Positions 1 through 64,000 of a stretch of 64,000 nt of DNA are shown here, piece after piece; positions within the stretch are counted from its first letter, which is position 1, and the number at the start of each line of letters is the position of its first letter. The notes under the pieces were generated by a model. The model did not search any database and had not been told where the DNA came from. It saw only the letters and a program-made list of their open reading frames with translations. Both the position numbers and the translations under genes were made by a program. This DNA is from a virus. The stretch lies in IMG/VR virus record IMGVR_UViG_3300020470_001313, positions 86,608-150,607 of that record, one strand, 5' to 3'.

Positions 1-1280
1 TCATCACGTAATTCAAGAACCTGATAGTTATAAGTTACGTTTGGACCTGTAAGTAATGGCCAACCATATACGTTAGTAACAAGAACTGACTGTGCAAGTT
101 CAAAAGGAATAATTGTGTTTTGAACTGCCTTAGTATCTCTTGCTTTTGGAATATCAACATAATTTGGTGCAAGAGTATGAAGTCTATAACCTCTTACATA
201 CGCTTTACCTGGAGCAATCTCAGCAGCAAGATATTCATCTGATGCTGCTAGTCCAGCATCAGAACTTTCATCCTGTTGATACACACCATTATTAAATCCA
301 TCATCCTTATGCTCACGCATAGTGATTTCAAAACTATCAAGAGCATAATCTCCAGACTCTTCGTAAGTACGAATCGCCATTGATCTTTCAAGTTCTGAGT
401 ATGCAGTCTTTTCAACAAACTCTTGTACCTTAGAGTTCTTAAGACGCAACAATTCTATAAAGTTCTTATCAGAGTCATCGTCTATAGCTTTCTTAACCAG
501 AGAAGTTCTAATTCTAAATCTATGACCACCTGGAGCAGAATAGTTTGACGTACCTGCTGCGTTATCATTTAGAGATGGATCATCCTCAGAGGTAATAATA
601 GATTCTGATACCTCAAGTCCTACTCTGTATGATGGAGTATTTGTGTACTGATCTAGAATAATATAACCAGTAGGAACATCTACAAAATATCCACGAATGA
701 AATATACACCTTCGTTAATATATGCTGCTGAAGCAACTGCTGTAGCATTATCTGGTAACATCTGAGCGAAAGGTGAACCCATCTCAATCAATGTAGTACC
801 AAAAGTGATGTCAGCATCTGCCATCAATTGCTCATTATTTTTAAATTCCTTAACATCTGTATCAGAAGTAGAGTCAGCACTATCAATATACTTAACGTAT
901 AGTGTAATGTATCCTTTATCTGATGTACTTGATGATATAGAATATAATACCTTTGCCTTAATACCTGTCGTAACACCAGTAATTAACTTACCTGTCAACT
1001 GTTCTCTATACAACTCAACGTCAGCCCCTAAGAAGTTTTGTTGTAAAAGAATAGCAGAAACATTTAAGTCATAACCAATTTGACCAGGTATAACCATCGC
1101 ACCTTCTTTAAAGAAGTGCGTTCCCATGTTCTCAATCTGATTCTGCATGATTGATTGCATGGTCGTGAGTTCACGAGCCTGGATTGGAAACCCTGGTCGG
1201 AACAGCACCTTGTAAAAATTTTTATCCTTGTCAAAGTCGTCGTAATACGGCGTGACATTCAGGTTAGTATTCTGTGGCAT
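1..1280 (-). CDS. Virion structural protein, VrlC/DUF4815-like (5' part; runs off the left window edge)
   Basis: Not in the ORF track because it is truncated. ATG at 1280 reads MPQNTNLNVTPYYDDFDKDKNFYKVLFRPGFPIQARELTTMQS..., the typical N-terminus of the large structural protein that follows gp8 in T4-like cyanophages. Confidence 0.85.
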   Translation of the reverse strand, partial: MPQNTNLNVTPYYDDFDKDKNFYKVLFRPGFPIQARELTTMQSIMQNQIENMGTHFFKEGAMVIPGQIGYDLNVSAILLQQNFLGADVELYREQLTGKLITGVTTGIKAKVLYSISSSTSDKGYITLYVKYIDSADSTSDTDVKEFKNNEQLMADADITFGTTLIEMGSPFAQMLPDNATAVASAAYINEGVYFIRGYFVDVPTGYIILDQYTNTPSYRVGLEVSESIITSEDDPSLNDNAAGTSNYSAPGGHRFRIRTSLVKKAIDDDSDKNFIELLRLKNSKVQEFVEKTAYSELERSMAIRTYEESGDYALDSFEITMREHKDDGFNNGVYQQDESSDAGLAASDEYLAAEIAPGKAYVRGYRLHTLAPNYVDIPKARDTKAVQNTIIPFELAQSVLVTNVYGWPLLTGPNVTYNYQVLELRD

Positions 1281-1294
1281 CTTAGGGACTTATA

Positions 1295-2827
1295 TTAGAA
1301 TTCAATAACAACTTTAATGTCTTCAATCTGGTCGTTAGCACGAGAAATCGTACGTCTATTATCTATGTAGATAAGGTTACCAGAGTTAGACTCTATCTCA
1401 GGTTTTGCATAACCAGAGGTAAATCTCATACCTAGGTCATATTCGGTATTGTTAATAACACGAGAAGAAGTGTTAGGAACAGCAGGGAAGTTCACATCTG
1501 GGTCGCCAGAAGCACCAGAAGAAGAACCTTGAATGGCATTAGAACCATCAAACTCGTTCAGAGAACCAGTAACAGCAGGGAAAATACCATCAACTCTATT
1601 TTGATAATACTTAAGAACCTTAGTTGTTGAGTTCCATGAAATAACCTTACCAGTTGCAGTAACAGACTGACCACCTACAATACGAGTTTGAGTAATTGTT
1701 TCGTCAGGAATAAAGTTACCTTGGAAGGTTGTTGGGAAGATAACTGCTCTTGCAGCAGATAATGTTAGGTCAGAAAGAAGTTCGGTAGTACCATACTTCT
1801 TAGGATTAGTGCAAAGACCAATACGACGATAATCGTTATCAATCGGGAAGTCTCCAGCACCTTCATCATATGATAGCTTTGCGTTTACCATAACACGGTA
1901 AGCACCCACTTCCACTACAGGGTCTTTACCATGACCACCAGGAGGTGGAATGATAACATCAATTTGTCCACCTGTTCCAGTACCAATACCAGAAACAGCG
2001 TTAACAGTTACTTTACCAAAGGAATATCCAGTACCACCAGATGTCACAGTAGCAGAAATAACACGTCCACCATCAACTACGATAGAAACACGACCACCAG
2101 TTCCGTCTCCAGCAATTGCTACGTTATCGTATGTACCATTGTTATAACCTGAACCAGATGAAGTAATGACAACAGTGTCAATTTCACCAGCAACAGCATT
2201 AGAACTTACTGAAGCATCACTGAATACAGGCATGTAATCAGCAGAGAAGAACTTCAGAACCTGTGCGACAGGAATAGTATACATATACTTCCAACGATAC
2301 CCGTCAGAAGTAGTGATGATGGATGTAGAAGTACCAGTAGGTTCAATGGTAGAAGGCTTACCATTAGGGTCAGCAGGACTAGTACCGTTATAGATGCACT
2401 TATAAACTTGGTAATTGGAGTTAACGACATAGAAGTCAGAGTCATACAACTTGGTAGCACCAGATGATGCTGTGTTAGTTGGTGAATAGTCATGACGATA
2501 CATGTCATAAGTATAACCCAAACCACCAGTAGTTTGCTCTGGGGGAATCCAGTCAATACGACGTACAACTTGAATCGTGTCGGCAGCAAGAACACGCTTC
2601 AATGACATCATATCATCGTAAGCATCAGAGAACTCATCAAATGAGTCAACCGCCTGGGGTGGGGAATTTTCGTTGTCCCATTCTTGGGGACGACCAATAA
2701 AGATGTAAAGACGATCCCTATCGTCACCAGCAACTGTGTCACTTGCCAGAGGATCTGGTCCTTCCAGTGACTTAATAAATTTTTGTGCTGTAAATATTCT
2801 GAATTGATCAGTAAGTAGTGCTGCCAT
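1295..2827 (-). CDS. gp8: Baseplate wedge subunit gp8
   Basis: 510 aa; YIFIGRPQEW, VYKCIYN, DGYRWKYMYTI and C-terminal YIDNR..I.R...QIEDIKVVIEF motifs; position in the baseplate cluster. Confidence 0.9.
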   Translation of the reverse strand: MAALLTDQFRIFTAQKFIKSLEGPDPLASDTVAGDDRDRLYIFIGRPQEWDNENSPPQAVDSFDEFSDAYDDMMSLKRVLAADTIQVVRRIDWIPPEQTTGGLGYTYDMYRHDYSPTNTASSGATKLYDSDFYVVNSNYQVYKCIYNGTSPADPNGKPSTIEPTGTSTSIITTSDGYRWKYMYTIPVAQVLKFFSADYMPVFSDASVSSNAVAGEIDTVVITSSGSGYNNGTYDNVAIAGDGTGGRVSIVVDGGRVISATVTSGGTGYSFGKVTVNAVSGIGTGTGGQIDVIIPPPGGHGKDPVVEVGAYRVMVNAKLSYDEGAGDFPIDNDYRRIGLCTNPKKYGTTELLSDLTLSAARAVIFPTTFQGNFIPDETITQTRIVGGQSVTATGKVISWNSTTKVLKYYQNRVDGIFPAVTGSLNEFDGSNAIQGSSSGASGDPDVNFPAVPNTSSRVINNTEYDLGMRFTSGYAKPEIESNSGNLIYIDNRRTISRANDQIEDIKVVIEF

Positions 2828-2850
2828 GGCCTATGGGGTTTCCTCCGTTT

Positions 2851-2858
2851 TATTTATA
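2851..2858 (-). promoter_or_regulatory. T4-type late promoter TATAAATA upstream of gp8
   Basis: Plus strand tatttata = TATAAATA on minus, about 25 nt upstream of the gp8 start. Confidence 0.75.
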
Positions 2859-2859
2859 C

Positions 2860-5800
2860 TCAGTCGTTGCGGATACTTGTATCATAGCTTATACTCTTTA
2901 TTCTCCAAGAAGCACCACCCGCACCAACGAGCTTCTCACCACCGAGGATAACCTCAGCAACTGCACCGCTTCCTGTAGTATCAATACCTGCATTTGTAAA
3001 GGTCACAGTAGGGTGCAAAGTACCTGCTGTAACTACTTTCTTATATCCGTAACCACCATTAGTCACAGTTAAAGAACCAACCTGGTCACCGTCAGATGTC
3101 ATATTAACAACTGCTTGTGCTTGTATCTCACCAGAATTTTCAATTACAACTGTTGGAGTTGCAGTATAATCAAGTCCTGGTTCCAGTACCCTAACCTCTG
3201 TCACAGTAGAATCATCAGAGAACTCATAGAAATAACCATTAGTTCCGAGGTTTAGATTATTAGTAAAGTATGGAAGTGGGTTGATAAGAACGAGAGTTCT
3301 AGTTGCTTGTTCCCATGATTCCACGGTTGCTTGAATATTAGAACTTTGTCCTGTTACAGTCTCACCTACAACAAATGCTACACTATTAGTATCTGTTGAT
3401 GCTAATTTTACTCTTATTCTAGCAGTATGCTCAACACCATCTCTTAATGCTCCAGCAGATTCAACCGTGGAATATTTAAATGGTATAGAAGCATCTTTTA
3501 CTTGGTCACCTATGGCAAAGATAGTAGTGTTTTGTCCACCAACGGTTTCTTCAATACCATATAATGAACTATGTATTCCACCATCAAGGTTAATTTGGTC
3601 AGCATAATCTGTACCAGTATTAACAACATCAGGAATACCGTCACCAGCACCTGATGCCTCATCATCATCTTCAAACTTTTTATCAGTTAAAATTAACTGA
3701 TAAACTACAATTTGATCACCAATAGAATCAACTATAACATGTGGTAGTTGTGTGTTAGATGATGCATTAGGAGTACCACCATCAAAAGCAACTGTTCTAT
3801 CTGATGTTGATGGGATACCAGCATCAATGAATGCCAACTCATCAACTTCAAATACAATTAACAGTTCTCTACTTACTGGGTTCCAGTCATAAACTTTAGC
3901 AATCTTATTACTTGCACTCTCAACCCTACGAACTAATCTATCTCCAACATTAAATTCGTATGTTGATACACCATCAACGTTCTGAATACCATCAACTATA
4001 ACTCTCTGGTCATATCTGAAGTTAGTACCTCTAGTACATCCTAAAAATTTCTTTTCATTTTTACTAGTATATTCAATAATCTCCTTACCGATCATGAATT
4101 TACCAGAGCCAGGATAGGCATCAGTATTATGTACGACTACTTCATCATCGTTAGTATCAAGAGATTTTTGAAGACCAGTAATAAAGAAACTAGCAGCATT
4201 AAAAGACTGACGATTTCTAACCTTTCTTTTTACATTAACTAGTTTAGTGAATATAATATTAGGTGCTGAAGTATATCCTCTACCTGGATCAGTAACATCA
4301 ATACCTACAACTTCACCTTGTTCAATTCTTGCAGTTGCTCTAGCACCGACTCCACCACCACCTTGAATATAAACATATGGTGGTTCTTGATAGAACCTAC
4401 CTGGATTAGTAACAGCAATATTAGTAATAATACCACTATAATCAATGTTAGCAACACCCTCAGCATCTTGTCCACCACCACCTTGGAAGAAGAGAGTCGG
4501 AGGAGTTATATAACCAGAACCAGGATTATCTAATGATAGACCACTTATAGACTGTGTTACGGGAGTAGCAGCTGCACCAGTACCTTCACCACCAAGTATA
4601 TCTGCTCTTGCTTCACCAAAATATCCATCACCACCAGCAATCATCCTAACATATTCTACCTGACCTGCATTAGTTTCACTAAGAACAACTTCTGCTCTAG
4701 CACCGCTAGGTACTTCAGCAGCTTGTACAGGAGGATCTTCACCCTTTCTAACCACTCCACCATAATAAGTGTTACCAATAGCATAAGGATACTCAGGAGT
4801 ACTATCAGATGCTGTTGTCATAAAGTATGCATAAGTTCCATTTGGATACTCAGGAGTTACACAATACCTACCATTATGTTCATCAAGATCACCTTCAGTA
4901 GCATCCCAAATATAGTCTTGAATAAATGTACCAGCAGGATAATTTAGAATATTAGTCTTATTACCCATGTTAGGATGCATGTAACAGAAGTAATGTAAAT
5001 TAGCAGGTGCAAACCAAGGAACTGTAATTACAAGTTTTCTTGTTGTAGCAGAATTATAATTACTAACATACTGGGCATATGTTACTGCATTACCATTAAT
5101 ATAATACGTAACACCACGTTCGTAAAGAACATCTTGATCATATAAAGTCTGACTATCTGCATGCCAACCTTGCTTACCTTCTTCACCAGCAAAATCTGTT
5201 AGTAGTAATGTATGATCATCATTACTTGAATCATCTAAATTAAATGTAACTGTATCACCACGATTGATAAGTTCAATAGGTGCTTCAACTCCATTAAGGA
5301 GGAACTTACCATTAGCAGCAGTTACAGTATAAGTTGTATTAGTAGGTGTATTGATCCCTACTCTATTACCATCAATCTCAACACCTGTTTTTAATCTATA
5401 ACCTGTATCAATTCTCTTAATAGCAGACTGATCATCTAATGGTGTAGTATAACCAAATGGTCCATATATTGGATAACCATCATAGGATATACCTAAAATC
5501 TTACTGTGACCATTAGCATGACGTGACTTATCTCCACCAAAATTAGATTCACTATAATAAGTCTTAATTGTAAATAAACTATTACTAGCAGAGAATGAAT
5601 CAACTACTTTAGCATCTTGAAACAAATATAAGTGACTACTATTAGGATAACCATGATAAGCATCATGATCTCTATAATTTATCTTAATCTGATCAAAATT
5701 AAATCCAACAGGAGGAGTACCATCTGATCCTGCATCTGGAGATATTAATGGTGAACCATTGGCAAGTAATCCAACCTGTTCTGGAAGACGATTTGGATTA

Positions 5801-6297
5801 TCTTCAATAGGAACATCTTTACCACCACGATATACTATCGTATGTGAATAATCTTGAGCAAATATATTATTGTTATTAAATGTACTAGGAAATACTCCTG
5901 TTCTAGCAGGGTCTGGAAGATTGTTTGATACAAGTGTTAACCTGTCTCCAGCAAATGCTCCAGTAGTAATAGATGCTGTGGTACTACTTAAAATACTTCT
6001 AATATCAAAAGAATCATTAGTTAAGTTATCATCCTGCTTGGCTGATATAACAACACGAAGAGGGTCATAACCTTTACCACCATCTAATACTCTTACATGA
6101 ACAATTTTACCTGCTTCTATTATTGGATATAATATTGCTTCAACCTCTGGTGTGCCACAATTAGTCACATCCAACTTAGGAGGATCGGTAGCAACATAGT
6201 CTTTACCACCGTCTTTAACGACAACAGCATCTACACCAAAGTCTTTATTAAAGATTGGTGTAATAACTGCTCCAGATCCAGGTATTGTTCTCGTCAT
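2860..6297 (-). CDS. Virion structural protein with YHYH-like domain, inserted cupredoxin-like domain and G-x-GY-rich baseplate repeats
   Basis: 1145 aa; GHSKILGISYDGYPIYGPFGY...GDLDEHNGRYCVTPEYPNGTYAYF (YHYH family core); HYFCYMHPNMG; repeats of PGSGY..PP...GGGG.GA.A. Confidence 0.7.
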   Translation of the reverse strand: MTRTIPGSGAVITPIFNKDFGVDAVVVKDGGKDYVATDPPKLDVTNCGTPEVEAILYPIIEAGKIVHVRVLDGGKGYDPLRVVISAKQDDNLTNDSFDIRSILSSTTASITTGAFAGDRLTLVSNNLPDPARTGVFPSTFNNNNIFAQDYSHTIVYRGGKDVPIEDNPNRLPEQVGLLANGSPLISPDAGSDGTPPVGFNFDQIKINYRDHDAYHGYPNSSHLYLFQDAKVVDSFSASNSLFTIKTYYSESNFGGDKSRHANGHSKILGISYDGYPIYGPFGYTTPLDDQSAIKRIDTGYRLKTGVEIDGNRVGINTPTNTTYTVTAANGKFLLNGVEAPIELINRGDTVTFNLDDSSNDDHTLLLTDFAGEEGKQGWHADSQTLYDQDVLYERGVTYYINGNAVTYAQYVSNYNSATTRKLVITVPWFAPANLHYFCYMHPNMGNKTNILNYPAGTFIQDYIWDATEGDLDEHNGRYCVTPEYPNGTYAYFMTTASDSTPEYPYAIGNTYYGGVVRKGEDPPVQAAEVPSGARAEVVLSETNAGQVEYVRMIAGGDGYFGEARADILGGEGTGAAATPVTQSISGLSLDNPGSGYITPPTLFFQGGGGQDAEGVANIDYSGIITNIAVTNPGRFYQEPPYVYIQGGGGVGARATARIEQGEVVGIDVTDPGRGYTSAPNIIFTKLVNVKRKVRNRQSFNAASFFITGLQKSLDTNDDEVVVHNTDAYPGSGKFMIGKEIIEYTSKNEKKFLGCTRGTNFRYDQRVIVDGIQNVDGVSTYEFNVGDRLVRRVESASNKIAKVYDWNPVSRELLIVFEVDELAFIDAGIPSTSDRTVAFDGGTPNASSNTQLPHVIVDSIGDQIVVYQLILTDKKFEDDDEASGAGDGIPDVVNTGTDYADQINLDGGIHSSLYGIEETVGGQNTTIFAIGDQVKDASIPFKYSTVESAGALRDGVEHTARIRVKLASTDTNSVAFVVGETVTGQSSNIQATVESWEQATRTLVLINPLPYFTNNLNLGTNGYFYEFSDDSTVTEVRVLEPGLDYTATPTVVIENSGEIQAQAVVNMTSDGDQVGSLTVTNGGYGYKKVVTAGTLHPTVTFTNAGIDTTGSGAVAEVILGGEKLVGAGGASWRIKSISYDTSIRND

Positions 6298-6300
6298 TTA

Positions 6301-7485
6301 TTAAGTTACGATTACGATTTGGTTGCCCATATTGGGATGCATGGTACACTGATAATATAATGTTGCTGGTGCATCCATAGGTACTACGAATGTAGTTGTA
6401 CCAGAACCATCATTAGTCACTCCAGCAGTATAAGCATTACCACCATTTGATTGTCTTATTTCAAATGGATGAACAACATACTGAGAATCATTCTTAAATC
6501 TGTAAACTTGTCCTCTCGTCAAATAAAGAATAGGATCATTAGTAGCACTTACAAATCCTGAACCAGTAAATGTATAGTGAGAGTTAGTTCCATCTTCACC
6601 TAAAGTCCATGTTATTGTTGGACCTGAAACTGGAATCCAGTCAAATCCATCATACATCAACATGTCTCCTTCAGATACACCTGTACCTGAATATGAGAAT
6701 CCACCAGAACCAGTATAGTTAATGGTTAAGGTGTCACCAGTAATACTGGTTGTTATAGATGTACCACCAGTAACAGTTAATGTATCAGTTGCTCCAAGAG
6801 CAGTTGTTGTACCAGTGTCAGCATTGATTGTAGCAAATATATTTCCACCACCAGCCCCGCCACCAGTTCCAGGTCTAAACTCACCGTTTGCTGCATTCCA
6901 GGTAGGAACTTCCCCGTCTGCATAGGTTGTACTTTGAACATTACCAATACTCTGTAATGTTGAAGTTGTGGTATCTAATATCTCACGCCATCCAGCAGAT
7001 GCAGAATAATATGCTTTTGCTACGTCATTAACGTATGCAAACATTCCAGTATATGTTCCATGAGGAGGAAGATTAGCAGAAGCAACATAAGGAGCATTCC
7101 ACTTTAAAAATCCATCAGCACCATCAATAATAGTATCGGTAGCATTAGTACCATTTCTTAAAGCAATATCTCCAGTACCATCAGACTGTATTAGAATATT
7201 ACCATTATTAGATGATACAATGTTATATCCATTAACGTTTAAATTCTGTTCTAAAATTGCCTTATTAGTACCTTGCCCTGGAGCAAAAGCAGTACCATTC
7301 CAAGTCAAAGAATCTCCTAAGTTAGGAGATGCAGTACTTACTAGAAGGTTGGTTGCACCAGAAGATCCACCTAATGAATCGTAGAGTTCAGTGAAATTAT
7401 CATTGACTTTCGTACCACCAGCACGTAGTGAATCACCAGTGCCATCATTAGCGGTAGTACCAAGTGCTAGTAGTTGTTTTGCCAT
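6301..7485 (-). CDS. gp9: gp9-like baseplate wedge / tail-fibre connector with C-terminal cupredoxin-like domain
   Basis: N-terminus MAKQLLALGTTANDGTGDSLRAGGTKVNDNFTELY matches the gp9/gp10 N-terminal motif; C-terminus LYYQCTMHPNMGNQI. Confidence 0.7.
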   Translation of the reverse strand: MAKQLLALGTTANDGTGDSLRAGGTKVNDNFTELYDSLGGSSGATNLLVSTASPNLGDSLTWNGTAFAPGQGTNKAILEQNLNVNGYNIVSSNNGNILIQSDGTGDIALRNGTNATDTIIDGADGFLKWNAPYVASANLPPHGTYTGMFAYVNDVAKAYYSASAGWREILDTTTSTLQSIGNVQSTTYADGEVPTWNAANGEFRPGTGGGAGGGNIFATINADTGTTTALGATDTLTVTGGTSITTSITGDTLTINYTGSGGFSYSGTGVSEGDMLMYDGFDWIPVSGPTITWTLGEDGTNSHYTFTGSGFVSATNDPILYLTRGQVYRFKNDSQYVVHPFEIRQSNGGNAYTAGVTNDGSGTTTFVVPMDAPATLYYQCTMHPNMGNQIVIVT

Positions 7486-7502
7486 TAGACTAAGTTTTTA
7501 AG

Positions 7503-7510
7503 TATTTATG
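7503..7510 (-). promoter_or_regulatory. Late promoter-like CATAAATA upstream of gp9-like gene
   Basis: Plus strand tatttatg, overlapping the upstream stop codon. Confidence 0.55.
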
Positions 7511-8360
7511 AAGGTCTCTGTTCTTTAGTACTAGGACCAAAGATATATGGGTATACTGGCTTGTTATCCTCATCTAATGTGAGATAATAAGCAAATGTAC
7601 CACTAGGAAATTCAGGAGTAACTGCGTATCTACCATTATAAACGTCCAAGTCTCCTAAACCGTTAACGTATTCATAATCTTGAATAAAAGTTCCAGCATT
7701 ATATTGACTGTAACTATATGTTCTATTCGCAGGTGGAGTAGTCAATACTCTATATGAACTAGTGAGTCTTTTAGTTCCTTGTGAATTATCAGTTGAAACT
7801 TTATACCCAAATGGTCCATATATGGGATACCCATCAAAACATATACCAACGATCTTTGAATGACCATCAGGATGTCTAAAGAAGTTACCTTCATAGTTAG
7901 AGTTTGAGAAGTATCCATTAGATTGAATTACTCCATTTGCCCAACAGTTAGTGAGAAAACTTCCTGAATGATAATGGTATGATCCATTCTGCTCTGGGTG
8001 CCCCCCACAAGGGTCTACACCGTACGCTGCTTCATTATATACTGCATTCCATTGAAAATTATCAGGTAGAGGATTAGTATCCCCAGGTAGAGGACCACCA
8101 GCCGCAGAGGGGTTGGTAATCAAAACACCATTAAGTGCAATACCTATACCACCAAGACCAGTTGCTTGAGGGTTAGAAGTATTAGTTCCACCTCTATATG
8201 TAATATCAAAACTATAAGTCTGAGCAGAGATATTATTAGGATTATTGGGGAAATTCCCAGAACCTAAAGGATCTCCAGCTAGAGCAGGATCGGGAAGACC
8301 ATTACTTGTTACAGTAAGAGTATTCCCATCAATAGTAGCAGTAGTATTTGAAGCTGGCAT
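7506..8360 (-). CDS. YHYH domain protein
   Basis: 284 aa; IGIALNGV, DPCGGHPEQNGSYHYH, GHSKIVGICFDGYPIYGP, GDLDVYNGR. Confidence 0.85.
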   Translation of the reverse strand: MPASNTTATIDGNTLTVTSNGLPDPALAGDPLGSGNFPNNPNNISAQTYSFDITYRGGTNTSNPQATGLGGIGIALNGVLITNPSAAGGPLPGDTNPLPDNFQWNAVYNEAAYGVDPCGGHPEQNGSYHYHSGSFLTNCWANGVIQSNGYFSNSNYEGNFFRHPDGHSKIVGICFDGYPIYGPFGYKVSTDNSQGTKRLTSSYRVLTTPPANRTYSYSQYNAGTFIQDYEYVNGLGDLDVYNGRYAVTPEFPSGTFAYYLTLDEDNKPVYPYIFGPSTKEQRPS

Positions 8361-8377
8361 TGTTCAGAACTTTTTAA

Positions 8378-8385
8378 TATTTATG
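8378..8385 (-). promoter_or_regulatory. Late promoter-like CATAAATA upstream of YHYH gene
   Basis: Plus strand tatttatg, overlapping the gp7-like stop codon. Confidence 0.55.
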
Positions 8386-11300
8386 GTGTACTTGACCATA
8401 TGCTTGTTACAGCGAAGACTCCAAGTGTAGTACCTGTACCCGCTGGAGATGATCCTTGTCCAGGAATGTCTCCACTGTCCACATTAGCAAGATTTTCAGG
8501 TGTTACATTAATAACATCACTATCAACAATCTCTTCTTTATAAAGAGCTTCTTCACCGTATGCACTTAAATCTGGAGCAGTCCAATCATCAGCAACCACT
8601 TGCGTGATAGTAACACCAGGATAATTGTAACCAGAACCAGGGGCGGTTGTATCTACACGAGAAACACCAACCAGTGCCTTAACTGCGCCATCAAAACCAG
8701 ATGCACTGTCAACACGGATAACTGGACGTGCGCTAAATCCAGATCCAGGATTGGTTACCTGAACAGAATCAATTCTATTTTTAACGATAGTAGCATTACC
8801 TTGAGCATCACGACCAAATACAGATCCGATATACTCAAATGTTACTAGTGTGTTAGAAGATTCAATAACAGCAACTTCTCTATCCTCAGTTTCACCTTGG
8901 ATGTCTAGAAGGTCACCTGCCTCAATTGGAGGAACAACCTCAGACTGCGTAACGTCAGCGTCAGAACCAATATACGCGAAACCAACAAATGTAGATCCTA
9001 CACGAGGAGTTTCTTTGAAGACGACACGAGAACCAACAAGTTCAAAACCGATTCCAGGTTGCTGAATAACACCGTTAAGTGATATAATGATGTTGTTGTC
9101 TGCGATAATAGACTCAGTTGCCTGTACACCTTCAGTAAGTGCGATAGAGTAGAATGTACCATCACGCTTGAGGTTGAAGGATGATCTCAATGAGTCAAAC
9201 TCAAATGATATATCATCCAACTGTCTCATCTTACCTACGTAGAAACCAGTGAAGGAAGATCCAATAGTAGGTGCTTCGTTAAACTGTATGATATCAGAGA
9301 ATGCTGTGTATGAACCAGCTGCGCCTGGAGGTTGTAGAATACCATTCACAAAGATCATCATATGACCTTCAGGATCTGGGAAGTATGGAGTACCGTTTTG
9401 CTCAGTTAGTTTGAACTGTGTTTGTGTACCATCAAATCCAACGAACCAGCGAGATGTACGTCCTACGACATCTATTTTCTCACTAGATGCTGCTTTATAT
9501 CCATCATCAGAAATGATAGTATCATTTCCAGTAAATGTTCCAACAACATCGCTTAGATAAACACGATTTGTTAATCCAATTTCATCAATTCTACTTACTG
9601 TACCGTAAGCAGTTGTAGTTGCGTTAACTGTAGTAGATACCTGACCATAAATTATTGGACTTGAAGTTTCACCTAATTGATATTGACCAATATATTGACC
9701 ATTAGCGAATGCGGAAGATCCTATTGGTGACACGTACAAGTAATTATTTGAATCATCCCATCCAGTAACAATACCATATGCACCACCTTCAATTATTGAC
9801 TGGTTGTTATTTGCCTGATAAACATACTGACCAACTGTAAAGTCAAGAGTTGCGTTAGGACCTGTGAGAGTAACACCTAAGCGTGTATATCCAGTAGCAA
9901 CAACCTTATCACCTGTAGCAATATTCGCTGCTATGGAAGGATGCTTAGTAACATCTAAGTAAATTCTAGTAGCATCTGGATAAACAATTGAATTCTCTTC
10001 AAATGAACCTATAACACTTTCAGTATCAAGTGTAAGTTTACCACCTGTATTATCAAGAACAGCACCTTCATTCTTATTGAATGATACGATATCTGCCTTA
10101 GCACCACTACTATAACCCTTGAATGAATATCCAGGTTTCATCTCATTAACAAGATTAATAACTTGGAATCTATCAACGATAGTCTGAATACCAGCGTTAG
10201 TTAAAGTACCAACTTCAAATGTGATATTTGGAGCACCACCATTACCTAATAGTGCGTCAGGAAGTGTTAATACATCACTAACACCATATCCAGTACCACC
10301 ATTAGCAATTGTAATGTTAGCAGCACCTTGATCATCAACAGTTACGTTGAATGTTGCGTTAGAACCATTACCACCTGTAGCAGCTATACCATCGTAAGAA
10401 CCTTGAGTTCTATTTGCATTAGCACCAGCATTTGTTAGATTAGTGATAGATCCAACAAGGTTAGTACCACCTGCGAGAGCAGCACCAGAAGTTTGACCTG
10501 TAATTCCTAAGTATTGTGTGAATGTACCCGCACTGATTACAACATCCATATAACGGAAGTTATCATCAGATGATGTAGCATAAACAACACCTGTTATAGC
10601 AGCGTTACCAGTGATCTGTACAATTTCACCTAAAGCGAAGTCTGCATTACCACTACCTAGAGTAACCTGATCTGCCTTGAAACTAAATCTCTTAAAGATC
10701 TTAGCAATTCTTGCTTCGTTACTTGTAACTTTTTCAATTTCAGCATAACTGTCAGATCCAATACCATAGAAATGATCAGAACCAACTAACTTCTGTCCCA
10801 ATCCAACTGGAATATTTCTAGAACCACCTGCAACATATGTTACTACTGGTAGAGTTACACCAACAAAACCAGTTTGCTGTTCATAGAAACTATCATCTAC
10901 AAGTTGTGACTTATAAAGTCTGATAGTATTCTTGATACGGAACATTACTTCAGGAGTATCATAGTATATGTTCAGTTCTGGTTTATATGCAGGTATTGTT
11001 CCAGAATCAGGAGCAGGATTAGTTAAATTATTATTGAGTTGTTCCTCAACAAAGTCCTCAAATTTATCAAGAATGTAGTTCTTAATATTAAATTCATCAG
11101 AGATGTAGAACTTCTCACCAGCCTCAGACTGATAGATGTCTAGGAATCCCTTATTAAGTTTAGCACCCCAGATAAATGATCCAGAAGTACCATCACCCTG
11201 AGAACCACCACCAGCTAAAGTACCAGTATTATTGAGCATATATTCCTTCATAGTAATAGAAGAAATACCGAATGGAACACGAATTGTGATGAATGGGCGG

Positions 11301-14300
11301 AACCAACCAAATCCATATGGTTTAACACCCCAGAATGTTCCCTTCATATCATTTGAAGGTGAACCATCACCAACAACTACGTTACCGTTAATGAATAGTG
11401 AAGGACCAATCGCACCTGTTACAGCATCCCATGTAAATTCTGCCTGATCTGTAGCACTCCATGAAATGCTATGACGGAACTTGTAATACTCATCCTGCTT
11501 AACAAAGCAACTGAATGTATATTCTTGATAAGATAGTGAAGAACCTTCGTCAAAGTTGTTATTAGTATCATCAAATGTGAGTGTAGCAGAGTCAAATGTA
11601 TCAAATGTTGGTAGATTGAATGTTCTTTCAATTACTTTTGGATCAGTATTAACACCAGGAATATACTTGTCAGCAGTTGAAGTACCGTCTGGTGCAACAC
11701 CTATATCATTAGAAATAGTACCACCACTTACAGTCCAACCACCAGCATCAAAAGTCTCTCTCTGTCCACTTGGCCAGATATTATCTGATTGAGTCTCAGA
11801 TGAGACAGGTGATGTAATTAAACGTATATTCTGTAATGCTGCGGTATTATTGAGGTTTGCAGTGCTTACTGGACCTTCAATGCAACCTTCATCCGCACTA
11901 GTAAATGTATGAGTAAAGTCACCACCAGTTTGTATTGCATTAATGGCAGCTGCTTGTCCAGCAACGAATGTATGTGGATACTGGTCAGCAGAAGCTGCAA
12001 CACCAACATTAATTATTATAGTTCCATCTTGCTTCTTAATACCATTAGGTTTACATGTTACGTAAGTATGTGTTGATGTATCAGGTGAAGCACCAATATT
12101 AATACTAAACGAATCGTTATTAATAATTGTAGGTTCCAACCACTTCTGACTCTTAGGATCAGTTGCTCTTGGATATGCATGAACACTAATCTCATTATCT
12201 AAAGCACACTTAAAGGTGATTGCACCATCATCAAGTTTAATTAAATCACCAGCAGAAATACCATGATTATTAATATTAAGTGTTAATATACCATTATTAG
12301 GATTATATGTAGCATCATCAGGATCATCTACATTATCTGTACCTACTGATTTAATGTTAATTGACTTATTATAATATGGGTCAGTTGTACGTGGGTATGT
12401 TTGATTACCAGCACCCTGAGTACATGTAAATGTCAAACTATTAGGTGCAAGTCTAATGCTAGTACCAGCAAGCAATCTATGACCAGTCATAACTGCTCCA
12501 GGTAGACTGGAAGCATATGTATGTGCGACTGGTACACTAATAGCACCGCCATTTGGATCATTAACATTAACTGTTATAGTTGTAGAACTAGTTGCTGTAA
12601 TAGCAAGTCTATTCTTAGCAGCATAATCTATACCACCTACTGCACGAGAACCAGTTAATCTAGGATATGCAGATTGAGTTTGAGTTGATTGACCAACATC
12701 AATAGTAACAGTTGTTGCGGTTACAGCATCAATTGGTAAAGTTTGACCTGAAGCAGGGTCAGAAGAACGAGGATAAGGGTGCTGTGTAGCATGGTTATCA
12801 GCGTCACAAGTAAAGATAACTGCTTGATCAGCAATCTCAACAGTATCACTAGTAGTATAACTATGAGATCCAATCTCAACTACTAGAAGTCCAGTTGCAG
12901 GATCATATGTTGTACCAGCAGCAGCAGTCTTTTGACTTAAAGTTCCACCAACATCAAATGTTAATCCATTAGTTGTACCAGTAACAAATGTATGAGTACC
13001 TGTTGCAGCAGCACAAGTGAAGGTAATAGATTCTGGTTTAAGACCAATAGTATCATCAGTAGTCAATCCATGATTATTACCAACAGTTAACTCCATATCA
13101 CCCGAAGTTGGGTTGTATGTTGCGTTACTTACATCAAGTGATCCAACTGTCAATTCCATATCACCAGTAATATGGTTGTAATCAGCAGCAGTAGGGGTAT
13201 AAGTTCCAGCAGTTGATTTACCAACATCAACAGTAACAGTGTTAGTAGTTACTGCCTCAACAGCAATATCTTTCTTATAGAATGGGTCAGTAGGTCTTGG
13301 ATATGAATGGTAACTACTATCATCATCCATTGCACAAGTAAATGTCAATGAATTAGGTTTGATTTGAATTACATCATTCTGTTTCTGGAGACAATCACTA
13401 AGTGCTGTCTGGAAAGTATGAGCACTAGTGTTAGAAGATATTCCTACATTAACCTCAAAAGTATTTGTAGTTACTGCGGCAATAGTCAACCATCTACCAC
13501 TAGCAGGATCAGATGATCTTGGATAAGTCTTAGTTACACTATTATCTAAAGCACACTTGAATGTTAATGAATTATCATCTATTTTAATCTTATCACCATT
13601 CTTAAATCCATGACCACTTAAAGTAATCACCATTGCACCTGTAGCAGGTGTAAAGGCAGCACCAGTTGGTGTATGCTTAGTATATGGTGTCATTCCATGA
13701 CCAGGAATGGTTAATACCAACTTACCTGTTGAAGGTGTATATGATACAGCAGTTGGAGTATAAGGAGTACCAATTAAATCAGATGTAGAAAGTAAATCAT
13801 AAATTGCATCATCTTTAACCTGTTTTAGGAAAGCAGTTTCTTCTGCTTCTTCCCAAACTCCACCCCAGTCAGCGATGGTAGAAGATCTAATCTCTTCTTC
13901 AAAGTACTCATCACCAACAAGTATTTGTAATGCTGCTTCACGACCTTGCTTACCAGCAGGTACAAGGATCTCAATTATAGTTTCAATTAAAGTATCAATA
14001 GCAGATTGAACATTAGCACAATCTTGAGCAGTATAATCAGTATTATAACCATCATCCTGAGAATCAGTTATAGTTAAATCTGTAACAGCAGGATTGATGT
14101 TTTGATCACTAAATCTACCAACATAATGTTCTGGAGTTAATTGACCAGCACCAGTACTCTGAAGTAAGTTATTAACTGCTTTCTTACAAAGGAATCCTGT
14201 TCTCTGAATTGCTTCAGCAGTTTGAGCAAGTTGATCTTCAACCTGTACAATATTATTAGATGTGTCAAGGAACTTCTTAGCAGCCTCTACAGAACTGTAG

Positions 14301-17300
14301 TTACCACCAACAAGAAGGTCAGAAGCAATAGAGTCAACGATAAGAGTCATATCTCTGATACACTTATTCTTACCGTCAGTATCACCACCTGGGTAGTCAA
14401 ATACTCTTATAGTGTTGCTACCAGCATCAATATAACTGAACTTCTCTTGCATCAGTCCAACTGCTTCAATAGCAATGTATTCTTTGTTAAAGATCATCAA
14501 ATCGGCAGCATCAGCAAATCTGTCACCAGTTGGTGAAAGAGTACTATTCATCAAATTAACAAGAGTGTCAATAGATGCCTTGACGTTTGCACATCCACCA
14601 CCATCAACAGTAATTCCAGCAGGAGGAATAATAACATTAGTAGAGTAATTAGCAACTAGAGTTCCGTCAATTGCTGCCTTAGCATAGAATGCTAGACGCT
14701 CATGAGCATATAGTGACTGTAGAAGTTGTAGTCTAATATGAAGTATCTCACCGTCAGAACCAAGATAGTATCTAAAGGCAGTAACAGTATTTGCATTACC
14801 ACCAAACTCTAAGTCTTCTGCAATAGCATCAAGAATTAAACCAAGGTCAGTCTTACAACGTATTGTACCAAGACCAGAAGCACCACCTGCGTTTCTTGGC
14901 ATATCCTGTACAAGATCAGGATAACGAGCAAGCATATCACCAGCAGTTTCATCAACAATAACAGTTGCATTAGCACGAATTAAATTCGCAGCATCCTTAT
15001 ATCTGTTGAGTGCATCTGGATTTAATTGATTACTTACAAATAAATCATCATCTGGGAATTCTTTATCACAAGTCCATTCGCTAGTAACATAAGCATCAAC
15101 TACACCACCACCAGTTTCACTGGTAGGAGCAGTTCTAGTTACAGTACCAAGATGGTCAGATGGTGTTAATGAATTTGCCTTATCAATAGTGTCAGATATA
15201 ATACCTGTATAAGTTGTAATTGCAGAAGCAACATCCTGACAATAAGGATTAGCAGTATCTCTAGTGATTGTAGTATCAATTACCTGTTCATATCCATGAT
15301 CTCCAGTTATTGAGATTGCGTCTCCACGCATAACATTGATCATGAAATCACGAACCTTAGCAATTGCCCATACAGTCTCACCCTCTTCACCAGAAATATG
15401 GTTTATAGTAATATTATTAGTGTCTGAACGATCAACATAGTATAGAGCAGTATCCCAAGACTTACTATTTCCTTCATTACGTAAGTCATAGCATATTGCC
15501 TTAACCCATTCTTTAGCATCTCTAACACACTTAGAGAATGATGGATGAGTTCTTTGAATAAAGTTAACCGAACTTGGATATTCAAGAGTTCTATTAGCAC
15601 CAGGATCAGATAAAGTATCTGTTACAATCTTCATCAAAGCATCAAGACGTGCATTTGCTTCAGGATATCCACCATAAACGAATGGAATATTTGAATTAGT
15701 TTGCTGAATTTCACCGTGAGAAGTAATTGCATTATCTTCAGAACTTACAAATGTATGTGCATAACCACCACCAGTCTTAACAGCACCAGCAGTAGCACTC
15801 TGGAATGTATGAGTGTAGTTACCACCAGCAATTACAGCACCAGCAGTAGCACCAATAAATGTATGGGCAGTAGGTGAACCTACAGAAGTAATTGGTTTTA
15901 CATCAACTGTAATAGTTCCAGTTTGTGTCTCAAGACCATTAGATGTAGCACTTATAAAGATATGCTCAAAATCTCCAATAGTAGTTTGACCAACCTGAAC
16001 ATCAAATGTATTGTCAGTTATATTACTGATTGCCATCCACTTATTACTAATAGGATCATTTCCTCTAGGATAAGTATGAAGTGTCTGATGTAAATCCTTA
16101 TTACATGTAAATGTTAATGAATTATCTAATATTCTAACCTTATCTTGATCAGTAAATCCATGATTAGCAATAGTTAGTTTTAATATACCAGTAGAAGCAG
16201 TATATGTAGCACCTGTTACTGTATGCTGATTCTTACCAACAGCAGTAATAGGAAGTGCTCTCTGCCAAGCATAGTCAGCACCAGCAGGTGTACCACCAAC
16301 ATAACCAGAACCAGTTCCACGAGGATAAGCAACCTGTACAGGTGAACCACCATAAGTACACTGGAATGTTAATGAACTATCTGCTAGTTTAATACTTTGT
16401 GCTTCAATTAAATCATGAGCACCAATATTAAGTACTAAATCACCAGAAGTGAAGTTATAAGTTGCACCAGCAACATCATATAGAACTTGAGGTGATGCAC
16501 CAACATTAACTGTAATTTCACCAGTCTGCTTCTTAAGAGCATTACCTACACAACTGTTAAAGGTATGAATAGAAGTATCTGGAGACTTACCAATTTGTAT
16601 ATCAAATGTATGTGTTGTTAAGTTCTCAATTGGAATCCACTGAGATGCAGAAGGATCTTTTGGTCTTGGATATGAATGATATGTTGTATCATTATCTAAC
16701 TTACAAGTAAACTTCAATGCATCATTATCAAGTTTGACTTGATCTCCAGCAACCTTAATACCATTAGCAGCAGCACTCTGGAATGTATGAGTGTAATTAC
16801 CACCAGTTCTAACAACAGAAGTTAAAATACTGTTATTAACAGCATTAACGAAGGTATGTGTATAATTACCACCACTTTGAACAGCATTAGAGGAAGTACC
16901 ACCAACCCATGTGTGTGCTGATACGTTAGAAGAAATACCAACGTTAATAGTAATGGTTGTACGACTTACATCATCAACATAGATTGTTCTATCATAGTAT
17001 GGGTCTCTCTGAATTGAAATACCATTATTAGTAGCAGACTCAAATATATGAGTATCTGGGTTTGTAGAAGGTGCAAGATCTAGAACTTGAACTTTAAAGG
17101 TAGTTGAAGTTACATCAAAGATTGGTAACCATCTACCACTAGCATAATCACTTCCACGAGGATATGAGTGGTTAGTAGCATTACCATCCTTAGCACACTT
17201 GAATGTTAATGAATTATCTGCAATCTTAATCTTCTCACCATACTTGTAACCATGAAGAGGTACAGTCAATGTCAAATGTCCTGTAGCAGGATCATATGAT

Positions 17301-20300
17301 GCAGTATTAACTGTAGAAGTATCAATTGTATTTCTTGGATAGGTGTGAGTTGTTACACCATCTGGTTCTTGTGCAGTAGCATCTTGCTGACACTTGAATG
17401 ATAATGAGTTAGCAGCAATCTTAATACCTTGTCCTTTCTTAATTCCGTGGTTATGACCAACAGTAAGAACCATCTCACCTGTATTTGGTGTATAGACTGC
17501 ATTAGTTACATCATGGTTAACTATAGGTGTCTGACCAACAGGAACTGTAATTGTATTAGCATCTACAACAGTTACATCTAACCACTTGTTAGCAACTGGA
17601 TCTGTTGAACGAGGATATGAATGAACAGTTTCATGATGATCCATGTCACATGTAAACTGAAGTGCATCCTCAGCAATCTTAATTCTACCAGTGGACTCAA
17701 GACCATGACCATTAATAGTCATCTGAAGAGTACCATTACCAGGATTGTAAGTTGCAGCACTAGGTGTTAATCCTACAGCAGGAACAAACTTGTGAGCAAA
17801 CTGATTACCAGAAGATCCTACATTTACATTAATAGTAATAGTAGTTGCAGTAACTCCCTTAATATTCAATGCTGCATTATAAGCAGGATCAGTTGTTCTT
17901 GGATACTTATGAGTAGTAGCATAACCATCATTAGAACAAGTGAATACTAAAGATTCTTTTGCTAGTTTAATAGCAGTTCCAACCTTAAGATCGTGGTTAC
18001 CAATCTCAAGTACCAAATCACCAGTTAGATGATCATAATCTGCATGAGCAACATGGAAGTCCTTAAGAGGTGACTTACCAACATTAACTTTGAATACTGT
18101 AGTACTGTCAACATCAACATCTAACCACTCACCGAAGGTAGGATCACTCTTACGTGGATAGGTCTTATTACCAGAACCCATTGCACAACTGAATGTAAAT
18201 GCACCTTCTTCAAATCTTACACGAGCACCATTAGCAAGACCATGAACAGCAGTTGTAGTAACTGACAATTCACCAGTTGCAGGATCATATGTTGTACCAG
18301 AAGCACCAGTTAGATTAGTTGGTCCACTCCAACCATGATTCTGTATATCAAGAGTTAGAACACCTGTTTCAGGATTGTATCTAGTACCAGCAGTACCGAT
18401 ACCAACATTCATTGTAATATCGTTTCCAGACTTAGTAATTGGAATTACTCTACTCCAAGTAGCATCTGCTGTACCAGTTCCTAATGTAGTAAAGATTGGG
18501 TCAGTTGCTCTTGGATAAGCATGGTTTGTAGCATTATTGTCAAGGTCACAAGTCATTGTTAGTGAACTGACCTTCATTTGAACTTCATCACTAGCAGCAA
18601 GTGAATCTGTACCATCAGCACCAACAGTAAGAACTAAGTTACCAGTTTCAGCAGTATAAACTGCACCAGTTACAGTGTAAGTATTACCAGTAGCACTAGC
18701 ATCTCTAATACCACCACTAAGAGCAGATACAAATGCATGGTTACCAGCAACTACTGTATGCTGAGTTTGACCAACAGCAGTAATAGGAATGGTAGTATTA
18801 TGAACTGGATCAGTTGCACGAGGATAAGTCTTGTTAGTATTCTGACTATCCATGTTACACTGGAATGTCAAAGAATCAGTATCAATCTTAATACCATTAC
18901 CAACATTCATGTTGTGCTTACCAATATTAAGCACTAAGTTACCATCAGCAGGAGTATAGGTAGCAGCAGATACATCATGTCCAACTTCAGGAGAAGAACC
19001 AACATTAAATGTAATATTACCATCTTGTCCTAAGAGTCCATGTGGAGCATGGGACTTGAATACATGATTATAAGCACCACCATTGTAAACAACTGCTCTT
19101 GTTAAACAATTGAATACAGCAGAAACGAATGTATGAACTGTATTATTAGAAGTAGGACCAACATTAATAGCAAATGTATCTGTAGTGACCTTACCAATCT
19201 TCATCCACTTACCGCTAAATGGATCAGTCTCTCTTGGATAAGAATGCTGTGTCTTATTATCGTCAGTAGCACATGTGAATACTAAACCAGCATCAGCAAC
19301 CTTAATATATTCACCACTTGCAAATGTATGATCAGCAAGAGTTAGAGTCATCCAACCTGTAGCAGGATCATAATCAGCATCAGTTGGAGTATACTGGTTG
19401 TTAGCATTAACAAATTGATGAGTACTTGTATTGGTTGGAGTAGTACCCTGTAATGCATTAACCTGAATAGTACCACTCTGATACTGAATACCGTTAGCAA
19501 CAGCACTGTCAAATGAGTGAGTTGTAGTGTTAGAAGAAACTCCTACATTACACTTAAAGGTATCAGCATCTACTACCGTTACTGTAATCCACTTACCACT
19601 TATAGGGTCAGTAGATCTTGGATATGCATGAGTACCACCACCAGCAAGACATGTGAATACTATTGAACTGTCTACTATTTTAATTCTTTGACCAGAAACA
19701 AATCCATGAGCAGCAGATGTAATTGTTAATAAACCTGTAGTAGGTTCGTAAGTTGCACCAGTTGCTGTCTTAGAATTAGTTCCAATATCAGTAATCTTAA
19801 GGAACTTATTATATGCAGGATCAGTTGTTCTTGGATATGACTTATTAGTGATGTAATTATCACTATTATGGTTACAAACAAAGTTTAGAGAATTGTTTGC
19901 AATCTTAACATACTCACCAACAGAGAAGTCATGATCTCCAATAGTAAGTTCTAGAACTCCAGATGCAGGTGTATAAGATGCACCACTAACACTGAATCCT
20001 TCAACATTTTCACCAGTACCAGTTTCAATACAGTTATTATCAGCACGAACAAATGTATGTGCAGATGTGTTAGAGGATACTCCAACATTAACAGTAATCT
20101 TACTATCTCTTCTTATAATACCATTTGTAGCAACAGCAGTACAGTTATGATTTGAGGTATCTGAAGACTTACCTATCTGAACATCAAAACTATTTGTAGC
20201 AACAGCATTAATACGTAACCACTGACCACTAGCAGGATCAGTTGGACGTGGATATAGATGATTACTACCGTAACTATCAGTATTACACTGGAAGGTTAAG

Positions 20301-23300
20301 GACTCATCAACAATCTTAACGTATTCACCGACAGTGAAATTATGACCTGTTTGACCAATTGTTAGGACACCTGTTGTAGGTTCATAGTCGGTATCTGACT
20401 GAGCAGCAGTATATGGTGTACCTTCATACTTAATAGGAATTGAAGTATCATATACTTTGTCACGTTTCTGTTTAATACCATTAGCAGTACCAGAAACGAA
20501 TGTATGAGTGTAGTTACCACCAGTCTCTACAGCACCAGCAGAAGCAGAAACGAATCTATGCTCTGTCTGATCTGTTGAAGGAGCAGATGGAAGAACCTGC
20601 ATACTAATGGTCATGTCCTTACCAGTGACACATCCAGCAGTACAAGATACAAATGTATGAGCAGTTGTGTTAGTAGAAGGAACAGCAGGTAGAATCTGAA
20701 CAGTTACAGTATCAGGTGTTCTATTAAATACACTTAACCACTTACCACTTGCTTCATCAGTTGCTCTTGGATAAGAATGAACTGTGTCATGGTTATCATG
20801 ATCACATGTAAAGCTAAGAGCATTGTTTGCAATCTTGATCTTATCACCATTCTGTATAGGATGATCCTTAATAGTTAAGGTCATATGACCTGTAGTAGGA
20901 TTATAATCAGCAAATGTAGGTGTTAAAACAGCATCGCCAACAGCAGTGATAGCAATGGAAGTGTTGTATGTAACACTGTCATTACCATTACTTCTAGGAT
21001 AAGTCTTAGTTGTTGAGTGATTATCGTTGTTATAATCACAAGTAAAGGTTAATGAATCTTGAGCAAGTTTAATTGCATCACCAACAACCATTCCATGAGT
21101 ACCAATGGTAAGTTCCATGATACCTGTAGTTGGGTTGTAAGAAGCATCAGTTGGTGTATAATTTACAGCAGGAGACTTACCTACATTAACAGTAAATCTT
21201 GTAGTACTAGGAATACTCTCAACTTGTAACCACTTATCATATGTTGGGTCAGTCTGACGTGGATATGCCTTATTAGAACTACCACCATCCATTGTGCAAT
21301 TAAATGTGATTGCACCTTCATCAAACTTGATCCAATCACCTACTTGCATACCATGTGTAGCAGCAGTAGTAACATCTAAAACACCAGTTAAAGGAGCATA
21401 GGTTGAACCAGATGCTGCCTGATGAGTGTCAATAGCTGTACGAGGATAAGTATGCTCAGTAGCATTACTATCTAAAGCACAAGTCCAAACTAATGAATTA
21501 GGTTGAATCTTAATTGTCTGACCCGCAGCAAGACTATGTGTACCAATATCAAGTACCATATCTCCTGTAGTAGGATCATATGTACCATCAGTAGGAGTGA
21601 ATGTGTAAGATAGACTCTTACCTACATTAACTTCAAAACTGTCTGGATTTGAATTAGAAATCTTTAACCAACGACCATTCCAAGGATCAGTTGTTCTTGG
21701 ATAATTATGATCAGTATGATGATCATCTTGATCACATGTGAATACTAATGACTTACCAAGAATCTGAACACTATTACCATCTACAAATTTATGTCCAGGA
21801 ACCCATAACTGAAGTATTCCAGTCTCAGGATCATAAGTTGCATTATCTATAGTATGAGATGTAATACCAACTTCTTTAACTGGATTCTTACGTAAATATG
21901 CTTGATCTTCAAGACGAGGATATGTGTGCTCAGACTTATTACCGTCCATTGCACAAGTAAACTTCAATGAGTTAGCAGTAACACATGCACTACCATTAGA
22001 ACGAGTAGAGTTAACTATAAAGTTGTGTGATTTACCAATATCTACTGTAAGATCACCAGATACAGGTTCATAAGTTGCATCAGATGCCTTGAATCCATTA
22101 TATTGAAGAACTGGAGAGTTGTTAATTACTCTCTTGGTAATGTCTCTGGCTTCGTTAAAGACACGAATTGAGAAACTTTCCTTGCCTTTAAGGTGGTCAA
22201 GTTTAGCATTATTGACATATAACTTAGCAGCATCATATGTTTTATTGTTGTAACCATATGTTAGGTTGTAAGAAATATTTCTGATAATATCTTTTACGTC
22301 ATCCTTACAATCTATAGGACCAGTTCCTGGAGGTGGTTCTGGTGAAATACGATCATATGCTTCAGCAGCAATGAAATCTAAGTTACTTTGGATGACATTA
22401 TAGAATTCCTTACCGTAAGTAATAGGTACTTCAGTATCAGGATGAGGAATGTGTAATTTAACAAACTCTTTGTCAGTCTGATAGATTGCTTCATTAGCAA
22501 TCAATTCAACGTTGTTTAATATCTCAGTTGAAGCATCAAAGAATCTGAAGGTAGTATCACCAGTTAAGAACTGATCACCTTCGTTCCATGTAGGTACTCC
22601 AGACCAATCTTGGAAAGTAGTAGATAGGTTAGCACCATCAAAGTGTACTAGGAGAAGAGTGTTAGCATCTCCTTGATGCATATACGTTGCAACAGTAAAG
22701 TTAGTAGTATAACGCTTATTATTAGATACCCTTAATTCATCAACATATCCTTGGAACTGGTTGGCAGCAGCATGATCTGCACCAATCTTAATTGGTTTTG
22801 TAGTACCATAATCAGTAGCATTAGTCCAAGTAGAACCTACCTGAGTTCCATCTAAGAACATTCTATGATTGTTTCCGTCTCTAGAAACTGCTACATGATG
22901 CCATGTATTTTGAGTTACAGTACCACCAGTAATTACGTCAGCACCACTAACATGGAATTCTAATCCAGTACCATCAAGTCTTATACAAGGTGATGCTTCT
23001 GAAGCTTGAGTTCTAAAGTCAATTAAATGCTGAGTACCAGTAACACTAGCAGCATAGAACCAACACTCAACTGTCCATTCACCATTTCCAAAACCAAATT
23101 CAGTTGAAGTTGGAACTGAAACATAAGCAGAACCATTCAAATATAGAGATGCACTACCAAATTTCTTTTGTAGAGTTGCATTAATAGCACCACTTTGAGC
23201 AACAGGAACGTGTAAATCTGTACTACGACGTGCTACCTTACCAAGATAAAGATATTTACGTGCATAGTTAGTACCAATTACTTGAGCAGTACCATTCTCA

Positions 23301-26300
23301 CTACGGATAATATCACCAGATAGGATTAAACCATCTGGAGTAACTTTAGGTTCATCATATGCAAGTTTGTATAGACGAACTGTTTCTCCATCAATTAAAT
23401 CACCTGAGATATTAGAGTAGTTAACAATATGGTTACGAATATCTTCATCAACTGTAAATGTACCAGCAGCATTATTATATTCTAGAATTAGGTTACTTAC
23501 AACCTCAGAATTAGGGAACTTACTGTTAAATTCTGCATTAACATCATTGATATCAGTTAGTTGTAACTGAGTCTGTGAAATATTATCAAGAACAACGTTT
23601 TGGAAGTTAATATTAGTAATTCTGTTGAACACTAATCCTTGGAAAGTAGATCCTTCAGAAATAATAACTTGGTTGTTTGGTTCATTAGTTACTGGGTCTC
23701 TATATGCAGAAATACCAACAACTTCAGCAACAATAGCACTCTGCTGACCTATGATTATATCACCAATGACAATATCAAATAAACCAGCAGTAGACTGATA
23801 AGTACCAGCAGTCTTACTTAATAATACTGTATCTCCAATCTCAATAGTTGTTCCAAAGACATTACTATCAGTTTGGTGACCTACAACAGTAGTTCCATCA
23901 ACACCTCTGTTAGCAGTAACAGTGTTACCAATAATACTTGATACTTCAAATCTCTCAGAATCAATCTGATAAACTCCACCAGCATTAGCAACAATAGTAA
24001 CAGTAGCATCTTGGTTACCACCACCACTAATTGTGACTACATCTCCAAGAGAATATCCTGTGCCACGTTCCTTAATCTTAACAGAAGTTATAACTCCACT
24101 ACCATCTGCTTCAACTTCAACAGTCATTCCAGTACCAGATCCACCAGTTGTTGTTACACCATCAATATTATCAATATATCCAGTACCAGCAGTAGTTAAA
24201 GTTACCTTAGCAAGTGCATATCCAGAAGCAACATCAAATGTGTTACCAGATGCAGAAAGACCAGCAGGAACAGTAGTTAAAACCTGACCATTATCACCTT
24301 CTAGGTTAACTCTTTCAATCTTAGCATTGTCCCCTCTAAGGTTCTCAATGTCTTCTTTAAATTGGAATAGGTTAGTATTTGTAAGTGTAGTAATACTATC
24401 AACATTTGCAGTAAATCCTGTAGCACTAGAAGTGATTGCTTCACCTTCATATGTAAGAGTTGTAGAAGGATCATCAGTCTGGAAAGGTTGACCAGCAGTA
24501 GTCTTATAGTAGAAATCAACACTTGTTAAACCAGTAGCAACAACAATTGCCTCATAATCAGTTACAATACCTCTAATAGTACCACCGATAAGTGGGAAAA
24601 TACCAGAAATAGTACTTAAATTCGCTCTATGGATAGTCTTAAACTCTAATGTAGCATTTGAATACTGAACATTAGCAGGAGGTTGAGGTGGTGATGAGAA
24701 TACAATATTAGATCCCTGAACAGTAAATGCATCTCCAGGAGACTGTACAATACCATTCAAACTAATTAAGAGTTGATTAGCAGATGCAATAACAGGTTCT
24801 GTTACAACATTACCATCTTGGTTAATATTTTGAACAGTTAATGGGAATGAGATCTTCTCACCATCAAATTGATCTGAAATATCATTAATCTTCTGAACAG
24901 TAGAAGTTAGAATCTGCTCGGAAGAAGTCAAATTCTTCTGTCTGAAACGAACCTCAGTGTTATCAAATTCTGTATAAACTGGTTCAACTAAAGTAAAGTT
25001 CTGTAGATTTGGAACAATTGCAGATTCTGCTAAGTTAACTGACTTAGTAAGTTCAAATGCAGTCTCTTTATTCTCAATAGTTGATTTTTCAACTAATCCC
25101 AATTCACCAAATACCTTAAATCCAGCAGGGTGAACGTTAGTAATAAGGATGTCTCTCCAGTCAGATATTGAAACAGGAGCCTTAACACTATAGGAGAAGT
25201 CCTGATAGAAGTAAGAGTCTTGAATCTTCTGAATAATTTCACTAGGTTTACCTACATCATCAACGAATCTACCTGGAGTTGTTGTTATAGCACCAACTTC
25301 CAAAACACCCTTAGCAATACTAAAGTTGTCAATTGTACCAGATGCCTTAGAAATAGTACCAGTAACAATCTGATTCTTACTGAATGTACCAGTATAATCA
25401 ACAATCTTAAGGATTCTAGGTCCAATTTGCCAACCATCATTCTCTGAAACGTATCCAGTTGCAGTTGCAGTTTCTAATGAATCACCTTGATATAGTAATT
25501 CTCCAGCAAGGAAACGACCAGTAACAACGTTTGCAGTAGCAGCACCACCGAATGAATCGGTTAAAACAACCTGTCTACCAGTACCAGCATTAGTATATGA
25601 GATATAATCACCAATTGCAGCATTATCTTTAGTAATTGCTAAACGTAATTGATCATTTTCTAATGAATTAGTAATACCAGAAATAGCATAATATGTTGTA
25701 TTAGCATTCAATCTACCGAAAGATGAGATTGGTAGTTCTGGATCATCTCCACTACCATCATCATTAGCAGTTAATGTTACAGCAGAACCATTTACAATAC
25801 CATGTGGGAACGAGAATTGTAGTAAATTAAGGTCAAGGTTAACAACATAGTTGAAGGATGACTTCAAAGTTACATCAGGTTGAGAGGAGTAACCTGCACC
25901 TGGATCCTTAACTTCAATAGCATCAATACGTCCGTTCTTAATAGATGCCTCAGCAGTTGCACCAGTACCTCCACCACCAGCAATAATAACAGCAGGAGGT
26001 GTAGCATATCCAGAACCTGGGTCAGTAACGGTAATACTATCCAGTATGTTTGTACTAGTTAACTGAACGTTGACTGGGAATGTGATTTCAGGACGTAATG
26101 TATAGTCATGAGTATAATCAAAACCGAAGTTGTTGTTCTTAAGTTTCTTAATCTTACCGATCTTATCTGCTTTAACAAATACAGATGCACCAGATCCATT
26201 AGGAGGAATAACAACATCTAATTCTGCACCAGAACCAGTAAGTCCAGCACCTAAAATACCAGTGATAGACTCAATATCAATAGTTGCAGTAGTATAATTC

Positions 26301-29300
26301 TTACCTGGATCAGTAACGATTACCTCAGAAATCTGTCCTGGAATGTTGTTACCATCCTCATCCTCACCATCAGCAACAGTAATATTAACTTTACCACCTT
26401 CACCGTCACCAGCAATAGGTACTCCAGTGTATTCTCCTACAGCATATTCAGTACCTGGTTCAGTAATTGCAACTCTTTCAATCTTACGATTGGAAACAAT
26501 ATTTGAAATGACTGGTAACTTCTTGTAGAATCCACCACCATTTACTAGACGAATATCTCCAATTGGTCCAACTGCTTTCTCTGAGAATGTTGTATATTTA
26601 ACTAAACTTGCTTGAGCAGTACCTTCTGGTTCTGATGTTAATGGGAATTTAAAGATTGTATCACCAGTAGTAATAGTACCACCACTAGTAGAATAAATTA
26701 CAAAATTACCGTGATATGGAGTAGTTACAACGTCCATATAGGTACTATCATCAACTGGAGATGTATCACCAGTTCTTGATGGGTCAAAGTAATATGATAT
26801 ATTTGTTACATCATTATTAATAGAAATCTGAACATAAGGTTCTGGTTGGTTTCCAACCTGATAACCTGGAGTTCCAACACGAGTAATTGAGTTAAATGAA
26901 TATTCTAACTTAAATAGATTATCCTTAGAGAAGGACATGAAATATCCCTGTAAGGATTCATCACCAAGCATAAACTTATACTTGTGCTGATAGTACATCT
27001 TAAGTACAGGATGCTTGGCATATATGTCTATTAACGAAGCAGCAACAGGTAAACCAACAGCAGTTCCTCTTAATCCAACAATAAATGATCTAGTACTTAA
27101 AACATTAGTAACATTGAATGATCCATTAAATTCATCAAGATCATTACCAGAAATTAACAGATTATCTCCAACTGAATGACGATGTGCTTCAGCAGTAGTG
27201 AAGTAAATCTTATCAGTGTTTGCAGCATCATCAAGAACTATAATCTTCTCAAGATTAGTAATTAGAGTAATCTGAGTTACAGCAGTTAATTGATTAGGTG
27301 AAGCACCAATTGTTAACTCAGTCTTATCTGCATTCCAACTAACAGTATCAGAAGTTGGAGTAATAACACTTCCAACAATATATGGTGATCCAGCAGGTGC
27401 AGTAGCATCAATTCTTACAGTATAATCATTAATGTTATAATCTTTAAATCTAGCAGATAATCCACCAGGAATGTTGAATATGAATGTACCTTGTCCAGCA
27501 GTAGCATCAAAATCTTGGTTAGCAAAGGTTTGTGATGGAATTTCGTTAACTTCAGTTCCAGTAGATACAATTTCTCCAGTATCTTCCCAACCTACCCAAT
27601 CAGTAGCATTACCGTAACTTGCAACATATACACCAGTATCATCAGTCTCTACAATAGTAGCAGTTCCTATAACCTGTCCACCAGCATTCTTTTGTTGTAA
27701 TTGAGATCCAACATTAAAGGTTGCAGGTTGATTGAATGTAAATTTAAGAATGTTATCTGCTTGTATAGCATCAACAGTCTGAATATAGAACTTACCCCAA
27801 GTTTCTGGAGTTGCTTTAACTTTTCTACCACCAATAGCAGGTATAGTCGCAGTTCTAGTAGACCATACATCTGTAGTTGATGATATAGTTAAAGAATCAA
27901 GTACAAGAGTTGAGTTTACATCATTATAATCTAGAACCTGTAAACCTTCGCCAGCAAGTGTTAATGATCCTGAATTAATTACTTGATCAGTAACATTACT
28001 GTAAGTATATGCAGCAGTATTGAATTGCCACTTAGTATTAGTTCCAGTAAAGTCTCCTTGACGAGATGTATCAACATTCTTATCAGTCTTAAGTATTAAA
28101 CCACAATCAACAGCGTAAGTATATTTCTGAAGATAAGTGTTGAAATCAGCAGTTGTAGATGGAACAATAACCTGAATTACACGGTCAGTAATCTTAAATC
28201 CATCAACGTTAAATGATCCAGCAGTGGTAACAGCCACACCTGTTGCAGCACCAGTCCAGTTGGGTGAGTTACCCATGTAAATCTTAGCAGTAGTTGCAAT
28301 ATTACTGTTTCCTGGAAGAGTTCCTGTACCTACCTGAATTCCATTAGCATATAAGGTATAAACATTACCTGCTTTAGTTAATGCAACATGAACATAACCA
28401 ACGTTGTTAATTAAAACATTATCAACACTAGAAATAGCACCAGCAGTTCTTTGAGTAGTAGCAGAAGCAAACATCTCAAGTCTCTTATTACTACGGTTTA
28501 ACATGACCGTAATACCTGGTTCATTACCATGTCCTACACCAAATAGGATATGATGAGTAGATCCAACAGCACCTAATCTAGTATCTTGTTGATCATTAGT
28601 TTCATCAACTGAGTAGAATCCTTCTATTGTCCAGTCACCATTAATATCAAAGGAATCTCCAAATCCCCAAATACCTGTATTATTACCTGGTTCTAATTCT
28701 AGGTGGGTGTCTGACCATGCAGATCCATCCCAAGCATCAATCATTAAACCACCAGTACTACCCTTACCATTTGGAGCACCAGAAGTAATATTAGAACCTT
28801 TATAATAATCTCCAATGAGTTGTCTATTAGTAATGTTACCTGTTGTATCTACAGGTTCAGTTTCACTAGTTTGTTCAAAATTAAAGAGTCCAATGACTTC
28901 ATTACGGAATGCTTGTCCTACAACAACTGGATCACCAGAAGCATCTGAAATGAATGCGTTAATTTCAAATCCAGTGATATTTCTAGTAAACTTAATTACA
29001 TTGGTAGAAATCAGTGTTCCATCATACTTAATCTTACTTACTTCACTTTGTTTACGATATGAATCATATTCAGCAGTAGATTCGTTAACTTCATAGTTAC
29101 ATGCAACATTATACTGTCCAAATACGTCAATATTACCACCAATTGCTTTTAAGTTTCTCCAAGTGGTTCCTCCAGTAGGAGTCCAACGCTTACCCCAAAC
29201 AACATCATCATCAACAGTTACTTTAGTAACAATTATTGAATTTGAGTTAGATCCAGAGTATGCAGTACCAGAAACATAGAAATCTCCAAATTCATCAATA

Positions 29301-32300
29301 TCAAACCTAGGATCCCAAATATTATAACTGGTTGCAGTGAAGTTAGTAACTTTGTGTACAGCAAGTTGGAATTGCTGTGCTTCACAATGTGCAATAGCAA
29401 ATGTCTTTTGAGGACTGTTACTAGTAGGTGCAACTTCTAAAAGTGCATAGAATCTACCATTATCAGGATTATATTTGATATCTGTTACTTTTTCAGAAGA
29501 ATCGGTACTAGCGATCTTTCTCTTTTGTTGAATAATGAGGTTTTCATTAAATACAATCAAGAAAGCATCATAAGGATTAGAAGTGTTAGTATTGGTATAA
29601 CCACCTATACAGAACTTATTCTCACCAACCTTAGTGATTGCAGTTACTATGTCTGCACGAGTAGAACCTGAAATACCAGCAATTTCCTTTTGATATTGAA
29701 TTCCAACATTAGCACCACCTGAAGATTGATTGAACTTCATCAAAACAACATCAGGGTTGTAGTTAATATTAAGTGAATTTGGTTTTGTAGTACCAGTTAC
29801 GTATACATCTTGAGTGTCAGAAGTAATGTCAACATATATTGCAGAAAAATCACAATAAGTATCTTGACCACTTGGTTGTTCTGATCTAGCAGTCTTAGAC
29901 CAAATTAAGTCTCCAGACTGAGAATACTTGGCAGCAAAACCTACTCTGTTGTTAAATTCATCTAATGTATTACCACAAACATAGTAATCTTTAGTACTAT
30001 CATCTGTAAATATAGCATTAGAAACACTATTTTTTAAATTATTTGTATTATTGAGGAAATACTCTGCCTTCTTAAATGACTGAGGATGTGATATTACTAA
30101 TTTTGGAGCACTAGTAAACCCATTACCAGATCTAACAATATTAAATTCTGATACAGTACCATTACCAGTATCAATTATTGGAGTAATAGCAGCATGTTGT
30201 CCTACACCATCAATTTCAACTGAAATAGGAACATCATCATTATATCCAGTACCTACTTGAGTTACATTGATTTTTTCAATACCATCAACTACTTTAACCT
30301 TATAAGTCTCTAATTCACTTGCTGAGTTTGGAGTATAATCAATAAGAACTCTATCAGTAGCAAGAAGATCATGAGGTTCAGCACATTCTACAACACCATG
30401 AGGAACATCATCAATTAACTCATAACTATAAGAACTAACAGATTTACCTTCAATTGTTCTAACAACAGCAGATATACCATATCCTTCAGTATCAGTATTA
30501 TCAAAGACTAAACGGTCATTAACCTGATAACTATCACCTGGATTCTCTACAACAAATGATGAAACCGCAGCATCTTCAAATTTAGTTGTTGTTTCAACTT
30601 CAATATCAACTTTAGAGTCAAATCTAACTTTAGGGAAGTAATCAAAGAGTTCTAACTTGTTTTCTTCAAGTAAAGATCCAACATCTGTAAGTTCTTCAGC
30701 AGTTGTTTCAGTATTAGTGATTTCATAGGTAGCGCGGAAACCGACATACTCAATGTCAGTAATATTTGCACTTTGTGAAGTTCCATTATTATCATAAGTA
30801 AAATCTAAACCAATATATTGATCATAAGTGCCATCAAATGCCTTATGGAAATTTTCATTAGAAATTGCTCTTACTAAAGCAGTATTAACTCCAAGTCCGT
30901 TATGAAGAACTTGTACAGTAATTGCAGAAGTGCTAGGAGCAAATTGAGCATTATTGGTAACAAATGCAGGTACAACATACTGTTGACCTTCTGCCATTGC
31001 AATGGTAGACTGATCGTATGTTAACCTGAATACTCTATCATCTTGACGAGTTGCTAAACGATTTCCGTTTTGTTGGTAATTAGTATCAATTACTTGGTCA
31101 CCATCAGCATCTTCCCAAATTGGGTCAAATGTTAACTCTAAACCATCTTCTGTAGTTAAGAGATCAGCAGTTGCGTTAGGTGTACGTTCAACATCAATGT
31201 CAACATTCTCATATGGGTCTCTATAACGAATAACACCAGTAGGAATATTTTGCTGTACAGCAGTTGCAGCAAGGTTCCATTTATCTACACTGGAGTTAAA
31301 ACTAGGACCAATAATGTATGGGAATACTGGGTTACCATCTTCAGTAGCGTCAATAGTAATGAAATAACCATAAACACCTTCTGGGAACTCAGGAGTTTTA
31401 CCAAAACGACCATTATAACGGTCTAAATCACCAACACCGAAGTTATAAGTATAATCTTCTACAAAAGTACCAGCAGGGAATGTATTAGTAGGTGGAGTTC
31501 CATAATATGAATCTGGAATACCATCATCATCACTATCAGTTAAAATTACAGTTTCTCTACCAAATGCATCAATTGGAGGTAATAATGGACCACCAGTTCT
31601 AACTGGAATTGTATTAGTTACCTCATTATAAACTAATTCTGGTTTAAGACTATAACTAGGTTCTAGACGACGTACATTTGAAGATTGATCAGTAGGATCA
31701 GAATATCCATAAGGACCATAAATTGGGTTACCATCAAACGCCCATCCAAGGATAGGAGAGTGTGTAATATTAGAAGTTGCTTCAGTTAACTTACCATTAG
31801 CATCTTCAATTAAATTATCACCAAGAACGTATCTAAGTCTCTTAGGATTGCTTAAGTGAGCATATTCACCACCATATTGGTTGTTTAAACCAGAGAAAAC
31901 AGATCCTTGAGCATCATCAAGAACAGTAGTAGGAATATACCCACCTCTTGTCTCATTTCCAACTTGTAATGGTTTTTGCTCAGGACCAGCAAGGTTATAG
32001 TTCCAATCTTGAACAGAAGCAGTAAATTTAGCATCTTTACCAACTGAACTTAGAACAATAATTGTAGTTCCTGATTCGTAGTTAATACCACGGTTACTGA
32101 TAGTAATACTTGTAACACGACCAGCATTTTCTCCATCAGTATCAATAATTGCTTTTGCAACAGCACCAAATCCAGTACCATAGATTTCTACAGTAGGAGG
32201 TGTTGTATATCCATTACCAGCGTTAATAACAGCAATTGAGATAATTCGTCCATTATTTACAATTGCTTGTGCCTGGGCACCTTCACCAGAGCTTAGAGTA

Positions 32301-35300
32301 GCAGTTGGAGATGAAGTATACTCAGAACCAGCAGAAGTTATGTTAACAGTCTTAATTGGACCTCTAACAGATGCTTCTGCAAGTGCTCCTGATCCACCAC
32401 CACCTACAATAGTGATTTCTGGCTTAGATGTATATCCAGTACCACCATCGTTGATTAGAACTCTTGAAACTGCCTTATTAACAACAACAGCAGTTGCAGA
32501 TGCTCCAGATCCACCTCCACCAACAATAGAGACTAGAGGAGGTTCTGTATAACCAGATCCAGCAGCACTTAGATCAATTGCAGTAATAGAACCGTTAACA
32601 ACGACATTACCTGTTGCTCCTGTACCGCCACCACCAGAAAGTGTTAAATTTGGAGGTGCAGCAGCATCATATTCAGATCCAGCACTATCAATGCTAATAG
32701 CAGTAACTTTACCAAATATTTTCTTTAAATCTGACTTATAAGACCATACAGAAACACCATTTACCCAGGAACCAGTTGCACCTGGGTTAATTGCATCTTT
32801 TGTTGAAATTGTTTGAGAATTTCTTGGAAAACGAAGTAATTTACGCTGGTTTCCTGGAATAAGTGCCTGACCTTCAAATGGACCTACTTTATAGTTGGGA
32901 ATACCTGATGCAGCAACATAAACGTAGTCATCATTGAAGAATGTGTTCTGAATGTTAGTAGTATAGATGCTAATAACGTTGTTAACAGATTCAACGTCAG
33001 ATTTACCTCTATTAAGGTCAACAGAGATCAAAATGTTACCTTGAGGAATTGTAGAACCAGGTTGTGGTAATTGATACTTAAATACGGTTGCAGATTCCCT
33101 AGATTGAACCAAATAGGTTCCATTGTATACAATTGGGTTTGCACCATAGATGGTTACCTGATCTCCTACCAAAAGTCCATGTGGATTACCACAAGTAACA
33201 GTTGCAGTCTGATTATTCAGTCCACCGTACTCAATACTAGTAACAGAAACTAATTTCTTAACATTATAGTTCCAAGTATCAAGTAATTTGGCATCTTCAG
33301 AAGCACCTAACTTAGAAACTGTTAATTTATCTCCAGGAAGGTAATAACTACCATCATCGGTCAAAGTTGTGTTTTCTGCCTTAACAATACCAACTAATTT
33401 GATAGTAACTTGAGTTTCTTGTCCGTAGTTAACATAAACATAGAAATTAGACGTTACTTCAGTAGCAGAATCCCAATCTTCTACAACACTGTTAACTGAA
33501 CGAGTACATTCAATGAACTGGTTAAGTGATTTCTCTTTATAACGTATTAATTCATTTCCTACAAGGATTTCACCGTTTCTTTCTGGCCAACCAATAGTAG
33601 AGTCAACTGTAATAACACTATCAGTTGTACTAATACCTTCAGCAAGTTTTGTCTTATATGGAATTGTAAATTCACCAGTAATAGTCTCTTCTGACAATAC
33701 AATTTCAAATATTTCTAATTCTGAGGTCTTAATTGAGATAAAGTTCTCAATTAGAGCAGATGCATCCTTAATATTGGGATCTACATTGTCAGAAAACTGT
33801 TGAATTAGACCATCAGAAAGATTTGCAGCACTACCTTCAGTAATTACACAACGAAGGATAGTATCAACCTGCCAAGTAGCAGCAGATGGTTTAACAATCT
33901 GTTCTTTAGGGTAAGATACACTTACATCCTCACCATAAAGAATTTTGAACAAATATGCAATAGATTTTGGAGTTCCTTTCGCAGAATAGAACGTTCTAAT
34001 GTTCTTAATAACAGTATTGATGTTAATCGTATTAAGATCAATCTTAGGAATGTCTGGAAGATACTGTTCTGTAAATTTAGACAACATCTTCTCAATGAAG
34101 ACACCATCTAAACATTTAACGGTACTTGTAAGAACAGGATGAACTGCTGGATAGGTCTTATTCTCAAATATAGCATTTCCGTCTTTGTCATATCCTACAA
34201 GACCAGAAACACCACGAGCACAACCAATAAATTGTGCTTTAGTATAAGCAGAACCTGATTCTATAACTTTAAATCCAGTAACTTCACCAAATCCTACTTC
34301 AGCAGAGGCAGTAGCAGAAGGTGGTCTCTGAATAATGATTGTTGGAGGTTCAGTGATACTATAACCAGTACCAAAGTTGGTAATATTAATATCAGTGATT
34401 TGACCGTTGAATATTGAAGCAACAGCAGTTGCACCAGTACCACCTATAAATTGACCTGAATTATCCTTCCTATTATCTACAATGTAAATTGAAGGAATAT
34501 CAACATAACCAGAACCACCAGAAAGTAGTTCAATATCAACTACACGTCCAGTAGTGTCAACAGTAACATCAAGAATTTGAGCAGCACCTGGGTCAATTAT
34601 AGCGATTCTAGGAGGACTTGTATATCCTCTACCCCTGTTAACAACACTAAACCCACTTACAGCACCATCTGTTATTTCAGCAGTAATTTCTGCCTGTACA
34701 GGATCAGCACCAGTAGGAGGATCAACAAATACAGTAGGAGGAACAGTATAACCTACACCACCCGATAAAACGCTAATAGAAGCAGGATCTACACCATTAT
34801 TAGCATCAAGAGTACAAGAACTTAATTTACCTCCACCTGGATCCTTAAAGACGATTCTAGGAGTAAACGTATAGTTACTACCAGAGTTTGTTAATTCAAT
34901 TGCAGTAACAGCTCCATTCTTAACTGTTGCTTTTGCAAGAGCAGAAACACCACCCGCAGCAGTTGGAACCTGAATATCTACGATAGGTGGTTGTAAATCA
35001 CTATATCCTGCACCACCATCTAGTAGAGTTAAATTCTTAATACCATTTACAAGTGATTCAGCAGATGCACCACCACCAGAAGTAGTTGTAACTACAGTAA
35101 CAGCAGGAGGATTAGTTAACCTATAATCTCTACCACCATTCTTTACTTTAATACCAGAAAGCTTTCCAACATTATCAATTTGGGCAACAGCAGTTGCTCC
35201 AGTACCAAAACTGGTAATAGGTGCCTCAATTGATCCAATATACGCCCTTTCATCAGCAGTAGGGGCAGTTTTAAGTTTTAAAGTCTGTTTAAGTCCATCA

Positions 35301-36109
35301 CTAACAACAGAATAGTCAATATAAGGAATAAGCAGTTTATCACCAATAATAACGTTCAAATATACCGTTAAAACTGGAGTATAACTAACTTCTGACTTTT
35401 CTAGGTCAAATTCAGTCTTAGAACTGTTAAATTGACTAGAAATTGGGTCTAAAACCTGTACAGAATCCTGTAAAAATCCTTTTAAGTAGAAAATCGCAGT
35501 TTCTTCTACAGAGTCGGAAGGGTTAGGTGATCTTGGAGGATCTTGGAATACTATGTCTGTTCCACTAATAGTGAAATCTACTGTTGGAATTAGATACTTA
35601 CCAAATAATCTTACTACAATATGATCAGCACTTGGAGGTGCAATTGGAGCATTTTCTGAAGCTAACGGAAATGACCTCTGAACACCGTTAAAAGTCAAAT
35701 ATGGACTCTGTAACTCAATCCACTTTTCCCTGAACTCTGGATAGGATACACCGTCTGTTAAAGAGATTTCTGGTGATTTATCTGCCCTTTCATAGTAAAT
35801 AATCTCATCATTTACCAAGAGCGAACCATTACTCTCAGCAAAATCATCAACACTCTCTACAGTTATAACATCTGCCTTACTAGTAACCTCTTCAAGTAAA
35901 GATGTTTCACTTTGAATTAGGTTAAAGTCATACTCGTCTATATTCAGGTAATCCCTGAACTCATTTACAATATTTTGGGGTTGACCAGTCTTTTCCTGAC
36001 CCTTATAGTAATATTGTAAGAACTTCTCAAATGCTGGATAATCAGACCTGATAAAATCAGGCAACTGATTAAGGACATTCTGCGATACCTTATTAGTTGT
36101 ACTTGTCAT
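8381..36109 (-). CDS. gp7: Giant gp7-like baseplate wedge initiator / multidomain virion protein (9,242 aa)
   Basis: Uninterrupted 27.7-kb ORF directly after gp6. N-terminal QLPDFIRSDYPAFEKFLQYYY, FYSAKGTPKSIAYLFKILYG and IQDSYFYQDFSYSVK...HPAGFKVFG motifs of cyanophage gp7. Also YHYH-like, beta-propeller, two LamG, helical and beta-repeat regions. Confidence 0.8.
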   Translation of the reverse strand: MTSTTNKVSQNVLNQLPDFIRSDYPAFEKFLQYYYKGQEKTGQPQNIVNEFRDYLNIDEYDFNLIQSETSLLEEVTSKADVITVESVDDFAESNGSLLVNDEIIYYERADKSPEISLTDGVSYPEFREKWIELQSPYLTFNGVQRSFPLASENAPIAPPSADHIVVRLFGKYLIPTVDFTISGTDIVFQDPPRSPNPSDSVEETAIFYLKGFLQDSVQVLDPISSQFNSSKTEFDLEKSEVSYTPVLTVYLNVIIGDKLLIPYIDYSVVSDGLKQTLKLKTAPTADERAYIGSIEAPITSFGTGATAVAQIDNVGKLSGIKVKNGGRDYRLTNPPAVTVVTTTSGGGASAESLVNGIKNLTLLDGGAGYSDLQPPIVDIQVPTAAGGVSALAKATVKNGAVTAIELTNSGSNYTFTPRIVFKDPGGGKLSSCTLDANNGVDPASISVLSGGVGYTVPPTVFVDPPTGADPVQAEITAEITDGAVSGFSVVNRGRGYTSPPRIAIIDPGAAQILDVTVDTTGRVVDIELLSGGSGYVDIPSIYIVDNRKDNSGQFIGGTGATAVASIFNGQITDINITNFGTGYSITEPPTIIIQRPPSATASAEVGFGEVTGFKVIESGSAYTKAQFIGCARGVSGLVGYDKDGNAIFENKTYPAVHPVLTSTVKCLDGVFIEKMLSKFTEQYLPDIPKIDLNTININTVIKNIRTFYSAKGTPKSIAYLFKILYGEDVSVSYPKEQIVKPSAATWQVDTILRCVITEGSAANLSDGLIQQFSDNVDPNIKDASALIENFISIKTSELEIFEIVLSEETITGEFTIPYKTKLAEGISTTDSVITVDSTIGWPERNGEILVGNELIRYKEKSLNQFIECTRSVNSVVEDWDSATEVTSNFYVYVNYGQETQVTIKLVGIVKAENTTLTDDGSYYLPGDKLTVSKLGASEDAKLLDTWNYNVKKLVSVTSIEYGGLNNQTATVTCGNPHGLLVGDQVTIYGANPIVYNGTYLVQSRESATVFKYQLPQPGSTIPQGNILISVDLNRGKSDVESVNNVISIYTTNIQNTFFNDDYVYVAASGIPNYKVGPFEGQALIPGNQRKLLRFPRNSQTISTKDAINPGATGSWVNGVSVWSYKSDLKKIFGKVTAISIDSAGSEYDAAAPPNLTLSGGGGTGATGNVVVNGSITAIDLSAAGSGYTEPPLVSIVGGGGSGASATAVVVNKAVSRVLINDGGTGYTSKPEITIVGGGGSGALAEASVRGPIKTVNITSAGSEYTSSPTATLSSGEGAQAQAIVNNGRIISIAVINAGNGYTTPPTVEIYGTGFGAVAKAIIDTDGENAGRVTSITISNRGINYESGTTIIVLSSVGKDAKFTASVQDWNYNLAGPEQKPLQVGNETRGGYIPTTVLDDAQGSVFSGLNNQYGGEYAHLSNPKRLRYVLGDNLIEDANGKLTEATSNITHSPILGWAFDGNPIYGPYGYSDPTDQSSNVRRLEPSYSLKPELVYNEVTNTIPVRTGGPLLPPIDAFGRETVILTDSDDDGIPDSYYGTPPTNTFPAGTFVEDYTYNFGVGDLDRYNGRFGKTPEFPEGVYGYFITIDATEDGNPVFPYIIGPSFNSSVDKWNLAATAVQQNIPTGVIRYRDPYENVDIDVERTPNATADLLTTEDGLELTFDPIWEDADGDQVIDTNYQQNGNRLATRQDDRVFRLTYDQSTIAMAEGQQYVVPAFVTNNAQFAPSTSAITVQVLHNGLGVNTALVRAISNENFHKAFDGTYDQYIGLDFTYDNNGTSQSANITDIEYVGFRATYEITNTETTAEELTDVGSLLEENKLELFDYFPKVRFDSKVDIEVETTTKFEDAAVSSFVVENPGDSYQVNDRLVFDNTDTEGYGISAVVRTIEGKSVSSYSYELIDDVPHGVVECAEPHDLLATDRVLIDYTPNSASELETYKVKVVDGIEKINVTQVGTGYNDDVPISVEIDGVGQHAAITPIIDTGNGTVSEFNIVRSGNGFTSAPKLVISHPQSFKKAEYFLNNTNNLKNSVSNAIFTDDSTKDYYVCGNTLDEFNNRVGFAAKYSQSGDLIWSKTARSEQPSGQDTYCDFSAIYVDITSDTQDVYVTGTTKPNSLNINYNPDVVLMKFNQSSGGANVGIQYQKEIAGISGSTRADIVTAITKVGENKFCIGGYTNTNTSNPYDAFLIVFNENLIIQQKRKIASTDSSEKVTDIKYNPDNGRFYALLEVAPTSNSPQKTFAIAHCEAQQFQLAVHKVTNFTATSYNIWDPRFDIDEFGDFYVSGTAYSGSNSNSIIVTKVTVDDDVVWGKRWTPTGGTTWRNLKAIGGNIDVFGQYNVACNYEVNESTAEYDSYRKQSEVSKIKYDGTLISTNVIKFTRNITGFEINAFISDASGDPVVVGQAFRNEVIGLFNFEQTSETEPVDTTGNITNRQLIGDYYKGSNITSGAPNGKGSTGGLMIDAWDGSAWSDTHLELEPGNNTGIWGFGDSFDINGDWTIEGFYSVDETNDQQDTRLGAVGSTHHILFGVGHGNEPGITVMLNRSNKRLEMFASATTQRTAGAISSVDNVLINNVGYVHVALTKAGNVYTLYANGIQVGTGTLPGNSNIATTAKIYMGNSPNWTGAATGVAVTTAGSFNVDGFKITDRVIQVIVPSTTADFNTYLQKYTYAVDCGLILKTDKNVDTSRQGDFTGTNTKWQFNTAAYTYSNVTDQVINSGSLTLAGEGLQVLDYNDVNSTLVLDSLTISSTTDVWSTRTATIPAIGGRKVKATPETWGKFYIQTVDAIQADNILKFTFNQPATFNVGSQLQQKNAGGQVIGTATIVETDDTGVYVASYGNATDWVGWEDTGEIVSTGTEVNEIPSQTFANQDFDATAGQGTFIFNIPGGLSARFKDYNINDYTVRIDATAPAGSPYIVGSVITPTSDTVSWNADKTELTIGASPNQLTAVTQITLITNLEKIIVLDDAANTDKIYFTTAEAHRHSVGDNLLISGNDLDEFNGSFNVTNVLSTRSFIVGLRGTAVGLPVAASLIDIYAKHPVLKMYYQHKYKFMLGDESLQGYFMSFSKDNLFKLEYSFNSITRVGTPGYQVGNQPEPYVQISINNDVTNISYYFDPSRTGDTSPVDDSTYMDVVTTPYHGNFVIYSTSGGTITTGDTIFKFPLTSEPEGTAQASLVKYTTFSEKAVGPIGDIRLVNGGGFYKKLPVISNIVSNRKIERVAITEPGTEYAVGEYTGVPIAGDGEGGKVNITVADGEDEDGNNIPGQISEVIVTDPGKNYTTATIDIESITGILGAGLTGSGAELDVVIPPNGSGASVFVKADKIGKIKKLKNNNFGFDYTHDYTLRPEITFPVNVQLTSTNILDSITVTDPGSGYATPPAVIIAGGGGTGATAEASIKNGRIDAIEVKDPGAGYSSQPDVTLKSSFNYVVNLDLNLLQFSFPHGIVNGSAVTLTANDDGSGDDPELPISSFGRLNANTTYYAISGITNSLENDQLRLAITKDNAAIGDYISYTNAGTGRQVVLTDSFGGAATANVVTGRFLAGELLYQGDSLETATATGYVSENDGWQIGPRILKIVDYTGTFSKNQIVTGTISKASGTIDNFSIAKGVLEVGAITTTPGRFVDDVGKPSEIIQKIQDSYFYQDFSYSVKAPVSISDWRDILITNVHPAGFKVFGELGLVEKSTIENKETAFELTKSVNLAESAIVPNLQNFTLVEPVYTEFDNTEVRFRQKNLTSSEQILTSTVQKINDISDQFDGEKISFPLTVQNINQDGNVVTEPVIASANQLLISLNGIVQSPGDAFTVQGSNIVFSSPPQPPANVQYSNATLEFKTIHRANLSTISGIFPLIGGTIRGIVTDYEAIVVATGLTSVDFYYKTTAGQPFQTDDPSTTLTYEGEAITSSATGFTANVDSITTLTNTNLFQFKEDIENLRGDNAKIERVNLEGDNGQVLTTVPAGLSASGNTFDVASGYALAKVTLTTAGTGYIDNIDGVTTTGGSGTGMTVEVEADGSGVITSVKIKERGTGYSLGDVVTISGGGNQDATVTIVANAGGVYQIDSERFEVSSIIGNTVTANRGVDGTTVVGHQTDSNVFGTTIEIGDTVLLSKTAGTYQSTAGLFDIVIGDIIIGQQSAIVAEVVGISAYRDPVTNEPNNQVIISEGSTFQGLVFNRITNINFQNVVLDNISQTQLQLTDINDVNAEFNSKFPNSEVVSNLILEYNNAAGTFTVDEDIRNHIVNYSNISGDLIDGETVRLYKLAYDEPKVTPDGLILSGDIIRSENGTAQVIGTNYARKYLYLGKVARRSTDLHVPVAQSGAINATLQKKFGSASLYLNGSAYVSVPTSTEFGFGNGEWTVECWFYAASVTGTQHLIDFRTQASEASPCIRLDGTGLEFHVSGADVITGGTVTQNTWHHVAVSRDGNNHRMFLDGTQVGSTWTNATDYGTTKPIKIGADHAAANQFQGYVDELRVSNNKRYTTNFTVATYMHQGDANTLLLVHFDGANLSTTFQDWSGVPTWNEGDQFLTGDTTFRFFDASTEILNNVELIANEAIYQTDKEFVKLHIPHPDTEVPITYGKEFYNVIQSNLDFIAAEAYDRISPEPPPGTGPIDCKDDVKDIIRNISYNLTYGYNNKTYDAAKLYVNNAKLDHLKGKESFSIRVFNEARDITKRVINNSPVLQYNGFKASDATYEPVSGDLTVDIGKSHNFIVNSTRSNGSACVTANSLKFTCAMDGNKSEHTYPRLEDQAYLRKNPVKEVGITSHTIDNATYDPETGILQLWVPGHKFVDGNSVQILGKSLVFTCDQDDHHTDHNYPRTTDPWNGRWLKISNSNPDSFEVNVGKSLSYTFTPTDGTYDPTTGDMVLDIGTHSLAAGQTIKIQPNSLVWTCALDSNATEHTYPRTAIDTHQAASGSTYAPLTGVLDVTTAATHGMQVGDWIKFDEGAITFNCTMDGGSSNKAYPRQTDPTYDKWLQVESIPSTTRFTVNVGKSPAVNYTPTDASYNPTTGIMELTIGTHGMVVGDAIKLAQDSLTFTCDYNNDNHSTTKTYPRSNGNDSVTYNTSIAITAVGDAVLTPTFADYNPTTGHMTLTIKDHPIQNGDKIKIANNALSFTCDHDNHDTVHSYPRATDEASGKWLSVFNRTPDTVTVQILPAVPSTNTTAHTFVSCTAGCVTGKDMTISMQVLPSAPSTDQTEHRFVSASAGAVETGGNYTHTFVSGTANGIKQKRDKVYDTSIPIKYEGTPYTAAQSDTDYEPTTGVLTIGQTGHNFTVGEYVKIVDESLTFQCNTDSYGSNHLYPRPTDPASGQWLRINAVATNSFDVQIGKSSDTSNHNCTAVATNGIIRRDSKITVNVGVSSNTSAHTFVRADNNCIETGTGENVEGFSVSGASYTPASGVLELTIGDHDFSVGEYVKIANNSLNFVCNHNSDNYITNKSYPRTTDPAYNKFLKITDIGTNSKTATGATYEPTTGLLTITSAAHGFVSGQRIKIVDSSIVFTCLAGGGTHAYPRSTDPISGKWITVTVVDADTFKCNVGVSSNTTTHSFDSAVANGIQYQSGTIQVNALQGTTPTNTSTHQFVNANNQYTPTDADYDPATGWMTLTLADHTFASGEYIKVADAGLVFTCATDDNKTQHSYPRETDPFSGKWMKIGKVTTDTFAINVGPTSNNTVHTFVSAVFNCLTRAVVYNGGAYNHVFKSHAPHGLLGQDGNITFNVGSSPEVGHDVSAATYTPADGNLVLNIGKHNMNVGNGIKIDTDSLTFQCNMDSQNTNKTYPRATDPVHNTTIPITAVGQTQHTVVAGNHAFVSALSGGIRDASATGNTYTVTGAVYTAETGNLVLTVGADGTDSLAASDEVQMKVSSLTMTCDLDNNATNHAYPRATDPIFTTLGTGTADATWSRVIPITKSGNDITMNVGIGTAGTRYNPETGVLTLDIQNHGWSGPTNLTGASGTTYDPATGELSVTTTAVHGLANGARVRFEEGAFTFSCAMGSGNKTYPRKSDPTFGEWLDVDVDSTTVFKVNVGKSPLKDFHVAHADYDHLTGDLVLEIGNHDLKVGTAIKLAKESLVFTCSNDGYATTHKYPRTTDPAYNAALNIKGVTATTITINVNVGSSGNQFAHKFVPAVGLTPSAATYNPGNGTLQMTINGHGLESTGRIKIAEDALQFTCDMDHHETVHSYPRSTDPVANKWLDVTVVDANTITVPVGQTPIVNHDVTNAVYTPNTGEMVLTVGHNHGIKKGQGIKIAANSLSFKCQQDATAQEPDGVTTHTYPRNTIDTSTVNTASYDPATGHLTLTVPLHGYKYGEKIKIADNSLTFKCAKDGNATNHSYPRGSDYASGRWLPIFDVTSTTFKVQVLDLAPSTNPDTHIFESATNNGISIQRDPYYDRTIYVDDVSRTTITINVGISSNVSAHTWVGGTSSNAVQSGGNYTHTFVNAVNNSILTSVVRTGGNYTHTFQSAAANGIKVAGDQVKLDNDALKFTCKLDNDTTYHSYPRPKDPSASQWIPIENLTTHTFDIQIGKSPDTSIHTFNSCVGNALKKQTGEITVNVGASPQVLYDVAGATYNFTSGDLVLNIGAHDLIEAQSIKLADSSLTFQCTYGGSPVQVAYPRGTGSGYVGGTPAGADYAWQRALPITAVGKNQHTVTGATYTASTGILKLTIANHGFTDQDKVRILDNSLTFTCNKDLHQTLHTYPRGNDPISNKWMAISNITDNTFDVQVGQTTIGDFEHIFISATSNGLETQTGTITVDVKPITSVGSPTAHTFIGATAGAVIAGGNYTHTFQSATAGAVKTGGGYAHTFVSSEDNAITSHGEIQQTNSNIPFVYGGYPEANARLDALMKIVTDTLSDPGANRTLEYPSSVNFIQRTHPSFSKCVRDAKEWVKAICYDLRNEGNSKSWDTALYYVDRSDTNNITINHISGEEGETVWAIAKVRDFMINVMRGDAISITGDHGYEQVIDTTITRDTANPYCQDVASAITTYTGIISDTIDKANSLTPSDHLGTVTRTAPTSETGGGVVDAYVTSEWTCDKEFPDDDLFVSNQLNPDALNRYKDAANLIRANATVIVDETAGDMLARYPDLVQDMPRNAGGASGLGTIRCKTDLGLILDAIAEDLEFGGNANTVTAFRYYLGSDGEILHIRLQLLQSLYAHERLAFYAKAAIDGTLVANYSTNVIIPPAGITVDGGGCANVKASIDTLVNLMNSTLSPTGDRFADAADLMIFNKEYIAIEAVGLMQEKFSYIDAGSNTIRVFDYPGGDTDGKNKCIRDMTLIVDSIASDLLVGGNYSSVEAAKKFLDTSNNIVQVEDQLAQTAEAIQRTGFLCKKAVNNLLQSTGAGQLTPEHYVGRFSDQNINPAVTDLTITDSQDDGYNTDYTAQDCANVQSAIDTLIETIIEILVPAGKQGREAALQILVGDEYFEEEIRSSTIADWGGVWEEAEETAFLKQVKDDAIYDLLSTSDLIGTPYTPTAVSYTPSTGKLVLTIPGHGMTPYTKHTPTGAAFTPATGAMVITLSGHGFKNGDKIKIDDNSLTFKCALDNSVTKTYPRSSDPASGRWLTIAAVTTNTFEVNVGISSNTSAHTFQTALSDCLQKQNDVIQIKPNSLTFTCAMDDDSSYHSYPRPTDPFYKKDIAVEAVTTNTVTVDVGKSTAGTYTPTAADYNHITGDMELTVGSLDVSNATYNPTSGDMELTVGNNHGLTTDDTIGLKPESITFTCAAATGTHTFVTGTTNGLTFDVGGTLSQKTAAAGTTYDPATGLLVVEIGSHSYTTSDTVEIADQAVIFTCDADNHATQHPYPRSSDPASGQTLPIDAVTATTVTIDVGQSTQTQSAYPRLTGSRAVGGIDYAAKNRLAITATSSTTITVNVNDPNGGAISVPVAHTYASSLPGAVMTGHRLLAGTSIRLAPNSLTFTCTQGAGNQTYPRTTDPYYNKSINIKSVGTDNVDDPDDATYNPNNGILTLNINNHGISAGDLIKLDDGAITFKCALDNEISVHAYPRATDPKSQKWLEPTIINNDSFSINIGASPDTSTHTYVTCKPNGIKKQDGTIIINVGVAASADQYPHTFVAGQAAAINAIQTGGDFTHTFTSADEGCIEGPVSTANLNNTAALQNIRLITSPVSSETQSDNIWPSGQRETFDAGGWTVSGGTISNDIGVAPDGTSTADKYIPGVNTDPKVIERTFNLPTFDTFDSATLTFDDTNNNFDEGSSLSYQEYTFSCFVKQDEYYKFRHSISWSATDQAEFTWDAVTGAIGPSLFINGNVVVGDGSPSNDMKGTFWGVKPYGFGWFRPFITIRVPFGISSITMKEYMLNNTGTLAGGGSQGDGTSGSFIWGAKLNKGFLDIYQSEAGEKFYISDEFNIKNYILDKFEDFVEEQLNNNLTNPAPDSGTIPAYKPELNIYYDTPEVMFRIKNTIRLYKSQLVDDSFYEQQTGFVGVTLPVVTYVAGGSRNIPVGLGQKLVGSDHFYGIGSDSYAEIEKVTSNEARIAKIFKRFSFKADQVTLGSGNADFALGEIVQITGNAAITGVVYATSSDDNFRYMDVVISAGTFTQYLGITGQTSGAALAGGTNLVGSITNLTNAGANANRTQGSYDGIAATGGNGSNATFNVTVDDQGAANITIANGGTGYGVSDVLTLPDALLGNGGAPNITFEVGTLTNAGIQTIVDRFQVINLVNEMKPGYSFKGYSSGAKADIVSFNKNEGAVLDNTGGKLTLDTESVIGSFEENSIVYPDATRIYLDVTKHPSIAANIATGDKVVATGYTRLGVTLTGPNATLDFTVGQYVYQANNNQSIIEGGAYGIVTGWDDSNNYLYVSPIGSSAFANGQYIGQYQLGETSSPIIYGQVSTTVNATTTAYGTVSRIDEIGLTNRVYLSDVVGTFTGNDTIISDDGYKAASSEKIDVVGRTSRWFVGFDGTQTQFKLTEQNGTPYFPDPEGHMMIFVNGILQPPGAAGSYTAFSDIIQFNEAPTIGSSFTGFYVGKMRQLDDISFEFDSLRSSFNLKRDGTFYSIALTEGVQATESIIADNNIIISLNGVIQQPGIGFELVGSRVVFKETPRVGSTFVGFAYIGSDADVTQSEVVPPIEAGDLLDIQGETEDREVAVIESSNTLVTFEYIGSVFGRDAQGNATIVKNRIDSVQVTNPGSGFSARPVIRVDSASGFDGAVKALVGVSRVDTTAPGSGYNYPGVTITQVVADDWTAPDLSAYGEEALYKEEIVDSDVINVTPENLANVDSGDIPGQGSSPAGTGTTLGVFAVTSIWSSTP
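11873..13768 (-). repeat. Second cluster of ~105-aa nested beta-module repeats (6 copies) inside gp7-like ORF
   Basis: Six YPR motifs with the consensus A.Y.P.TG.L.LT...H....G..I.I....L.FTC..D....H.YPR.TDP....I.....T..VNVG.S.....HTF. Confidence 0.85.
15719..22093 (-). repeat. Main cluster of ~105-aa nested beta-module repeats (20 copies) inside gp7-like ORF
   Basis: Twenty FTC..D....YPR-type motifs counted by hand over about 2,125 aa. Confidence 0.85.
22600..23210 (-). other. LamG / concanavalin-A-like domain inside gp7-like ORF
   Basis: KKFGSASLYLNG...WTVECWFY...NTWHHVAVSRDG...MFLDGTQVG...FQGYVDELRVS...DANTLLLVHFDG; boundaries approximate. Confidence 0.8.
28050..30080 (-). other. Beta-propeller with an inserted second LamG domain inside gp7-like ORF
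   Basis: Blade repeats YYVCG / VYVTG / FCIGG / FYVSG / PVVVG with ...AAKYSQSGDLIWSK. A LamG-like segment (GDWTIEGFY...VHVALTKAGNVYTLYANG) interrupts the last blade. Boundaries approximate. Confidence 0.6.
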
Positions 36110-36128
36110 TGATTATTTTGGTTCAGGC

Positions 36129-38102
36129 TCAGAAACACGCCATATTATTGAGGTCACCAGCGTTATCAATAGTAACTGGGGTAACCACAGCAGGGACTAC
36201 GGCATACTGCTCAGGGTTAAGATTATTTAGCGGAATTGTAGCAGGTGGAAGGGTTCCAATCGGTACAACCGTGATATCAGGTGTCGGAAGTGAAATAATA
36301 GTACCAGGGGTATCTGGTCTTACTTCCGATGGGTTTTGTGGAATAACTTGAACTGGTAATTTACCGCCACCAGGAGGATTATCTATAGCAACAGGTCCGA
36401 AACAAACCTTTCCTGTCAGATAATTAATGCTTCCAGCAGCATTATTGGTATAAATCTTGCTTGAACCACTATTATAGTAAGTTCTCAAATTACCAAATCC
36501 ATCATCTTCAAAATATTGAACTACAGTTGGTCTATCTGTAGTAATAAATTCTCCAGATCTAATGATTGGTTCTTTATAACAAGTAGAACCGCTACCACCA
36601 GTTCCATCACCACTATCATTAGAAGGATTTGAATCATACAATGGTTGTCCAAAGTCAATACAGTAAGTGTCAACTGCACTGGTATTGGCATTCATTATCA
36701 TATAACGCATCAATGTAGTTTGTACAGATGCTGAGTCAATAGAAGAATCTGCTAATCCGATTGCTTTATTGAATTTAGATAATGAGAATGAAGATTCAAA
36801 GTTGTTAATATTCTCCTGAGCAGCATATTGCTCAATAGCACCTAACACAAGAGACTGTAATTCTGAAATACTCTTACTGGTCTTAGTTGGGTCGTAGAGT
36901 ACAAATAAGTTATTGGAGACATAAAGGAATGATGGGTCAATAATGACTGGTTCAATGGATGCCATTGAATATGCCCTTAAATCCTTTGCAATTGACAATT
37001 TTGTCGCATTATTGAGTAAATTTCCCGTTTTTGTCTTAATTGCGACGTAAACTTTACCATAAACAGGTGGATCTAGCTCATCTCCACCAAAAGCAATGAC
37101 ACTTTCGGCATTTGAGTAAACTTTTTTGGTAATAATTGAATAATCTTGTGATGTTACCGCCCTAAGTTGGGTCGTATAGTCCCTAGGAGCAGTGTATTTG
37201 ATAGACTCAATGGATTCAACAGAATCACCAAATTGAGACCTCTCATTGACCGTTAGACCTGTTTCTACGATGCTATCAATTGTTCTACCATACTGGTCTT
37301 CAAGTTCTCCAACAAAATCAAAATCCTGAACGTCATTAGCAGCAGCTTCATGACTCTTGACATAGGAAATGTTAATAACTTCACCATCTTGGAGTTTTCT
37401 TCCAATGACTCCATCACCAAAAATGATCTCATACCTTTGATCTTCAGTTTCACTAAGGAAATAGACCCTAGAGTCTGCTTTAATGTTCGTTACGTCCTCA
37501 CCAAGCACATAAACGTCCTCTTGGGTGGACTGAGCATTAGGTTTAACAGTAATCCTAAGTGTAGAAGTATCAACTTTATCAGTTGGGATCAAATATTTCT
37601 GTTTTTTGAAGGATGACACCGTATATCTATAAGTTAAGATGCTTCCTTCGTAAATTACGGTCTTATTGAACGTTGCAACCCCATTAATGTCAGTAGTAGC
37701 ATTAACATCCTCAAGTACATTGAATGTATATGCTCCACCAGTTGCCGTAATACCTTTTTTTAGTGACACATACTGAGGATAGGCATCATTCAACAATTCT
37801 GTTTGTACAGTGAACGATACACACGCTTTTGCTGCCCTAGAAGACCTTGGAGTATAATTTAGTGTCTTTGCTAAACTTACAACGTTATCCCTGACTGTAG
37901 CGGATGAGAGAAAGGTCTCATTAACCGCCATGTTAGCATTAAATGCTGTATAGTAAGTATTATAAGCAAGAACATCAACCAAATACGACAGAGTAGACCC
38001 CTCAAAGTCATAATCCGTAAACTCATCACGAGTCCTTAGATAATCTTTGATTGAACTCTTAATAGAGTCAAAATCCATTGCTGTAAGGTTATTTGGAATC
38101 AT
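36129..38102 (-). CDS. gp6: Baseplate wedge subunit gp6
   Basis: 657 aa; FTDYDFEGSTLSYLVDVLAYNTYY, YEIIFGDGVIG, ESIESIKYTAP...RAVTSQDY. Confidence 0.95.
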   Translation of the reverse strand: MIPNNLTAMDFDSIKSSIKDYLRTRDEFTDYDFEGSTLSYLVDVLAYNTYYTAFNANMAVNETFLSSATVRDNVVSLAKTLNYTPRSSRAAKACVSFTVQTELLNDAYPQYVSLKKGITATGGAYTFNVLEDVNATTDINGVATFNKTVIYEGSILTYRYTVSSFKKQKYLIPTDKVDTSTLRITVKPNAQSTQEDVYVLGEDVTNIKADSRVYFLSETEDQRYEIIFGDGVIGRKLQDGEVINISYVKSHEAAANDVQDFDFVGELEDQYGRTIDSIVETGLTVNERSQFGDSVESIESIKYTAPRDYTTQLRAVTSQDYSIITKKVYSNAESVIAFGGDELDPPVYGKVYVAIKTKTGNLLNNATKLSIAKDLRAYSMASIEPVIIDPSFLYVSNNLFVLYDPTKTSKSISELQSLVLGAIEQYAAQENINNFESSFSLSKFNKAIGLADSSIDSASVQTTLMRYMIMNANTSAVDTYCIDFGQPLYDSNPSNDSGDGTGGSGSTCYKEPIIRSGEFITTDRPTVVQYFEDDGFGNLRTYYNSGSSKIYTNNAAGSINYLTGKVCFGPVAIDNPPGGGKLPVQVIPQNPSEVRPDTPGTIISLPTPDITVVPIGTLPPATIPLNNLNPEQYAVVPAVVTPVTIDNAGDLNNMACF

Positions 38103-38521
38103 TATTCCGCCCGTTGTAAAATAAAGTCTATAGTCTGCGTTAGAGGTTGACCGACAATACGATATTCAACGTCTACTCGTAGTTCATGATAATCATCTAG
38201 TGCTGTTATCTCAACACTAATAACTTCTACCCTAGGTTCAAAGTTCCTAAGAGTATTGGTAATTTCATCTTGTAGTGTATCAACTGTAAATGCATCTAAA
38301 GGTTCAAACAATAATTGATATACTTTAGAACCAACCTCTGATTGAAATAATTTCTCTCCTGGTGATGTTAGAACTAAGTTTTTCATTGCTTGTTTAATGG
38401 CATTAGCATTCTTCAAAACAATAAGGTCTTTCGTAACTGGATTCTTTGCAAAAGAGTTTGCAAGATCCTGAAAACTACGAGAGACCTTAAGGTTCTTTGA
38501 TGTTATTGTCTTTAGTGCCAC
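38102..38521 (-). CDS. gp25: Baseplate wedge subunit gp25
   Basis: AIKQAMKNLVLTSPGEKLFQSEVGS..LLFEP..LRNFEPRV; immediately upstream of gp6. Confidence 0.95.
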   Translation of the reverse strand: MALKTITSKNLKVSRSFQDLANSFAKNPVTKDLIVLKNANAIKQAMKNLVLTSPGEKLFQSEVGSKVYQLLFEPLDAFTVDTLQDEITNTLRNFEPRVEVISVEITALDDYHELRVDVEYRIVGQPLTQTIDFILQRAE

Positions 38522-38808
38522 TATACGCTATAAAATGTATACTTTAAAGTTAACTCCTCCATTGGACCTATCGGTTTTATTACTTGTATAAAGTATCTTC
38601 CATTCTCAAATTCATACTTTGCACAATTAGGATTATCACTGTGATTAATAAAACCACCTAACGGAGTGCGTATAATTTCATCATCTAATATAATGTGAGA
38701 TAAACCAAGATTGGTTCCAATTGCAAGGTCTTTTCTTGTGAAAATTCCTTGACCAGCAACAGGACTCTCCTTAACGAAGAGCCCATCTGGTAAAGCTTGA
38801 TATGTCAC
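38521..38808 (-). CDS. Minimal SET-domain protein (putative lysine methyltransferase)
   Basis: GQGIF (GxG), GFINHSDNPNC (NHS) and EELTLKY (ELxxxY) SET signatures in 95 aa. Confidence 0.85.
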   Translation of the reverse strand: MTYQALPDGLFVKESPVAGQGIFTRKDLAIGTNLGLSHIILDDEIIRTPLGGFINHSDNPNCAKYEFENGRYFIQVIKPIGPMEELTLKYTFYSV

Positions 38809-38828
38809 TTTATCATTATATCTCTTTT

Positions 38829-38836
38829 TATTTATG
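38829..38836 (-). promoter_or_regulatory. Late promoter-like CATAAATA upstream of SET gene
   Basis: Plus strand tatttatg, overlapping the stop codon of the upstream peptide. Confidence 0.55.
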
Positions 38837-38966
38837 CACCTTGCCCACGATACTTCTTTTTTGCATGATTTCTACTTGTTGCAGCAAGTTTAGTATTCTT
38901 AGATTTGCCCTGCCTAGTCTTTTTCGCTGGAGGTGCTGAATAAGTTGAATTGTTATAAAGTGCCAT
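38832..38966 (-). CDS. Small basic protein (44 aa)
   Basis: Below the ORF-track cutoff; translated by hand MALYNNSTYSAPPAKKTRQGKSKNTKLAATSRNHAKKKYRGQGA; fills the gap between PAAR and SET genes. Confidence 0.75.
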   Translation of the reverse strand: MALYNNSTYSAPPAKKTRQGKSKNTKLAATSRNHAKKKYRGQGA

Positions 38967-38969
38967 TAA

Positions 38970-39464
38970 TTAAGGACCGATCATTACGTTTGGACTACCC
39001 TGAGCAATAACAGAAAGGCATGGTGGACCTAATTGATCACCAACCTTACCCATTGCTAATTTATTAGCAAAAACTGTCTTTGTGGTGGCATGCATAACCC
39101 TTGTATGACCAATACCTTTCTTATCTTCAGAAGCAAGCATACTACAATTACATGTTTTAGGTCTAGGTGGTGTTTTACCACAAGGACCAACCATAATAAT
39201 GTTAGTACTAGATGCTCTATGCACTGTTAATACGTCCTTATCCAATATTGGTAAGATACCATTAACAAAAACATTTCTCACATAAGGGGCAAATGGTGCT
39301 AATACAGTAGGTGGCCAAAAACAAACAGCATTCTTAACCGCTACAGATTTAGTGCTACATGTTAAACAAGTAGTACCACAACCAAACCAACCATGAATGT
39401 GTCCACTAATGGCTACACCATGACCAGAACAGTTTCCTCTATAAATCGCCGCAGGGACTCCCAT
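38970..39464 (-). CDS. PAAR-like baseplate spike tip protein (gp5.4-like), Cys-rich
   Basis: PAAIYRGNCSGHG, NVFVNGILP, TVFANKLAMGKVGD...C..VIAQGSPNVMIG. Confidence 0.75.
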   Translation of the reverse strand: MGVPAAIYRGNCSGHGVAISGHIHGWFGCGTTCLTCSTKSVAVKNAVCFWPPTVLAPFAPYVRNVFVNGILPILDKDVLTVHRASSTNIIMVGPCGKTPPRPKTCNCSMLASEDKKGIGHTRVMHATTKTVFANKLAMGKVGDQLGPPCLSVIAQGSPNVMIGP

Positions 39465-39473
39465 ATTATACTC

Positions 39474-42341
39474 CTAGGTACACTTAAAGTCAAATGGATT
39501 ACCAGCTTTGTCACAAGCTTGTCCAAATAGATAAGCACTATTAGTCAAATCGTTATAGACTTTGATTGATCCTTCAACATTAAAAGCTTTACATCCTTCA
39601 CCAAATGGACCACTTATAGTTGAACTATATGTGGTATTTCCACTATTACCTGGTTGTCCAGATGTACCAAAACAATCACCCTGAGTATTATCACCACAAC
39701 CACGAGGATTTAATGGTTCCCATGCTAACTTGACGTTTATATTAGCAGTTACTCTGGAATCGGGTATATATTGCCTCAATAGGTATTTAGTATACGCAGA
39801 GGCACATGGAAGGTCATAGAAACTACCATGAACAGTACGTACTTCCTCTTTATCAAATTTGACTAATTTCTTGCCTGAAGACGTTACTTCGGGTGATTCT
39901 GAGTTTAATTCTATGAATTCATCCTTACGAATCTTGTCAGCATCAACAAAATCTTGCATTGTACTTGCTTGAGACGCAAATCCACCTGCTCTGAGTCCTT
40001 CTCCCATTCTTTCATCCAAAGTTCGCCATCTTAAATCTTCCATGTCCTCTCTATCAGGCAAAGCACGTCCTACTCGCTCAGTTCTGATCACATTTGGTAA
40101 GCGTTTTAGGTCTTTTACCTCATTTTGTTGGTATTGATGCGTAACATCAGTGTAAGGAGCTTGCGCCATACCCTTTCTAATGTCTTCCATCGTCAAATTT
40201 GTCTGAAAATACAGTCTGTCTAGTCCATCTGGCATATCATCTGCGGCACGTTGCATTATTCTCTTGTAATGCTCGTAATCATTGACCTCAACACCCTCAG
40301 TATTGTAATCTTTTGGTGATAATCCACTCGCAGTCACACTATCAACGAAGACTTTATCGCTAAAACGTGGTATTGACGTAATTTCTGGCCGTGCTAACGC
40401 TTCATTTAGCGGTTCATTAGCAGGATCTTCCTCATATGTGGTACTTGCTGAGTAAAGTTTCTGTTTTATCTCCTTATGAGTCATCGGAATTGCAATATCA
40501 ATCTGTTCACCTTGCGGATACATGGATCCACTGGATTTAACCTCTAAAGATGATAAAACTCCATTACTAAATTCATAGTCTATGACTGCATCTATCCCAG
40601 TTTCCTTTAAAGGAGTAGCAATTGTTACTATTGGTTTGCTATTTAACTTATTCCAACCCATACCACCATCAGCAATCTTCATAGATTTGATTTGTCCATT
40701 CACAATTTCTATATTAGTGATATCTGCTCTTGTTTTTATTGCTGGACCTGTGTTAGTTCCTGTACATGTACTGCTAACTGTGAAAGAAGTACCATTAACT
40801 GCGGTAATATATGAGTTTTCCGCAAAAAATGCTGCTCTAAAATTGTATCCTACCTTAATCCACTGCGTATCTCCACCATTGACTAGTGTAACTGTACTAC
40901 TTCCTTGAGTAACCATTACATCAACTGTCTTTTTACACGAAGGTTGGCGGTAATCATTGAAAGAATTAGGTTGTCTATTCAAGTCTGCGGTCATATATTG
41001 CATAGACTTGTTACGAAATTCAAAGAGACCACCTAAAAATGCGCGATCTGGAATGCCAAATCCCGCTAAAACCGTAATTTGATTGCCTCTTGAGGTCGTA
41101 TATGTGGTATCTTTCGCAAAATCACTACCATCTCCGCTTATTTCCGCAATATGATAGTTAAAATTGAGATCCATGTGCTTCACTTTCTCAATAATATGCC
41201 CATTTACGGTATCTGCTGCGTTTAAAAGCGCATAATTTGCGTAAGGATTACTTGTTTGTATGTCACCAATAGCAGTAACTGCGAAATTAAAGTCAATACT
41301 ACCAGCACCACCTATAGGTATAGACAAATTAAAGTTATCACCTACCTGATAATTAACACCAGCATTCATTAATTCGTCAATATAGATTGTACTACCAACT
41401 ATAGTTGCAGGATCACCAGTCGTTCTAGGCTCATAACGCATTTTAATACGCAATCCTGTACCAGTAGCACTATTCAGTTCATCAAATACTAGGATATATG
41501 ACGCACCAATGTCATCTGGATCACTCCAAGGGTTCTCTGGACAGTCTATAGGTATACCATTTGAGTTAGATGCCTCCCAACAATCCGTGGCACTACCTCC
41601 AGTAGGTGTTATAGAGAAATCTACTGGTCCTTGAGGTGTTGTAGTAGGTATTCCATCCTCATATCTAAAAGCAATAGCATTAGTACGTGTACCAGCAGTC
41701 CATATAGTAGGAAAAGGATCTCTACCCTCTACAAGACTACCTTCTTGTGTTGTATACTCTATAGTAGATGCTCCTGCTTCACAGGTAAAACTCTTACAAG
41801 GATGGCATGTTTGACCCCAATAAGATGTAGAACTAGTTGGATTACCATCTGGATCAGTACCACTAGTGGTTCCATCGGTATCTTCTAGGTAATAACAAGG
41901 ATATCCTGCAATAGGACGTGAAGTATCAAACAAATAATAGAACCATTGATCTCCCCATAGAGGTTCAAATGATATCCCAGAAGGATATCTACTCATAATA
42001 CCATATAATGCAGGGTTAGATCCACCCAAGGATATTATAATCTTCCCACAATCACCTGCTGTACCACAATTAAAGGGTGGTGGAGGGTTTTGTTGTTCAC
42101 ATACAGTGCCACAATACATTACAAGGTCTCGTTCCCACTCAGGTACGTTTACATCCTCATATTGTGTTTTATCTACTCCATCTATAGGATCATATCTTTC
42201 ATGCTGGAATGGAATGCCATTAGTTACCTCATCAGGTAAATTGGACATGTTAAGTTGACCCGTGTAGATATTACCACTGGGATCACATCTAGCACAGTGC
42301 TTAGGGTTTCTTTCTGCGTTCTTATTAGTATTACACCCCAC
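39474..42341 (-). CDS. Putative virion/baseplate structural protein (955 aa)
   Basis: Late-cluster location; G-x-G-Y/W-type beta repeats (IADGGMGW, VKSSGSMY); Cys-rich termini. Confidence 0.55.
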   Translation of the reverse strand: MGCNTNKNAERNPKHCARCDPSGNIYTGQLNMSNLPDEVTNGIPFQHERYDPIDGVDKTQYEDVNVPEWERDLVMYCGTVCEQQNPPPPFNCGTAGDCGKIIISLGGSNPALYGIMSRYPSGISFEPLWGDQWFYYLFDTSRPIAGYPCYYLEDTDGTTSGTDPDGNPTSSTSYWGQTCHPCKSFTCEAGASTIEYTTQEGSLVEGRDPFPTIWTAGTRTNAIAFRYEDGIPTTTPQGPVDFSITPTGGSATDCWEASNSNGIPIDCPENPWSDPDDIGASYILVFDELNSATGTGLRIKMRYEPRTTGDPATIVGSTIYIDELMNAGVNYQVGDNFNLSIPIGGAGSIDFNFAVTAIGDIQTSNPYANYALLNAADTVNGHIIEKVKHMDLNFNYHIAEISGDGSDFAKDTTYTTSRGNQITVLAGFGIPDRAFLGGLFEFRNKSMQYMTADLNRQPNSFNDYRQPSCKKTVDVMVTQGSSTVTLVNGGDTQWIKVGYNFRAAFFAENSYITAVNGTSFTVSSTCTGTNTGPAIKTRADITNIEIVNGQIKSMKIADGGMGWNKLNSKPIVTIATPLKETGIDAVIDYEFSNGVLSSLEVKSSGSMYPQGEQIDIAIPMTHKEIKQKLYSASTTYEEDPANEPLNEALARPEITSIPRFSDKVFVDSVTASGLSPKDYNTEGVEVNDYEHYKRIMQRAADDMPDGLDRLYFQTNLTMEDIRKGMAQAPYTDVTHQYQQNEVKDLKRLPNVIRTERVGRALPDREDMEDLRWRTLDERMGEGLRAGGFASQASTMQDFVDADKIRKDEFIELNSESPEVTSSGKKLVKFDKEEVRTVHGSFYDLPCASAYTKYLLRQYIPDSRVTANINVKLAWEPLNPRGCGDNTQGDCFGTSGQPGNSGNTTYSSTISGPFGEGCKAFNVEGSIKVYNDLTNSAYLFGQACDKAGNPFDFKCT

Positions 42342-42717
42342 CTAGTTTGTCCTCCAAAGCAGTAAGTCTCTTTCCATGATCGGTACGAGGTGCAGGATGA
42401 GCCTGTTCCTCAAGTTCTTTTAATTTCTTGTAGATCAGTTCTAGGTTCTTACCAATATTTAGATGTTCTTCCTCATCTGGAGGTTTATACATGAATAGAT
42501 TTTGATCTATTTTGGGCATTTCATTCAAAGTTTTAACACATGCACTTATTAATTCCTCATCTTCACGTAATCTACCCAGTATATTCTCAAATGTTTTACA
42601 TATAGCATCATGTGCCATTGAGTTATCTAACCATAGACTAACACTTCTTTCTTGCATCCATGCTGGAATTGCACCCTCAATAGGATCTGTTAGATTAACG
42701 TCTTCTTTACTGAACAT
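42331..42717 (-). CDS. Hypothetical protein
   Basis: 128-aa ORF overlapping both neighbours; coiled-coil-like. Confidence 0.7.
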   Translation of the reverse strand: MFSKEDVNLTDPIEGAIPAWMQERSVSLWLDNSMAHDAICKTFENILGRLREDEELISACVKTLNEMPKIDQNLFMYKPPDEEEHLNIGKNLELIYKKLKELEEQAHPAPRTDHGKRLTALEDKLGGV

Positions 42718-43255
42718 GATAAAATCGTTGTGGGTAGTCCTTATAGAGTTGGAATTGCCTAGGATCCGTGTAAACGTCCATTGCCATACTTATTCTAACA
42801 TTATTATATGGGTTTGGGGGTACGGAATGTACCAGTCTACTACTAAAGATTGCAATTTGCCCTACTTTATTAATTTCCTTCTTAGAATTATATATTGTAC
42901 CTACATCAGTCGGACCTTGTAAGAATATATTAAGTGAGGTGAACCCTATCTTATCATATTCATTGTTAGGGTCTACTCCGTGGGCATGAGGTTTAATTCC
43001 TTCACCATATCTAAAGGTATTTGCCCAACATTGTACTATGCATTCGCCAAATTCTTCTTTTACCTTGGGTACAAGTATCTTACCAGGGGTATCGTAAAGA
43101 TAATTATAACACCAATGTCTTCCCGATAGACTATTATCAGCAGTGCCTGTGTAGATGTCAGGACCTAATGCCTTAATATCGTCCTCGTATTTTAAGATAA
43201 ACTCTGAGATCTCTTTACATTCTTCAGAGGTTAAGAAAGTGTCAATTAGTTTCAT
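42707..43255 (-). CDS. 2OG-Fe(II) oxygenase family protein
   Basis: WAN...IKPHAH...IAIFSSRLVHSV...RISMAMD. Confidence 0.8.
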   Translation of the reverse strand: MKLIDTFLTSEECKEISEFILKYEDDIKALGPDIYTGTADNSLSGRHWCYNYLYDTPGKILVPKVKEEFGECIVQCWANTFRYGEGIKPHAHGVDPNNEYDKIGFTSLNIFLQGPTDVGTIYNSKKEINKVGQIAIFSSRLVHSVPPNPYNNVRISMAMDVYTDPRQFQLYKDYPQRFYHVQ

Positions 43256-43288
43256 AATAATTGCAGAGATCGCGGGGATCGCGCCCCA

Positions 43289-43456
43289 CTATTTTTCGTC
43301 CAGAGACCTGTATATTAATAATGTCCCATCACCTTCGTCATCATATTCCAAATGGTCTCCAGGACGCCATGAGAGGTCTTCTGTTAAGTCTTCAGGTAGG
43401 TTGAGATACAAACGACCTTCATCGTCCTCTTGGAGTGTTAATTGAAATCTCTTCAT
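43289..43456 (-). CDS. Small AbrB/MazE-like protein (55 aa)
   Basis: Translated by hand MKRFQLTLQEDDEGRLYLNLPEDLTEDLSWRPGDHLEYDDEGDGTLLIYRSLDEK; start overlaps the upstream stop codon. Confidence 0.6.
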   Translation of the reverse strand: MKRFQLTLQEDDEGRLYLNLPEDLTEDLSWRPGDHLEYDDEGDGTLLIYRSLDEK

Positions 43457-43680
43457 ACTGGTTCATTCCATCCTTTTTCAATTTTTGCTTTCACATCTTC
43501 GGATGCATTCACCTTATGTAGCAGAGAACTACAGTAATCTCGTCTACCTTCTGCCATATCTAGCGTAGCGTGTCTGGAATCTACGATCTTTTCTGAGGGT
43601 GTCTGAAAAAATACTGTGTATTGTGCCATTAGAGAGGTGCAATTTGATAATTTTTTATCGTTTGTTTGTACTTTTCCCAC
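43453..43680 (-). CDS. Hypothetical protein (start probably at 43629, MAQYTVFF)
   Basis: ORF track; an ATG at 43629 abuts the upstream stop codon. Confidence 0.55.
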   Translation of the reverse strand: MGKVQTNDKKLSNCTSLMAQYTVFFQTPSEKIVDSRHATLDMAEGRRDYCSSLLHKVNASEDVKAKIEKGWNEPV

Positions 43681-43829
43681 CTTGCAATAACATTTTCATC
43701 TGCGACCACTCCCTGACTTACCATTTCATCGGCAAAAGAATACATCTGAGTTGCTAAGTGCTTCTCGTAATGTATCAGAGTCTCTAGAATGTGTGTTCTA
43801 GTATCTTGGCGTGTTTGGGAAAAATCCAT
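43629..43829 (-). CDS. Hypothetical protein, first gene after the late promoter
   Basis: 66-aa ORF on the coding strand. Confidence 0.65.
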   Translation of the reverse strand: MDFSQTRQDTRTHILETLIHYEKHLATQMYSFADEMVSQGVVADENVIARWEKYKQTIKNYQIAPL

Positions 43830-43899
43830 GCAGATCCTGTGGGGGAATTTTTACTGGGCAAAAAAATTTTGGTCTACCCTGTACCACAAACGCAATTTT

Positions 43900-43907
43900 T
43901 ATTTATA
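43900..43907 (-). promoter_or_regulatory. T4-type late promoter TATAAATA at the early/late boundary
   Basis: Exact match in intergenic DNA upstream of the baseplate cluster. Confidence 0.75.
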
Positions 43908-44044
43908 TCACTGGCGATTGGGAACCTTTGTAGGTTAGGGTAGTAAAGCTTTTTAATATAGAGGGCCGCCCCAAACGCCGAGATCCCTTAGTATGACTGC
44001 GATTTGGGGTGCTTTCTTTATATTTAGTGAGGGTGATTACCTGC

Positions 44045-44359
44045 CTAGACTATCATCCCAGAGGTGAAATCTATGGCAGGTTCGTTGTTACCTTGGAAAT
44101 ACCATTCCCATTGCTTTTGAAATACTCTAGCACCGTAATTAAACTCGTCTAGGATTGCATTTAAGCGGGATTTTGTGGTATTTGATTGATAACCACCGTC
44201 AAACAATTGCACTGTGTTTGTTGTTACTGTTGCGATGTGATTGCCGTGTAGATATACTCTAGCATCGGAATTGTCGTCAATAGTAACACATGTATTGGAA
44301 GAATTGAATGGGGTTCTTGTTAAGATTGCCCTGTTCATTTGTCTTTCAATTTTTCTCAT
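44045..44359 (-). CDS. Conserved phage hypothetical early protein
   Basis: 104 aa (MRKIERQMN...VYLHGNHIA...DGGYQSNTTKSRLNA); AAGGAG RBS and its own promoter. Confidence 0.8.
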   Translation of the reverse strand: MRKIERQMNRAILTRTPFNSSNTCVTIDDNSDARVYLHGNHIATVTTNTVQLFDGGYQSNTTKSRLNAILDEFNYGARVFQKQWEWYFQGNNEPAIDFTSGMIV

Positions 44360-44386
44360 TTAGTGCTCCTTGATTGGTATACTATA

Positions 44387-44445
44387 AGTATACACTCCCT
44401 AGAGGTACAGTTCAAGTTACTTTGTGCCACTTTGTGAACTGTCTA
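44387..44445 (-). promoter_or_regulatory. Early promoter (TTGAAC-N17-TATACT) with upstream palindrome
   Basis: -10 at 44387-44392, -35 at 44410-44415, palindrome tgtgccactttgtgaactgtc from 44423. Confidence 0.75.
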
Positions 44446-44620
44446 TAATGTCAATAAACCAACCGATTGATTTGATATAATCAAGGGGCGAAAGTATCGG
44501 CGAATTGTGTCTATTTTCACCTCTACGGTTTCTAACATTATCCATATGCAATTCTAGGTCATTGAGTGAATCAAATGTCCCCTGGATTACCTCTTCTGAG
44601 TTATACAAACGGTATTGCAT
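44417..44620 (-). CDS. Hypothetical protein
   Basis: 67-aa ORF in the early gene run. Confidence 0.6.
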   Translation of the reverse strand: MQYRLYNSEEVIQGTFDSLNDLELHMDNVRNRRGENRHNSPILSPLDYIKSIGWFIDIIDSSQSGTK

Positions 44621-44627
44621 TTTTGGT

Positions 44628-44828
44628 CTAATTGTTTATAGGAACGTGGTACAAATACCCCTCTGATAGTAAATGTTGTGCTCTACGGTTTATGTTAAAG
44701 TTTTCCACATGTTGCTCAGTATCTAACAAGAACTGTAGCAAGTCTATCTCATCACTTAAGGGGAAATTTTGCTCGTTTCGTTGTAACCATCTGCTGTACA
44801 GTTCTTTATACTTAGTGGTCAAAAACAT
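44628..44828 (-). CDS. Hypothetical protein
   Basis: 66-aa ORF downstream of a consensus sigma70 promoter. Confidence 0.65.
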   Translation of the reverse strand: MFLTTKYKELYSRWLQRNEQNFPLSDEIDLLQFLLDTEQHVENFNINRRAQHLLSEGYLYHVPINN

Positions 44829-44862
44829 GTGGAAAACTTCCTATAAGTGTTTTGATATTAGT

Positions 44863-44891
44863 ATTATACCAGATATACTTAGGGATGTCAA
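44863..44891 (-). promoter_or_regulatory. Consensus sigma70 promoter TTGACA-N17-TATAAT
   Basis: Minus strand ttgacatccctaagtatatctggtataat. Confidence 0.8.
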
Positions 44892-45083
44892 GTATTTAGT
44901 CTAATGTTACATTTTCCTACGAGAGATTGACAATTCTTAGTGAAGTCGCTAAGGCAACGATTGTTCTGGTTAATTAACACTTTTCCACACACTTTCCACA
45001 GGGTTGTTGATAACTCTATCATATATTACGATTACTAACTAACAATTAATTATTACATATATAGTTCTAGTGAATAACACTTT

Positions 45084-46055
45084 ATGTCTAAAATCTACTC
45101 TATTACTAATAACATTAACTCCAAGAAATACATCGGTAAAACATCAAGAACTCTTAAAGAACGTATACAAGAACATAAGCAAATTGCATCTAGTAATAGT
45201 AACAATAAAGGTGCAATTCATCATGCTATTAATAAGTATGGTATTGAAAACTTTTCTATTAAATGTATAGAAGAGTGTGATACTAATAGAGAAAATGAGC
45301 GTGAAATGTATTGGATTAAAATGTTACAAACTCACGTGCAATATGGTAAAGGATATAATCTTACTAAAGGTGGAGATGGTGTTATATTAGAGCGTAAAGA
45401 TTGGGGCAAACATATACATTCAAAACCTGTAAGTAAGTATGATTTAAATGGTAATCACATGGAAGATTACGACTCTATGGGATTAGCATTAACTGCAATC
45501 CTTGGAAAAAGTAAAAGATTACATGGTAAATCTAGTATTAGAAAATGTTGTAATGGGGAACAATCTTTTGCTTGGGGATATAGATGGAGTTGGAAAGATT
45601 GTCCTCTGCCCGATGTTACTCACTTGCGAGATTATACCAAGGGTAAGATATACGGTATTAACAAAGATGGGCGTACTAAATGTTGGCAAACTCAAGACGA
45701 TTGCGTTAAAGAAATATCAAATAACCCCAAAGATAATAGTGGAATGAGTTTATCTTTAAATAGTCAATCGTCTTCTAAAGTATGTACTTTTGGATGGTAT
45801 TTGTTCTATGATAAGAAACTATGTTCATTTGATAAGTTTACACCAAGGGCAAGAACTGGGAGACCTAAAGGTACAAATAAGGTGAGATTTAAGGGCGTTA
45901 AGTATAACAATCCTGATGACGTTGTTTATTACGATTCATACCTAGATCTTAAAAAAGAGTATAAGTCATATGAGAATATTTACCGTAATATTCATAACAT
46001 AGAAATGGGTAAAAAGTGGTCTAAATGTTATGATCGTCAGTGGTATAAGGTTTAG
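45084..46055 (+). mobile_element. Free-standing GIY-YIG homing endonuclease (Seg-like) with NUMOD1-like repeats
   Basis: KIYSITNNINSKKYIGKT..R..EH...E.YWI...GYNLTKGG; KPVSKYDLNG..Y.S...SSIRKCCNG....A.GYRW; only substantial plus-strand gene in the window. Confidence 0.9.
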
Positions 46056-46135
46056 TTTTCCACAGATTACGCTCTCTAATGTATTCCCAAATAATACATG
46101 TTATCTCTTTCATAGTAAGATAAGTGAGCGAATCT

Positions 46136-46339
46136 TTAGGCATCTTGTTTAATTAGTTTTCCCCAATCGTGAGGATAGATTAACACATTGCATTGAGAAT
46201 ATCCATGTAATTTATCAGGATCGTCCCATTGTCTAACAGTTAAAGTTATATATTGGGTGCCGATAAAGTTAACAACTCCGCATTCACTTCCATCCTTAAA
46301 ACATACTTTATCGCCACGATTAAAGGGGAATTTCTTCAT
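46136..46339 (-). CDS. Hypothetical SH3-like small protein
   Basis: 67 aa, FNRGDKVCF..G.V.FIG..YIT pattern. Confidence 0.6.
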   Translation of the reverse strand: MKKFPFNRGDKVCFKDGSECGVVNFIGTQYITLTVRQWDDPDKLHGYSQCNVLIYPHDWGKLIKQDA

Positions 46340-47307
46340 TATTCCCAGAAGGATTTGGTCTGTTTCTTATGACCTATTCCTCCCATACTTCCATCAAATT
46401 GTTTTCTCCAAGGTGCAGGTTTTGGTTTGCTTCCTTTATACTCAGGCACAGATGATTTATCAGGTTGTTTATTAGTTTGATCCTTTAATTCTCTGTCCAT
46501 TGTTGATGCCATTGGTTCAAATCCTAACCAGTCAGGTGGTAAAGATTCTCTTCCAGGTAACTCACTTTCTAACATTTTAACCTCAAATCCGTATCTATGA
46601 CTAAACACAATACGAGGGATCATATTCACACTAAGTGATATTCTATTAGGTGATTTATTGTCACTATATCCATGTCTGAGGTGTGATTCCCATATTAAAA
46701 AGTCACCTACTTCGGGTTTAATTACTGCTCTAGGTTGTGAAAATACTGTTGCATTCTCTATATCTGGTGTAAATCCTATATGAGGTTCTATTGCAAAGTT
46801 AAACTTAGGAGATTGAAATTCAATAGGTGCAGCATCATCATCATGGTCTAAATACATGGTTCCAGATAAGAAACTATTTACATGTGCATGATAACTTTGT
46901 CCACCAGTTCCACGATTACAGTTAACCCAACTATCATTAATTAGATACTCTGATTGTATCATATACCCTAACACTTTAGTATGAAAATGATAGGCACATT
47001 CAGTCATCCATTTATGTAATTCAGGTGCATCAATATTATTAAAGAAATTGTTATTTAGTGTAACTCCTTGTGTTTCACCTGCATTGTTAACTTGCTCACC
47101 ACGTTGATAATAATGCTTGAGATCTTTATTACTCCAATTAACATTATGATTGCGTTCTTTCGTATCTTCTCTTACTTTATTGGTCAAATCTTCCAGATAT
47201 TGTTTATCTGGATAAGAGTAACATCCAACTGCTATTGGAAACAATGGGAGTATTTCTTTAGGTGTAATGTTGTTACTTTGCATGCTAAGTTTGTGGTTCA
47301 AGTCCAT
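46339..47307 (-). CDS. 2OG-Fe(II) oxygenase family protein
   Basis: SWVN...QSYHAHVNSFLSGTMYL...PEVGDFLIWESHLRHG...RISLSVN. Confidence 0.85.
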   Translation of the reverse strand: MDLNHKLSMQSNNITPKEILPLFPIAVGCYSYPDKQYLEDLTNKVREDTKERNHNVNWSNKDLKHYYQRGEQVNNAGETQGVTLNNNFFNNIDAPELHKWMTECAYHFHTKVLGYMIQSEYLINDSWVNCNRGTGGQSYHAHVNSFLSGTMYLDHDDDAAPIEFQSPKFNFAIEPHIGFTPDIENATVFSQPRAVIKPEVGDFLIWESHLRHGYSDNKSPNRISLSVNMIPRIVFSHRYGFEVKMLESELPGRESLPPDWLGFEPMASTMDRELKDQTNKQPDKSSVPEYKGSKPKPAPWRKQFDGSMGGIGHKKQTKSFWE

Positions 47308-47923
47308 AGTATGTGCCTAAATCATGGTCAACATGTATCCAGAAGAAACGTGTTATTTGATATAAACCATTACCAGAATAGGGCATATCATTATCTATAA
47401 GCACAGGAGTTATACTATTAAGTAATGATGCAGGAAATAGAATTGCTTCGTTATTCTTTAACTCAACTTTGTAATCCTCATCATTAAATATCAAGTCACC
47501 ACCTGTAAATTGCTTTGGTTCTTTATACAAATTAACCAACAATACCCACGCTACACCATCAACATGCTCATTAATATAACACCCATTATTATAATAATTG
47601 ATAGTAGTTAATTGCGTACCACAATTACTAAATCCTCTAAATGCGGGATTAATACTTTCTAATGCGGAAACTGTCGCTTTTGAATATATTTTATCTACAC
47701 AATTTAATATATCTGATTGTCTAGCATCCTTAAATAACTCTTCAATAGTAATATAATGACGGTTACAAAATGGTTGCTCCGCATCATTACTCATTATCTG
47801 CGGATGTAAACGAGTGGGAGACGTTAAATATTTCAATTCAGGAAATATTTGATGCTCTAGTTCATACTCAGTAAAAAATTCCTCAATCAAAAGATGAGGA
47901 ATAGGAGAGGAAATTTGCTTCAT
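47285..47923 (-). CDS. 2OG-Fe(II) oxygenase-fold protein (possibly inactive)
   Basis: YYNNG.YINEHVD...KEPKQFTGGDLIF...ILFPASLLNSITPV. Confidence 0.75.
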   Translation of the reverse strand: MKQISSPIPHLLIEEFFTEYELEHQIFPELKYLTSPTRLHPQIMSNDAEQPFCNRHYITIEELFKDARQSDILNCVDKIYSKATVSALESINPAFRGFSNCGTQLTTINYYNNGCYINEHVDGVAWVLLVNLYKEPKQFTGGDLIFNDEDYKVELKNNEAILFPASLLNSITPVLIDNDMPYSGNGLYQITRFFWIHVDHDLGTYYGLEPQT

Positions 47924-48066
47924 TGATTTAACATTCTATCAATTTGTTGTTGTTTCTCAGTGTTAATATCCTTGAGATGATTACCAAATCCAATAACACT
48001 AAAGACTGCTTTTACACCATAGATTAAAAAGAATACTATGATAAAGATTGTGATTGATTGTTTCAT
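47920..48066 (-). CDS. Small membrane protein (48 aa)
   Basis: Translated by hand MKQSITIFIIVFFLIYGVKAVFSVIGFG...; ATGA overlaps on both sides. Confidence 0.6.
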   Translation of the reverse strand: MKQSITIFIIVFFLIYGVKAVFSVIGFGNHLKDINTEKQQQIDRMLNQ

Positions 48067-48191
48067 TGGCACATATCTTCAAAGCGTTGTTTAGCAATAA
48101 TCTCGCAATGTGCTTCGTCTAAATTAGGAAATTCTTCTAAAACTTCCTCATATAAAGTTTCAAGAATTGACTCGTGATGTAGAACTGACAT
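48063..48191 (-). CDS. Small acidic hypothetical protein (42 aa)
   Basis: Translated by hand MSVLHHESILETLYEEVLEEFPNLDEAHCEIIAKQRFEDMCQ; coupled to both neighbours. Confidence 0.65.
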   Translation of the reverse strand: MSVLHHESILETLYEEVLEEFPNLDEAHCEIIAKQRFEDMCQ

Positions 48192-48385
48192 TAGTATGCA
48201 CTCCTTAATAATGTGTACATTGCATCTCTAACTTGATGCGTATCTTCTACAATTCCCTCATACTTTTGGGTTTGTGCGTAACAATCAAGTGCTTGATCTA
48301 TTACATCCCATTGTTCTTGAGTGAAGAAATCGTACATAGTATTTAACTCTTTGTGAGAGTAATCTTTGTTGTTAACTGTAAACAT
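48191..48385 (-). CDS. Hypothetical protein
   Basis: 64-aa ORF, tightly packed. Confidence 0.65.
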   Translation of the reverse strand: MFTVNNKDYSHKELNTMYDFFTQEQWDVIDQALDCYAQTQKYEGIVEDTHQVRDAMYTLLRSAY

Positions 48386-48389
48386 TAGA

Positions 48390-48692
48390 TTAAACTCCCA
48401 AGTCTAAGAGTAGATCTTTTAGATAATCTTCAGCACAGTCTTGTGCATCATATACATTATCAAAAGTACCGAGATCAATTTGATCTCCGATGATGCAACC
48501 TTTTGAATCATCGTAAACCATAGTACGGACTTCAAAACGGTCATTACCGTAGTGATAGATCGCTAGATTAGGATCTAGGTCATTCTCACGTCTGTAAGAG
48601 TCAAACATAGAGGTGACTACACCCCGTTGCCACTCAAGACCAAGATAATCATCACATAGATTGATGGATTGTGAAAAAAGAGATTTTGACAT
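48390..48692 (-). CDS. Hypothetical early protein
   Basis: 100-aa ORF directly downstream of an early promoter. Confidence 0.7.
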   Translation of the reverse strand: MSKSLFSQSINLCDDYLGLEWQRGVVTSMFDSYRRENDLDPNLAIYHYGNDRFEVRTMVYDDSKGCIIGDQIDLGTFDNVYDAQDCAEDYLKDLLLDLGV

Positions 48693-48733
48693 AATTGAAA
48701 AATTGAAAATTGGTGTTCCTTGATTATGTACTT

Positions 48734-48792
48734 ACTATAGCACACAATCGGGCAAAAATCAAGCGATCTTGTGCCACTTTATTGACTGTCCA
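48734..48792 (-). promoter_or_regulatory. Early promoter (TTGATT-N17-TATAGT) with upstream palindrome
   Basis: Palindrome tgtgccactttattgactgtcca at 48770-48792. Confidence 0.7.
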
Positions 48793-48943
48793 TCAATGGT
48801 CTCAATACGTCATCCATGATGATACCATTGAAATTCTGAAAGATTCCTATCAATTCATCATCTAACGAGGTGCATGTATCAAGTATTTGTTTAACCTCAT
48901 TCAAATGGATTAACAGTTTCTGCTTATCAGTTAACTCATTCAT
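48779..48943 (-). CDS. Hypothetical protein (54 aa)
   Basis: Translated by hand MNELTDKQKLLIHLNEVKQILD...; ATGA overlap with the upstream stop codon. Confidence 0.55.
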   Translation of the reverse strand: MNELTDKQKLLIHLNEVKQILDTCTSLDDELIGIFQNFNGIIMDDVLRPLMDSQ

Positions 48944-49170
48944 AATCCATCCTTAATTGTTATTGCACCAGCATGATTCCACTTAATGTTTAAGCATGCC
49001 ATGTGAATATCTAGCAGATTTGATAGATTAACTCCCTCTAAATCTGTCCAGTCTGAAACATAATCAGTCTGGTCAAAATCACCAGTTCCATCTATCTTCT
49101 GTGGGCATGATTTGAAATTTTGGTCATCATCTACCCAGAAGATTCTTCCAAATGATTTACTATGAAACAT
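48940..49170 (-). CDS. Hypothetical protein
   Basis: 76 aa with strong AGGAGG RBS. Confidence 0.7.
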   Translation of the reverse strand: MFHSKSFGRIFWVDDDQNFKSCPQKIDGTGDFDQTDYVSDWTDLEGVNLSNLLDIHMACLNIKWNHAGAITIKDGL

Positions 49171-49184
49171 TAGAAATACCTCCT

Positions 49185-49325
49185 TTAAGCATTATTAATT
49201 ATTTCTTCTTTCCAGTCAATATCAGCAAAGACCTCATAAAAGAGTTCACAACCGATATCAAAGTCATCATCAAGTTCACCTTGATAGACTTTAACAACCT
49301 CATCATAAGTCCTGGATTCTGACAT
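49185..49325 (-). CDS. Small acidic hypothetical protein (46 aa; start revised from 49442)
   Basis: GGAG RBS precedes ATG at 49325; the upstream extension coincides with a structured leader. Confidence 0.6.
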   Translation of the reverse strand: MSESRTYDEVVKVYQGELDDDFDIGCELFYEVFADIDWKEEIINNA

Positions 49326-49339
49326 AATTAAAACTCCAA

Positions 49340-49438
49340 ATAGGGTGAATAGTGAGAGGAACAAAATCGCAGATGTCTGACCATATCTTAGTAGGATAAC
49401 CCCACAAATGGTCTCAGGGATGCGATTTTGTTCCCCAT
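49340..49438 (-). ncRNA. Putative structured leader / small RNA 1
   Basis: Perfect 14-bp inverted repeat 49358-49371 / 49421-49434 with inner gaccat/atggtc stem; begins right after a TATAAT -10. Confidence 0.55.
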
Positions 49439-49444
49439 ACATGT

Positions 49445-49503
49445 ATTATACACGATCAGGGGTATGTGTCATGTGATTTGGTGACACTTTGTAATCTGTC
49501 CAC
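49445..49503 (-). promoter_or_regulatory. Early promoter (ATGACA...TATAAT) with upstream palindrome
   Basis: Palindrome gtgacactttgtaatctgtccac at 49481-49503. Confidence 0.7.
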
Positions 49504-49680
49504 TCCTCGGACTACATCAATCTCTCTTATGATACGCTCAATTCTGGGCGTATTGATCGGGCAACGATAACTAAATGTTGTCGCTTCCTTATTGAGACAT
49601 TGAATGATAAGATCTAACTCCTTATCTTCAAGTGTTATATTATAATATACACCTGAAGATGTGATGATAGGTTCACTCAT
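49456..49680 (-). CDS. Hypothetical protein
   Basis: 74-aa ORF. Confidence 0.6.
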   Translation of the reverse strand: MSEPIITSSGVYYNITLEDKELDLIIQCLNKEATTFSYRCPINTPRIERIIREIDVVRGVDRLQSVTKSHDTYP

Positions 49681-49844
49681 CTCTCTTTAATTAACTCAGC
49701 AATTTGTGCATCTTCCACCTGATATTGTCTCAGTTTGAGATAGATATCAGACCAGAATTCCTGAATTGGTTCATCATTAACAACATTCATTTCTTGCTTG
49801 ATGTTGTTAAGAACTGCTTCCCACTGATAGTTGCTTAATGGCAT
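49677..49844 (-). CDS. Hypothetical protein (55 aa)
   Basis: Translated by hand MPLSNYQWEAVLNNIKQEMN...; fills the gap with overlaps. Confidence 0.55.
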   Translation of the reverse strand: MPLSNYQWEAVLNNIKQEMNVVNDEPIQEFWSDIYLKLRQYQVEDAQIAELIKER

Positions 49845-50020
49845 GGTAATCTCCATGAGGTTTTGTTTACTGAGGCATCACAATGTATGCAGTTTAATGC
49901 ACTCCAACTAAAGTGAAATACTCTAGCGTGACTGTTACATTCTGGGCAGATAATCAACTTGCCATGTTTACCTGCACGAGTGTATCTGTTAACTGTTTTG
50001 TGCATAATCCCATAGTTCAA
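49835..50020 (-). CDS. Small zinc-ribbon protein
   Basis: CPEC...FHFSWSALNCIHC. Confidence 0.65.
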   Translation of the reverse strand: MNYGIMHKTVNRYTRAGKHGKLIICPECNSHARVFHFSWSALNCIHCDASVNKTSWRLPCH

Positions 50021-50177
50021 TGAAATTTTTTAACCATGAATCATGCTCAGGTGAGTAATCCTGTTCATCAGCAGATACCATAGGTAAGTGATGCTTAACT
50101 ACATAATCTGCATAAACTTCTTGTAAGAAATCAATTTTATCCATAGGTTGTAGTTTGATTGCTTCAAGGTAACTCAT
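49989..50177 (-). CDS. Hypothetical protein
   Basis: 62-aa ORF. Confidence 0.6.
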   Translation of the reverse strand: MSYLEAIKLQPMDKIDFLQEVYADYVVKHHLPMVSADEQDYSPEHDSWLKNFIELWDYAQNS

Positions 50178-50384
50178 TTAATAATCCTCCTGATATGTGA
50201 ATTGGGTGAATTTATCGTAATCAAATTTATATGATACAACTCTAGCATCTTGATAATCATCATTATCAGATTGACTATGCCATGAGTTCAAGTATGCTTG
50301 AATCTCTTCACATAGATGTACAGGATTGATGGAATCATTCTCATCATCAAACTGTATGCGAACTTGAAAAATTGCTGATTTCAT
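50178..50384 (-). CDS. Hypothetical protein
   Basis: 68-aa ORF abutting both neighbours. Confidence 0.6.
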   Translation of the reverse strand: MKSAIFQVRIQFDDENDSINPVHLCEEIQAYLNSWHSQSDNDDYQDARVVSYKFDYDKFTQFTYQEDY

Positions 50385-50615
50385 TTATACATCCTCAAAC
50401 CATGAATCGTTATCCTCATCATTACAAACTGAGGTTAATGTGAAATTAGGAATGAATAGAAACTTATAATCATTATCTTCAGGATCAACACCATCTACAA
50501 CAAACTCTGAGTAGATAGATGTAACATTCTTCAGGTTATTCTCCTGGAGATTCCGTTGTAATGCTTCCATGAGTGTATCACTCATATTTTCAATAGACGT
50601 TTGTTGTTCGTCCAT
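50385..50615 (-). CDS. Acidic hypothetical protein (76 aa; start revised from 50702)
   Basis: GGAGG RBS before ATG at 50615. Confidence 0.65.
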   Translation of the reverse strand: MDEQQTSIENMSDTLMEALQRNLQENNLKNVTSIYSEFVVDGVDPEDNDYKFLFIPNFTLTSVCNDEDNDSWFEDV

Positions 50616-50625
50616 AGTTCCTCCG

Positions 50626-50705
50626 ATAGGGTGAATAAGAGTGTGGAAGAGGTTCGTCTTAAAGAGCATTTTCCTCTGGGGTCGCTCACCCTTGCCTTCC
50701 ACTCT
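50626..50705 (-). ncRNA. Putative structured leader / small RNA 2
   Basis: Closing stem agagtggaag/cttccac(ac)tct with two inner hairpins; begins right after a -10 element. Confidence 0.5.
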
Positions 50706-50708
50706 TTA

Positions 50709-50767
50709 ATAATACACGATTTTGAGAGTAAATGGTGAAAATGTGGTCAGTTTGATAACTGTCACAT
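50709..50767 (-). promoter_or_regulatory. Early promoter with upstream palindrome (copy A of a near-identical pair)
   Basis: TATTAT -10; tgtggtcagtttgataactgtcaca; 49/58 nt identical to 51541-51598. Confidence 0.7.
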
Positions 50768-50827
50768 AATGGGGTTGACGAAACATGAAAAAACGTGCAT
50801 TTTAAAATGTAACGGTGGTATGAAACA

Positions 50828-51025
50828 TCATACCACTTTTCCCATTATTCTCCTTATCTGGCGTGAACATTGAGCAACGGCATAATTATCACTAGGAGTT
50901 TTGCTCGTAGTGATAATCGTACCATTCTTATGTTGCCAAATAAAATGTTTAGTTTCTCTTACTAAATGAAAGTCATTCTTTTCCATTAAGAAACGAATCT
51001 CTTTCGTCAATGACTTCTTTGGCAT
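50828..51025 (-). CDS. HicA-like (dsRBD-fold) putative mRNA interferase
   Basis: Start revised to MPKKSLTKE (GAGG RBS); LMEKNDFHLVRETKHFIWQHKNGTIITTSKTPSD fits the HicA pattern including the His. Confidence 0.6.
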   Translation of the reverse strand: MPKKSLTKEIRFLMEKNDFHLVRETKHFIWQHKNGTIITTSKTPSDNYAVAQCSRQIRRIMGKVV

Positions 51026-51030
51026 GATGA

Positions 51031-51348
51031 TTACCTCAGATAAAGATAACCACCTGCCCAATCTGCTCGTGCATAGCATTCACCACGTGAAACACTATCT
51101 AACAAATTGTAGCGAACATGCTTTGCAGGTTTTGCCCATGATGCAGGTTTGTAAACATCACCAGTCTTCTTATCTACAAAACAATGTACACTATTATTGG
51201 AATTGATTTTGTAATACTTACGACCCTCAACAATTTCAAATGTTTCACTTAAACTGTTGGGATACTTAGTATTAAAATCCTCTTGCAATCTTTGTGCTAA
51301 TTTATGAGTGTACTCATAAACTTCTGATACAAATAGAGTTTTAGTCAT
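51031..51348 (-). CDS. Conserved phage hypothetical protein
   Basis: GRKYYKI...SVHCFVDKKTGDVYKPASWAKPAKHVRYNL...DWAGGYLY, a motif I recognise from many phages. Confidence 0.8.
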   Translation of the reverse strand: MTKTLFVSEVYEYTHKLAQRLQEDFNTKYPNSLSETFEIVEGRKYYKINSNNSVHCFVDKKTGDVYKPASWAKPAKHVRYNLLDSVSRGECYARADWAGGYLYLR

Positions 51349-51351
51349 TGA

Positions 51352-51513
51352 TTAATTCCAGTAAGAGTTTAAAGAACGAGATGTGAATTGATACTCTACA
51401 GTATCATCTAGTGACCCTAATATGTCACCTACCCACTCATCTTCGTTGATTTGTGAATGATCTGATTCAAACACTTCACTTGGAACTTCAAGTGATTTTG
51501 GTTTCCTAGGCAT
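51352..51513 (-). CDS. Hypothetical protein (53 aa)
   Basis: Translated by hand MPRKPKSLEVPSEVFESD...; first ORF after a promoter. Confidence 0.55.
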   Translation of the reverse strand: MPRKPKSLEVPSEVFESDHSQINEDEWVGDILGSLDDTVEYQFTSRSLNSYWN

Positions 51514-51536
51514 TTAATCCGTTGGTTGACTACTCT

Positions 51537-51598
51537 ATTATAATACACGAGATTCAAATCAAATGGTAAAAATGTGTGCAGTTTGATAACTGTCACAT
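51537..51598 (-). promoter_or_regulatory. Early promoter with upstream palindrome (copy B)
   Basis: tgtgtgcagtttgataactgtcaca at 51573-51597; TATTATAAT in the -10 region. Confidence 0.7.
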
Positions 51599-52195
51599 GC
51601 TCATCAACTTCTCATATAATTTTGTTCTAATCTTAAAGTGTCCTTTAACATGATGCTCATCTATGTAATCTTTATCAAGATAGTGTACAATTAGATCAGG
51701 ATCATTGTACCATTGTTCATAAGTCCACGATGCACTTCTAACATATCGTTGACCTTTATTCTCACACAATTCTGTTACTTGAGCATCTAACTTATCTGCT
51801 ATTGTTTTAAACTTATACTCAACAACATACATCACTCTACCATAAACAAATAGTGATGATATGATAGGCAAATTAACAGCATAATCCTTTAAGTATCTCA
51901 AACGTGTATAATCATTAAAGCAACCTCCACCATTGGTTGTTGATTTATAATAATTTTTAGGTTTGATTTCTTTCTCTTCACCTGTTAATTTGCACTTACA
52001 ATCTCTACCAAGTTTACCAGCAATAGGATCACAATTAGCGAGATGGGCAGTAATATGCTCTCTGAGCGTAGAACTGTTGGGATCATTGACATAAATTTCA
52101 TAAAGTTCCTCAAATAAACTATCTAGTTTTTTGGATGATTTGCCTGTTGATCTATCAACAGCAAGTTGTAATAATTCAGGAGTAAACATTAGCAA
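51593..52195 (-). CDS. Putative PD-(D/E)xK restriction-like endonuclease
   Basis: LREH...KLGRDCK....EEKEIKP gives an E...D...ExK pattern; weak motif only. Confidence 0.4.
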   Translation of the reverse strand: MLMFTPELLQLAVDRSTGKSSKKLDSLFEELYEIYVNDPNSSTLREHITAHLANCDPIAGKLGRDCKCKLTGEEKEIKPKNYYKSTTNGGGCFNDYTRLRYLKDYAVNLPIISSLFVYGRVMYVVEYKFKTIADKLDAQVTELCENKGQRYVRSASWTYEQWYNDPDLIVHYLDKDYIDEHHVKGHFKIRTKLYEKLMSM

Positions 52196-53420
52196 TAGCA
52201 GGGATACCTTGAGTAAAGATTAAATCAACTATTGCTTCTAATCTCTTCTGAGTTCTTGTACCTGCACCATACCCACTTGTTGTAGGTACTGTTACATAAC
52301 CACAAGGTTTTGTCCAGTTTGCATAACAAGTAGTAGAGATATTACCCTCTGCTAATTGTTTACGATCATCATCATGTACTCTAATAACTCTACCTATAGT
52401 TTGTGCCATTTCTATAGTTGGTAGGTTACGAAGTAGGATACAATGTGATAATCCTGGAACTGAAATACCCTCACTTAATATACTATAATGGAAGACAAGA
52501 AACTTTCTATCTCTCATTCTACCGAGAGCATTTAACACCTTAAAGAACATTTGTCTGTTGATCTTTTTCTTATTAAAGTAACAACCATGCTTAGAGGTTA
52601 TGTGTAAAATATCATAACCTAGTTCTTTACATCTATCAAGTACATCAGTTTGTGATAACATGTTCCACAATACTTTTGTTGATGGTGCAGCAACTAAAAT
52701 CTTTTGTGCTTGATCTGCATCTAATCCTTCAATGATTCCTAATATATTAGCAGCATCAAGATCAGGTGCATTTAACTTAGTTCTTACAATATCACACTCA
52801 TAAGTTGATAGTTTAGGTGGTAGAATCTTACCTGCTGCTATTAACTCAGGGGCAGGAGTATTCTCTAATATACCACCATAAACAGTTGAATTGTTCATCC
52901 CTCGTTTAGCACTACCTCTATCATGTTTCGGTGTAGCAGTAAAGAAGAATCTTCTATTTGCATGGGGAATCATATCAACAACTGCTAGATTAAAGTGTCT
53001 ACCAGTTGCGTTATGTGCTTCATCATAATATATCGTATCTACCTCAATTCCACTATCATATATTCTATTTAAAGAATGATATGTTGTAAAGATAAGACGA
53101 TGCTTATCCTTGTTACCTGATACCCAATTAAGGATTTCATGTGTTTTAGTGCTGTTAAATTCCTTGGTTTCGCCACTATGAACGTGCATTACTTCAGCAT
53201 CTAGTATATGCTCACTAAATTCTGAATGTAATTGATTGCTCAATAATATGCGAGGTGCAACCACAACAATAACCCTAGATTCATAAGAAGTTTTTAACCT
53301 TCTCTTGCAATCTGCGATCATAATGTAAGTTTTACCACCACCTGTAGGAATGATAATTTGACCACAATCTTTAGTGTTCATCTTATCATAAGCACGTTGT
53401 TGATGTGCTGATAGATTCAT
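52176..53420 (-). CDS. SF2 DEAH-box helicase (ResIII-like)
   Basis: PTGGGKT, DEAH, TATP, LSEGISVP, QTIGRVIR. Confidence 0.9.
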   Translation of the reverse strand: MNLSAHQQRAYDKMNTKDCGQIIIPTGGGKTYIMIADCKRRLKTSYESRVIVVVAPRILLSNQLHSEFSEHILDAEVMHVHSGETKEFNSTKTHEILNWVSGNKDKHRLIFTTYHSLNRIYDSGIEVDTIYYDEAHNATGRHFNLAVVDMIPHANRRFFFTATPKHDRGSAKRGMNNSTVYGGILENTPAPELIAAGKILPPKLSTYECDIVRTKLNAPDLDAANILGIIEGLDADQAQKILVAAPSTKVLWNMLSQTDVLDRCKELGYDILHITSKHGCYFNKKKINRQMFFKVLNALGRMRDRKFLVFHYSILSEGISVPGLSHCILLRNLPTIEMAQTIGRVIRVHDDDRKQLAEGNISTTCYANWTKPCGYVTVPTTSGYGAGTRTQKRLEAIVDLIFTQGIPAIANVYS

Positions 53421-53441
53421 TAAAACCTCATTACTAAAATC

Positions 53442-53500
53442 ATTATAAATGAAAAAAGCACCCAGTGGTGGGTGCTTGTGACAGTTTGTAAGGTGGTCTA
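53442..53500 (-). promoter_or_regulatory. Early promoter with palindrome upstream of helicase
   Basis: TATAAT at 53442-53447; tgtgacagtttgtaaggtggtc from 53477. Confidence 0.65.
53452..53477 (-). terminator. Rho-independent terminator overlapping the promoter spacer
   Basis: Minus strand aagcaccc-accact-gggtgctttttt. Confidence 0.75.
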
Positions 53501-53599
53501 TGAGTTTGCGATGTAGTCCTCAATCACTTGTAGAACTTCGGCAGCAGTCTCAGCATCTTCTAGTAGAGCAAAGAGAGCAACTTCAGGATTGAATGCCAT
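53498..53599 (-). CDS. Small acidic peptide (33 aa) in its own promoter-terminator unit
   Basis: Translated by hand MAFNPEVALFALLEDAETAAEVLQVIEDYIANS. Confidence 0.55.
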   Translation of the reverse strand: MAFNPEVALFALLEDAETAAEVLQVIEDYIANS

Positions 53600-53626
53600 G
53601 ATCGTTTGTGCGTTGAATACCTAGGT

Positions 53627-53686
53627 ATTATACATGACCCATAAGGTCTGTCAGTGGATTGTGTGACACTTCCTCAGTTGGCACAC
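53627..53686 (-). promoter_or_regulatory. Early promoter (CTGACA...TATAAT) with palindrome, inside the 3' end of the MTase gene
   Basis: gtgtgacacttcctcagttggcacac at 53661-53686. Confidence 0.7.
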
Positions 53687-54590
53687 GATTTTGGATCAAC
53701 TCCCCATAAGACTCGTGCAGTTCACATCCTAGGTAGAATCTGCCTAGTTGCTTTGCCACCATTGCAGTTGTGCCTGATCCCATGAACGGATCTAGAATGA
53801 CATCACCCTCTTCACTCCCTGCCTTTATACAGTCTGTAATTAGTTCAGGTGGAAATACTGCAAAGTGAGCACCTTTATAAGGTTTGGTTGCAACTTTCCA
53901 TACACTACGTTTGTTTCTCTTATCATATACCATTTTGCGTGGTCTAGTTAAACCTGAAAACTGTCCAGTTGTGTCTTTAGTGTTATTCATATTAATAGGT
54001 TTATTACCACCCCATCTCTCACCTACTGCCTTTTCCTTTATACTTTCATGGTCGTAATAGTATTTCTTATTCTTACTTAAGAGGAAGATGTACTCATGTG
54101 ATTTAGTACATCTATCCTTCACACTTTCAGGCATTGGATTAGGTTTATGCCATATAATATCTTGCCTTAAATACCATCCATCTGCTCTTAATGCAAATGC
54201 TAACATCCAAGGAATACCGATTAAATCTTTCTCTTTAAGTCCATCTAATTTATTACCTCGTCTTGCACATTTCTGTGGTAAATCTTGCTTACTCTTACTA
54301 ACAGTTTGTTTAACTAATGACTGACCTTTTCCAGGTCTATAGTTATAATAACTATCACCAATATTCACCCATAAAGTACCATCATCAGTAAGACAATCTC
54401 TGACTGATCTAAACACTTCAACTAGGTTTTGAATATACTCTTCTGGTGTTTCTTCTTGTCCTATTTGTAACTCTTCCCCACCATAATCTCTTAATCCGTA
54501 ATAAGGTGGGGATGTAACACACATTCGTGCCTTATCAATAAAGGCACACAATGTTTCACGACAATCACCAAATAAAATAGTGTCTTTCAC
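53628..54590 (-). CDS. DNA amino-methyltransferase, beta class (N4-cytosine likely)
   Basis: TSPPY motif IV near the N-terminus, DPFMGSGTT motif I near the C-terminus; GTG start. Confidence 0.92.
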   Translation of the reverse strand: MKDTILFGDCRETLCAFIDKARMCVTSPPYYGLRDYGGEELQIGQEETPEEYIQNLVEVFRSVRDCLTDDGTLWVNIGDSYYNYRPGKGQSLVKQTVSKSKQDLPQKCARRGNKLDGLKEKDLIGIPWMLAFALRADGWYLRQDIIWHKPNPMPESVKDRCTKSHEYIFLLSKNKKYYYDHESIKEKAVGERWGGNKPINMNNTKDTTGQFSGLTRPRKMVYDKRNKRSVWKVATKPYKGAHFAVFPPELITDCIKAGSEEGDVILDPFMGSGTTAMVAKQLGRFYLGCELHESYGELIQNRVPTEEVSHNPLTDLMGHV

Positions 54591-54658
54591 TTCTTAAATG
54601 CACCTAACTTTATTAAGATGTAAATTGTAAGAGTTGTCCAGAAAATTACATAATACAT
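54587..54658 (-). CDS. Tiny hydrophobic peptide (23 aa)
   Basis: Translated by hand MYYVIFWTTLTIYILIKLGAFKK; stop overlaps the MTase start (GTGA). Confidence 0.4.
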   Translation of the reverse strand: MYYVIFWTTLTIYILIKLGAFKK

Positions 54659-54674
54659 AGCGATATTATACCAT

Positions 54675-54702
54675 AAAAAAAGATGGGTGTAAACCCATCT
54701 TT
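54675..54702 (-). terminator. Rho-independent terminator
   Basis: Minus strand aaagatggg-tttac-acccatctttttt just after the 54709 stop codon. Confidence 0.75.
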
Positions 54703-54708
54703 AGAATA

Positions 54709-55044
54709 TTAATTGAATGCTCTGTTATAAGAGTCCTTAACATAGTCAACAGATTTAATAACAAAGGGTTTAGCAATGTTATAACCTTTGACCACATCAT
54801 TCCAAAGTTCGTTTACTTCATAAGAATGAATTGACCAACGAACTTTAACATCATCACGATAATCTTCCCATGTTAGGTTAGGTTTTTCGGGACGAACTTG
54901 GGCAGGTTTAGTATCAGTCACTTGCTTAATCTCACGAGGTTGTGAGTATTTAGTAGCAGGACTCACACTCTTAACAGAACTTTTTCTTGCCTTCCTTGTC
55001 CGTGTCTTGCGAGGTGTGGACTTGGTTGCAGTTGCAGTTGGCAT
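54709..55044 (-). CDS. Hypothetical protein with K/R-rich disordered N-terminus
   Basis: MPTATATKSTPRKTRTRKARKSSVKS...; has its own promoter and terminator. Confidence 0.75.
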   Translation of the reverse strand: MPTATATKSTPRKTRTRKARKSSVKSVSPATKYSQPREIKQVTDTKPAQVRPEKPNLTWEDYRDDVKVRWSIHSYEVNELWNDVVKGYNIAKPFVIKSVDYVKDSYNRAFN

Positions 55045-55069
55045 GAATGAAATTCGTTTGAACTCCCTT

Positions 55070-55127
55070 ATTATAAAGGATAATCAGAGAACAACACGCT
55101 GTCTTGTGACACTTTCTTCATTGGTTG
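55070..55127 (-). promoter_or_regulatory. Early promoter with degenerate palindrome
   Basis: TATAAT at 55070-55075; tgtgacactttcttcattggttg at the same spacing as the other copies. Confidence 0.55.
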
Positions 55128-55329
55128 TAATATTTACATCCTGAATGCCTAATTTCTCCACTATATCTTCTAATAGGGAAATCTTCTTGTCATAAGTTAC
55201 TTTATCTAGTATCTTTCTTTGAAAATACTTTTCTTGAATATCATGTAACTTCATTGATATCGCTTTCTTCAACATTTCCTTTTCAGGTACATTGAAAGGC
55301 ATGCAATGTGGGTAATGCGTTGAGGACAT
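55084..55329 (-). CDS. Hypothetical protein
   Basis: 81-aa ORF. Confidence 0.6.
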   Translation of the reverse strand: MSSTHYPHCMPFNVPEKEMLKKAISMKLHDIQEKYFQRKILDKVTYDKKISLLEDIVEKLGIQDVNITTNEESVTRQRVVL

Positions 55330-55333
55330 TAAA

Positions 55334-55534
55334 CTAAATGTGTTTGCGTAATGTAGGTAATAGTGAGAGAACTTCTGCCTTAACTGTCATTAATTCGTTA
55401 AAACATTTTTGGTTATGAGCACATGCACGAAGAACATGATCTGGTTTATGTAATGATTCAGCGAGGAGATCTAACGCTCTGTTATACTTTTGTTCGTAAG
55501 TTTCCTCGTCATGAATTGCATTTTGGTCTTTCAT
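55334..55534 (-). CDS. Conserved cyanophage hypothetical protein
   Basis: RALDLLAESLHKPDHVLRACAHNQKCFNELM. Confidence 0.7.
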   Translation of the reverse strand: MKDQNAIHDEETYEQKYNRALDLLAESLHKPDHVLRACAHNQKCFNELMTVKAEVLSLLPTLRKHI

Positions 55535-55717
55535 TTATGACTGAGTTGTATAATCAATATCCAAAGATGAATACGACATATCATCATAATCTAAACCATC
55601 ATCTTCATCTTCATCCCACAAATGTTCGGGCATTAATCCTGGAGATTGTGTAACTTCAATTCCAGGTATATTTTGTGTCGCTTTTTCGTTAGGATCAGGC
55701 ATAATTAGAGACTCCAA
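55535..55717 (-). CDS. Acidic hypothetical protein
   Basis: 60-aa ORF; true start probably at MPDPN. Confidence 0.55.
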   Translation of the reverse strand: MESLIMPDPNEKATQNIPGIEVTQSPGLMPEHLWDEDEDDGLDYDDMSYSSLDIDYTTQS

Positions 55718-55884
55718 TCTTGAGGGTTATAGTCTATTTTATTAGACTTTTTACGCTTCTGTTTGTTATCTTCGTCCCATGAATTGTATCGTTTAGATTT
55801 ACCTTTTTGTCTTTTTTCTCTAAGAGATTTGCTGCCATATGAATGAGTGGATTCATCTCCACCTCGTCTATATGTACGTCCCAT
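55705..55884 (-). CDS. Small basic protein (59 aa)
   Basis: Translated by hand MGRTYRRGGDESTHSYGSKSLREKRQKGKSKRY.... Confidence 0.65.
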   Translation of the reverse strand: MGRTYRRGGDESTHSYGSKSLREKRQKGKSKRYNSWDEDNKQKRKKSNKIDYNPQDWSL

Positions 55885-55918
55885 TAGTTAATGAAATTGC
55901 GATGGTACTAATATATAT

Positions 55919-56197
55919 CTACTCAGTCTTGCTGAACTTAACTAAGTTATCAAAAGTATTTGTAGTGGTATCATCCCCTACAAATTCATCGGTTTGTAAC
56001 AATAAATTGGGATCTAATTCATCTGCTTCTTGTTCCCAAGGAGAAACATTTGCAGTTAAATCATCAAAAACAAATCCCACACCACGTAGGAAATCAGAGA
56101 TCTGATCTACAACGTCTGTGAGAGTCTCGGCGTTGAACTTCTTGACATCACGTGTGCCAGTGTCGTCGTCTGTTGCAACAATCTTAAACCGTGTCAT
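55919..56197 (-). CDS. Hypothetical protein
   Basis: 92-aa ORF behind a consensus sigma70 promoter. Confidence 0.7.
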   Translation of the reverse strand: MTRFKIVATDDDTGTRDVKKFNAETLTDVVDQISDFLRGVGFVFDDLTANVSPWEQEADELDPNLLLQTDEFVGDDTTTNTFDNLVKFSKTE

Positions 56198-56219
56198 TTT
56201 TCAATTTGAAGACCCCACC

Positions 56220-56248
56220 AGTATAATCTATATATGGGGTCTTGTCAA
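56220..56248 (-). promoter_or_regulatory. Sigma70 promoter TTGACA-N17-TATACT overlapping a hairpin
   Basis: Minus strand ttgacaagaccccatatatagattatact; gacccca/tggggtc inverted repeat may also terminate upstream late transcripts. Confidence 0.75.
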
Positions 56249-56256
56249 CCCCCTAC

Positions 56257-56733
56257 CTATATGTGGTTGCGTGTTGCCATGCCACTACCATAATTTCCAC
56301 CACCAATTATAGTCCACTCTGCTGACGCATCCATGTTTATCGTGTAACCATTTGATATAGTTACAGGTCCAATTGAAATTGAGTTAGCATTCTCTGGTGC
56401 GTTACTTGCAGCACCTAGTGTTAAATTCTCGTCTATCGTTGCAGCATTGGTTCTAATAATACTCTTATCACCTAGACCAGCACCACCTCCACCAACTGAA
56501 GTCCAACCTGGATTTCCTTGCTGTGCGTCAGCAACGTATATTTGGGCACTATCTTCAGCACTATCAAATACTATAGTACCATAAGCAGGTGATGGCAGTG
56601 CAGTTGATATAGCAGCAGCATTAGCATACTTAGGAATTTCTAGGTAAGAACCATTACCACTCAGTTGCAAGATCTTAATGAGTGCTTGCGTTGTGGTATC
56701 AATATTATTACCATTAATCTTGGTATGTGCCAT
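56257..56733 (-). CDS. Putative virion/tail-associated protein
   Basis: 158 aa; C-terminal IIRTNAATIDENLTL...SIGPVTISNGYTI...WTI motif typical of marine phage fibre-associated proteins; late promoter-like AATAAATA at 56756-56763. Confidence 0.55.
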   Translation of the reverse strand: MAHTKINGNNIDTTTQALIKILQLSGNGSYLEIPKYANAAAISTALPSPAYGTIVFDSAEDSAQIYVADAQQGNPGWTSVGGGGAGLGDKSIIRTNAATIDENLTLGAASNAPENANSISIGPVTISNGYTINMDASAEWTIIGGGNYGSGMATRNHI

Positions 56734-56761
56734 ATACTACTCCTGTTCTTGTATATATTTA

Positions 56762-59700
56762 TTAGATAGGCAACTCACGAATCTCTACATGATCTGAAGT
56801 TGTAGGTGCATCACCAGCACCAAACACTACGTTAGTACCGTTAGTGTCAACAGTATAGTTAACATCAGGGTGTTGTAATACACCATTAATAGTAACTATA
56901 ACTGACTTAGAGTTATGAACAACACCAGAGTATGAAGTAATTGGATACGTTAATGTTGTACCATCTCCCTGTGTACGTCTAGTGATATACTTATCAGGTG
57001 CAACACCACCTCTACCATCTACTCTTAAGTCACCAGTTAATCTAACTGATCCTTCAATCTCTGCACGATATGTTGCTGAGGTTGTTCTACCAATACCTAT
57101 ATGTTGTGTATTACCATAGGTATCAATGTTAATGAATCCAGTATTAGTTAGACCAAACTTAACCCATGCTGAATTGTAATACATCCAACCTAAGTTAGCA
57201 CCAGGTTCCCAATCAATATTATATACAATATCACCATCACTAGGTGCATTGTAGTTCTGTACATTAGTTAAATCTGGTACTCCTTGTGCTATACCACCAG
57301 TAACCAATTCAGGTGCTAGTAGTGTAGTTTTAAGAACAGTACCATCATTATTATTGTATGTTAATTTCTTCGCTAATATATTATTTGAAGCAGTAATAGT
57401 ACCTTGGAATGTAGCAGGACCAGAGAAGATTGATTCTAAGTTGTTAGATGCACCACCAATAACTGTTAGTTTATCAGTTATAACAACTTCAGAGAATGTT
57501 TCAATCGTAGTATTCTCTTCACCTAATACATTTAACTGTGCAATATCTTCTGAAGTTATCTGACCTGTAACTGGGTTAATAACTTGGTTACCAATGAATA
57601 GGTCACCATTAGAGTTAAGTCCAGAGTAGAATGCAACTCCTGCCTCCTCTTTTAATGACTGTGATAGTCTAATTTGAGCATCACTTAGTGTCTCAACTTG
57701 TGTCTGAGGGAATGCAGTTGAATAGTTACCTGGTCCGAAACCTGTGTATTCAAATGTATGGTTACCTGATCTTAGAATTGAATGTCGTCTTAACTCTACG
57801 TTAATAGGATTAAGATCACCATCTGCATCTTCTAGGATAGGAATCTTTCTTGTTTCTTCATCACCTAAACGAGAAGTTAATGGTATATTTGATAATGTAC
57901 TGTTAATACTATCCCAACCTGGATTACTACCAGCAACCCAACCTGAGTCTGCTAATAGAAACTTAATTGCTTCCTTAGTTATACTTCGCTGATCATCTTT
58001 ATTAGGTGTAGGTGATGCACCATCAGTACCATATACTAGACCTATTGTTTCATTATCTGCAATAGATACTGTCTCAGTTGGGTCATCGTTAGGATTATCT
58101 CTGTCAAATGCAGGATATACTTCATTAACATTCTGAGAGAATGCAAAATCATTAAAGTTTGATGTAGTTGGTGTTATTGAACCACACAATAGTGTCAGAT
58201 AATATACACCATCAGCAATACCTCTTTCAAATGGAGTTATAGTTTCAACATCGTACACATAATAACATTTAGATAGGTTATAATTTGTCTGGTCAGTATT
58301 ATATGGTTGTAGAACAAATCCAGTAATAGGTGCTCTTGGAAGAGGTGGATTCTGATCTTTAGGTATTACATAACGCACACGATATGTTCTGTCTTTCAAG
58401 TTACGTGCGTCAGGTATTCTCTTAATGAATGTTGTTGGTGTAAAGTTTAGACTATTATATATTGTATTGTTTACTAGAGTAGAGTATATCTCATTGTTAG
58501 TAGCATCTACTGATAGATACCAACCACCAACTTGGTTAGGAACACCATTTATAGTATAGGTAGCACTATCATATTGTAGTGGTGAACCTACTCCACCAGC
58601 ACTTGTACCTGATACAGCAGGACCATATGGATTAATCTTTGCTGATTGTACACTTGCTTGTGTTGCACCTGACGGTATCAACAAACAATATAATTTATCT
58701 GGTACTGTTAAAGTTTGTCTAGCACCTATAACGTAACCCTGTACCTTATTTTGTGGTGGTGCAGTCTCACTTGTATAACCGTATATATAGAGTCTTGTTC
58801 CTAGAGTACCACCCTGTGCTGCTAGTGCTGCGTTAATTGTTTTAGTTCTAGCAATGTCTAAGTTAGTCCAGTTAACTGATACTTCTGGTACATCACTCAA
58901 TGACTTAGGTGGTATGATGTGCGTTAATGTACCTGCCTTATCCTTAGTAAATGCTGCACGTTTAAATCCTTTAGATCTTAATGCTGTGTTACCAAAGTTA
59001 CTGTTACTGTTGGTAATTGACATGTCAGCACCACTGTATCCACTGAAGTGGTCAGCATATCCAACAGCGAACACAGAAACCACCTGAATGAATGCGTCAT
59101 TACTTGCCTTGATGTGCCCATGTCGCCATCCTTTCTTATATTCTGCGAAACCATCTAGGTGAGCACCTGCTCCTCCTTCATCATAGTTTCCAGTTGATGC
59201 GTTATATTTAACAAATGCTCTGTCATCTTTCTGTAGTGATAGTCCAGTGAACTGAGCAACAACCATAGATTTAAATCCAGTTGCCTTACTACCATCTGCA
59301 TGCATACCTTGTAGACCCCATGTAGATCTCAAGGAACAGTTAAAGACATAAGGTGATGCTGAGTCAACAGTATCAATCTCAACCTTAACTACCATGTTAG
59401 AACCAATAGCATTACCAGTAGGTTCTTCTGCTAATTGGTATGTAAATACGTTACCACTCGCAGATGTAACAGCGAATGATCCATTATATAATAGTGCATC
59501 AAGTTCTGACTGTGGACCTGTGGATCCTGTAACACCTGATATGTTGACGTTAACTCCAACAGAGAATCCGTGGTTCTTAGGATTACCATCAGCATCAACA
59601 GTAACAGCACTAGCAGTGTTACCATTACGTGTGATCTGTAGAACTCTGAACTCGTCAGAAATCGGACCAACAATTCTGTTCTCTTCAACTCTTGCCTGTA

Positions 59701-60523
59701 TCTGGTCTTGAGCAGGATCACCTGAAGTATCAGGAATAGTTGCAAATGCTCGTGATACCTTCTGATAATATATGTCTAGGTCAGTTCTTTCTAGTAGGTC
59801 AGGAATAGTAGACTGTGTAATCTCTGTACTATTCTCAACAGTTCCAGTAGTATTAATTAGATAGTTTAAACTATTATTACCATCAGCGAAGTTGAATGAT
59901 GTTAATTTATGGTGTGAATATGATGGTGGAATTGTTTCTGCACTATCTGGTTTGAAATATACACCAGTAGCATCTCCATCAAATAAACTAAACTGCCAGA
60001 AATAACAACCACCAGTTACCCTGAAGATTGCAGATTCACCTGGTACTTGCTCTTCAGTGTTAATACCTTTAGATGGATATGTTGTAGGATATGGTATATA
60101 TTTTGGAATAATCTTAGTACGTCTAAGATCCATACCAACAATAGAACAACCTCTAGGTACTATACATCCACCTTCAACTGAGTTATACTTATATAATACG
60201 TTGTTGGGTGATGTTATATCAAAGTTAGAGTTAGCATCAAGTGGTGGAATGTTTGTATATAATACTTCGCCTGGTCTGTTATCAATAATATACTCTGACG
60301 GATAGAGCATGATACTAAAAGCATCAAACTCGTCATTACTTAGTCCAACACGATATGAGAAACGTGCCACCTCTAGGAAAGCACGTTGCAAACTCTTAAA
60401 TGGACGCAAACTAGAGTTACCTCTGTTGTCTATTGCATCAGAAGCATCAAAGTCATCAGGGTTGACGTAGATAATACGTCCAGTTCTGGACGTAATTATA
60501 TTCTTGAGTCTAGTTAGTGCCAT
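56762..60523 (-). CDS. Large virion structural protein (beta-helix/tailspike-like)
   Basis: 1253 aa; MALTRLKNII..IIYVNPDDFDASD..GNSSLRPFKSLQRAFLE, SMVVAQFTG, SITNSNSNFG, RSGNHTFEYTGFGPGNYSTAFP motifs of cyanophage structural proteins. Confidence 0.75.
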   Translation of the reverse strand: MALTRLKNIITSRTGRIIYVNPDDFDASDAIDNRGNSSLRPFKSLQRAFLEVARFSYRVGLSNDEFDAFSIMLYPSEYIIDNRPGEVLYTNIPPLDANSNFDITSPNNVLYKYNSVEGGCIVPRGCSIVGMDLRRTKIIPKYIPYPTTYPSKGINTEEQVPGESAIFRVTGGCYFWQFSLFDGDATGVYFKPDSAETIPPSYSHHKLTSFNFADGNNSLNYLINTTGTVENSTEITQSTIPDLLERTDLDIYYQKVSRAFATIPDTSGDPAQDQIQARVEENRIVGPISDEFRVLQITRNGNTASAVTVDADGNPKNHGFSVGVNVNISGVTGSTGPQSELDALLYNGSFAVTSASGNVFTYQLAEEPTGNAIGSNMVVKVEIDTVDSASPYVFNCSLRSTWGLQGMHADGSKATGFKSMVVAQFTGLSLQKDDRAFVKYNASTGNYDEGGAGAHLDGFAEYKKGWRHGHIKASNDAFIQVVSVFAVGYADHFSGYSGADMSITNSNSNFGNTALRSKGFKRAAFTKDKAGTLTHIIPPKSLSDVPEVSVNWTNLDIARTKTINAALAAQGGTLGTRLYIYGYTSETAPPQNKVQGYVIGARQTLTVPDKLYCLLIPSGATQASVQSAKINPYGPAVSGTSAGGVGSPLQYDSATYTINGVPNQVGGWYLSVDATNNEIYSTLVNNTIYNSLNFTPTTFIKRIPDARNLKDRTYRVRYVIPKDQNPPLPRAPITGFVLQPYNTDQTNYNLSKCYYVYDVETITPFERGIADGVYYLTLLCGSITPTTSNFNDFAFSQNVNEVYPAFDRDNPNDDPTETVSIADNETIGLVYGTDGASPTPNKDDQRSITKEAIKFLLADSGWVAGSNPGWDSINSTLSNIPLTSRLGDEETRKIPILEDADGDLNPINVELRRHSILRSGNHTFEYTGFGPGNYSTAFPQTQVETLSDAQIRLSQSLKEEAGVAFYSGLNSNGDLFIGNQVINPVTGQITSEDIAQLNVLGEENTTIETFSEVVITDKLTVIGGASNNLESIFSGPATFQGTITASNNILAKKLTYNNNDGTVLKTTLLAPELVTGGIAQGVPDLTNVQNYNAPSDGDIVYNIDWEPGANLGWMYYNSAWVKFGLTNTGFINIDTYGNTQHIGIGRTTSATYRAEIEGSVRLTGDLRVDGRGGVAPDKYITRRTQGDGTTLTYPITSYSGVVHNSKSVIVTINGVLQHPDVNYTVDTNGTNVVFGAGDAPTTSDHVEIRELPI

Positions 60524-60561
60524 TTATTTAGAATCTATATATGAGTTGTAATCTATAGGGA

Positions 60562-62031
60562 TTAGTCTCCACCTTCCCCGCCTTCAGTTTGATAAGCATC
60601 TGAACGCTGATACAATGTAGTAGAGTACTCTGCTACTGTATCTTGGAATGCATCCAGTGAGAATGTCACATAACCATTAGTTGCTTTCACTTTAATTGAT
60701 TGTCCAGGTCCAAGTATGATACCTTTATTCAATTCACTTGTATTAGCAGAAATAGAATCCGCTTGGATGTATAAGTCTGCATCAGAATCATTACTTACAC
60801 TACTAATAGTAGCAGTATTTTTAGTTGCGGATACCTGTCTAGGTGCTTCAATAAAAGTATCAGATCCTACCCACAATGCAGAACCAGGTCCGTTTACTAC
60901 TGTGGTCTTTGTACCACTATGACTGAGGATAGTGCTATAACTATCACCAGCAATAGCATTGATAGTATAAGTTGCGTTACGATATAAGAACTGGTTAGTA
61001 GTAACCCAATCAGAGACAACACCGATACCATCCTCTTCCTCCTGTGAATATACCCAGATCTCATTATATACGAACTGGTTTGTCATGGTAAAGAATTGAT
61101 CACCATCTGCATAGTTAGCATCTGCTTGATCATGTGGATACCAGTTACTTACAGGTTCAGAAGTAGACAAGTCATACTGAACATAAGCACCTGCTTGTCC
61201 TGGTGTTCCTGAAACAGTTTTACCAGCAGTCCACTCAGTACCACCGTTGTTTGTACCACCAGCAGTAGTAGAGAACTGTAGTACCTTACCAGTCATTGAG
61301 TTATCAGCAACATCAAACTTATAAGTTCTATCAGTTAATAATTGTGGTTGTTCTTGTAAGTAATACTGATACACAGCACCACCAGCACCATCGTTGAATA
61401 CTAATTTACCCGCAGCAGCAGCAATACCACCAGTTGATACAGTACCAACAGTTGTTGATGATCCACCAGTTAATACGTTACCTTCAGCAAAAGATCCACC
61501 TGATACATCACCTATCCAAACAACACCAGCATCATCTTCACCTGGAACATATTCATAAACAACACCACTAACACCTGCACCATTAGTAACTGTCTCACCG
61601 TTTGCATAATCAGGTTCAGCAGAACTGGAACCATCAGATACGTTCTCAAGAGTAAATGCTATAAGATCCTTATACTTTGTAAGGTATGTTGTAACAGCAG
61701 GGTCAACAACGTCTAACAGATATGCACACTTCTCGCCATCAGTACTTGTAAATTTAGTACCAGGAAGAGCATCCTCTAATGGTATTGAAGCAGATAATGT
61801 CCACTTAACATTAGTAATTACATCACCTCGGTGCAGTTTATATGTTGCTGCATTAAGTGTAAGTTCTTGATCATACGGTCTTAAAGATACTTCGTAAGTA
61901 TCTGTACCTGTACCATCACAACTAGCGACAAGAGTGCCAGTAGTGCTACTCTTCACATCGTTCTTAAATATAGTTGTTTCGGTATTGGCAGCGGGTTTTG
62001 AGTTCGCCAGCACTCCTGTATTAGTTGCCAT
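60562..62031 (-). CDS. Putative virion structural protein
   Basis: 489 aa, G/T/S-rich beta content; degenerate cupredoxin-like segment (TYKFDVADNSMTG..LQFS..GTPGQAGAYV). Confidence 0.6.
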   Translation of the reverse strand: MATNTGVLANSKPAANTETTIFKNDVKSSTTGTLVASCDGTGTDTYEVSLRPYDQELTLNAATYKLHRGDVITNVKWTLSASIPLEDALPGTKFTSTDGEKCAYLLDVVDPAVTTYLTKYKDLIAFTLENVSDGSSSAEPDYANGETVTNGAGVSGVVYEYVPGEDDAGVVWIGDVSGGSFAEGNVLTGGSSTTVGTVSTGGIAAAAGKLVFNDGAGGAVYQYYLQEQPQLLTDRTYKFDVADNSMTGKVLQFSTTAGGTNNGGTEWTAGKTVSGTPGQAGAYVQYDLSTSEPVSNWYPHDQADANYADGDQFFTMTNQFVYNEIWVYSQEEEDGIGVVSDWVTTNQFLYRNATYTINAIAGDSYSTILSHSGTKTTVVNGPGSALWVGSDTFIEAPRQVSATKNTATISSVSNDSDADLYIQADSISANTSELNKGIILGPGQSIKVKATNGYVTFSLDAFQDTVAEYSTTLYQRSDAYQTEGGEGGD

Positions 62032-62034
62032 TGC

Positions 62035-63351
62035 TTAAATTTGAGATAGATAAAGTTGTTGTTGACGGACTTTTGCTGTTAGTCTTTGAGCACCAATACC
62101 AGCACCAAAGTTAACATCATCTAGTGTTACGTTCTGAGTAGATAGTAGTGTAGCATCTGAGTCAGGGAACTTGATTGTTCTTTGCTCAGTGATATTTGTT
62201 AAATCTAAGAAAACCTTACGGTCTTCAGATTGATCATCTACAACTACTGGTCTATTTAGTTCCTTGTTAGATAACTTCTGAGTAGCATTAGTAGTAGCAA
62301 TTTCACTGGAACCAGTAGACTGGTTCATATTCTGGAATGGGAACTTAAACGAATAGTTTAAGTTTTCAAATTGATTACTAATATCAAAGTTGATACGTTT
62401 AGTAGGTGTAGTTATATCACCTAGAATCAATCCTGTAATCACCTTACTACTTAAAGTCTGAGTTGCCTCAGCATATACTACAGTACCAGACAAGTCAGGA
62501 TAAGTAGCAATACGATTAGATGTTAATGCAGAAGTATCATAGGTGACTGTTGGGTTATCAGTAGCAGTACTTGATGTAAACTTACAGTTAACAAAATTCT
62601 TTCCACTAGCAGTCTGATTTGATTGATCATCCAATAATTCAGAAGTAGTAACAGCAATACCTGGATCAGGTAATTGATATACTTTAGTACCTGTTACAGT
62701 ATTATCCCAGTCAAACGTAAACCTAGCATTCTTTTCAGTGTTACCAACACCATCACGGATAGTGAATCGTTGGTCTTCTACAAATATATCTTTATTAGTA
62801 ATAATCTGGTTGGTATCATCACCAATTAGAACTGTACCTCCACCAGAGGATATTTCAGGTAGTGTGAATACCCTAGTACCACCAGTGTTACCTATATTAC
62901 CAACTTCAAATCTCGCTTTACGAGTATTATCACTACTATCTTGGAGAACCAATAGGTTATCATTCAATAGTAATTGTCCAGTTACCTCTACACGACCTGC
63001 ACCTTTTGGTGAGATGATGATATTTGAGTTTGTAGCACCGTCATCAGCAACTGTCAATAGGTTCGTTGAAGAACCATCATTATTAGCAATCCTAGAAAGA
63101 TATAAACCACCCTCACCAAACGATATACCAATCTGATCATATGCGTTTTGGTAAATTCCTGAATTCCTATCCAAGTCAAAAGCCAGTCCTGGAGACGCTT
63201 TTGTACCTGCGGGAATTGTTTTGAAAAGTTGATTAACCTTTGCTTTCCTATTTGGAATTAGAGGATCAGATACGACAACAGGGAGAATTGCTTCTCCCGA
63301 CAGGTTAGCGTCATCTATTCCATCTAACTGTGATATCTTTTTGGTTGCCAC
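62035..63351 (-). CDS. Putative virion fibre protein with ~50-aa internal repeats
   Basis: GTG start, ATKKISQL N-terminus; repeats of TK...F..S......R....PD...T......Q....K. Confidence 0.65.
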   Translation of the reverse strand: MATKKISQLDGIDDANLSGEAILPVVVSDPLIPNRKAKVNQLFKTIPAGTKASPGLAFDLDRNSGIYQNAYDQIGISFGEGGLYLSRIANNDGSSTNLLTVADDGATNSNIIISPKGAGRVEVTGQLLLNDNLLVLQDSSDNTRKARFEVGNIGNTGGTRVFTLPEISSGGGTVLIGDDTNQIITNKDIFVEDQRFTIRDGVGNTEKNARFTFDWDNTVTGTKVYQLPDPGIAVTTSELLDDQSNQTASGKNFVNCKFTSSTATDNPTVTYDTSALTSNRIATYPDLSGTVVYAEATQTLSSKVITGLILGDITTPTKRINFDISNQFENLNYSFKFPFQNMNQSTGSSEIATTNATQKLSNKELNRPVVVDDQSEDRKVFLDLTNITEQRTIKFPDSDATLLSTQNVTLDDVNFGAGIGAQRLTAKVRQQQLYLSQI

Positions 63352-63375
63352 AGAAAATATGCTATGCTACAAGTT

Positions 63376-63383
63376 TATTTATA
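63376..63383 (-). promoter_or_regulatory. T4-type late promoter TATAAATA
   Basis: Exact match 25 nt upstream of the 63351 start. Confidence 0.75.
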
Positions 63384-63582
63384 CAGAATCTTTCTGAAGT
63401 TCTAGACTCTTTTCGGCCTTGAGGTATTCTACAGTAGTGGCGACATCATTCATTGCATCTCTTACTTCTGGCCTCTGACCTGATTCTTGATGGTAGTCCT
63501 TCCCAGTAGGTGCATAATGACGTGTATATAGAGACCATCGCCATTGTTTCATGTCTTCAGAATACCAAAGTTGGATTCTCAT
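63379..63582 (-). CDS. Conserved cyanophage hypothetical protein
   Basis: MRIQLWYSEDMKQWRWSL...QESGQRPEVRDAMNDVATTVEY. Confidence 0.7.
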   Translation of the reverse strand: MRIQLWYSEDMKQWRWSLYTRHYAPTGKDYHQESGQRPEVRDAMNDVATTVEYLKAEKSLELQKDSV

Positions 63583-63627
63583 ATTTGGGGAATCGTTTGT
63601 TGTATTTAGGTTAGAGTGTACTATATT

Positions 63628-63846
63628 TTACCAATCATCACCGTCTTCCATTAATTCTTTTACCCATTCTTGTCTACTACAAAACCCATGAGCATCCTTC
63701 TCACCATCCATATGATATGAAGTATGCATGACTTCTATCATAAGAAATAAACCGATCAACATCATCGGTAGCATCCATAGTGGATGTCCAAAGACTTCAC
63801 AAAACTCTTCGTAATACTTACGAAAGGGAGTCTTCTCAGGTGACAT
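63628..63846 (-). CDS. Small membrane protein
   Basis: 72 aa with one hydrophobic segment (PLWMLPMMLIGLFLMIEV). Confidence 0.65.
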   Translation of the reverse strand: MSPEKTPFRKYYEEFCEVFGHPLWMLPMMLIGLFLMIEVMHTSYHMDGEKDAHGFCSRQEWVKELMEDGDDW

Positions 63847-63976
63847 CTTTCTTTTGCTTTTCTATGAAGGCACGTAGTTCTGGTCCTTCTTCCCACTCCC
63901 AAGTCTCTTCACGACCTTTCTTATCAGTCTTTGTGAAGGATTTTTTTTCTATGCGATCTGGATTGAGTTTCATCAT
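63836..63976 (-). CDS. Hypothetical protein (46 aa)
   Basis: Translated by hand MMKLNPDRIEKKSFTKTDKKGREETWEWEEGPELRAFIEKQKKDVT. Confidence 0.55.
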   Translation of the reverse strand: MMKLNPDRIEKKSFTKTDKKGREETWEWEEGPELRAFIEKQKKDVT

Positions 63977-64000
63977 TTTAGATAGGGATGAATGACAAAG

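Follow-up and report, generated by a model that had tools for sequence, protein, structure and literature searches.

Light-harvesting phycobiliproteins (PBPs; PF00502; CpcA/B, CpeA/B, and ApcA/B) share a globin-like fold with the helix order A-B-E-F-G-H, in which Cys84 lies within a K-C-x-R-D-x-G stretch of helix E and beta-Cys155 stands at the start of helix H. In ApcE, a PBP fold is embedded, with a loop insertion, in a large multidomain protein of the phycobilisome core, and its bilin attachment is autocatalytic. Outside the light-harvesting antenna, the BBAGs are distant PBP paralogues; they are single-domain cellular proteins encoded beside haem oxygenase/bilin reductase genes, and BBAG-1/3 keep the CXRD motif and take up bilin covalently without lyases (Rockwell et al. 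2023, PMC10151467). This precedent shows that a CXRD globin may diverge far from the PBPs and still be a biliprotein that assembles by itself. Here, we describe four helical units (H1 to H4) from a phage virion protein that follow the PBP helix order, place a cysteine at the Cys84 position, and, in H1 and H4, retain CXRD outside the antenna, like BBAG-1/3. As with ApcE, they are embedded in a large protein with loop insertions, though ApcE has a single such domain and its attachment cysteine lies elsewhere than that of the units.

The giant baseplate protein and its helical units

All four units lie within a single open reading frame (ORF) of a T4-like Prochlorococcus phage (8381..36109, minus strand; 9,242 aa), positions being those of the window, i.e., the whole 64,000-nucleotide stretch of DNA that was analyzed. 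From the ORF list and translation, this ORF is a baseplate wedge or virion structural protein in the gp7 position. Its N-terminus has matches among virion structural proteins (PHROG 701/19630) and baseplate wedge subunits (PHROG 2885), and the ORF scores 39.2 bits against Pfam Baseplate_wedge (cut-off 27). Immediately upstream lies a gp6-like gene (36129-38102) and downstream lie gp9/gp10/gp11-like genes, a gene order that S-SSM4 shares, and the unit-bearing ORF of P-HM2 carries the annotation gp7. Both features that characterize a T4 gp7-type protein, the baseplate-module position (between gp6 and the gp8-11-like genes) and the N-terminal baseplate-wedge homology, are thus found in the giant ORF, though its length is nine times that of T4 gp7. 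To our knowledge, T4 has no counterpart of its PBP-like stalk, beta-repeat arrays, or YHYH and laminin-G-like domains. The probable host, judged from psbA (92% identical), is a high-light Prochlorococcus.

The original prediction, made from the DNA letters, had claimed four helical repeats here, with motif and cysteine coordinates, and both claims hold up. A family-wide HMM made only from sequences outside the window recovers exactly four units when searched against the window's six-frame translation, two of them (H3 and H4) also match each other by BLASTP (E 7e-16, 31% identity), and all seven cysteine positions are exact. Complete units are H3 (14525..15037, minus strand; aa 7025-7195; helices A, B, E, F, G, and H; family HMM iE 1.4e-21) and H4 (13958..14524, minus strand; aa 7196-7384; BLASTP to H3; family HMM iE 7.4e-24). 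In H3, the motif is RCKTD (Cys7085, 14855-14857), with threonine replacing arginine, and a second cysteine occurs in GGGCANV (Cys7173, 14591-14593). H4 has the full C-x-R-D as GKNKCIRD (Cys7250, 14360-14362) and its second cysteine in AQDCANV (Cys7364, 14018-14020), with both cysteines invariant in an alignment of relatives. As for the truncated H1 (15155..15595, minus strand; aa 6839-6985; family HMM iE 1.3e-15), it comprises helices E-H only, covering family HMM positions 60-163 with the A/B segment gapped in the unit alignment, and four helices are likewise predicted in the model of its orthologue L006. Its cysteines are those of KCVRD (Cys6861, 15527-15529) and PYCQDV (Cys6957, 15239-15241).

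The remaining unit, H2, is split. Its N-terminal part (22103..22549, minus strand; aa 4521-4669; family HMM iE 2e-15), defined also by unit-for-unit alignment with H3, comprises helices A/B, a further pair of helices, a helix E whose motif is DCKDD (Cys4601, 22307-22309; arginine replaced by aspartate), and helices F-G. The C-terminal part (15596..15721, minus strand; aa 6797-6838) consists of what is left of the G-H loop and of helix H (ANARLDALMKIVTDTLSDPG); its counterparts in the alignment are GGGCANVKASIDTLVNLMNSTLSPTG in H3 and GGC...IDNLMAIVTDTIMDP in relatives L020/L021. H2 indeed lacks a second cysteine, as had been claimed, with tyrosine at that position, where some relatives have GGC. 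Between helices G and H, and so in the G-H loop, sits array 1 (15722..22102, minus strand; aa 4670-6796; 2,127 aa), in which a repeat census counts some 20 beta-type repeats, each about 85 aa long, with the consensus Y.P.TG.L.L.I..H..G..IKI...L.F.C..D....H.YPR..DP. One cysteine and one histidine are kept in each of these neighbouring beta-repeats. Array 1 is absent from the S-SSM4 and ACG-2014d-like orthologues, and since H2 runs directly into H1 in both of those, it is an insertion in H2; the proposal that H1 and H2 belong together is therefore right, with the two being split by the array here. The R..A...I..N helix pair that had been placed upstream of every unit does not exist for H1, since the helix that precedes it, ANARLDALMKIVTDTLSDPG (aa 6818-6837), belongs to H2 as its helix H. 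The adjacency of H2 and H1 in relatives, the splitting of H2 by the array in this phage, and the lack of helices A/B in H1 are new here.

Array 2 (11885..13759, minus strand; aa 7451-8075), identified by a census of the YPR motif, has beta-type repeats of about 85 aa as in array 1. A short helical stretch (aa 7385-7449) precedes it, and although the family HMM gives no match there, its sequence suggests that it may be a degenerate fifth unit without a cysteine. In all likelihood, the units follow one another to build a helical stalk within this gp7-position protein, with long beta-repeat arrays looped out from the G-H loops.

Relationship of the units to phycobiliproteins

To compare the units with known proteins by sequence, the unit profile was searched against all PDB sequences with hmmsearch. 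Among the 36 sequences at E<=10 (best E 0.013), 35 were PBP alpha chains or close biliprotein relatives, and the profile cysteine aligned on Cys84 of GKxKCARD, a register on which hhalign agrees. With hhalign, the units matched 32 PBPs at a probability of 91-92% (P 7.6e-7 and 9e-7, up to 97 columns), whereas P was 0.1-0.4 for reversed profiles and 6.5e-4 for the best-scoring among 30 block shuffles, which is 3-6 orders of magnitude weaker. Thus the profile check proposed at the outset came out in favour of a PBP relationship, at P about 1e-6 against P >= 6.5e-4 for the controls. Cyanobacterial PBP-like paralogues, possibly BBAGs, matched at P 4e-4, weaker than the true PBPs (P 9e-7). No unit reached the Pfam PF00502 gathering cut-off of 22.2 bits (H3 had 14.4 bits, E 0.037; H1, H2, and H4 had no match), nor did a whole-genome search give a PF00502 match, and the units are therefore a separate family, more distant than the curated Pfam members.

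Two template-free AlphaFold models, of H3+H4 (pLDDT 78.5) and of L006, the unsplit H2+H1 orthologue (pLDDT 79.1), were compared with 48,161 PDB chains using VIA-align. The fold had been named beforehand as a check, and both models adopt a globin/PBP fold, with the top eight matches of each being PBPs or ApcE. For the H3 model, these gave Z 16.3-12.6 and rmsd 2.0-2.1 A over 118-120 residues, and included ApcE (4xxi_A) at Z 14.0 and 2.0 A for 118 residues. For the L006 model, the range was Z 14.0-10.7, with its H2 closest to phycoerythrin beta (Z 14.0) and resembling the ApcE bilin domain (Z 13.4, rmsd 2.2). Other globins came at about Z 11.6 or lower, with PBPs 2-5 Z units higher. Moreover, a Foldseek search of the PDB with the H3 model placed PBP (mostly beta) or biliprotein-like chains in about the top 45 ranks (29 entries listed; E 1.6e-3). 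As the original prediction had it, the N-terminal X/Y assembly helices seem to be absent; they have no confident counterpart in the H3 model, most of the best alignments begin at PBP residue ~33, and the 32 model residues before the aligned part have a pLDDT below 50. An extra N-terminal helix pair, conceivably equivalent to X/Y, is predicted for H2 in the L006 model.

We are thus confident that the four units are true, if very distant, PBP homologues with globin-fold helices A, B, E, F, G, and H and without the X/Y hairpin. A generic helical repeat with a short PBP motif arising by chance, modelled by AlphaFold onto a known fold, is on this evidence highly improbable. Each sequence statistic is marginal when taken alone (Pfam 14.4 versus 22.2 bits, PDB hmmsearch E 0.013, Foldseek E 1.6e-3), and, according to the aligner's own note, chance alone can give helical models a Z of about 13-14. 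Against this, independent methods converge on one family and one register, the hhalign controls fall orders of magnitude short, and PBPs outscore other globins. The second model, of a different unit and separately aligned, returns an identical top eight, and an unrelated family member (P0003) matches the other half of the PF00502 profile, at positions 65-154.

In comparison with PBPs, the units share about 15-20% identity, the K-C-x-R-D-x-G context of the cysteine, and in helix E also Gly +5, Tyr +13, and Gly +18, while their second cysteine is at the start of helix H, like beta-Cys155. Their best PDB match is phycocyanin alpha by sequence and phycoerythrin beta by fold. In contrast to PBPs, they are arranged in tandem in one polypeptide and have very large insertions in their loops, the virion proteins concerned being 2,000-9,000 residues long, and, lacking the X/Y hairpin, would form neither the alpha-beta monomer nor the ring assembly of light-harvesting PBPs.

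The conserved cysteine site and candidate ligands

A census of about 1,590 unit copies from 158 representative proteins (metagenomic giant proteins) showed that the C-x-R-D site is conserved, with Cys in 98%, Arg (+2) in 93%, and Asp (+3) in 99%, at a mean identity among the copies of about 16-20%. The forecast that C-x-x-D would persist in homologues is thereby borne out. Gly (+5) and Gly (+18) of PBPs are also retained, and three further invariants are the family's own and absent from PBPs, namely Asp +14 (99%), Tyr +30 (97%), and a helix-B Asn (97%). Because most copies have no second cysteine, a disulfide cannot explain the invariant one. In the window, the aspartate is kept in all four units, as had been noted (KCVRD, DCKDD, RCKTD, and KCIRD), with the complete C-x-R-D in H1 and H4, and with Cys and Asp, but not Arg, in H2 and H3. 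One H2 orthologue (L018/L019) has lost the cysteine.

From the sequence, the models, and the analogy with known biliproteins, we tentatively suggest that the modules may covalently carry bilin, in what we regard as nearly an even call, with light sensing as a plausible use. The modules would be made as apoproteins late in infection and would take up phycocyanobilin or phycoerythrobilin from the host pool, here perhaps topped up by the phage's ho1, pcyA, and second reductase. A thioether would join the bilin to the helix-E cysteine, with the Arg and Asp of C-x-R-D holding it, and attachment could proceed autocatalytically, like that in ApcE and the BBAG globins, or be performed by host lyases. 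H1 and H4, having the full triad, would be the better candidates, as H2 and H3, without the Arg, may bind weakly or not at all. A second bilin on the helix-H cysteine of H1, H3, and H4 is possible, and each baseplate chain could then carry as many as seven bilins. One plausible use would be to sense light and thereby gate adsorption. With PBP relatives that keep pigment-attachment residues now placed in a baseplate protein, pigment on a virus particle becomes testable. Counting against bilin binding are C-K-D-D in H2, C-K-T-D in H3, and the cysteine lost from the L018/L019 orthologue, along with the family's own invariants, which could mark a different buried polar network. Moreover, high-light Prochlorococcus cells contain very little bilin, which for the probable host also counts against it, and we know of no report of a coloured or fluorescent cyanophage preparation.

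A purely structural role, in which the PBP-derived bundle is a rigid, stackable spacer or scaffold for receptor-binding beta-repeat arrays, with no ligand and with Cys/Arg/Asp/Asp/Asn/Tyr as a buried polar cluster that stabilizes the fold, is a real possibility, even if we rather doubt it. Fitting with such a role are the up to 34 tandem copies in one protein, loops that accept insertions of > 2,000 residues, an H1 that is truncated and yet conserved, the invariant residues specific to the family, and the same Arg and Cys losses. Yet a lone cysteine at 98% in about 1,590 divergent extracellular copies, mostly without a partner cysteine, is unusual for a structural residue, and the kept residues are exactly the PBP chromophore triad, which would have been free to drift had the ligand been lost. 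Less probable still, and in our judgement unlikely, is a functional non-bilin site, where the cysteine and the Asp/Asp/Asn/Tyr cluster bind a metal or other cofactor, or form an intra- or inter-chain covalent cross-link that hardens the fibre. Several invariant acidic and polar residues do surround the cysteine on helix E and the next helix, structural metal ions are common in phage fibres, autocatalytic cross-links occur in several virion and surface proteins, and the Cys and His of the neighbouring beta-repeats could be counted here as well. However, no known metal site or cross-link chemistry fits Cys + Arg + Asp + Asp + Asn + Tyr on a globin fold, and the closest relatives by sequence and fold all put bilin on that cysteine (including those of PMC10151467).

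Occurrence in phages, bilin genes, and light-dependent adsorption

Three independent queries of 50,697 phage records matched only Synechococcus, Prochlorococcus, or 'Cyanophage' records and one uncultured marine virus, whereas a gp6 control query found 2,367 T4-like phages of all hosts. The module has no match in 301 cyanobacterial genomes, and we found no published description of it in the literature. The units very probably form a virus-specific family, housed in giant proteins of the baseplate and fibres in almost every cyanomyovirus. If the module were only a structural spacer, its restriction to viruses of bilin-rich hosts would be lineage history alone.

With regard to bilin genes, the original prediction had pointed to ho1, pebS/pcyA, and cpeT elsewhere in the genome. 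The window phage genome does encode ho1 (contig positions 7,023-7,631) and two bilin reductases (35,618-36,827), one of them pcyA, while cpeT was not found in the 85% of the genome searched. Unlike the BBAG genes, however, the giant gene (about 95-122.7 kb) is about 60-110 kb away from these bilin genes, and many unit-bearing phages lack them. S-SSM4 has no cpeT, and a 99%-complete ACG-2014d-like genome has units but no cpeT, ho1, or bilin reductase; conversely, units are lacking altogether in P-SSM2, the classic ho1/pebS/pcyA phage. As a rule, then, the units do not explain the phage bilin genes as their acceptor, contrary to what had been proposed, and this failure to travel together counts against bilin binding and is in keeping with a structural module. 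As for adsorption, five phages have a known phenotype (effectively four independent ones, and confounded by phylogeny), a sample too small to count as evidence but compatible with a link between the units and light dependence, in that P-HM1, P-HM2, and S-PM2, whose adsorption requires light, carry units, and the dark-adsorbing P-SSM2 and P-SSP7 do not (phenotypes from PMC6628666).

A single giant ORF and its helical units

The window comprises the terminal 64 kb of a viral contig that is 150.6 kb long (estimated genome completeness, 85%), and the whole finding is contained in a single minus-strand ORF of 9,242 residues (8381..36109). Directly adjoining this giant gene upstream is a gp6-like baseplate wedge gene, while gp9-, gp10-, and gp11-like baseplate genes are located downstream, and the N-terminus of the ORF itself shows baseplate-wedge homology. 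Because of this baseplate gene context and a psbA with 92% identity to Prochlorococcus strains (e.g., MIT 9302 and SS51), the source is, as judged from its genes, a T4-like Prochlorococcus phage. The psbA is partial and located at the contig start, outside the window. Counterparts of the giant protein are annotated as gp7 in P-HM2, as ‘virion structural protein’ in S-SSM4, and as ‘virion structural protein, putative fiber’ in Syn9. With lengths of 6,932 (S-SSM4), ~7,312 (P-SSM4), ~6,076 (Syn9), and ~4,458 (P-HM2) residues, these are all shorter, and the excess length here is mostly the array inserted in unit H2. In the N-terminal half of the ORF (~22700-36109, aa 1-4464, minus strand), short G-G-x-G-Y-(T/S)-x-x-P-x-(V/I) repeats are numerous. 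A YHYH domain (Pfam PF14240) occupies aa 1410-1588, and two laminin-G/concanavalin-like stretches (best, aa 4325-4464) lie immediately ahead of H2.

The original prediction placed four phycobiliprotein-like helical repeats (H1 to H4) in this protein, and every one of its motif-cysteine coordinates proved exact. On the minus strand, these are Cys4601 in H2, Cys6861 and Cys6957 in H1, Cys7085 and Cys7173 in H3, and Cys7250 and Cys7364 in H4. The repeats themselves are real, as H3 and H4 match each other with an E of 7e-16, and a family-wide HMM trained on metagenomic proteins only, with zero window sequences, recovered exactly four units from the six-frame translation (iE of 2e-15 for H2, 1.3e-15 for H1, 1.4e-21 for H3, and 7.4e-24 for H4). 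Run against the whole giant protein, an H3/H4 model picks up only the Cys helix of H1 and of H2. The anatomy was defined by aligning H2+H1 unit for unit with H3+H4. Here, helix H of H2 is ANARLDALMKIVTDTLSDPG (aa 6818-6837), which lies opposite GGGCANVKASIDTLVNLMNSTLSPTG of H3 and has GGC at its position in some relatives, and H1 is devoid of its own A/B helices. Moreover, the G-H loop of H2 is interrupted by a 2,127-residue insertion (between aa 4670 and 6796). In the S-SSM4 and ACG-2014d-like contigs, H2 is directly contiguous with H1.

This insertion is array 1 (15722-22102, aa 4670-6796, minus strand), which consists of ~20 beta-type repeats of ~85 residues each. Array 2 (11885-13759, minus strand) has the same repeat type and follows H4 and a short helical stretch, which brings the total to ~26 copies. 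With one array looped out of H2 between helices G and H and the other placed after H4, the helical units thus form a stalk, with the repeat arrays projecting from unit loops. The repeat consensus is Y.P.TG.L.L.I..H..G..IKI...L.F.C..D....H.YPR..DP...W, and each copy retains one Cys and one His ahead of YPR, which could constitute a putative metal site. A Pfam search with the repeat gave zero family matches. Array length shows large differences among related phages. In the short helical stretch after H4 (13790-13945, aa 7389-7440, minus strand), GREAALQILVGDEYFEEEIRSS ... FLKQVKDDAIYDLL resembles the A/B and E helices of a unit, and the stretch may be a degenerate, Cys-less fifth unit split by array 2. 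This stretch is conserved in S-SSM4, and the family HMM did not detect it.

Relationship to phycobiliproteins

In single-sequence Pfam scans of the four units, only H3 gave a match to PF00502, and this was sub-threshold (14.4 bits; cut-off, 22.2). For a distant family member, P0003, an independent sub-threshold match covers the other half of the same profile (positions 65-154). We then searched all 177,635 distinct PDB sequences (E≤10) using a profile of ten H3/H4-type units, and 35 of the 36 sequences returned were phycobiliprotein (PBP) alpha chains or close biliprotein relatives (best E, 0.013), in a constant register that pairs the Cys of the profile with Cys84 of GKxKCARD. No solved structure with these modules was found among these sequences. 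Against an alignment of 32 PBPs from five cyanobacterial genomes, hhalign gave a probability of 91.8% (P of 7.6e-7) for the cyanophage unit profile and of 91.4% (P of 9e-7; 97 columns, spanning helices B to G) for a 250-unit metagenomic profile, as compared with P values of 0.1-0.4 for reversed profiles and 6.5e-4 for the best of 30 block shuffles. A closer kinship of the phage units to cyanobacterial PBP-like paralogues, which are possible bilin biosynthesis-associated globins (BBAGs), is unsupported (P of 4e-4 at best against 9e-7 to true PBPs), although the paralogue profiles are shallow.

The predicted fold points the same way. A template-free AlphaFold2 model of H3+H4 (aa 7001-7384; 67-row alignment) had a pLDDT of 78.5 and a pTM of 0.77, and when compared with the PDB using Foldseek, the top ~45 ranks were all PBP chains, mostly beta subunits (29 entries listed), the best being phycoerythrin (PE) beta 7ap5 (TM of 0.68 on target, 163 columns), with haemoglobin coming after them. 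Using VIA-align, which is independent of Foldseek, on 48,161 representative chains, rank 1 was again PE beta (Z of 16.3), next to which were allophycocyanins (Z of 14.7 and 14.0; rmsd of 2.1 Å for 120 residues in the latter), the ApcE bilin domain (Z of 14.0; rmsd of 2.0 Å for 118 residues), PE alpha (Z of 13.4), and three ApcE chains (Z of 12.6-12.7). Other globin-like proteins, including RsbR, globin-coupled sensors, and photocobilins, had a Z of 11.6 or less. A second model, built for H2+H1 as they occur naturally unsplit in contig L006 (pLDDT of 79.1), gave the identical top eight families (Z of 14.0-10.7). The phycobiliprotein-like fold originally proposed is thus borne out at the level of two predicted models and two search methods. 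The X/Y hairpin is without a confident counterpart in H3, as had also been anticipated, because most of the best alignments of this unit begin near PBP residue 33. Despite the sub-threshold Pfam matches, a resemblance arising without homology appears very improbable next to the profile comparisons and predicted structures, and the units are in all probability PBP homologues that share the PBP fold.

Conservation and distribution of the family

A unit-profile search of 1.84 billion representative proteins returned 910 proteins at E≤1e-3, many of them giants in which one chain can hold as many as 34 units. Across ~1,590 copies, the helix-E motif is K-C-x-R-D-x-G-x-I-x-D-A-x-x-x-D-L-x-Y-G-G-N, in which the Cys (98%), Arg (93%), and Asp (99%) are retained, so that the C-x-x-D signature is indeed conserved among homologues. 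Other near-invariant positions are Asp(+14) (99%), Tyr(+30) (97%), and a helix-B Asn (97%). The second Cys is absent from most units of the family, and PBPs have their 82/84 and 153/155 sites far away from each other; for these two reasons, a disulfide between the two cysteines of a unit was rejected.

Among 50,697 phage records, the units of the window, of P0003, and of P0005 (another unit-bearing protein), used as three independent queries, matched 361, 178, and 273 records, respectively. All matches were to Synechococcus, Prochlorococcus, or ‘Cyanophage’ entries, plus one uncultured marine virus, and the matched features are annotated as tail-fibre, short-tail-fibre, baseplate, or virion structural proteins. 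A gp6 control query recovered 2,367 T4-like phages of all hosts. For a cellular origin, no match was seen among 301 cyanobacterial genomes, a set without an internal positive control. One T4-like metagenome contig (ERZ4201050; gp13 and gp15 present) encodes a 4,183-aa protein of 22 units and, after it, a further giant ORF. The gp13 of this contig is nearest to that of Microcystis phage Mel-JY01 (47%) and next to those of Flavobacterium phages, and units are seen in neither group. Cyanophages are a possible source of the metagenomic giants carrying 20-34 units, of which two fragments were binned with an actinobacterial MAG.

PBPs are familiar from the antennae of cyanobacteria and algae, and their kinship with soluble bilin-binding globins of bacteria has been recognized since 2023. 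A third branch found only in virus particles, chained by the dozens in giant baseplate/fibre proteins and with its chromophore triad near-perfectly kept, would widen this family. Our full-text literature search found no description of such virion domains. Even without a bound bilin, the module accounts for a large part of the unannotated sequence in the largest cyanophage genes and shows how these grow, namely by repeat arrays looped out from a helical scaffold.

Possible bilin binding and light-dependent adsorption

As for function, we tentatively favor bilin binding by the units, based on sequence conservation and analogy. In a family otherwise diverged to ~16-20% identity, the residues that attach and hold the bilin in PBPs are the top-conserved ones, a lone Cys in an extracellular protein calls for an explanation when it is 98% retained, and the only viruses in which the family occurs are ones assembled in cells that contain bilins. 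In addition, BBAG-1/3, which are diverged globins with a CXRD motif, attach bilins without lyases (PMC10151467). Counted against this are the absence of the Arg in H2 and H3, and the family's own invariant residues, a possible mark of another function. Also, in the H2 orthologue of two IMG/VR contigs (L018/L019), the helix-E Cys and C-x-x-D are gone (SVAEIKNVIRN) and the remainder of the unit is retained, and therefore a single unit can survive loss of the site. The main rival, a purely structural scaffold, is a plausible if somewhat weaker candidate, one that leaves the retained Cys to be accounted for. Another ligand or a cross-link at the site, which might suit the family-specific residues, is in our view rather improbable.

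Also counted against bilin binding is the distribution of bilin genes. Outside the window, the genome itself encodes ho1 (haem oxygenase; contig 7023-7631) and, beside purM, a tandem pair (contig 35618-36827) of pcyA, which scored 230.8 bits (cut-off, 206), and a divergent bilin reductase that is pebA/pebS-like. Neither CpeT nor a PF00502 protein is present in the 85% of the genome covered. Strict co-occurrence of units with cpeT, ho1, or bilin reductases is ruled out by three genomes. The complete S-SSM4 genome has units and one reductase but lacks ho1 and cpeT, and in an ACG-2014d-like genome of 99% completeness, units are present but cpeT, ho1, and bilin reductase are all missing. Conversely, P-SSM2 (NC_006883) carries ho1 and bilin reductases, yet its whole genome gave zero units by three methods, one being an unfiltered hmmsearch of the whole six-frame translation with two models and the window as positive control; it alone among the T4-like cyanophages tested is without any unit. 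Therefore, the units cannot generally explain phage bilin genes, and any bilin on them would usually come from the host. A phage-encoded client for some phage bilin and lyase-like genes becomes testable, as do the role of phycocyanobilin in Prochlorococcus systems without phycocyanin and the basis of light-dependent adsorption in cyanomyoviruses.

More speculatively, and on balance unlikely, the baseplates and fibres of most T4-like cyanophages might carry covalent bilins in these modules as a virion photoreceptor, with a photochange in the chromophore altering the stalk and thereby releasing or orienting receptor-binding arrays. If true, this would be the first case of a virus particle with a built-in photoreceptor, and would explain why S-PM2, P-HM1, and P-HM2 adsorb only in light and independently of host photosynthesis. 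P-HM1 and P-HM2 show no dark adsorption, the same light dependence was shown earlier for S-PM2 and is independent of photosynthesis, and dark adsorption does occur in P-SSM2, P-SSP7, and P-GSP1 (PMC6628666). We treat the tie between unit presence and this phenotype as a lead, not evidence. Using one profile, unit presence fits the phenotype in five of five phages, although these include two members of a single species (P-HM1 and P-HM2) and a podovirus (P-SSP7), the counts being six units each in P-HM1 and P-HM2, 11 in S-PM2, and zero in P-SSM2 and P-SSP7.

What the first reader, a model, noticed from the sequence alone, without database searches (positions are those of the whole stretch)
15719..22093. 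Recursive Russian-doll protein architecture: 20 modules nested as one balanced tree
Seen: the ~105-aa module has ordered parts A (A.Y.P.TG...H...FTC..D...YPR), B (TDP...I), C (T..VNVG.S) and D (HTFVSA...I). Copies are not simple tandem repeats. New copies open inside earlier ones (after YPR, after B, after C, inside A, inside D), and the missing parts reappear later in last-in-first-out order, e.g. the stacked closers HTWVGG...GGNYTHTFVN...GGNYTHTFQS. Manual parse, numbered by YPR order: 1[2[3[4[5[6]]][7]][8[9][10]]][11[18[12][13[14[15[16[17]]]]]][19[20]]]. Every bracket closes and the maximum depth is 8. The tree sits in a loop of helical domain H2, which is itself inserted in H1. Inference: a single chain folds into a branched, dendritic appendage rather than a linear fibre, grown by repeated in-frame domain-into-domain insertion. 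I know of no description of nesting this deep.
Basis: partly seen in the sequence, partly recalled or inferred. Interest (0 to 1): 0.9.

Follow-up and report, generated by a model that had tools for sequence, protein, structure and literature searches.

The report
Nested beta-barrel tree in cyanophage gp7
A 9,242-residue baseplate protein of a marine cyanophage holds 26 copies of one small beta-barrel domain inserted into each other's loops like Russian dolls, about seven levels deep, which is deeper than the deepest case I found described.

Summary
Window 15719-22093 (minus strand) is residues 4673-6797 of one 9,242-aa ORF at the gp7 position of a T4-like cyanomyovirus. It holds 20 copies of a ~105-aa module, most split by other copies. 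A profile of intact copies finds pieces with complementary profile coordinates, such as 6-27 with 28-106. Iterative excision rebuilds 18 of 20 modules in six rounds, and the last two close by hand. Six more modules form a second tree at 11876-13762. Giant homologues collapse the same way, up to nine rounds, and permuting the closing pieces degrades this in every trial.

AlphaFold2 on residues 4893-5218 gave pLDDT 86 and pTM 0.74. Single 80-residue barrels (E1 FCCH, phage endosialidase barrel; Z 8.0-8.6) superpose on model residues 1..325, so the first strand and the distant closing strand share one barrel. The deeper subtree was modelled less well: one more closure was recovered, and the split inside part A has only weak support.

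Recursive nesting is known: cyanobacterial RNA polymerase Si3 has six levels. This is a larger, deeper case in another fold, apparently undescribed. Function is inferred.

The parts
8381..36109 (-). Giant ORF, 9,242 aa, gp7-like baseplate wedge protein (P0001)
   Evidence: It is the only long ORF here. It lies between gp6 (36129-38102, 75% identical to S-SSM4 gp6) and YHYH and gp9/10-like genes. Pfam Baseplate_wedge PF23786 hits at 29.4 bits (cut-off 27), and YHYH and Laminin_G_3 also hit. Homologues include P-SSM2 'baseplate wedge initiator'.
15719..22093 (-). Tree 1: 20 nested modules (aa 4673-6797); also the full span of module m1 (pieces aa 4673-4754, 5694-5710, 6780-6797)
19031..21847 (-). 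m2: aa 4755-4835 (A,B,C) + 5673-5693 (D); hosts m3, m8 and m10 in its C|D loop
   Evidence: The rejoined module scores 102.7 bits over profile positions 3-101.
20021..21604 (-). m3: aa 4836-4896 (A) + 5217-5235 (B) + 5336-5363 (C,D); hosts m4 and m7
   Evidence: Collapsed in round 4, 94.5 bits.
20462..21421 (-). m4: aa 4897-4982 (A,B,C) + 5196-5216 (D); hosts m5
   Evidence: Collapsed in round 3. AF2 model pLDDT 86.4. FCCH and endosialidase barrels align over model range 1..325 with about 80 residues.
20525..21163 (-). m5: aa 4983-5061 (A,B) + 5166-5195 (C,D); hosts m6
   Evidence: Collapsed in round 2. Only two weak structural rows span 88/92..303/304.
20615..20926 (-). m6: uninterrupted leaf, aa 5062-5165
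   Evidence: 126.7 bits.
20105..20404 (-). m7: leaf, aa 5236-5335
19400..19996 (-). m8: aa 5372-5445 + 5545-5570; hosts m9 (leaf, aa 5446-5544, nt 19478-19774)
19094..19399 (-). m10: leaf, aa 5571-5672; sibling of m8 inside m2
15773..18979 (-). m11: aa 5711-5781 (A,B) + 6526-6548 (C) + 6761-6779 (D). In the alternative reading it is a leaf, aa 5711-5804.
   Evidence: The two parses score nearly the same: 177 against 173 bits summed.
18383..18754 (-). m12: probably circularly permuted, with D first (aa 5786-5804) and then A,B,C (aa 5805-5909)
   Evidence: by analogy with V5
16523..18391 (-). m18: split inside A. Hairpin aa 5907-5935, then aa 6453-6529, 517 residues later; hosts m13.
   Evidence: Profile coordinates 6-27 and 28-106. 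Rejoined score 97 bits. Not resolved in AF2 job 2. The two pieces tested as separate chains scored 0.53 against a best control of 0.01, which is weak support.
16754..18304 (-). m13: aa 5936-6017 + 6430-6452; hosts m14 (leaf, aa 6018-6113, nt 17771-18058) and m15
   Evidence: The coupling score prefers this closer. AF2 placed the closer near m14 at low pLDDT.
16823..17770 (-). m15: aa 6114-6197 + 6411-6429; hosts m16
   Evidence: Barrels align over model 2 range 207..530/533 with 74-86 residues.
16880..17518 (-). m16: aa 6198-6263 (A) + 6368-6410 (B,C,D); hosts m17 (leaf, aa 6264-6367, nt 17009-17320)
15830..16477 (-). m19: aa 6545-6626 + 6731-6760; hosts m20 (leaf, aa 6627-6730, nt 15920-16231)
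11876..13762 (-). Tree 2: six modules (aa 7450-8078), V1[V2][V3[V4[V5 permuted]][V6]]. Insertion points at profile positions 28, 22, 47, 74 and 85.
   Evidence: Complementary coordinates 3-28/27-87/84-103, 2-23/21-76/74-104 and 3-47/47-103. Rejoined scores 87-114 bits; V5 un-permuted scores 105.6.
22214..22309 (-). Helical repeat motif (C-x-x-D ... D-L ... G) of unit 1, just upstream of tree 1. Three further units lie at nt 15434-15529, 14762-14857 and 14267-14362.
   Evidence: Regex and BLAST self-match, E 1.6e-7. The helix after tree 1 (nt 15590-15661) resembles the fourth helix of the other units by eye only, so tree 1 appears to sit in a loop of unit 1.

Best explanation
The stretch encodes a recursively nested array of one small beta-barrel domain inside the gp7-like baseplate wedge protein of a T4-like cyanophage.

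The module is about 105 aa. It consists of a strand-hairpin A, ...FTC...H.YPR, strand B, strand C (VNVG) and strand D (HTF). Its first and last strands lie side by side, so the chain enters and leaves at one spot.

Five surface loops accept a whole further module: profile positions about 22, 28, 58, 74 and 85. The host resumes after the guest has finished. Repeating this gives 20 modules in one tree 7-8 levels deep, plus a second tree of 6 modules.

Because the ends of every subtree stay together, the whole array can sit in a loop of a helical unit of gp7 without disturbing it.

Shown:
- the sequence grammar, its conservation and its variability across homologues;
- predicted closure for m4 and m15.

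Inferred:
- closure of the deepest hosts;
- a conserved Cys/His site shared between opening and closing pieces;
- the function. I take it to be a branched, multivalent surface-binding appendage at the baseplate rim, possibly glycan-binding like the endosialidase barrel.
For: Gene identity:
- One 9,242-aa ORF sits at the gp7 position.

Sequence grammar:
- Profile hits are complementary partial pieces.
- Iterative excision rebuilds 18 of 20 modules in six rounds. The last two close with hand-added weak pieces.
- 120 giant homologues share the module. Among the 60 tabulated, collapse runs up to nine rounds, with no opener left over in many.
- The real order beat 25 of 25 permutations in each of six proteins.
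- 552 split modules break at five discrete profile positions.

Conserved residues:
- Cys43 is kept in 1317 of 1318 rebuilt modules and His92 in 1310 of 1318. In split modules these two lie on different pieces.

Covariation test:
- Couplings learnt on 767 leaf modules favour last-in-first-out pairing of stacked closers in 66 of 79 cases.
- After clustering at 60% identity the count is 33 of 36 (p = 1e-7).
- m13, m14 and m15 each prefer their own closer among the three local ones, and m4's own closer is the best of all seven tried.

Structure prediction, job 1 (residues 4893-5218, 19 collinear rows):
- pLDDT 86.4, pTM 0.74.
- E1 FCCH domains (Z 8.0-8.6, rmsd 2.5-2.9, 78-81 aligned) and endosialidase barrels (Z 7.1-8.1, rmsd 2.0-2.3) align to model range 1..325.
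- The opener alone (1..86) reaches only Z 3.4.

Structure prediction, job 2:
- It recovers the closure of m15 (range 207..533).

Halves of m18 tested as two chains (weak support):
- Score 0.53, best control 0.01.
- That mark was reached by 58 of 80 solved complexes and 2 of 110 mismatched pairs. At 0.60 or under it was reached by only 7 of the 80 and by both mismatches.
- The runs agree in at least 75% of contacts, and partner pLDDT is at least 56.

Independent support for the assembly:
- Two metagenome contigs, 94% identical, show the same topology.

A size series exists:
- S-RIM2 has 1 module, S-SSM4 has 4, P-SSM2 has 9, this window has 26, and the maximum seen is 30.
Against: - Job 2 was only moderately confident (pLDDT 73, pTM 0.34). 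It gave no row joining the two pieces of m18 or of m13. It placed the strand that the parse assigns to m13 next to m14, at pLDDT 43-65, while m14's own last strand fell below pLDDT 50.
- Closure of m5 rests on two weak rows.
- No coordinates were available to me. Strand pairing is therefore inferred from aligned ranges, not read from contacts.
- The alignment used for job 1 was built from collinear nests, so the model is not independent of the parse.
- The covariation signal could reflect shared ancestry of a module's pieces rather than contact.
- m11/m12 has two almost equally scoring parses.
- m2's own closer is not its best-scoring partner.
- Nothing here bears directly on function or on metal binding.
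Confidence: 0.85

Rival explanations
1. The array is a linear or domain-swapped chain. The truncated copies are completed by strands from the adjacent module or from another gp7 subunit, so the array is a string or zipper rather than a nest.
For: In AF2 job 2 the closer at model residues about 540-553 sits with m14 rather than with m13. Stacked closers are adjacent in sequence and could form a sheet of their own.
Against: - In the confident model, the last strand aligns in one barrel with the first strand 320 residues away.
- Last-in-first-out pairing wins in 33 of 36 independent comparisons.
- For m13 and m14 specifically, the coupling score contradicts the low-confidence AF2 placement.
- Breakpoints complement each other to within a few profile positions.
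Confidence: 0.08
2. This is a mosaic of decayed repeats. Partial copies are remnants of tandem duplications of sub-segments, the short H-T-F pieces are an independent strand repeat, and the balance of counts has no structural meaning.
For: Sub-segment tandem duplication can give A-B-C A-B-C D D patterns. Modules are old (35-50% identity), and parent and child are no more alike than random pairs. One surplus C-like strand exists under one parse of m12.
Against: - Counts balance in this protein and in many homologues, with no leftovers.
- Order matters.
- Splits inside the hairpin (6-27 / 28-106; 2-23 / 21-76; 3-47 / 47-103) rejoin into full-scoring modules.
- The Cys and the His on separate pieces are both near-invariant.
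- AF2 gives closers pLDDT of about 90.
Confidence: 0.05
3. This is an assembly or gene-calling artefact. Repeats were mis-joined, creating an apparent nested order.
For: Repeat-rich regions are prone to misassembly.
Against: - The reading frame is open for 27.7 kb.
- Two independent metagenome contigs carry the same order at 94% identity.
- DNA copies are only 60-78% alike, too diverged to confuse an assembler.
- Isolate genomes hold the same kind of nests.
Confidence: 0.02

Closest known systems
Si3 insertion of cyanobacterial RNA polymerase beta' (hybrid-motif / SBHM domains)
   Same: One small beta domain family is inserted recursively into itself, with branching nodes. It is described as eight domains in a six-level recursive architecture and given as the example of the survey's most complex (six-level) nesting among 2.7 million classified domains (PMC13114784; structure in PMC10895346). 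The whole array sits in a loop of an essential host element.
   Different: The fold differs: here it is FCCH / endosialidase-barrel-like, not a hybrid motif. This case has 20 + 6 modules against 8-12, and depth 7-8 against 6, with nine collapse rounds in a homologue. It has insertion points inside the first hairpin and circularly permuted guests. The topology differs among the homologues compared, and the host is a virion protein rather than an enzyme.
FCCH domain of ubiquitin-activating enzyme E1 (Pfam PF16190)
   Same: It is the best structural match: Z 8.0-8.6, rmsd 2.5-2.9 A, 78-81 residues. PF16190 is among the precomputed Pfam hits of several homologues and of one ESM Atlas cluster. From my own knowledge, FCCH is itself a domain inserted in a host domain with adjacent termini.
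   Different: Sequence identity is 14-18%. No Pfam hit was found on the nine leaf modules scanned singly or on the three chunks of the ORF, and there is no profile hit to any PDB sequence. Z near 8 is borderline by the tool's own note. There is no E1 context.
Beta-barrel domain of phage endosialidases (K1F endoNF, phi92; Pfam PF12195)
   Same: Z 7.1-8.1 with the lowest rmsd (2.0-2.3 A) and 17-18% identity. One leaf module hits PF12195 at E 0.008. It is a phage host-recognition protein. From my own knowledge, this barrel is inserted in the propeller and binds sialic acid.
   Different: In endosialidases it is a single copy in a trimeric enzyme. There is no nesting and no conserved Cys/His pattern, and membership by sequence is not established.
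T4 gp7 baseplate wedge protein and the 'gp7-tail fibre fusions' noted for P-SSM2 and P-SSM4
   Same: The gene order is the same (gp25, gp6, gp7-like, gp9/10-like). The N-terminal wedge domain is present. The very large genes (>15,000 nt) were already noted and read as baseplate-anchored fibre subunits (PMC1079782).
   Different: T4 gp7 is 1,032 aa (from my own knowledge) and lacks this module. The earlier paper describes size and fusion, not the module or its nesting.

Membership tests
T4-type gp7 baseplate wedge protein | Gene lies after gp25 and gp6 and before the gp8/9/10-like genes | tested here: met
   gp25 Pfam hit at 38102-38521. gp6 at 36129-38102 is 75% identical to the S-SSM4 baseplate wedge subunit. 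A gp9/10-like N-terminus lies at 6301-7485.
T4-type gp7 baseplate wedge protein | Wedge domain recognisable by profile | tested here: met
   PF23786 Baseplate_wedge, E 7.1e-7, 29.4 bits against a cut-off of 27, but only residues 692-738 match. A homologue is named 'baseplate wedge initiator', P-SSM2.
Recursive nested domain insertion (Si3-type architecture) | Discontinuous domains whose pieces complement each other around complete guest domains, closing last-in-first-out | tested here: met
   Complementary profile coordinates, six-round collapse, permutation control and coupling test.
Recursive nested domain insertion (Si3-type architecture) | Pieces come together in three dimensions | tested here: inconclusive
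   Predicted for m4 (range 1..325, Z up to 8.6) and m15 (207..533). Weak for m5. Not recovered for m13 and m18. These are predictions only, and no coordinates were seen.
Recursive nested domain insertion (Si3-type architecture) | Same domain family as Si3 (hybrid motif) | tested here: inconclusive
   No hybrid-motif chain appears among the 50 rows shown in either search. The matches are FCCH, endosialidase, FNR-type and EF-Tu-type barrels. Absence from a list does not exclude the family.
E1_FCCH / endosialidase beta-barrel fold | Structural superposition over most of the domain, well above background | tested here: inconclusive
   Z 8.0-8.6 (FCCH) and 7.1-8.1 (endosialidase), 78-83 residues, rmsd 2.0-2.9. 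The tool states that Z 7-8 is a typical best value for models with no true match.
E1_FCCH / endosialidase beta-barrel fold | Pfam profile match at the gathering score | tested here: not met
   No Pfam family was found on the module region. Of nine leaf modules, one hits PF12195 at E 0.008 and none hits PF16190.
Simple tandem repeat array | Head-to-tail copies at a regular period | tested here: not met
   Start-to-start spacings of the DNA copies range from 183 to 2550 nt. Ten of the 20 tree-1 modules were rebuilt from two or more separated pieces.

The most novel reading that the evidence does not exclude
The nesting is a generative, fast-evolving grammar for host recognition. Each barrel would be a lectin-like binding unit with a Cys/His metal site completed only when the host module closes. 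Recursive insertion would build a dendritic, multivalent adhesin at the baseplate rim: 26 barrels per chain, and six chains per baseplate if the copy number is as in T4. Its branch topology would be reshuffled between phage lineages as a means of host-range change. If so, these proteins would be the deepest and most variable natural example of recursive domain insertion. They would also be a natural model for how far a fold tolerates being interrupted.
Probability: 0.3. Interest if true: 0.85.

Novelty: new variant of a known kind. Interest (0 to 1): 0.72.

Why it matters
Recursive self-insertion of a domain has been regarded as a rarity. One flagship case is known: six levels in cyanobacterial RNA polymerase.

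Here a family of abundant marine phage structural proteins shows it on a much larger scale:
- up to 30 modules per chain in homologues;
- seven to nine levels;
- five distinct insertion loops;
- circularly permuted guests;
- a series running from one module to dozens in related phages.

That gives a natural data set for three questions. How does a fold tolerate interruption? How does such a chain fold when the last strand of the outermost domain is made about 2,100 residues after its first? How do such architectures grow?

For phage biology, it re-describes the largest gene of many cyanomyoviruses. These genes have been annotated only as 'structural protein' or 'gp7-fibre fusion'. The new description is a branched array of barrels related in shape to a glycan-binding phage domain, which is a testable lead for host recognition.

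Tried and rejected
- The search for related loci with the alignment of nine leaf modules failed because no stretch was conserved enough.
- The look-up of encoding contigs refuses proteins over 5,000 aa. Subtrees of the giant homologues could therefore not be added to the alignment for the second fold.
- The homologues compared have different tree topologies, so no deep collinear alignment exists for the m18 subtree. Job 2 had only three rows over m13, m14 and m18.
- Two alignments of the whole second tree (A4, A5) misplaced many rows on paralogous modules. I did not fold it.
- A wider alignment for job 2 (A3) misplaced fragments and was replaced by A6.
- A profile search of PDB sequences found nothing meaningful: best hit iota-carbonic anhydrase, E 0.0015, 41 residues.
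- Pfam has no model for the module.
- Parent-child identity (0.36) is not above the all-pairs mean (0.37). This gives no sign that guests are copies of their own hosts.
- HMM scores could not decide between m11 as a short leaf and m12 as a permuted guest.
- Literature searches found no paper on the module or its nesting in cyanophage gp7. This is absence in the held library only.
- The claim that helical domain H2 is itself inserted in H1 was not tested, because no folds were left.

Full report
WHAT IS THERE

The finding lies inside one ORF, 8381..36109 on the minus strand, 9,242 aa. The window is a T4-like cyanomyovirus. The gene upstream is gp6, 75% identical to S-SSM4, and gp25 lies before it. 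Downstream are a YHYH protein and a gp9/10-like gene. The ORF carries a Baseplate_wedge Pfam hit, YHYH and two Laminin_G_3 domains. Homologues of 5,000-8,000 aa include P-SSM2 'baseplate wedge initiator'. Sullivan et al. 2005 noted these very large genes (>15,000 nt) as gp7 homologues fused to putative fibre parts (PMC1079782).

Residue n maps to window base 36109-3(n-1). The finding is residues 4673-6797.

THE MODULE AND THE GRAMMAR

Nine uninterrupted copies align over about 105 residues. Invariant positions are G16, H25, F42, C44, Y55-P56-R57, D60 and H93. A 107-position profile was built from 474 uninterrupted copies in 121 proteins. It was then used to tokenise the ORF.

Most hits are partial, and the partial hits complement each other in profile coordinates across intervening copies:
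- 3-85 ... 88-106 (m4)
- 2-74 ... 74-103 (m5)
- 2-58 ... 58-102 (m16)
- 6-27 ... 28-106 (m18, pieces 517 residues apart)

This rebuilds 18 of 20 modules in six rounds. The other two, m1 and m2, fail only because three short pieces score too weakly to be called. Joined by hand, they score 64.5 and 102.7 bits over the whole profile.

My tree is 1[2[3[4[5[6]]][7]][8[9]][10]][11[12p][18[13[14][15[16[17]]]]][19[20]]], where 12p starts with its last strand. An alternative parse treats m11 as a short leaf and m12 as the host of m18 and m19. It scores almost the same (173 against 177 bits).

Depth is 7, or 8 if the permuted module is counted as the host of m18. Positions rule out both.

A SECOND TREE

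Residues 7450-8078 (nt 11876-13762) hold six more modules. Their complementary pieces are 3-28/27-87/84-103, 2-23/21-76/74-104 and 3-47/47-103. One guest, V5, has its last strand in front. Un-permuted it scores 105.6 bits, and no other module lacks that strand. This agrees with earlier notes of the scan.

IS IT MORE THAN CHANCE?

- Permuting the closing pieces among their positions in six proteins never reached the real number of rebuilt modules (0 of 25 trials each).
- Of the 60 giant homologues tabulated, many collapse with no opener left, in up to nine rounds (P0013).
- Over 271 proteins, 777 uninterrupted and 552 split modules were rebuilt. The breakpoints fall at five places only: profile positions about 22, 28, 58, 73-74 and 81-87. 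This is what surface loops of one fold would give.
- Cys43 is present in 1317 of 1318 distinct rebuilt modules and His92 in 1310. In split modules these two residues lie on different pieces, sometimes hundreds of residues apart.

DO THE PIECES BELONG TOGETHER?

I learnt pair log-odds between the last strand and the rest of the module from 767 uninterrupted modules. I then asked, for stacked closers of the same type, whether last-in-first-out or swapped assignment scores better. Last-in-first-out wins in 66 of 79 pairs. After clustering at 60% identity it wins in 33 of 36 (p = 1e-7). Among the three closers nearby, m13, m14 and m15 each prefer the closer that the parse gives them, and m4's own closer is the best of all seven tried. 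m2 is ambiguous. This signal may come from shared ancestry of a module's pieces as well as from contact. Either way it supports nesting over sub-segment duplication.

STRUCTURE PREDICTION

Job 1 folded residues 4893-5218, that is m4[m5[m6]]. It used 19 rows of collinear three-module nests from other contigs. The result was pLDDT 86.4 and pTM 0.74, with closers near pLDDT 90.

I had no coordinates, so I used the aligned ranges from the structural searches. Single compact barrels of about 80 residues superpose on the model with first and last aligned residues 1 and about 325:
- E1 FCCH: Z 8.0-8.6, rmsd 2.5-2.9.
- Endosialidase barrel of phi92 and K1F: Z 7.1-8.1, rmsd 2.0-2.3.

The opener alone (1..86) gives only Z 3.4. 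So in the model the outermost module is completed by the strand made 320 residues later. For m5 only two weak rows span 88/92..303/304.

Job 2 folded residues 5903-6532, the m18 subtree. It had few rows over m13, m14 and m18, because the homologues compared have different topologies. The result was pLDDT 73 and pTM 0.34.
- It recovers the leaf m17 and the closure of m15 (207..533).
- It gives no row for m13 or m18.
- It puts the strand assigned to m13 next to m14 at low confidence, against the coupling score.

The two pieces of m18 were also tested as separate chains. The score was 0.53 against a best control of 0.01, graded 'weak support'. That mark was reached by 58 of 80 solved complexes and 2 of 110 mismatches. 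At 0.60 or under it was reached by only 7 of the 80 and by both mismatches. The runs agree in at least 75% of contacts, and partner pLDDT is at least 56.

WHAT FOLD, AND WHERE ELSE?

There is no Pfam model and no PDB sequence relative.

By shape, the module is a small barrel like E1 FCCH and the endosialidase barrel. From my own knowledge, both are themselves inserted domains with adjacent termini, and the endosialidase barrel binds sialic acid. PF16190 and PF12195 appear among the precomputed hits of some homologues. PF16190 also marks one Atlas cluster.

A profile search of 1.84 billion representatives finds only 746 proteins at E 0.001 or better. Among 50,697 phage records, 318 match, all of them cyanophages or marine viruses.

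Module number forms a series: 1 in S-RIM2, 4 in S-SSM4, 9 in P-SSM2, 26 here and up to 30. One 4,764-aa protein repeats a four-deep nest six times.

SURROUNDINGS

Four helical units with a C-x-x-D ... D-L ... G motif flank the trees. The helix right after tree 1 resembles, by my reading of the printed sequence, the fourth helix of the other units. Whether one helical unit is inserted in another was not tested.

HOW IT LIKELY WORKS

The termini of the barrel are adjacent. This is inferred from three things: the circular permutants, the fact that whole modules sit in loops, and the range evidence. Any loop that tolerates a guest can therefore host a complete subtree, and the ends of the whole array stay together. 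That is what an insertion in a loop of a baseplate protein needs.

The product would be a branched cluster of barrels. If the protein is present at six copies per baseplate as T4 gp7 is (from my own knowledge), there would be 156 barrels in all.

A role in surface or glycan binding is a lead from fold likeness and gene context, not a result. The near-invariant Cys and His residues on separate pieces suggest a shared site, perhaps for a metal. This is untested.

NOVELTY

Recursive insertion is known. A 2026 survey of 2.7 million domains gives cyanobacterial RNA polymerase Si3 as its example of the most complex, six-level nesting: eight domains in a six-level recursive insertion, with branching nodes (PMC13114784). 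The present family is a different fold in a virion protein, with two to three times as many modules. It is deeper, has insertion points inside the first hairpin and permuted guests, and its topology differs among the lineages compared. I found no description of it. I rate it a new variant of a known kind.

Noticed in passing
window 11876-13762 (-), residues 7450-8078: A second, separate tree of six modules in the same ORF. Its insertion points are at profile positions 22, 28 and 47, and one guest (V5) is circularly permuted.
   Followed up: yes
window 14267-15661 and 22214-22309 (-): Four helical units share a C-x-x-D...D-L...G motif, with a later C-A-N-V-x-x-x-I-D-T-L-type helix. Tree 1 seems to sit between the third and fourth helix of unit 1. 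Some homologues carry weak PF00502 (phycobilisome protein) hits in this kind of region.
   Followed up: partly
residues 24, 43, 52 and 92 of the module profile, all 26 modules: The pattern is His-Cys-His/Lys-His. Cys is kept in 1317 of 1318 rebuilt modules and the last His in 1310. His52 alternates with Lys (825 against 343). This may be a metal or other shared site that spans the opening and closing pieces.
   Followed up: partly
L004 (P0122, 4,764 aa, 137-kb metagenome contig): This protein has no gp7 Pfam domain. It repeats the same four-deep nest, W[X[Y[Z]]], six times, separated by about 600 aa of other sequence. Whole subtrees therefore also duplicate as units.
   Followed up: partly
L006 and L007 (P0126, P0124): These module-rich proteins of 3,800-4,400 aa are followed by a gene with a phage tail Collar domain (PF07484) rather than by gp8/9. 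The module may also occur in fibre-type proteins.
   Followed up: no
window 7506-8360, 2860-6297 and residues 1410-1588 of the giant ORF: The YHYH domain (PF14240) occurs three times in neighbouring baseplate-region genes, including inside the giant protein.
   Followed up: no
residues 6098-6113 and 6430-6452 (window 17771-17818 and 16754-16822): In AF2 job 2 the last strand of leaf m14 was left unplaced (pLDDT under 50), and the closer assigned to m13 was placed beside m14. The covariation score says the opposite. This is unresolved.
   Followed up: partly
modules m4 and m13 (window 20462-21421 and 16754-18304): These two host modules are 60% identical, by far the closest pair. The others are 35-50% identical. 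This hints at a more recent duplication of a host together with its position in the tree.
   Followed up: no
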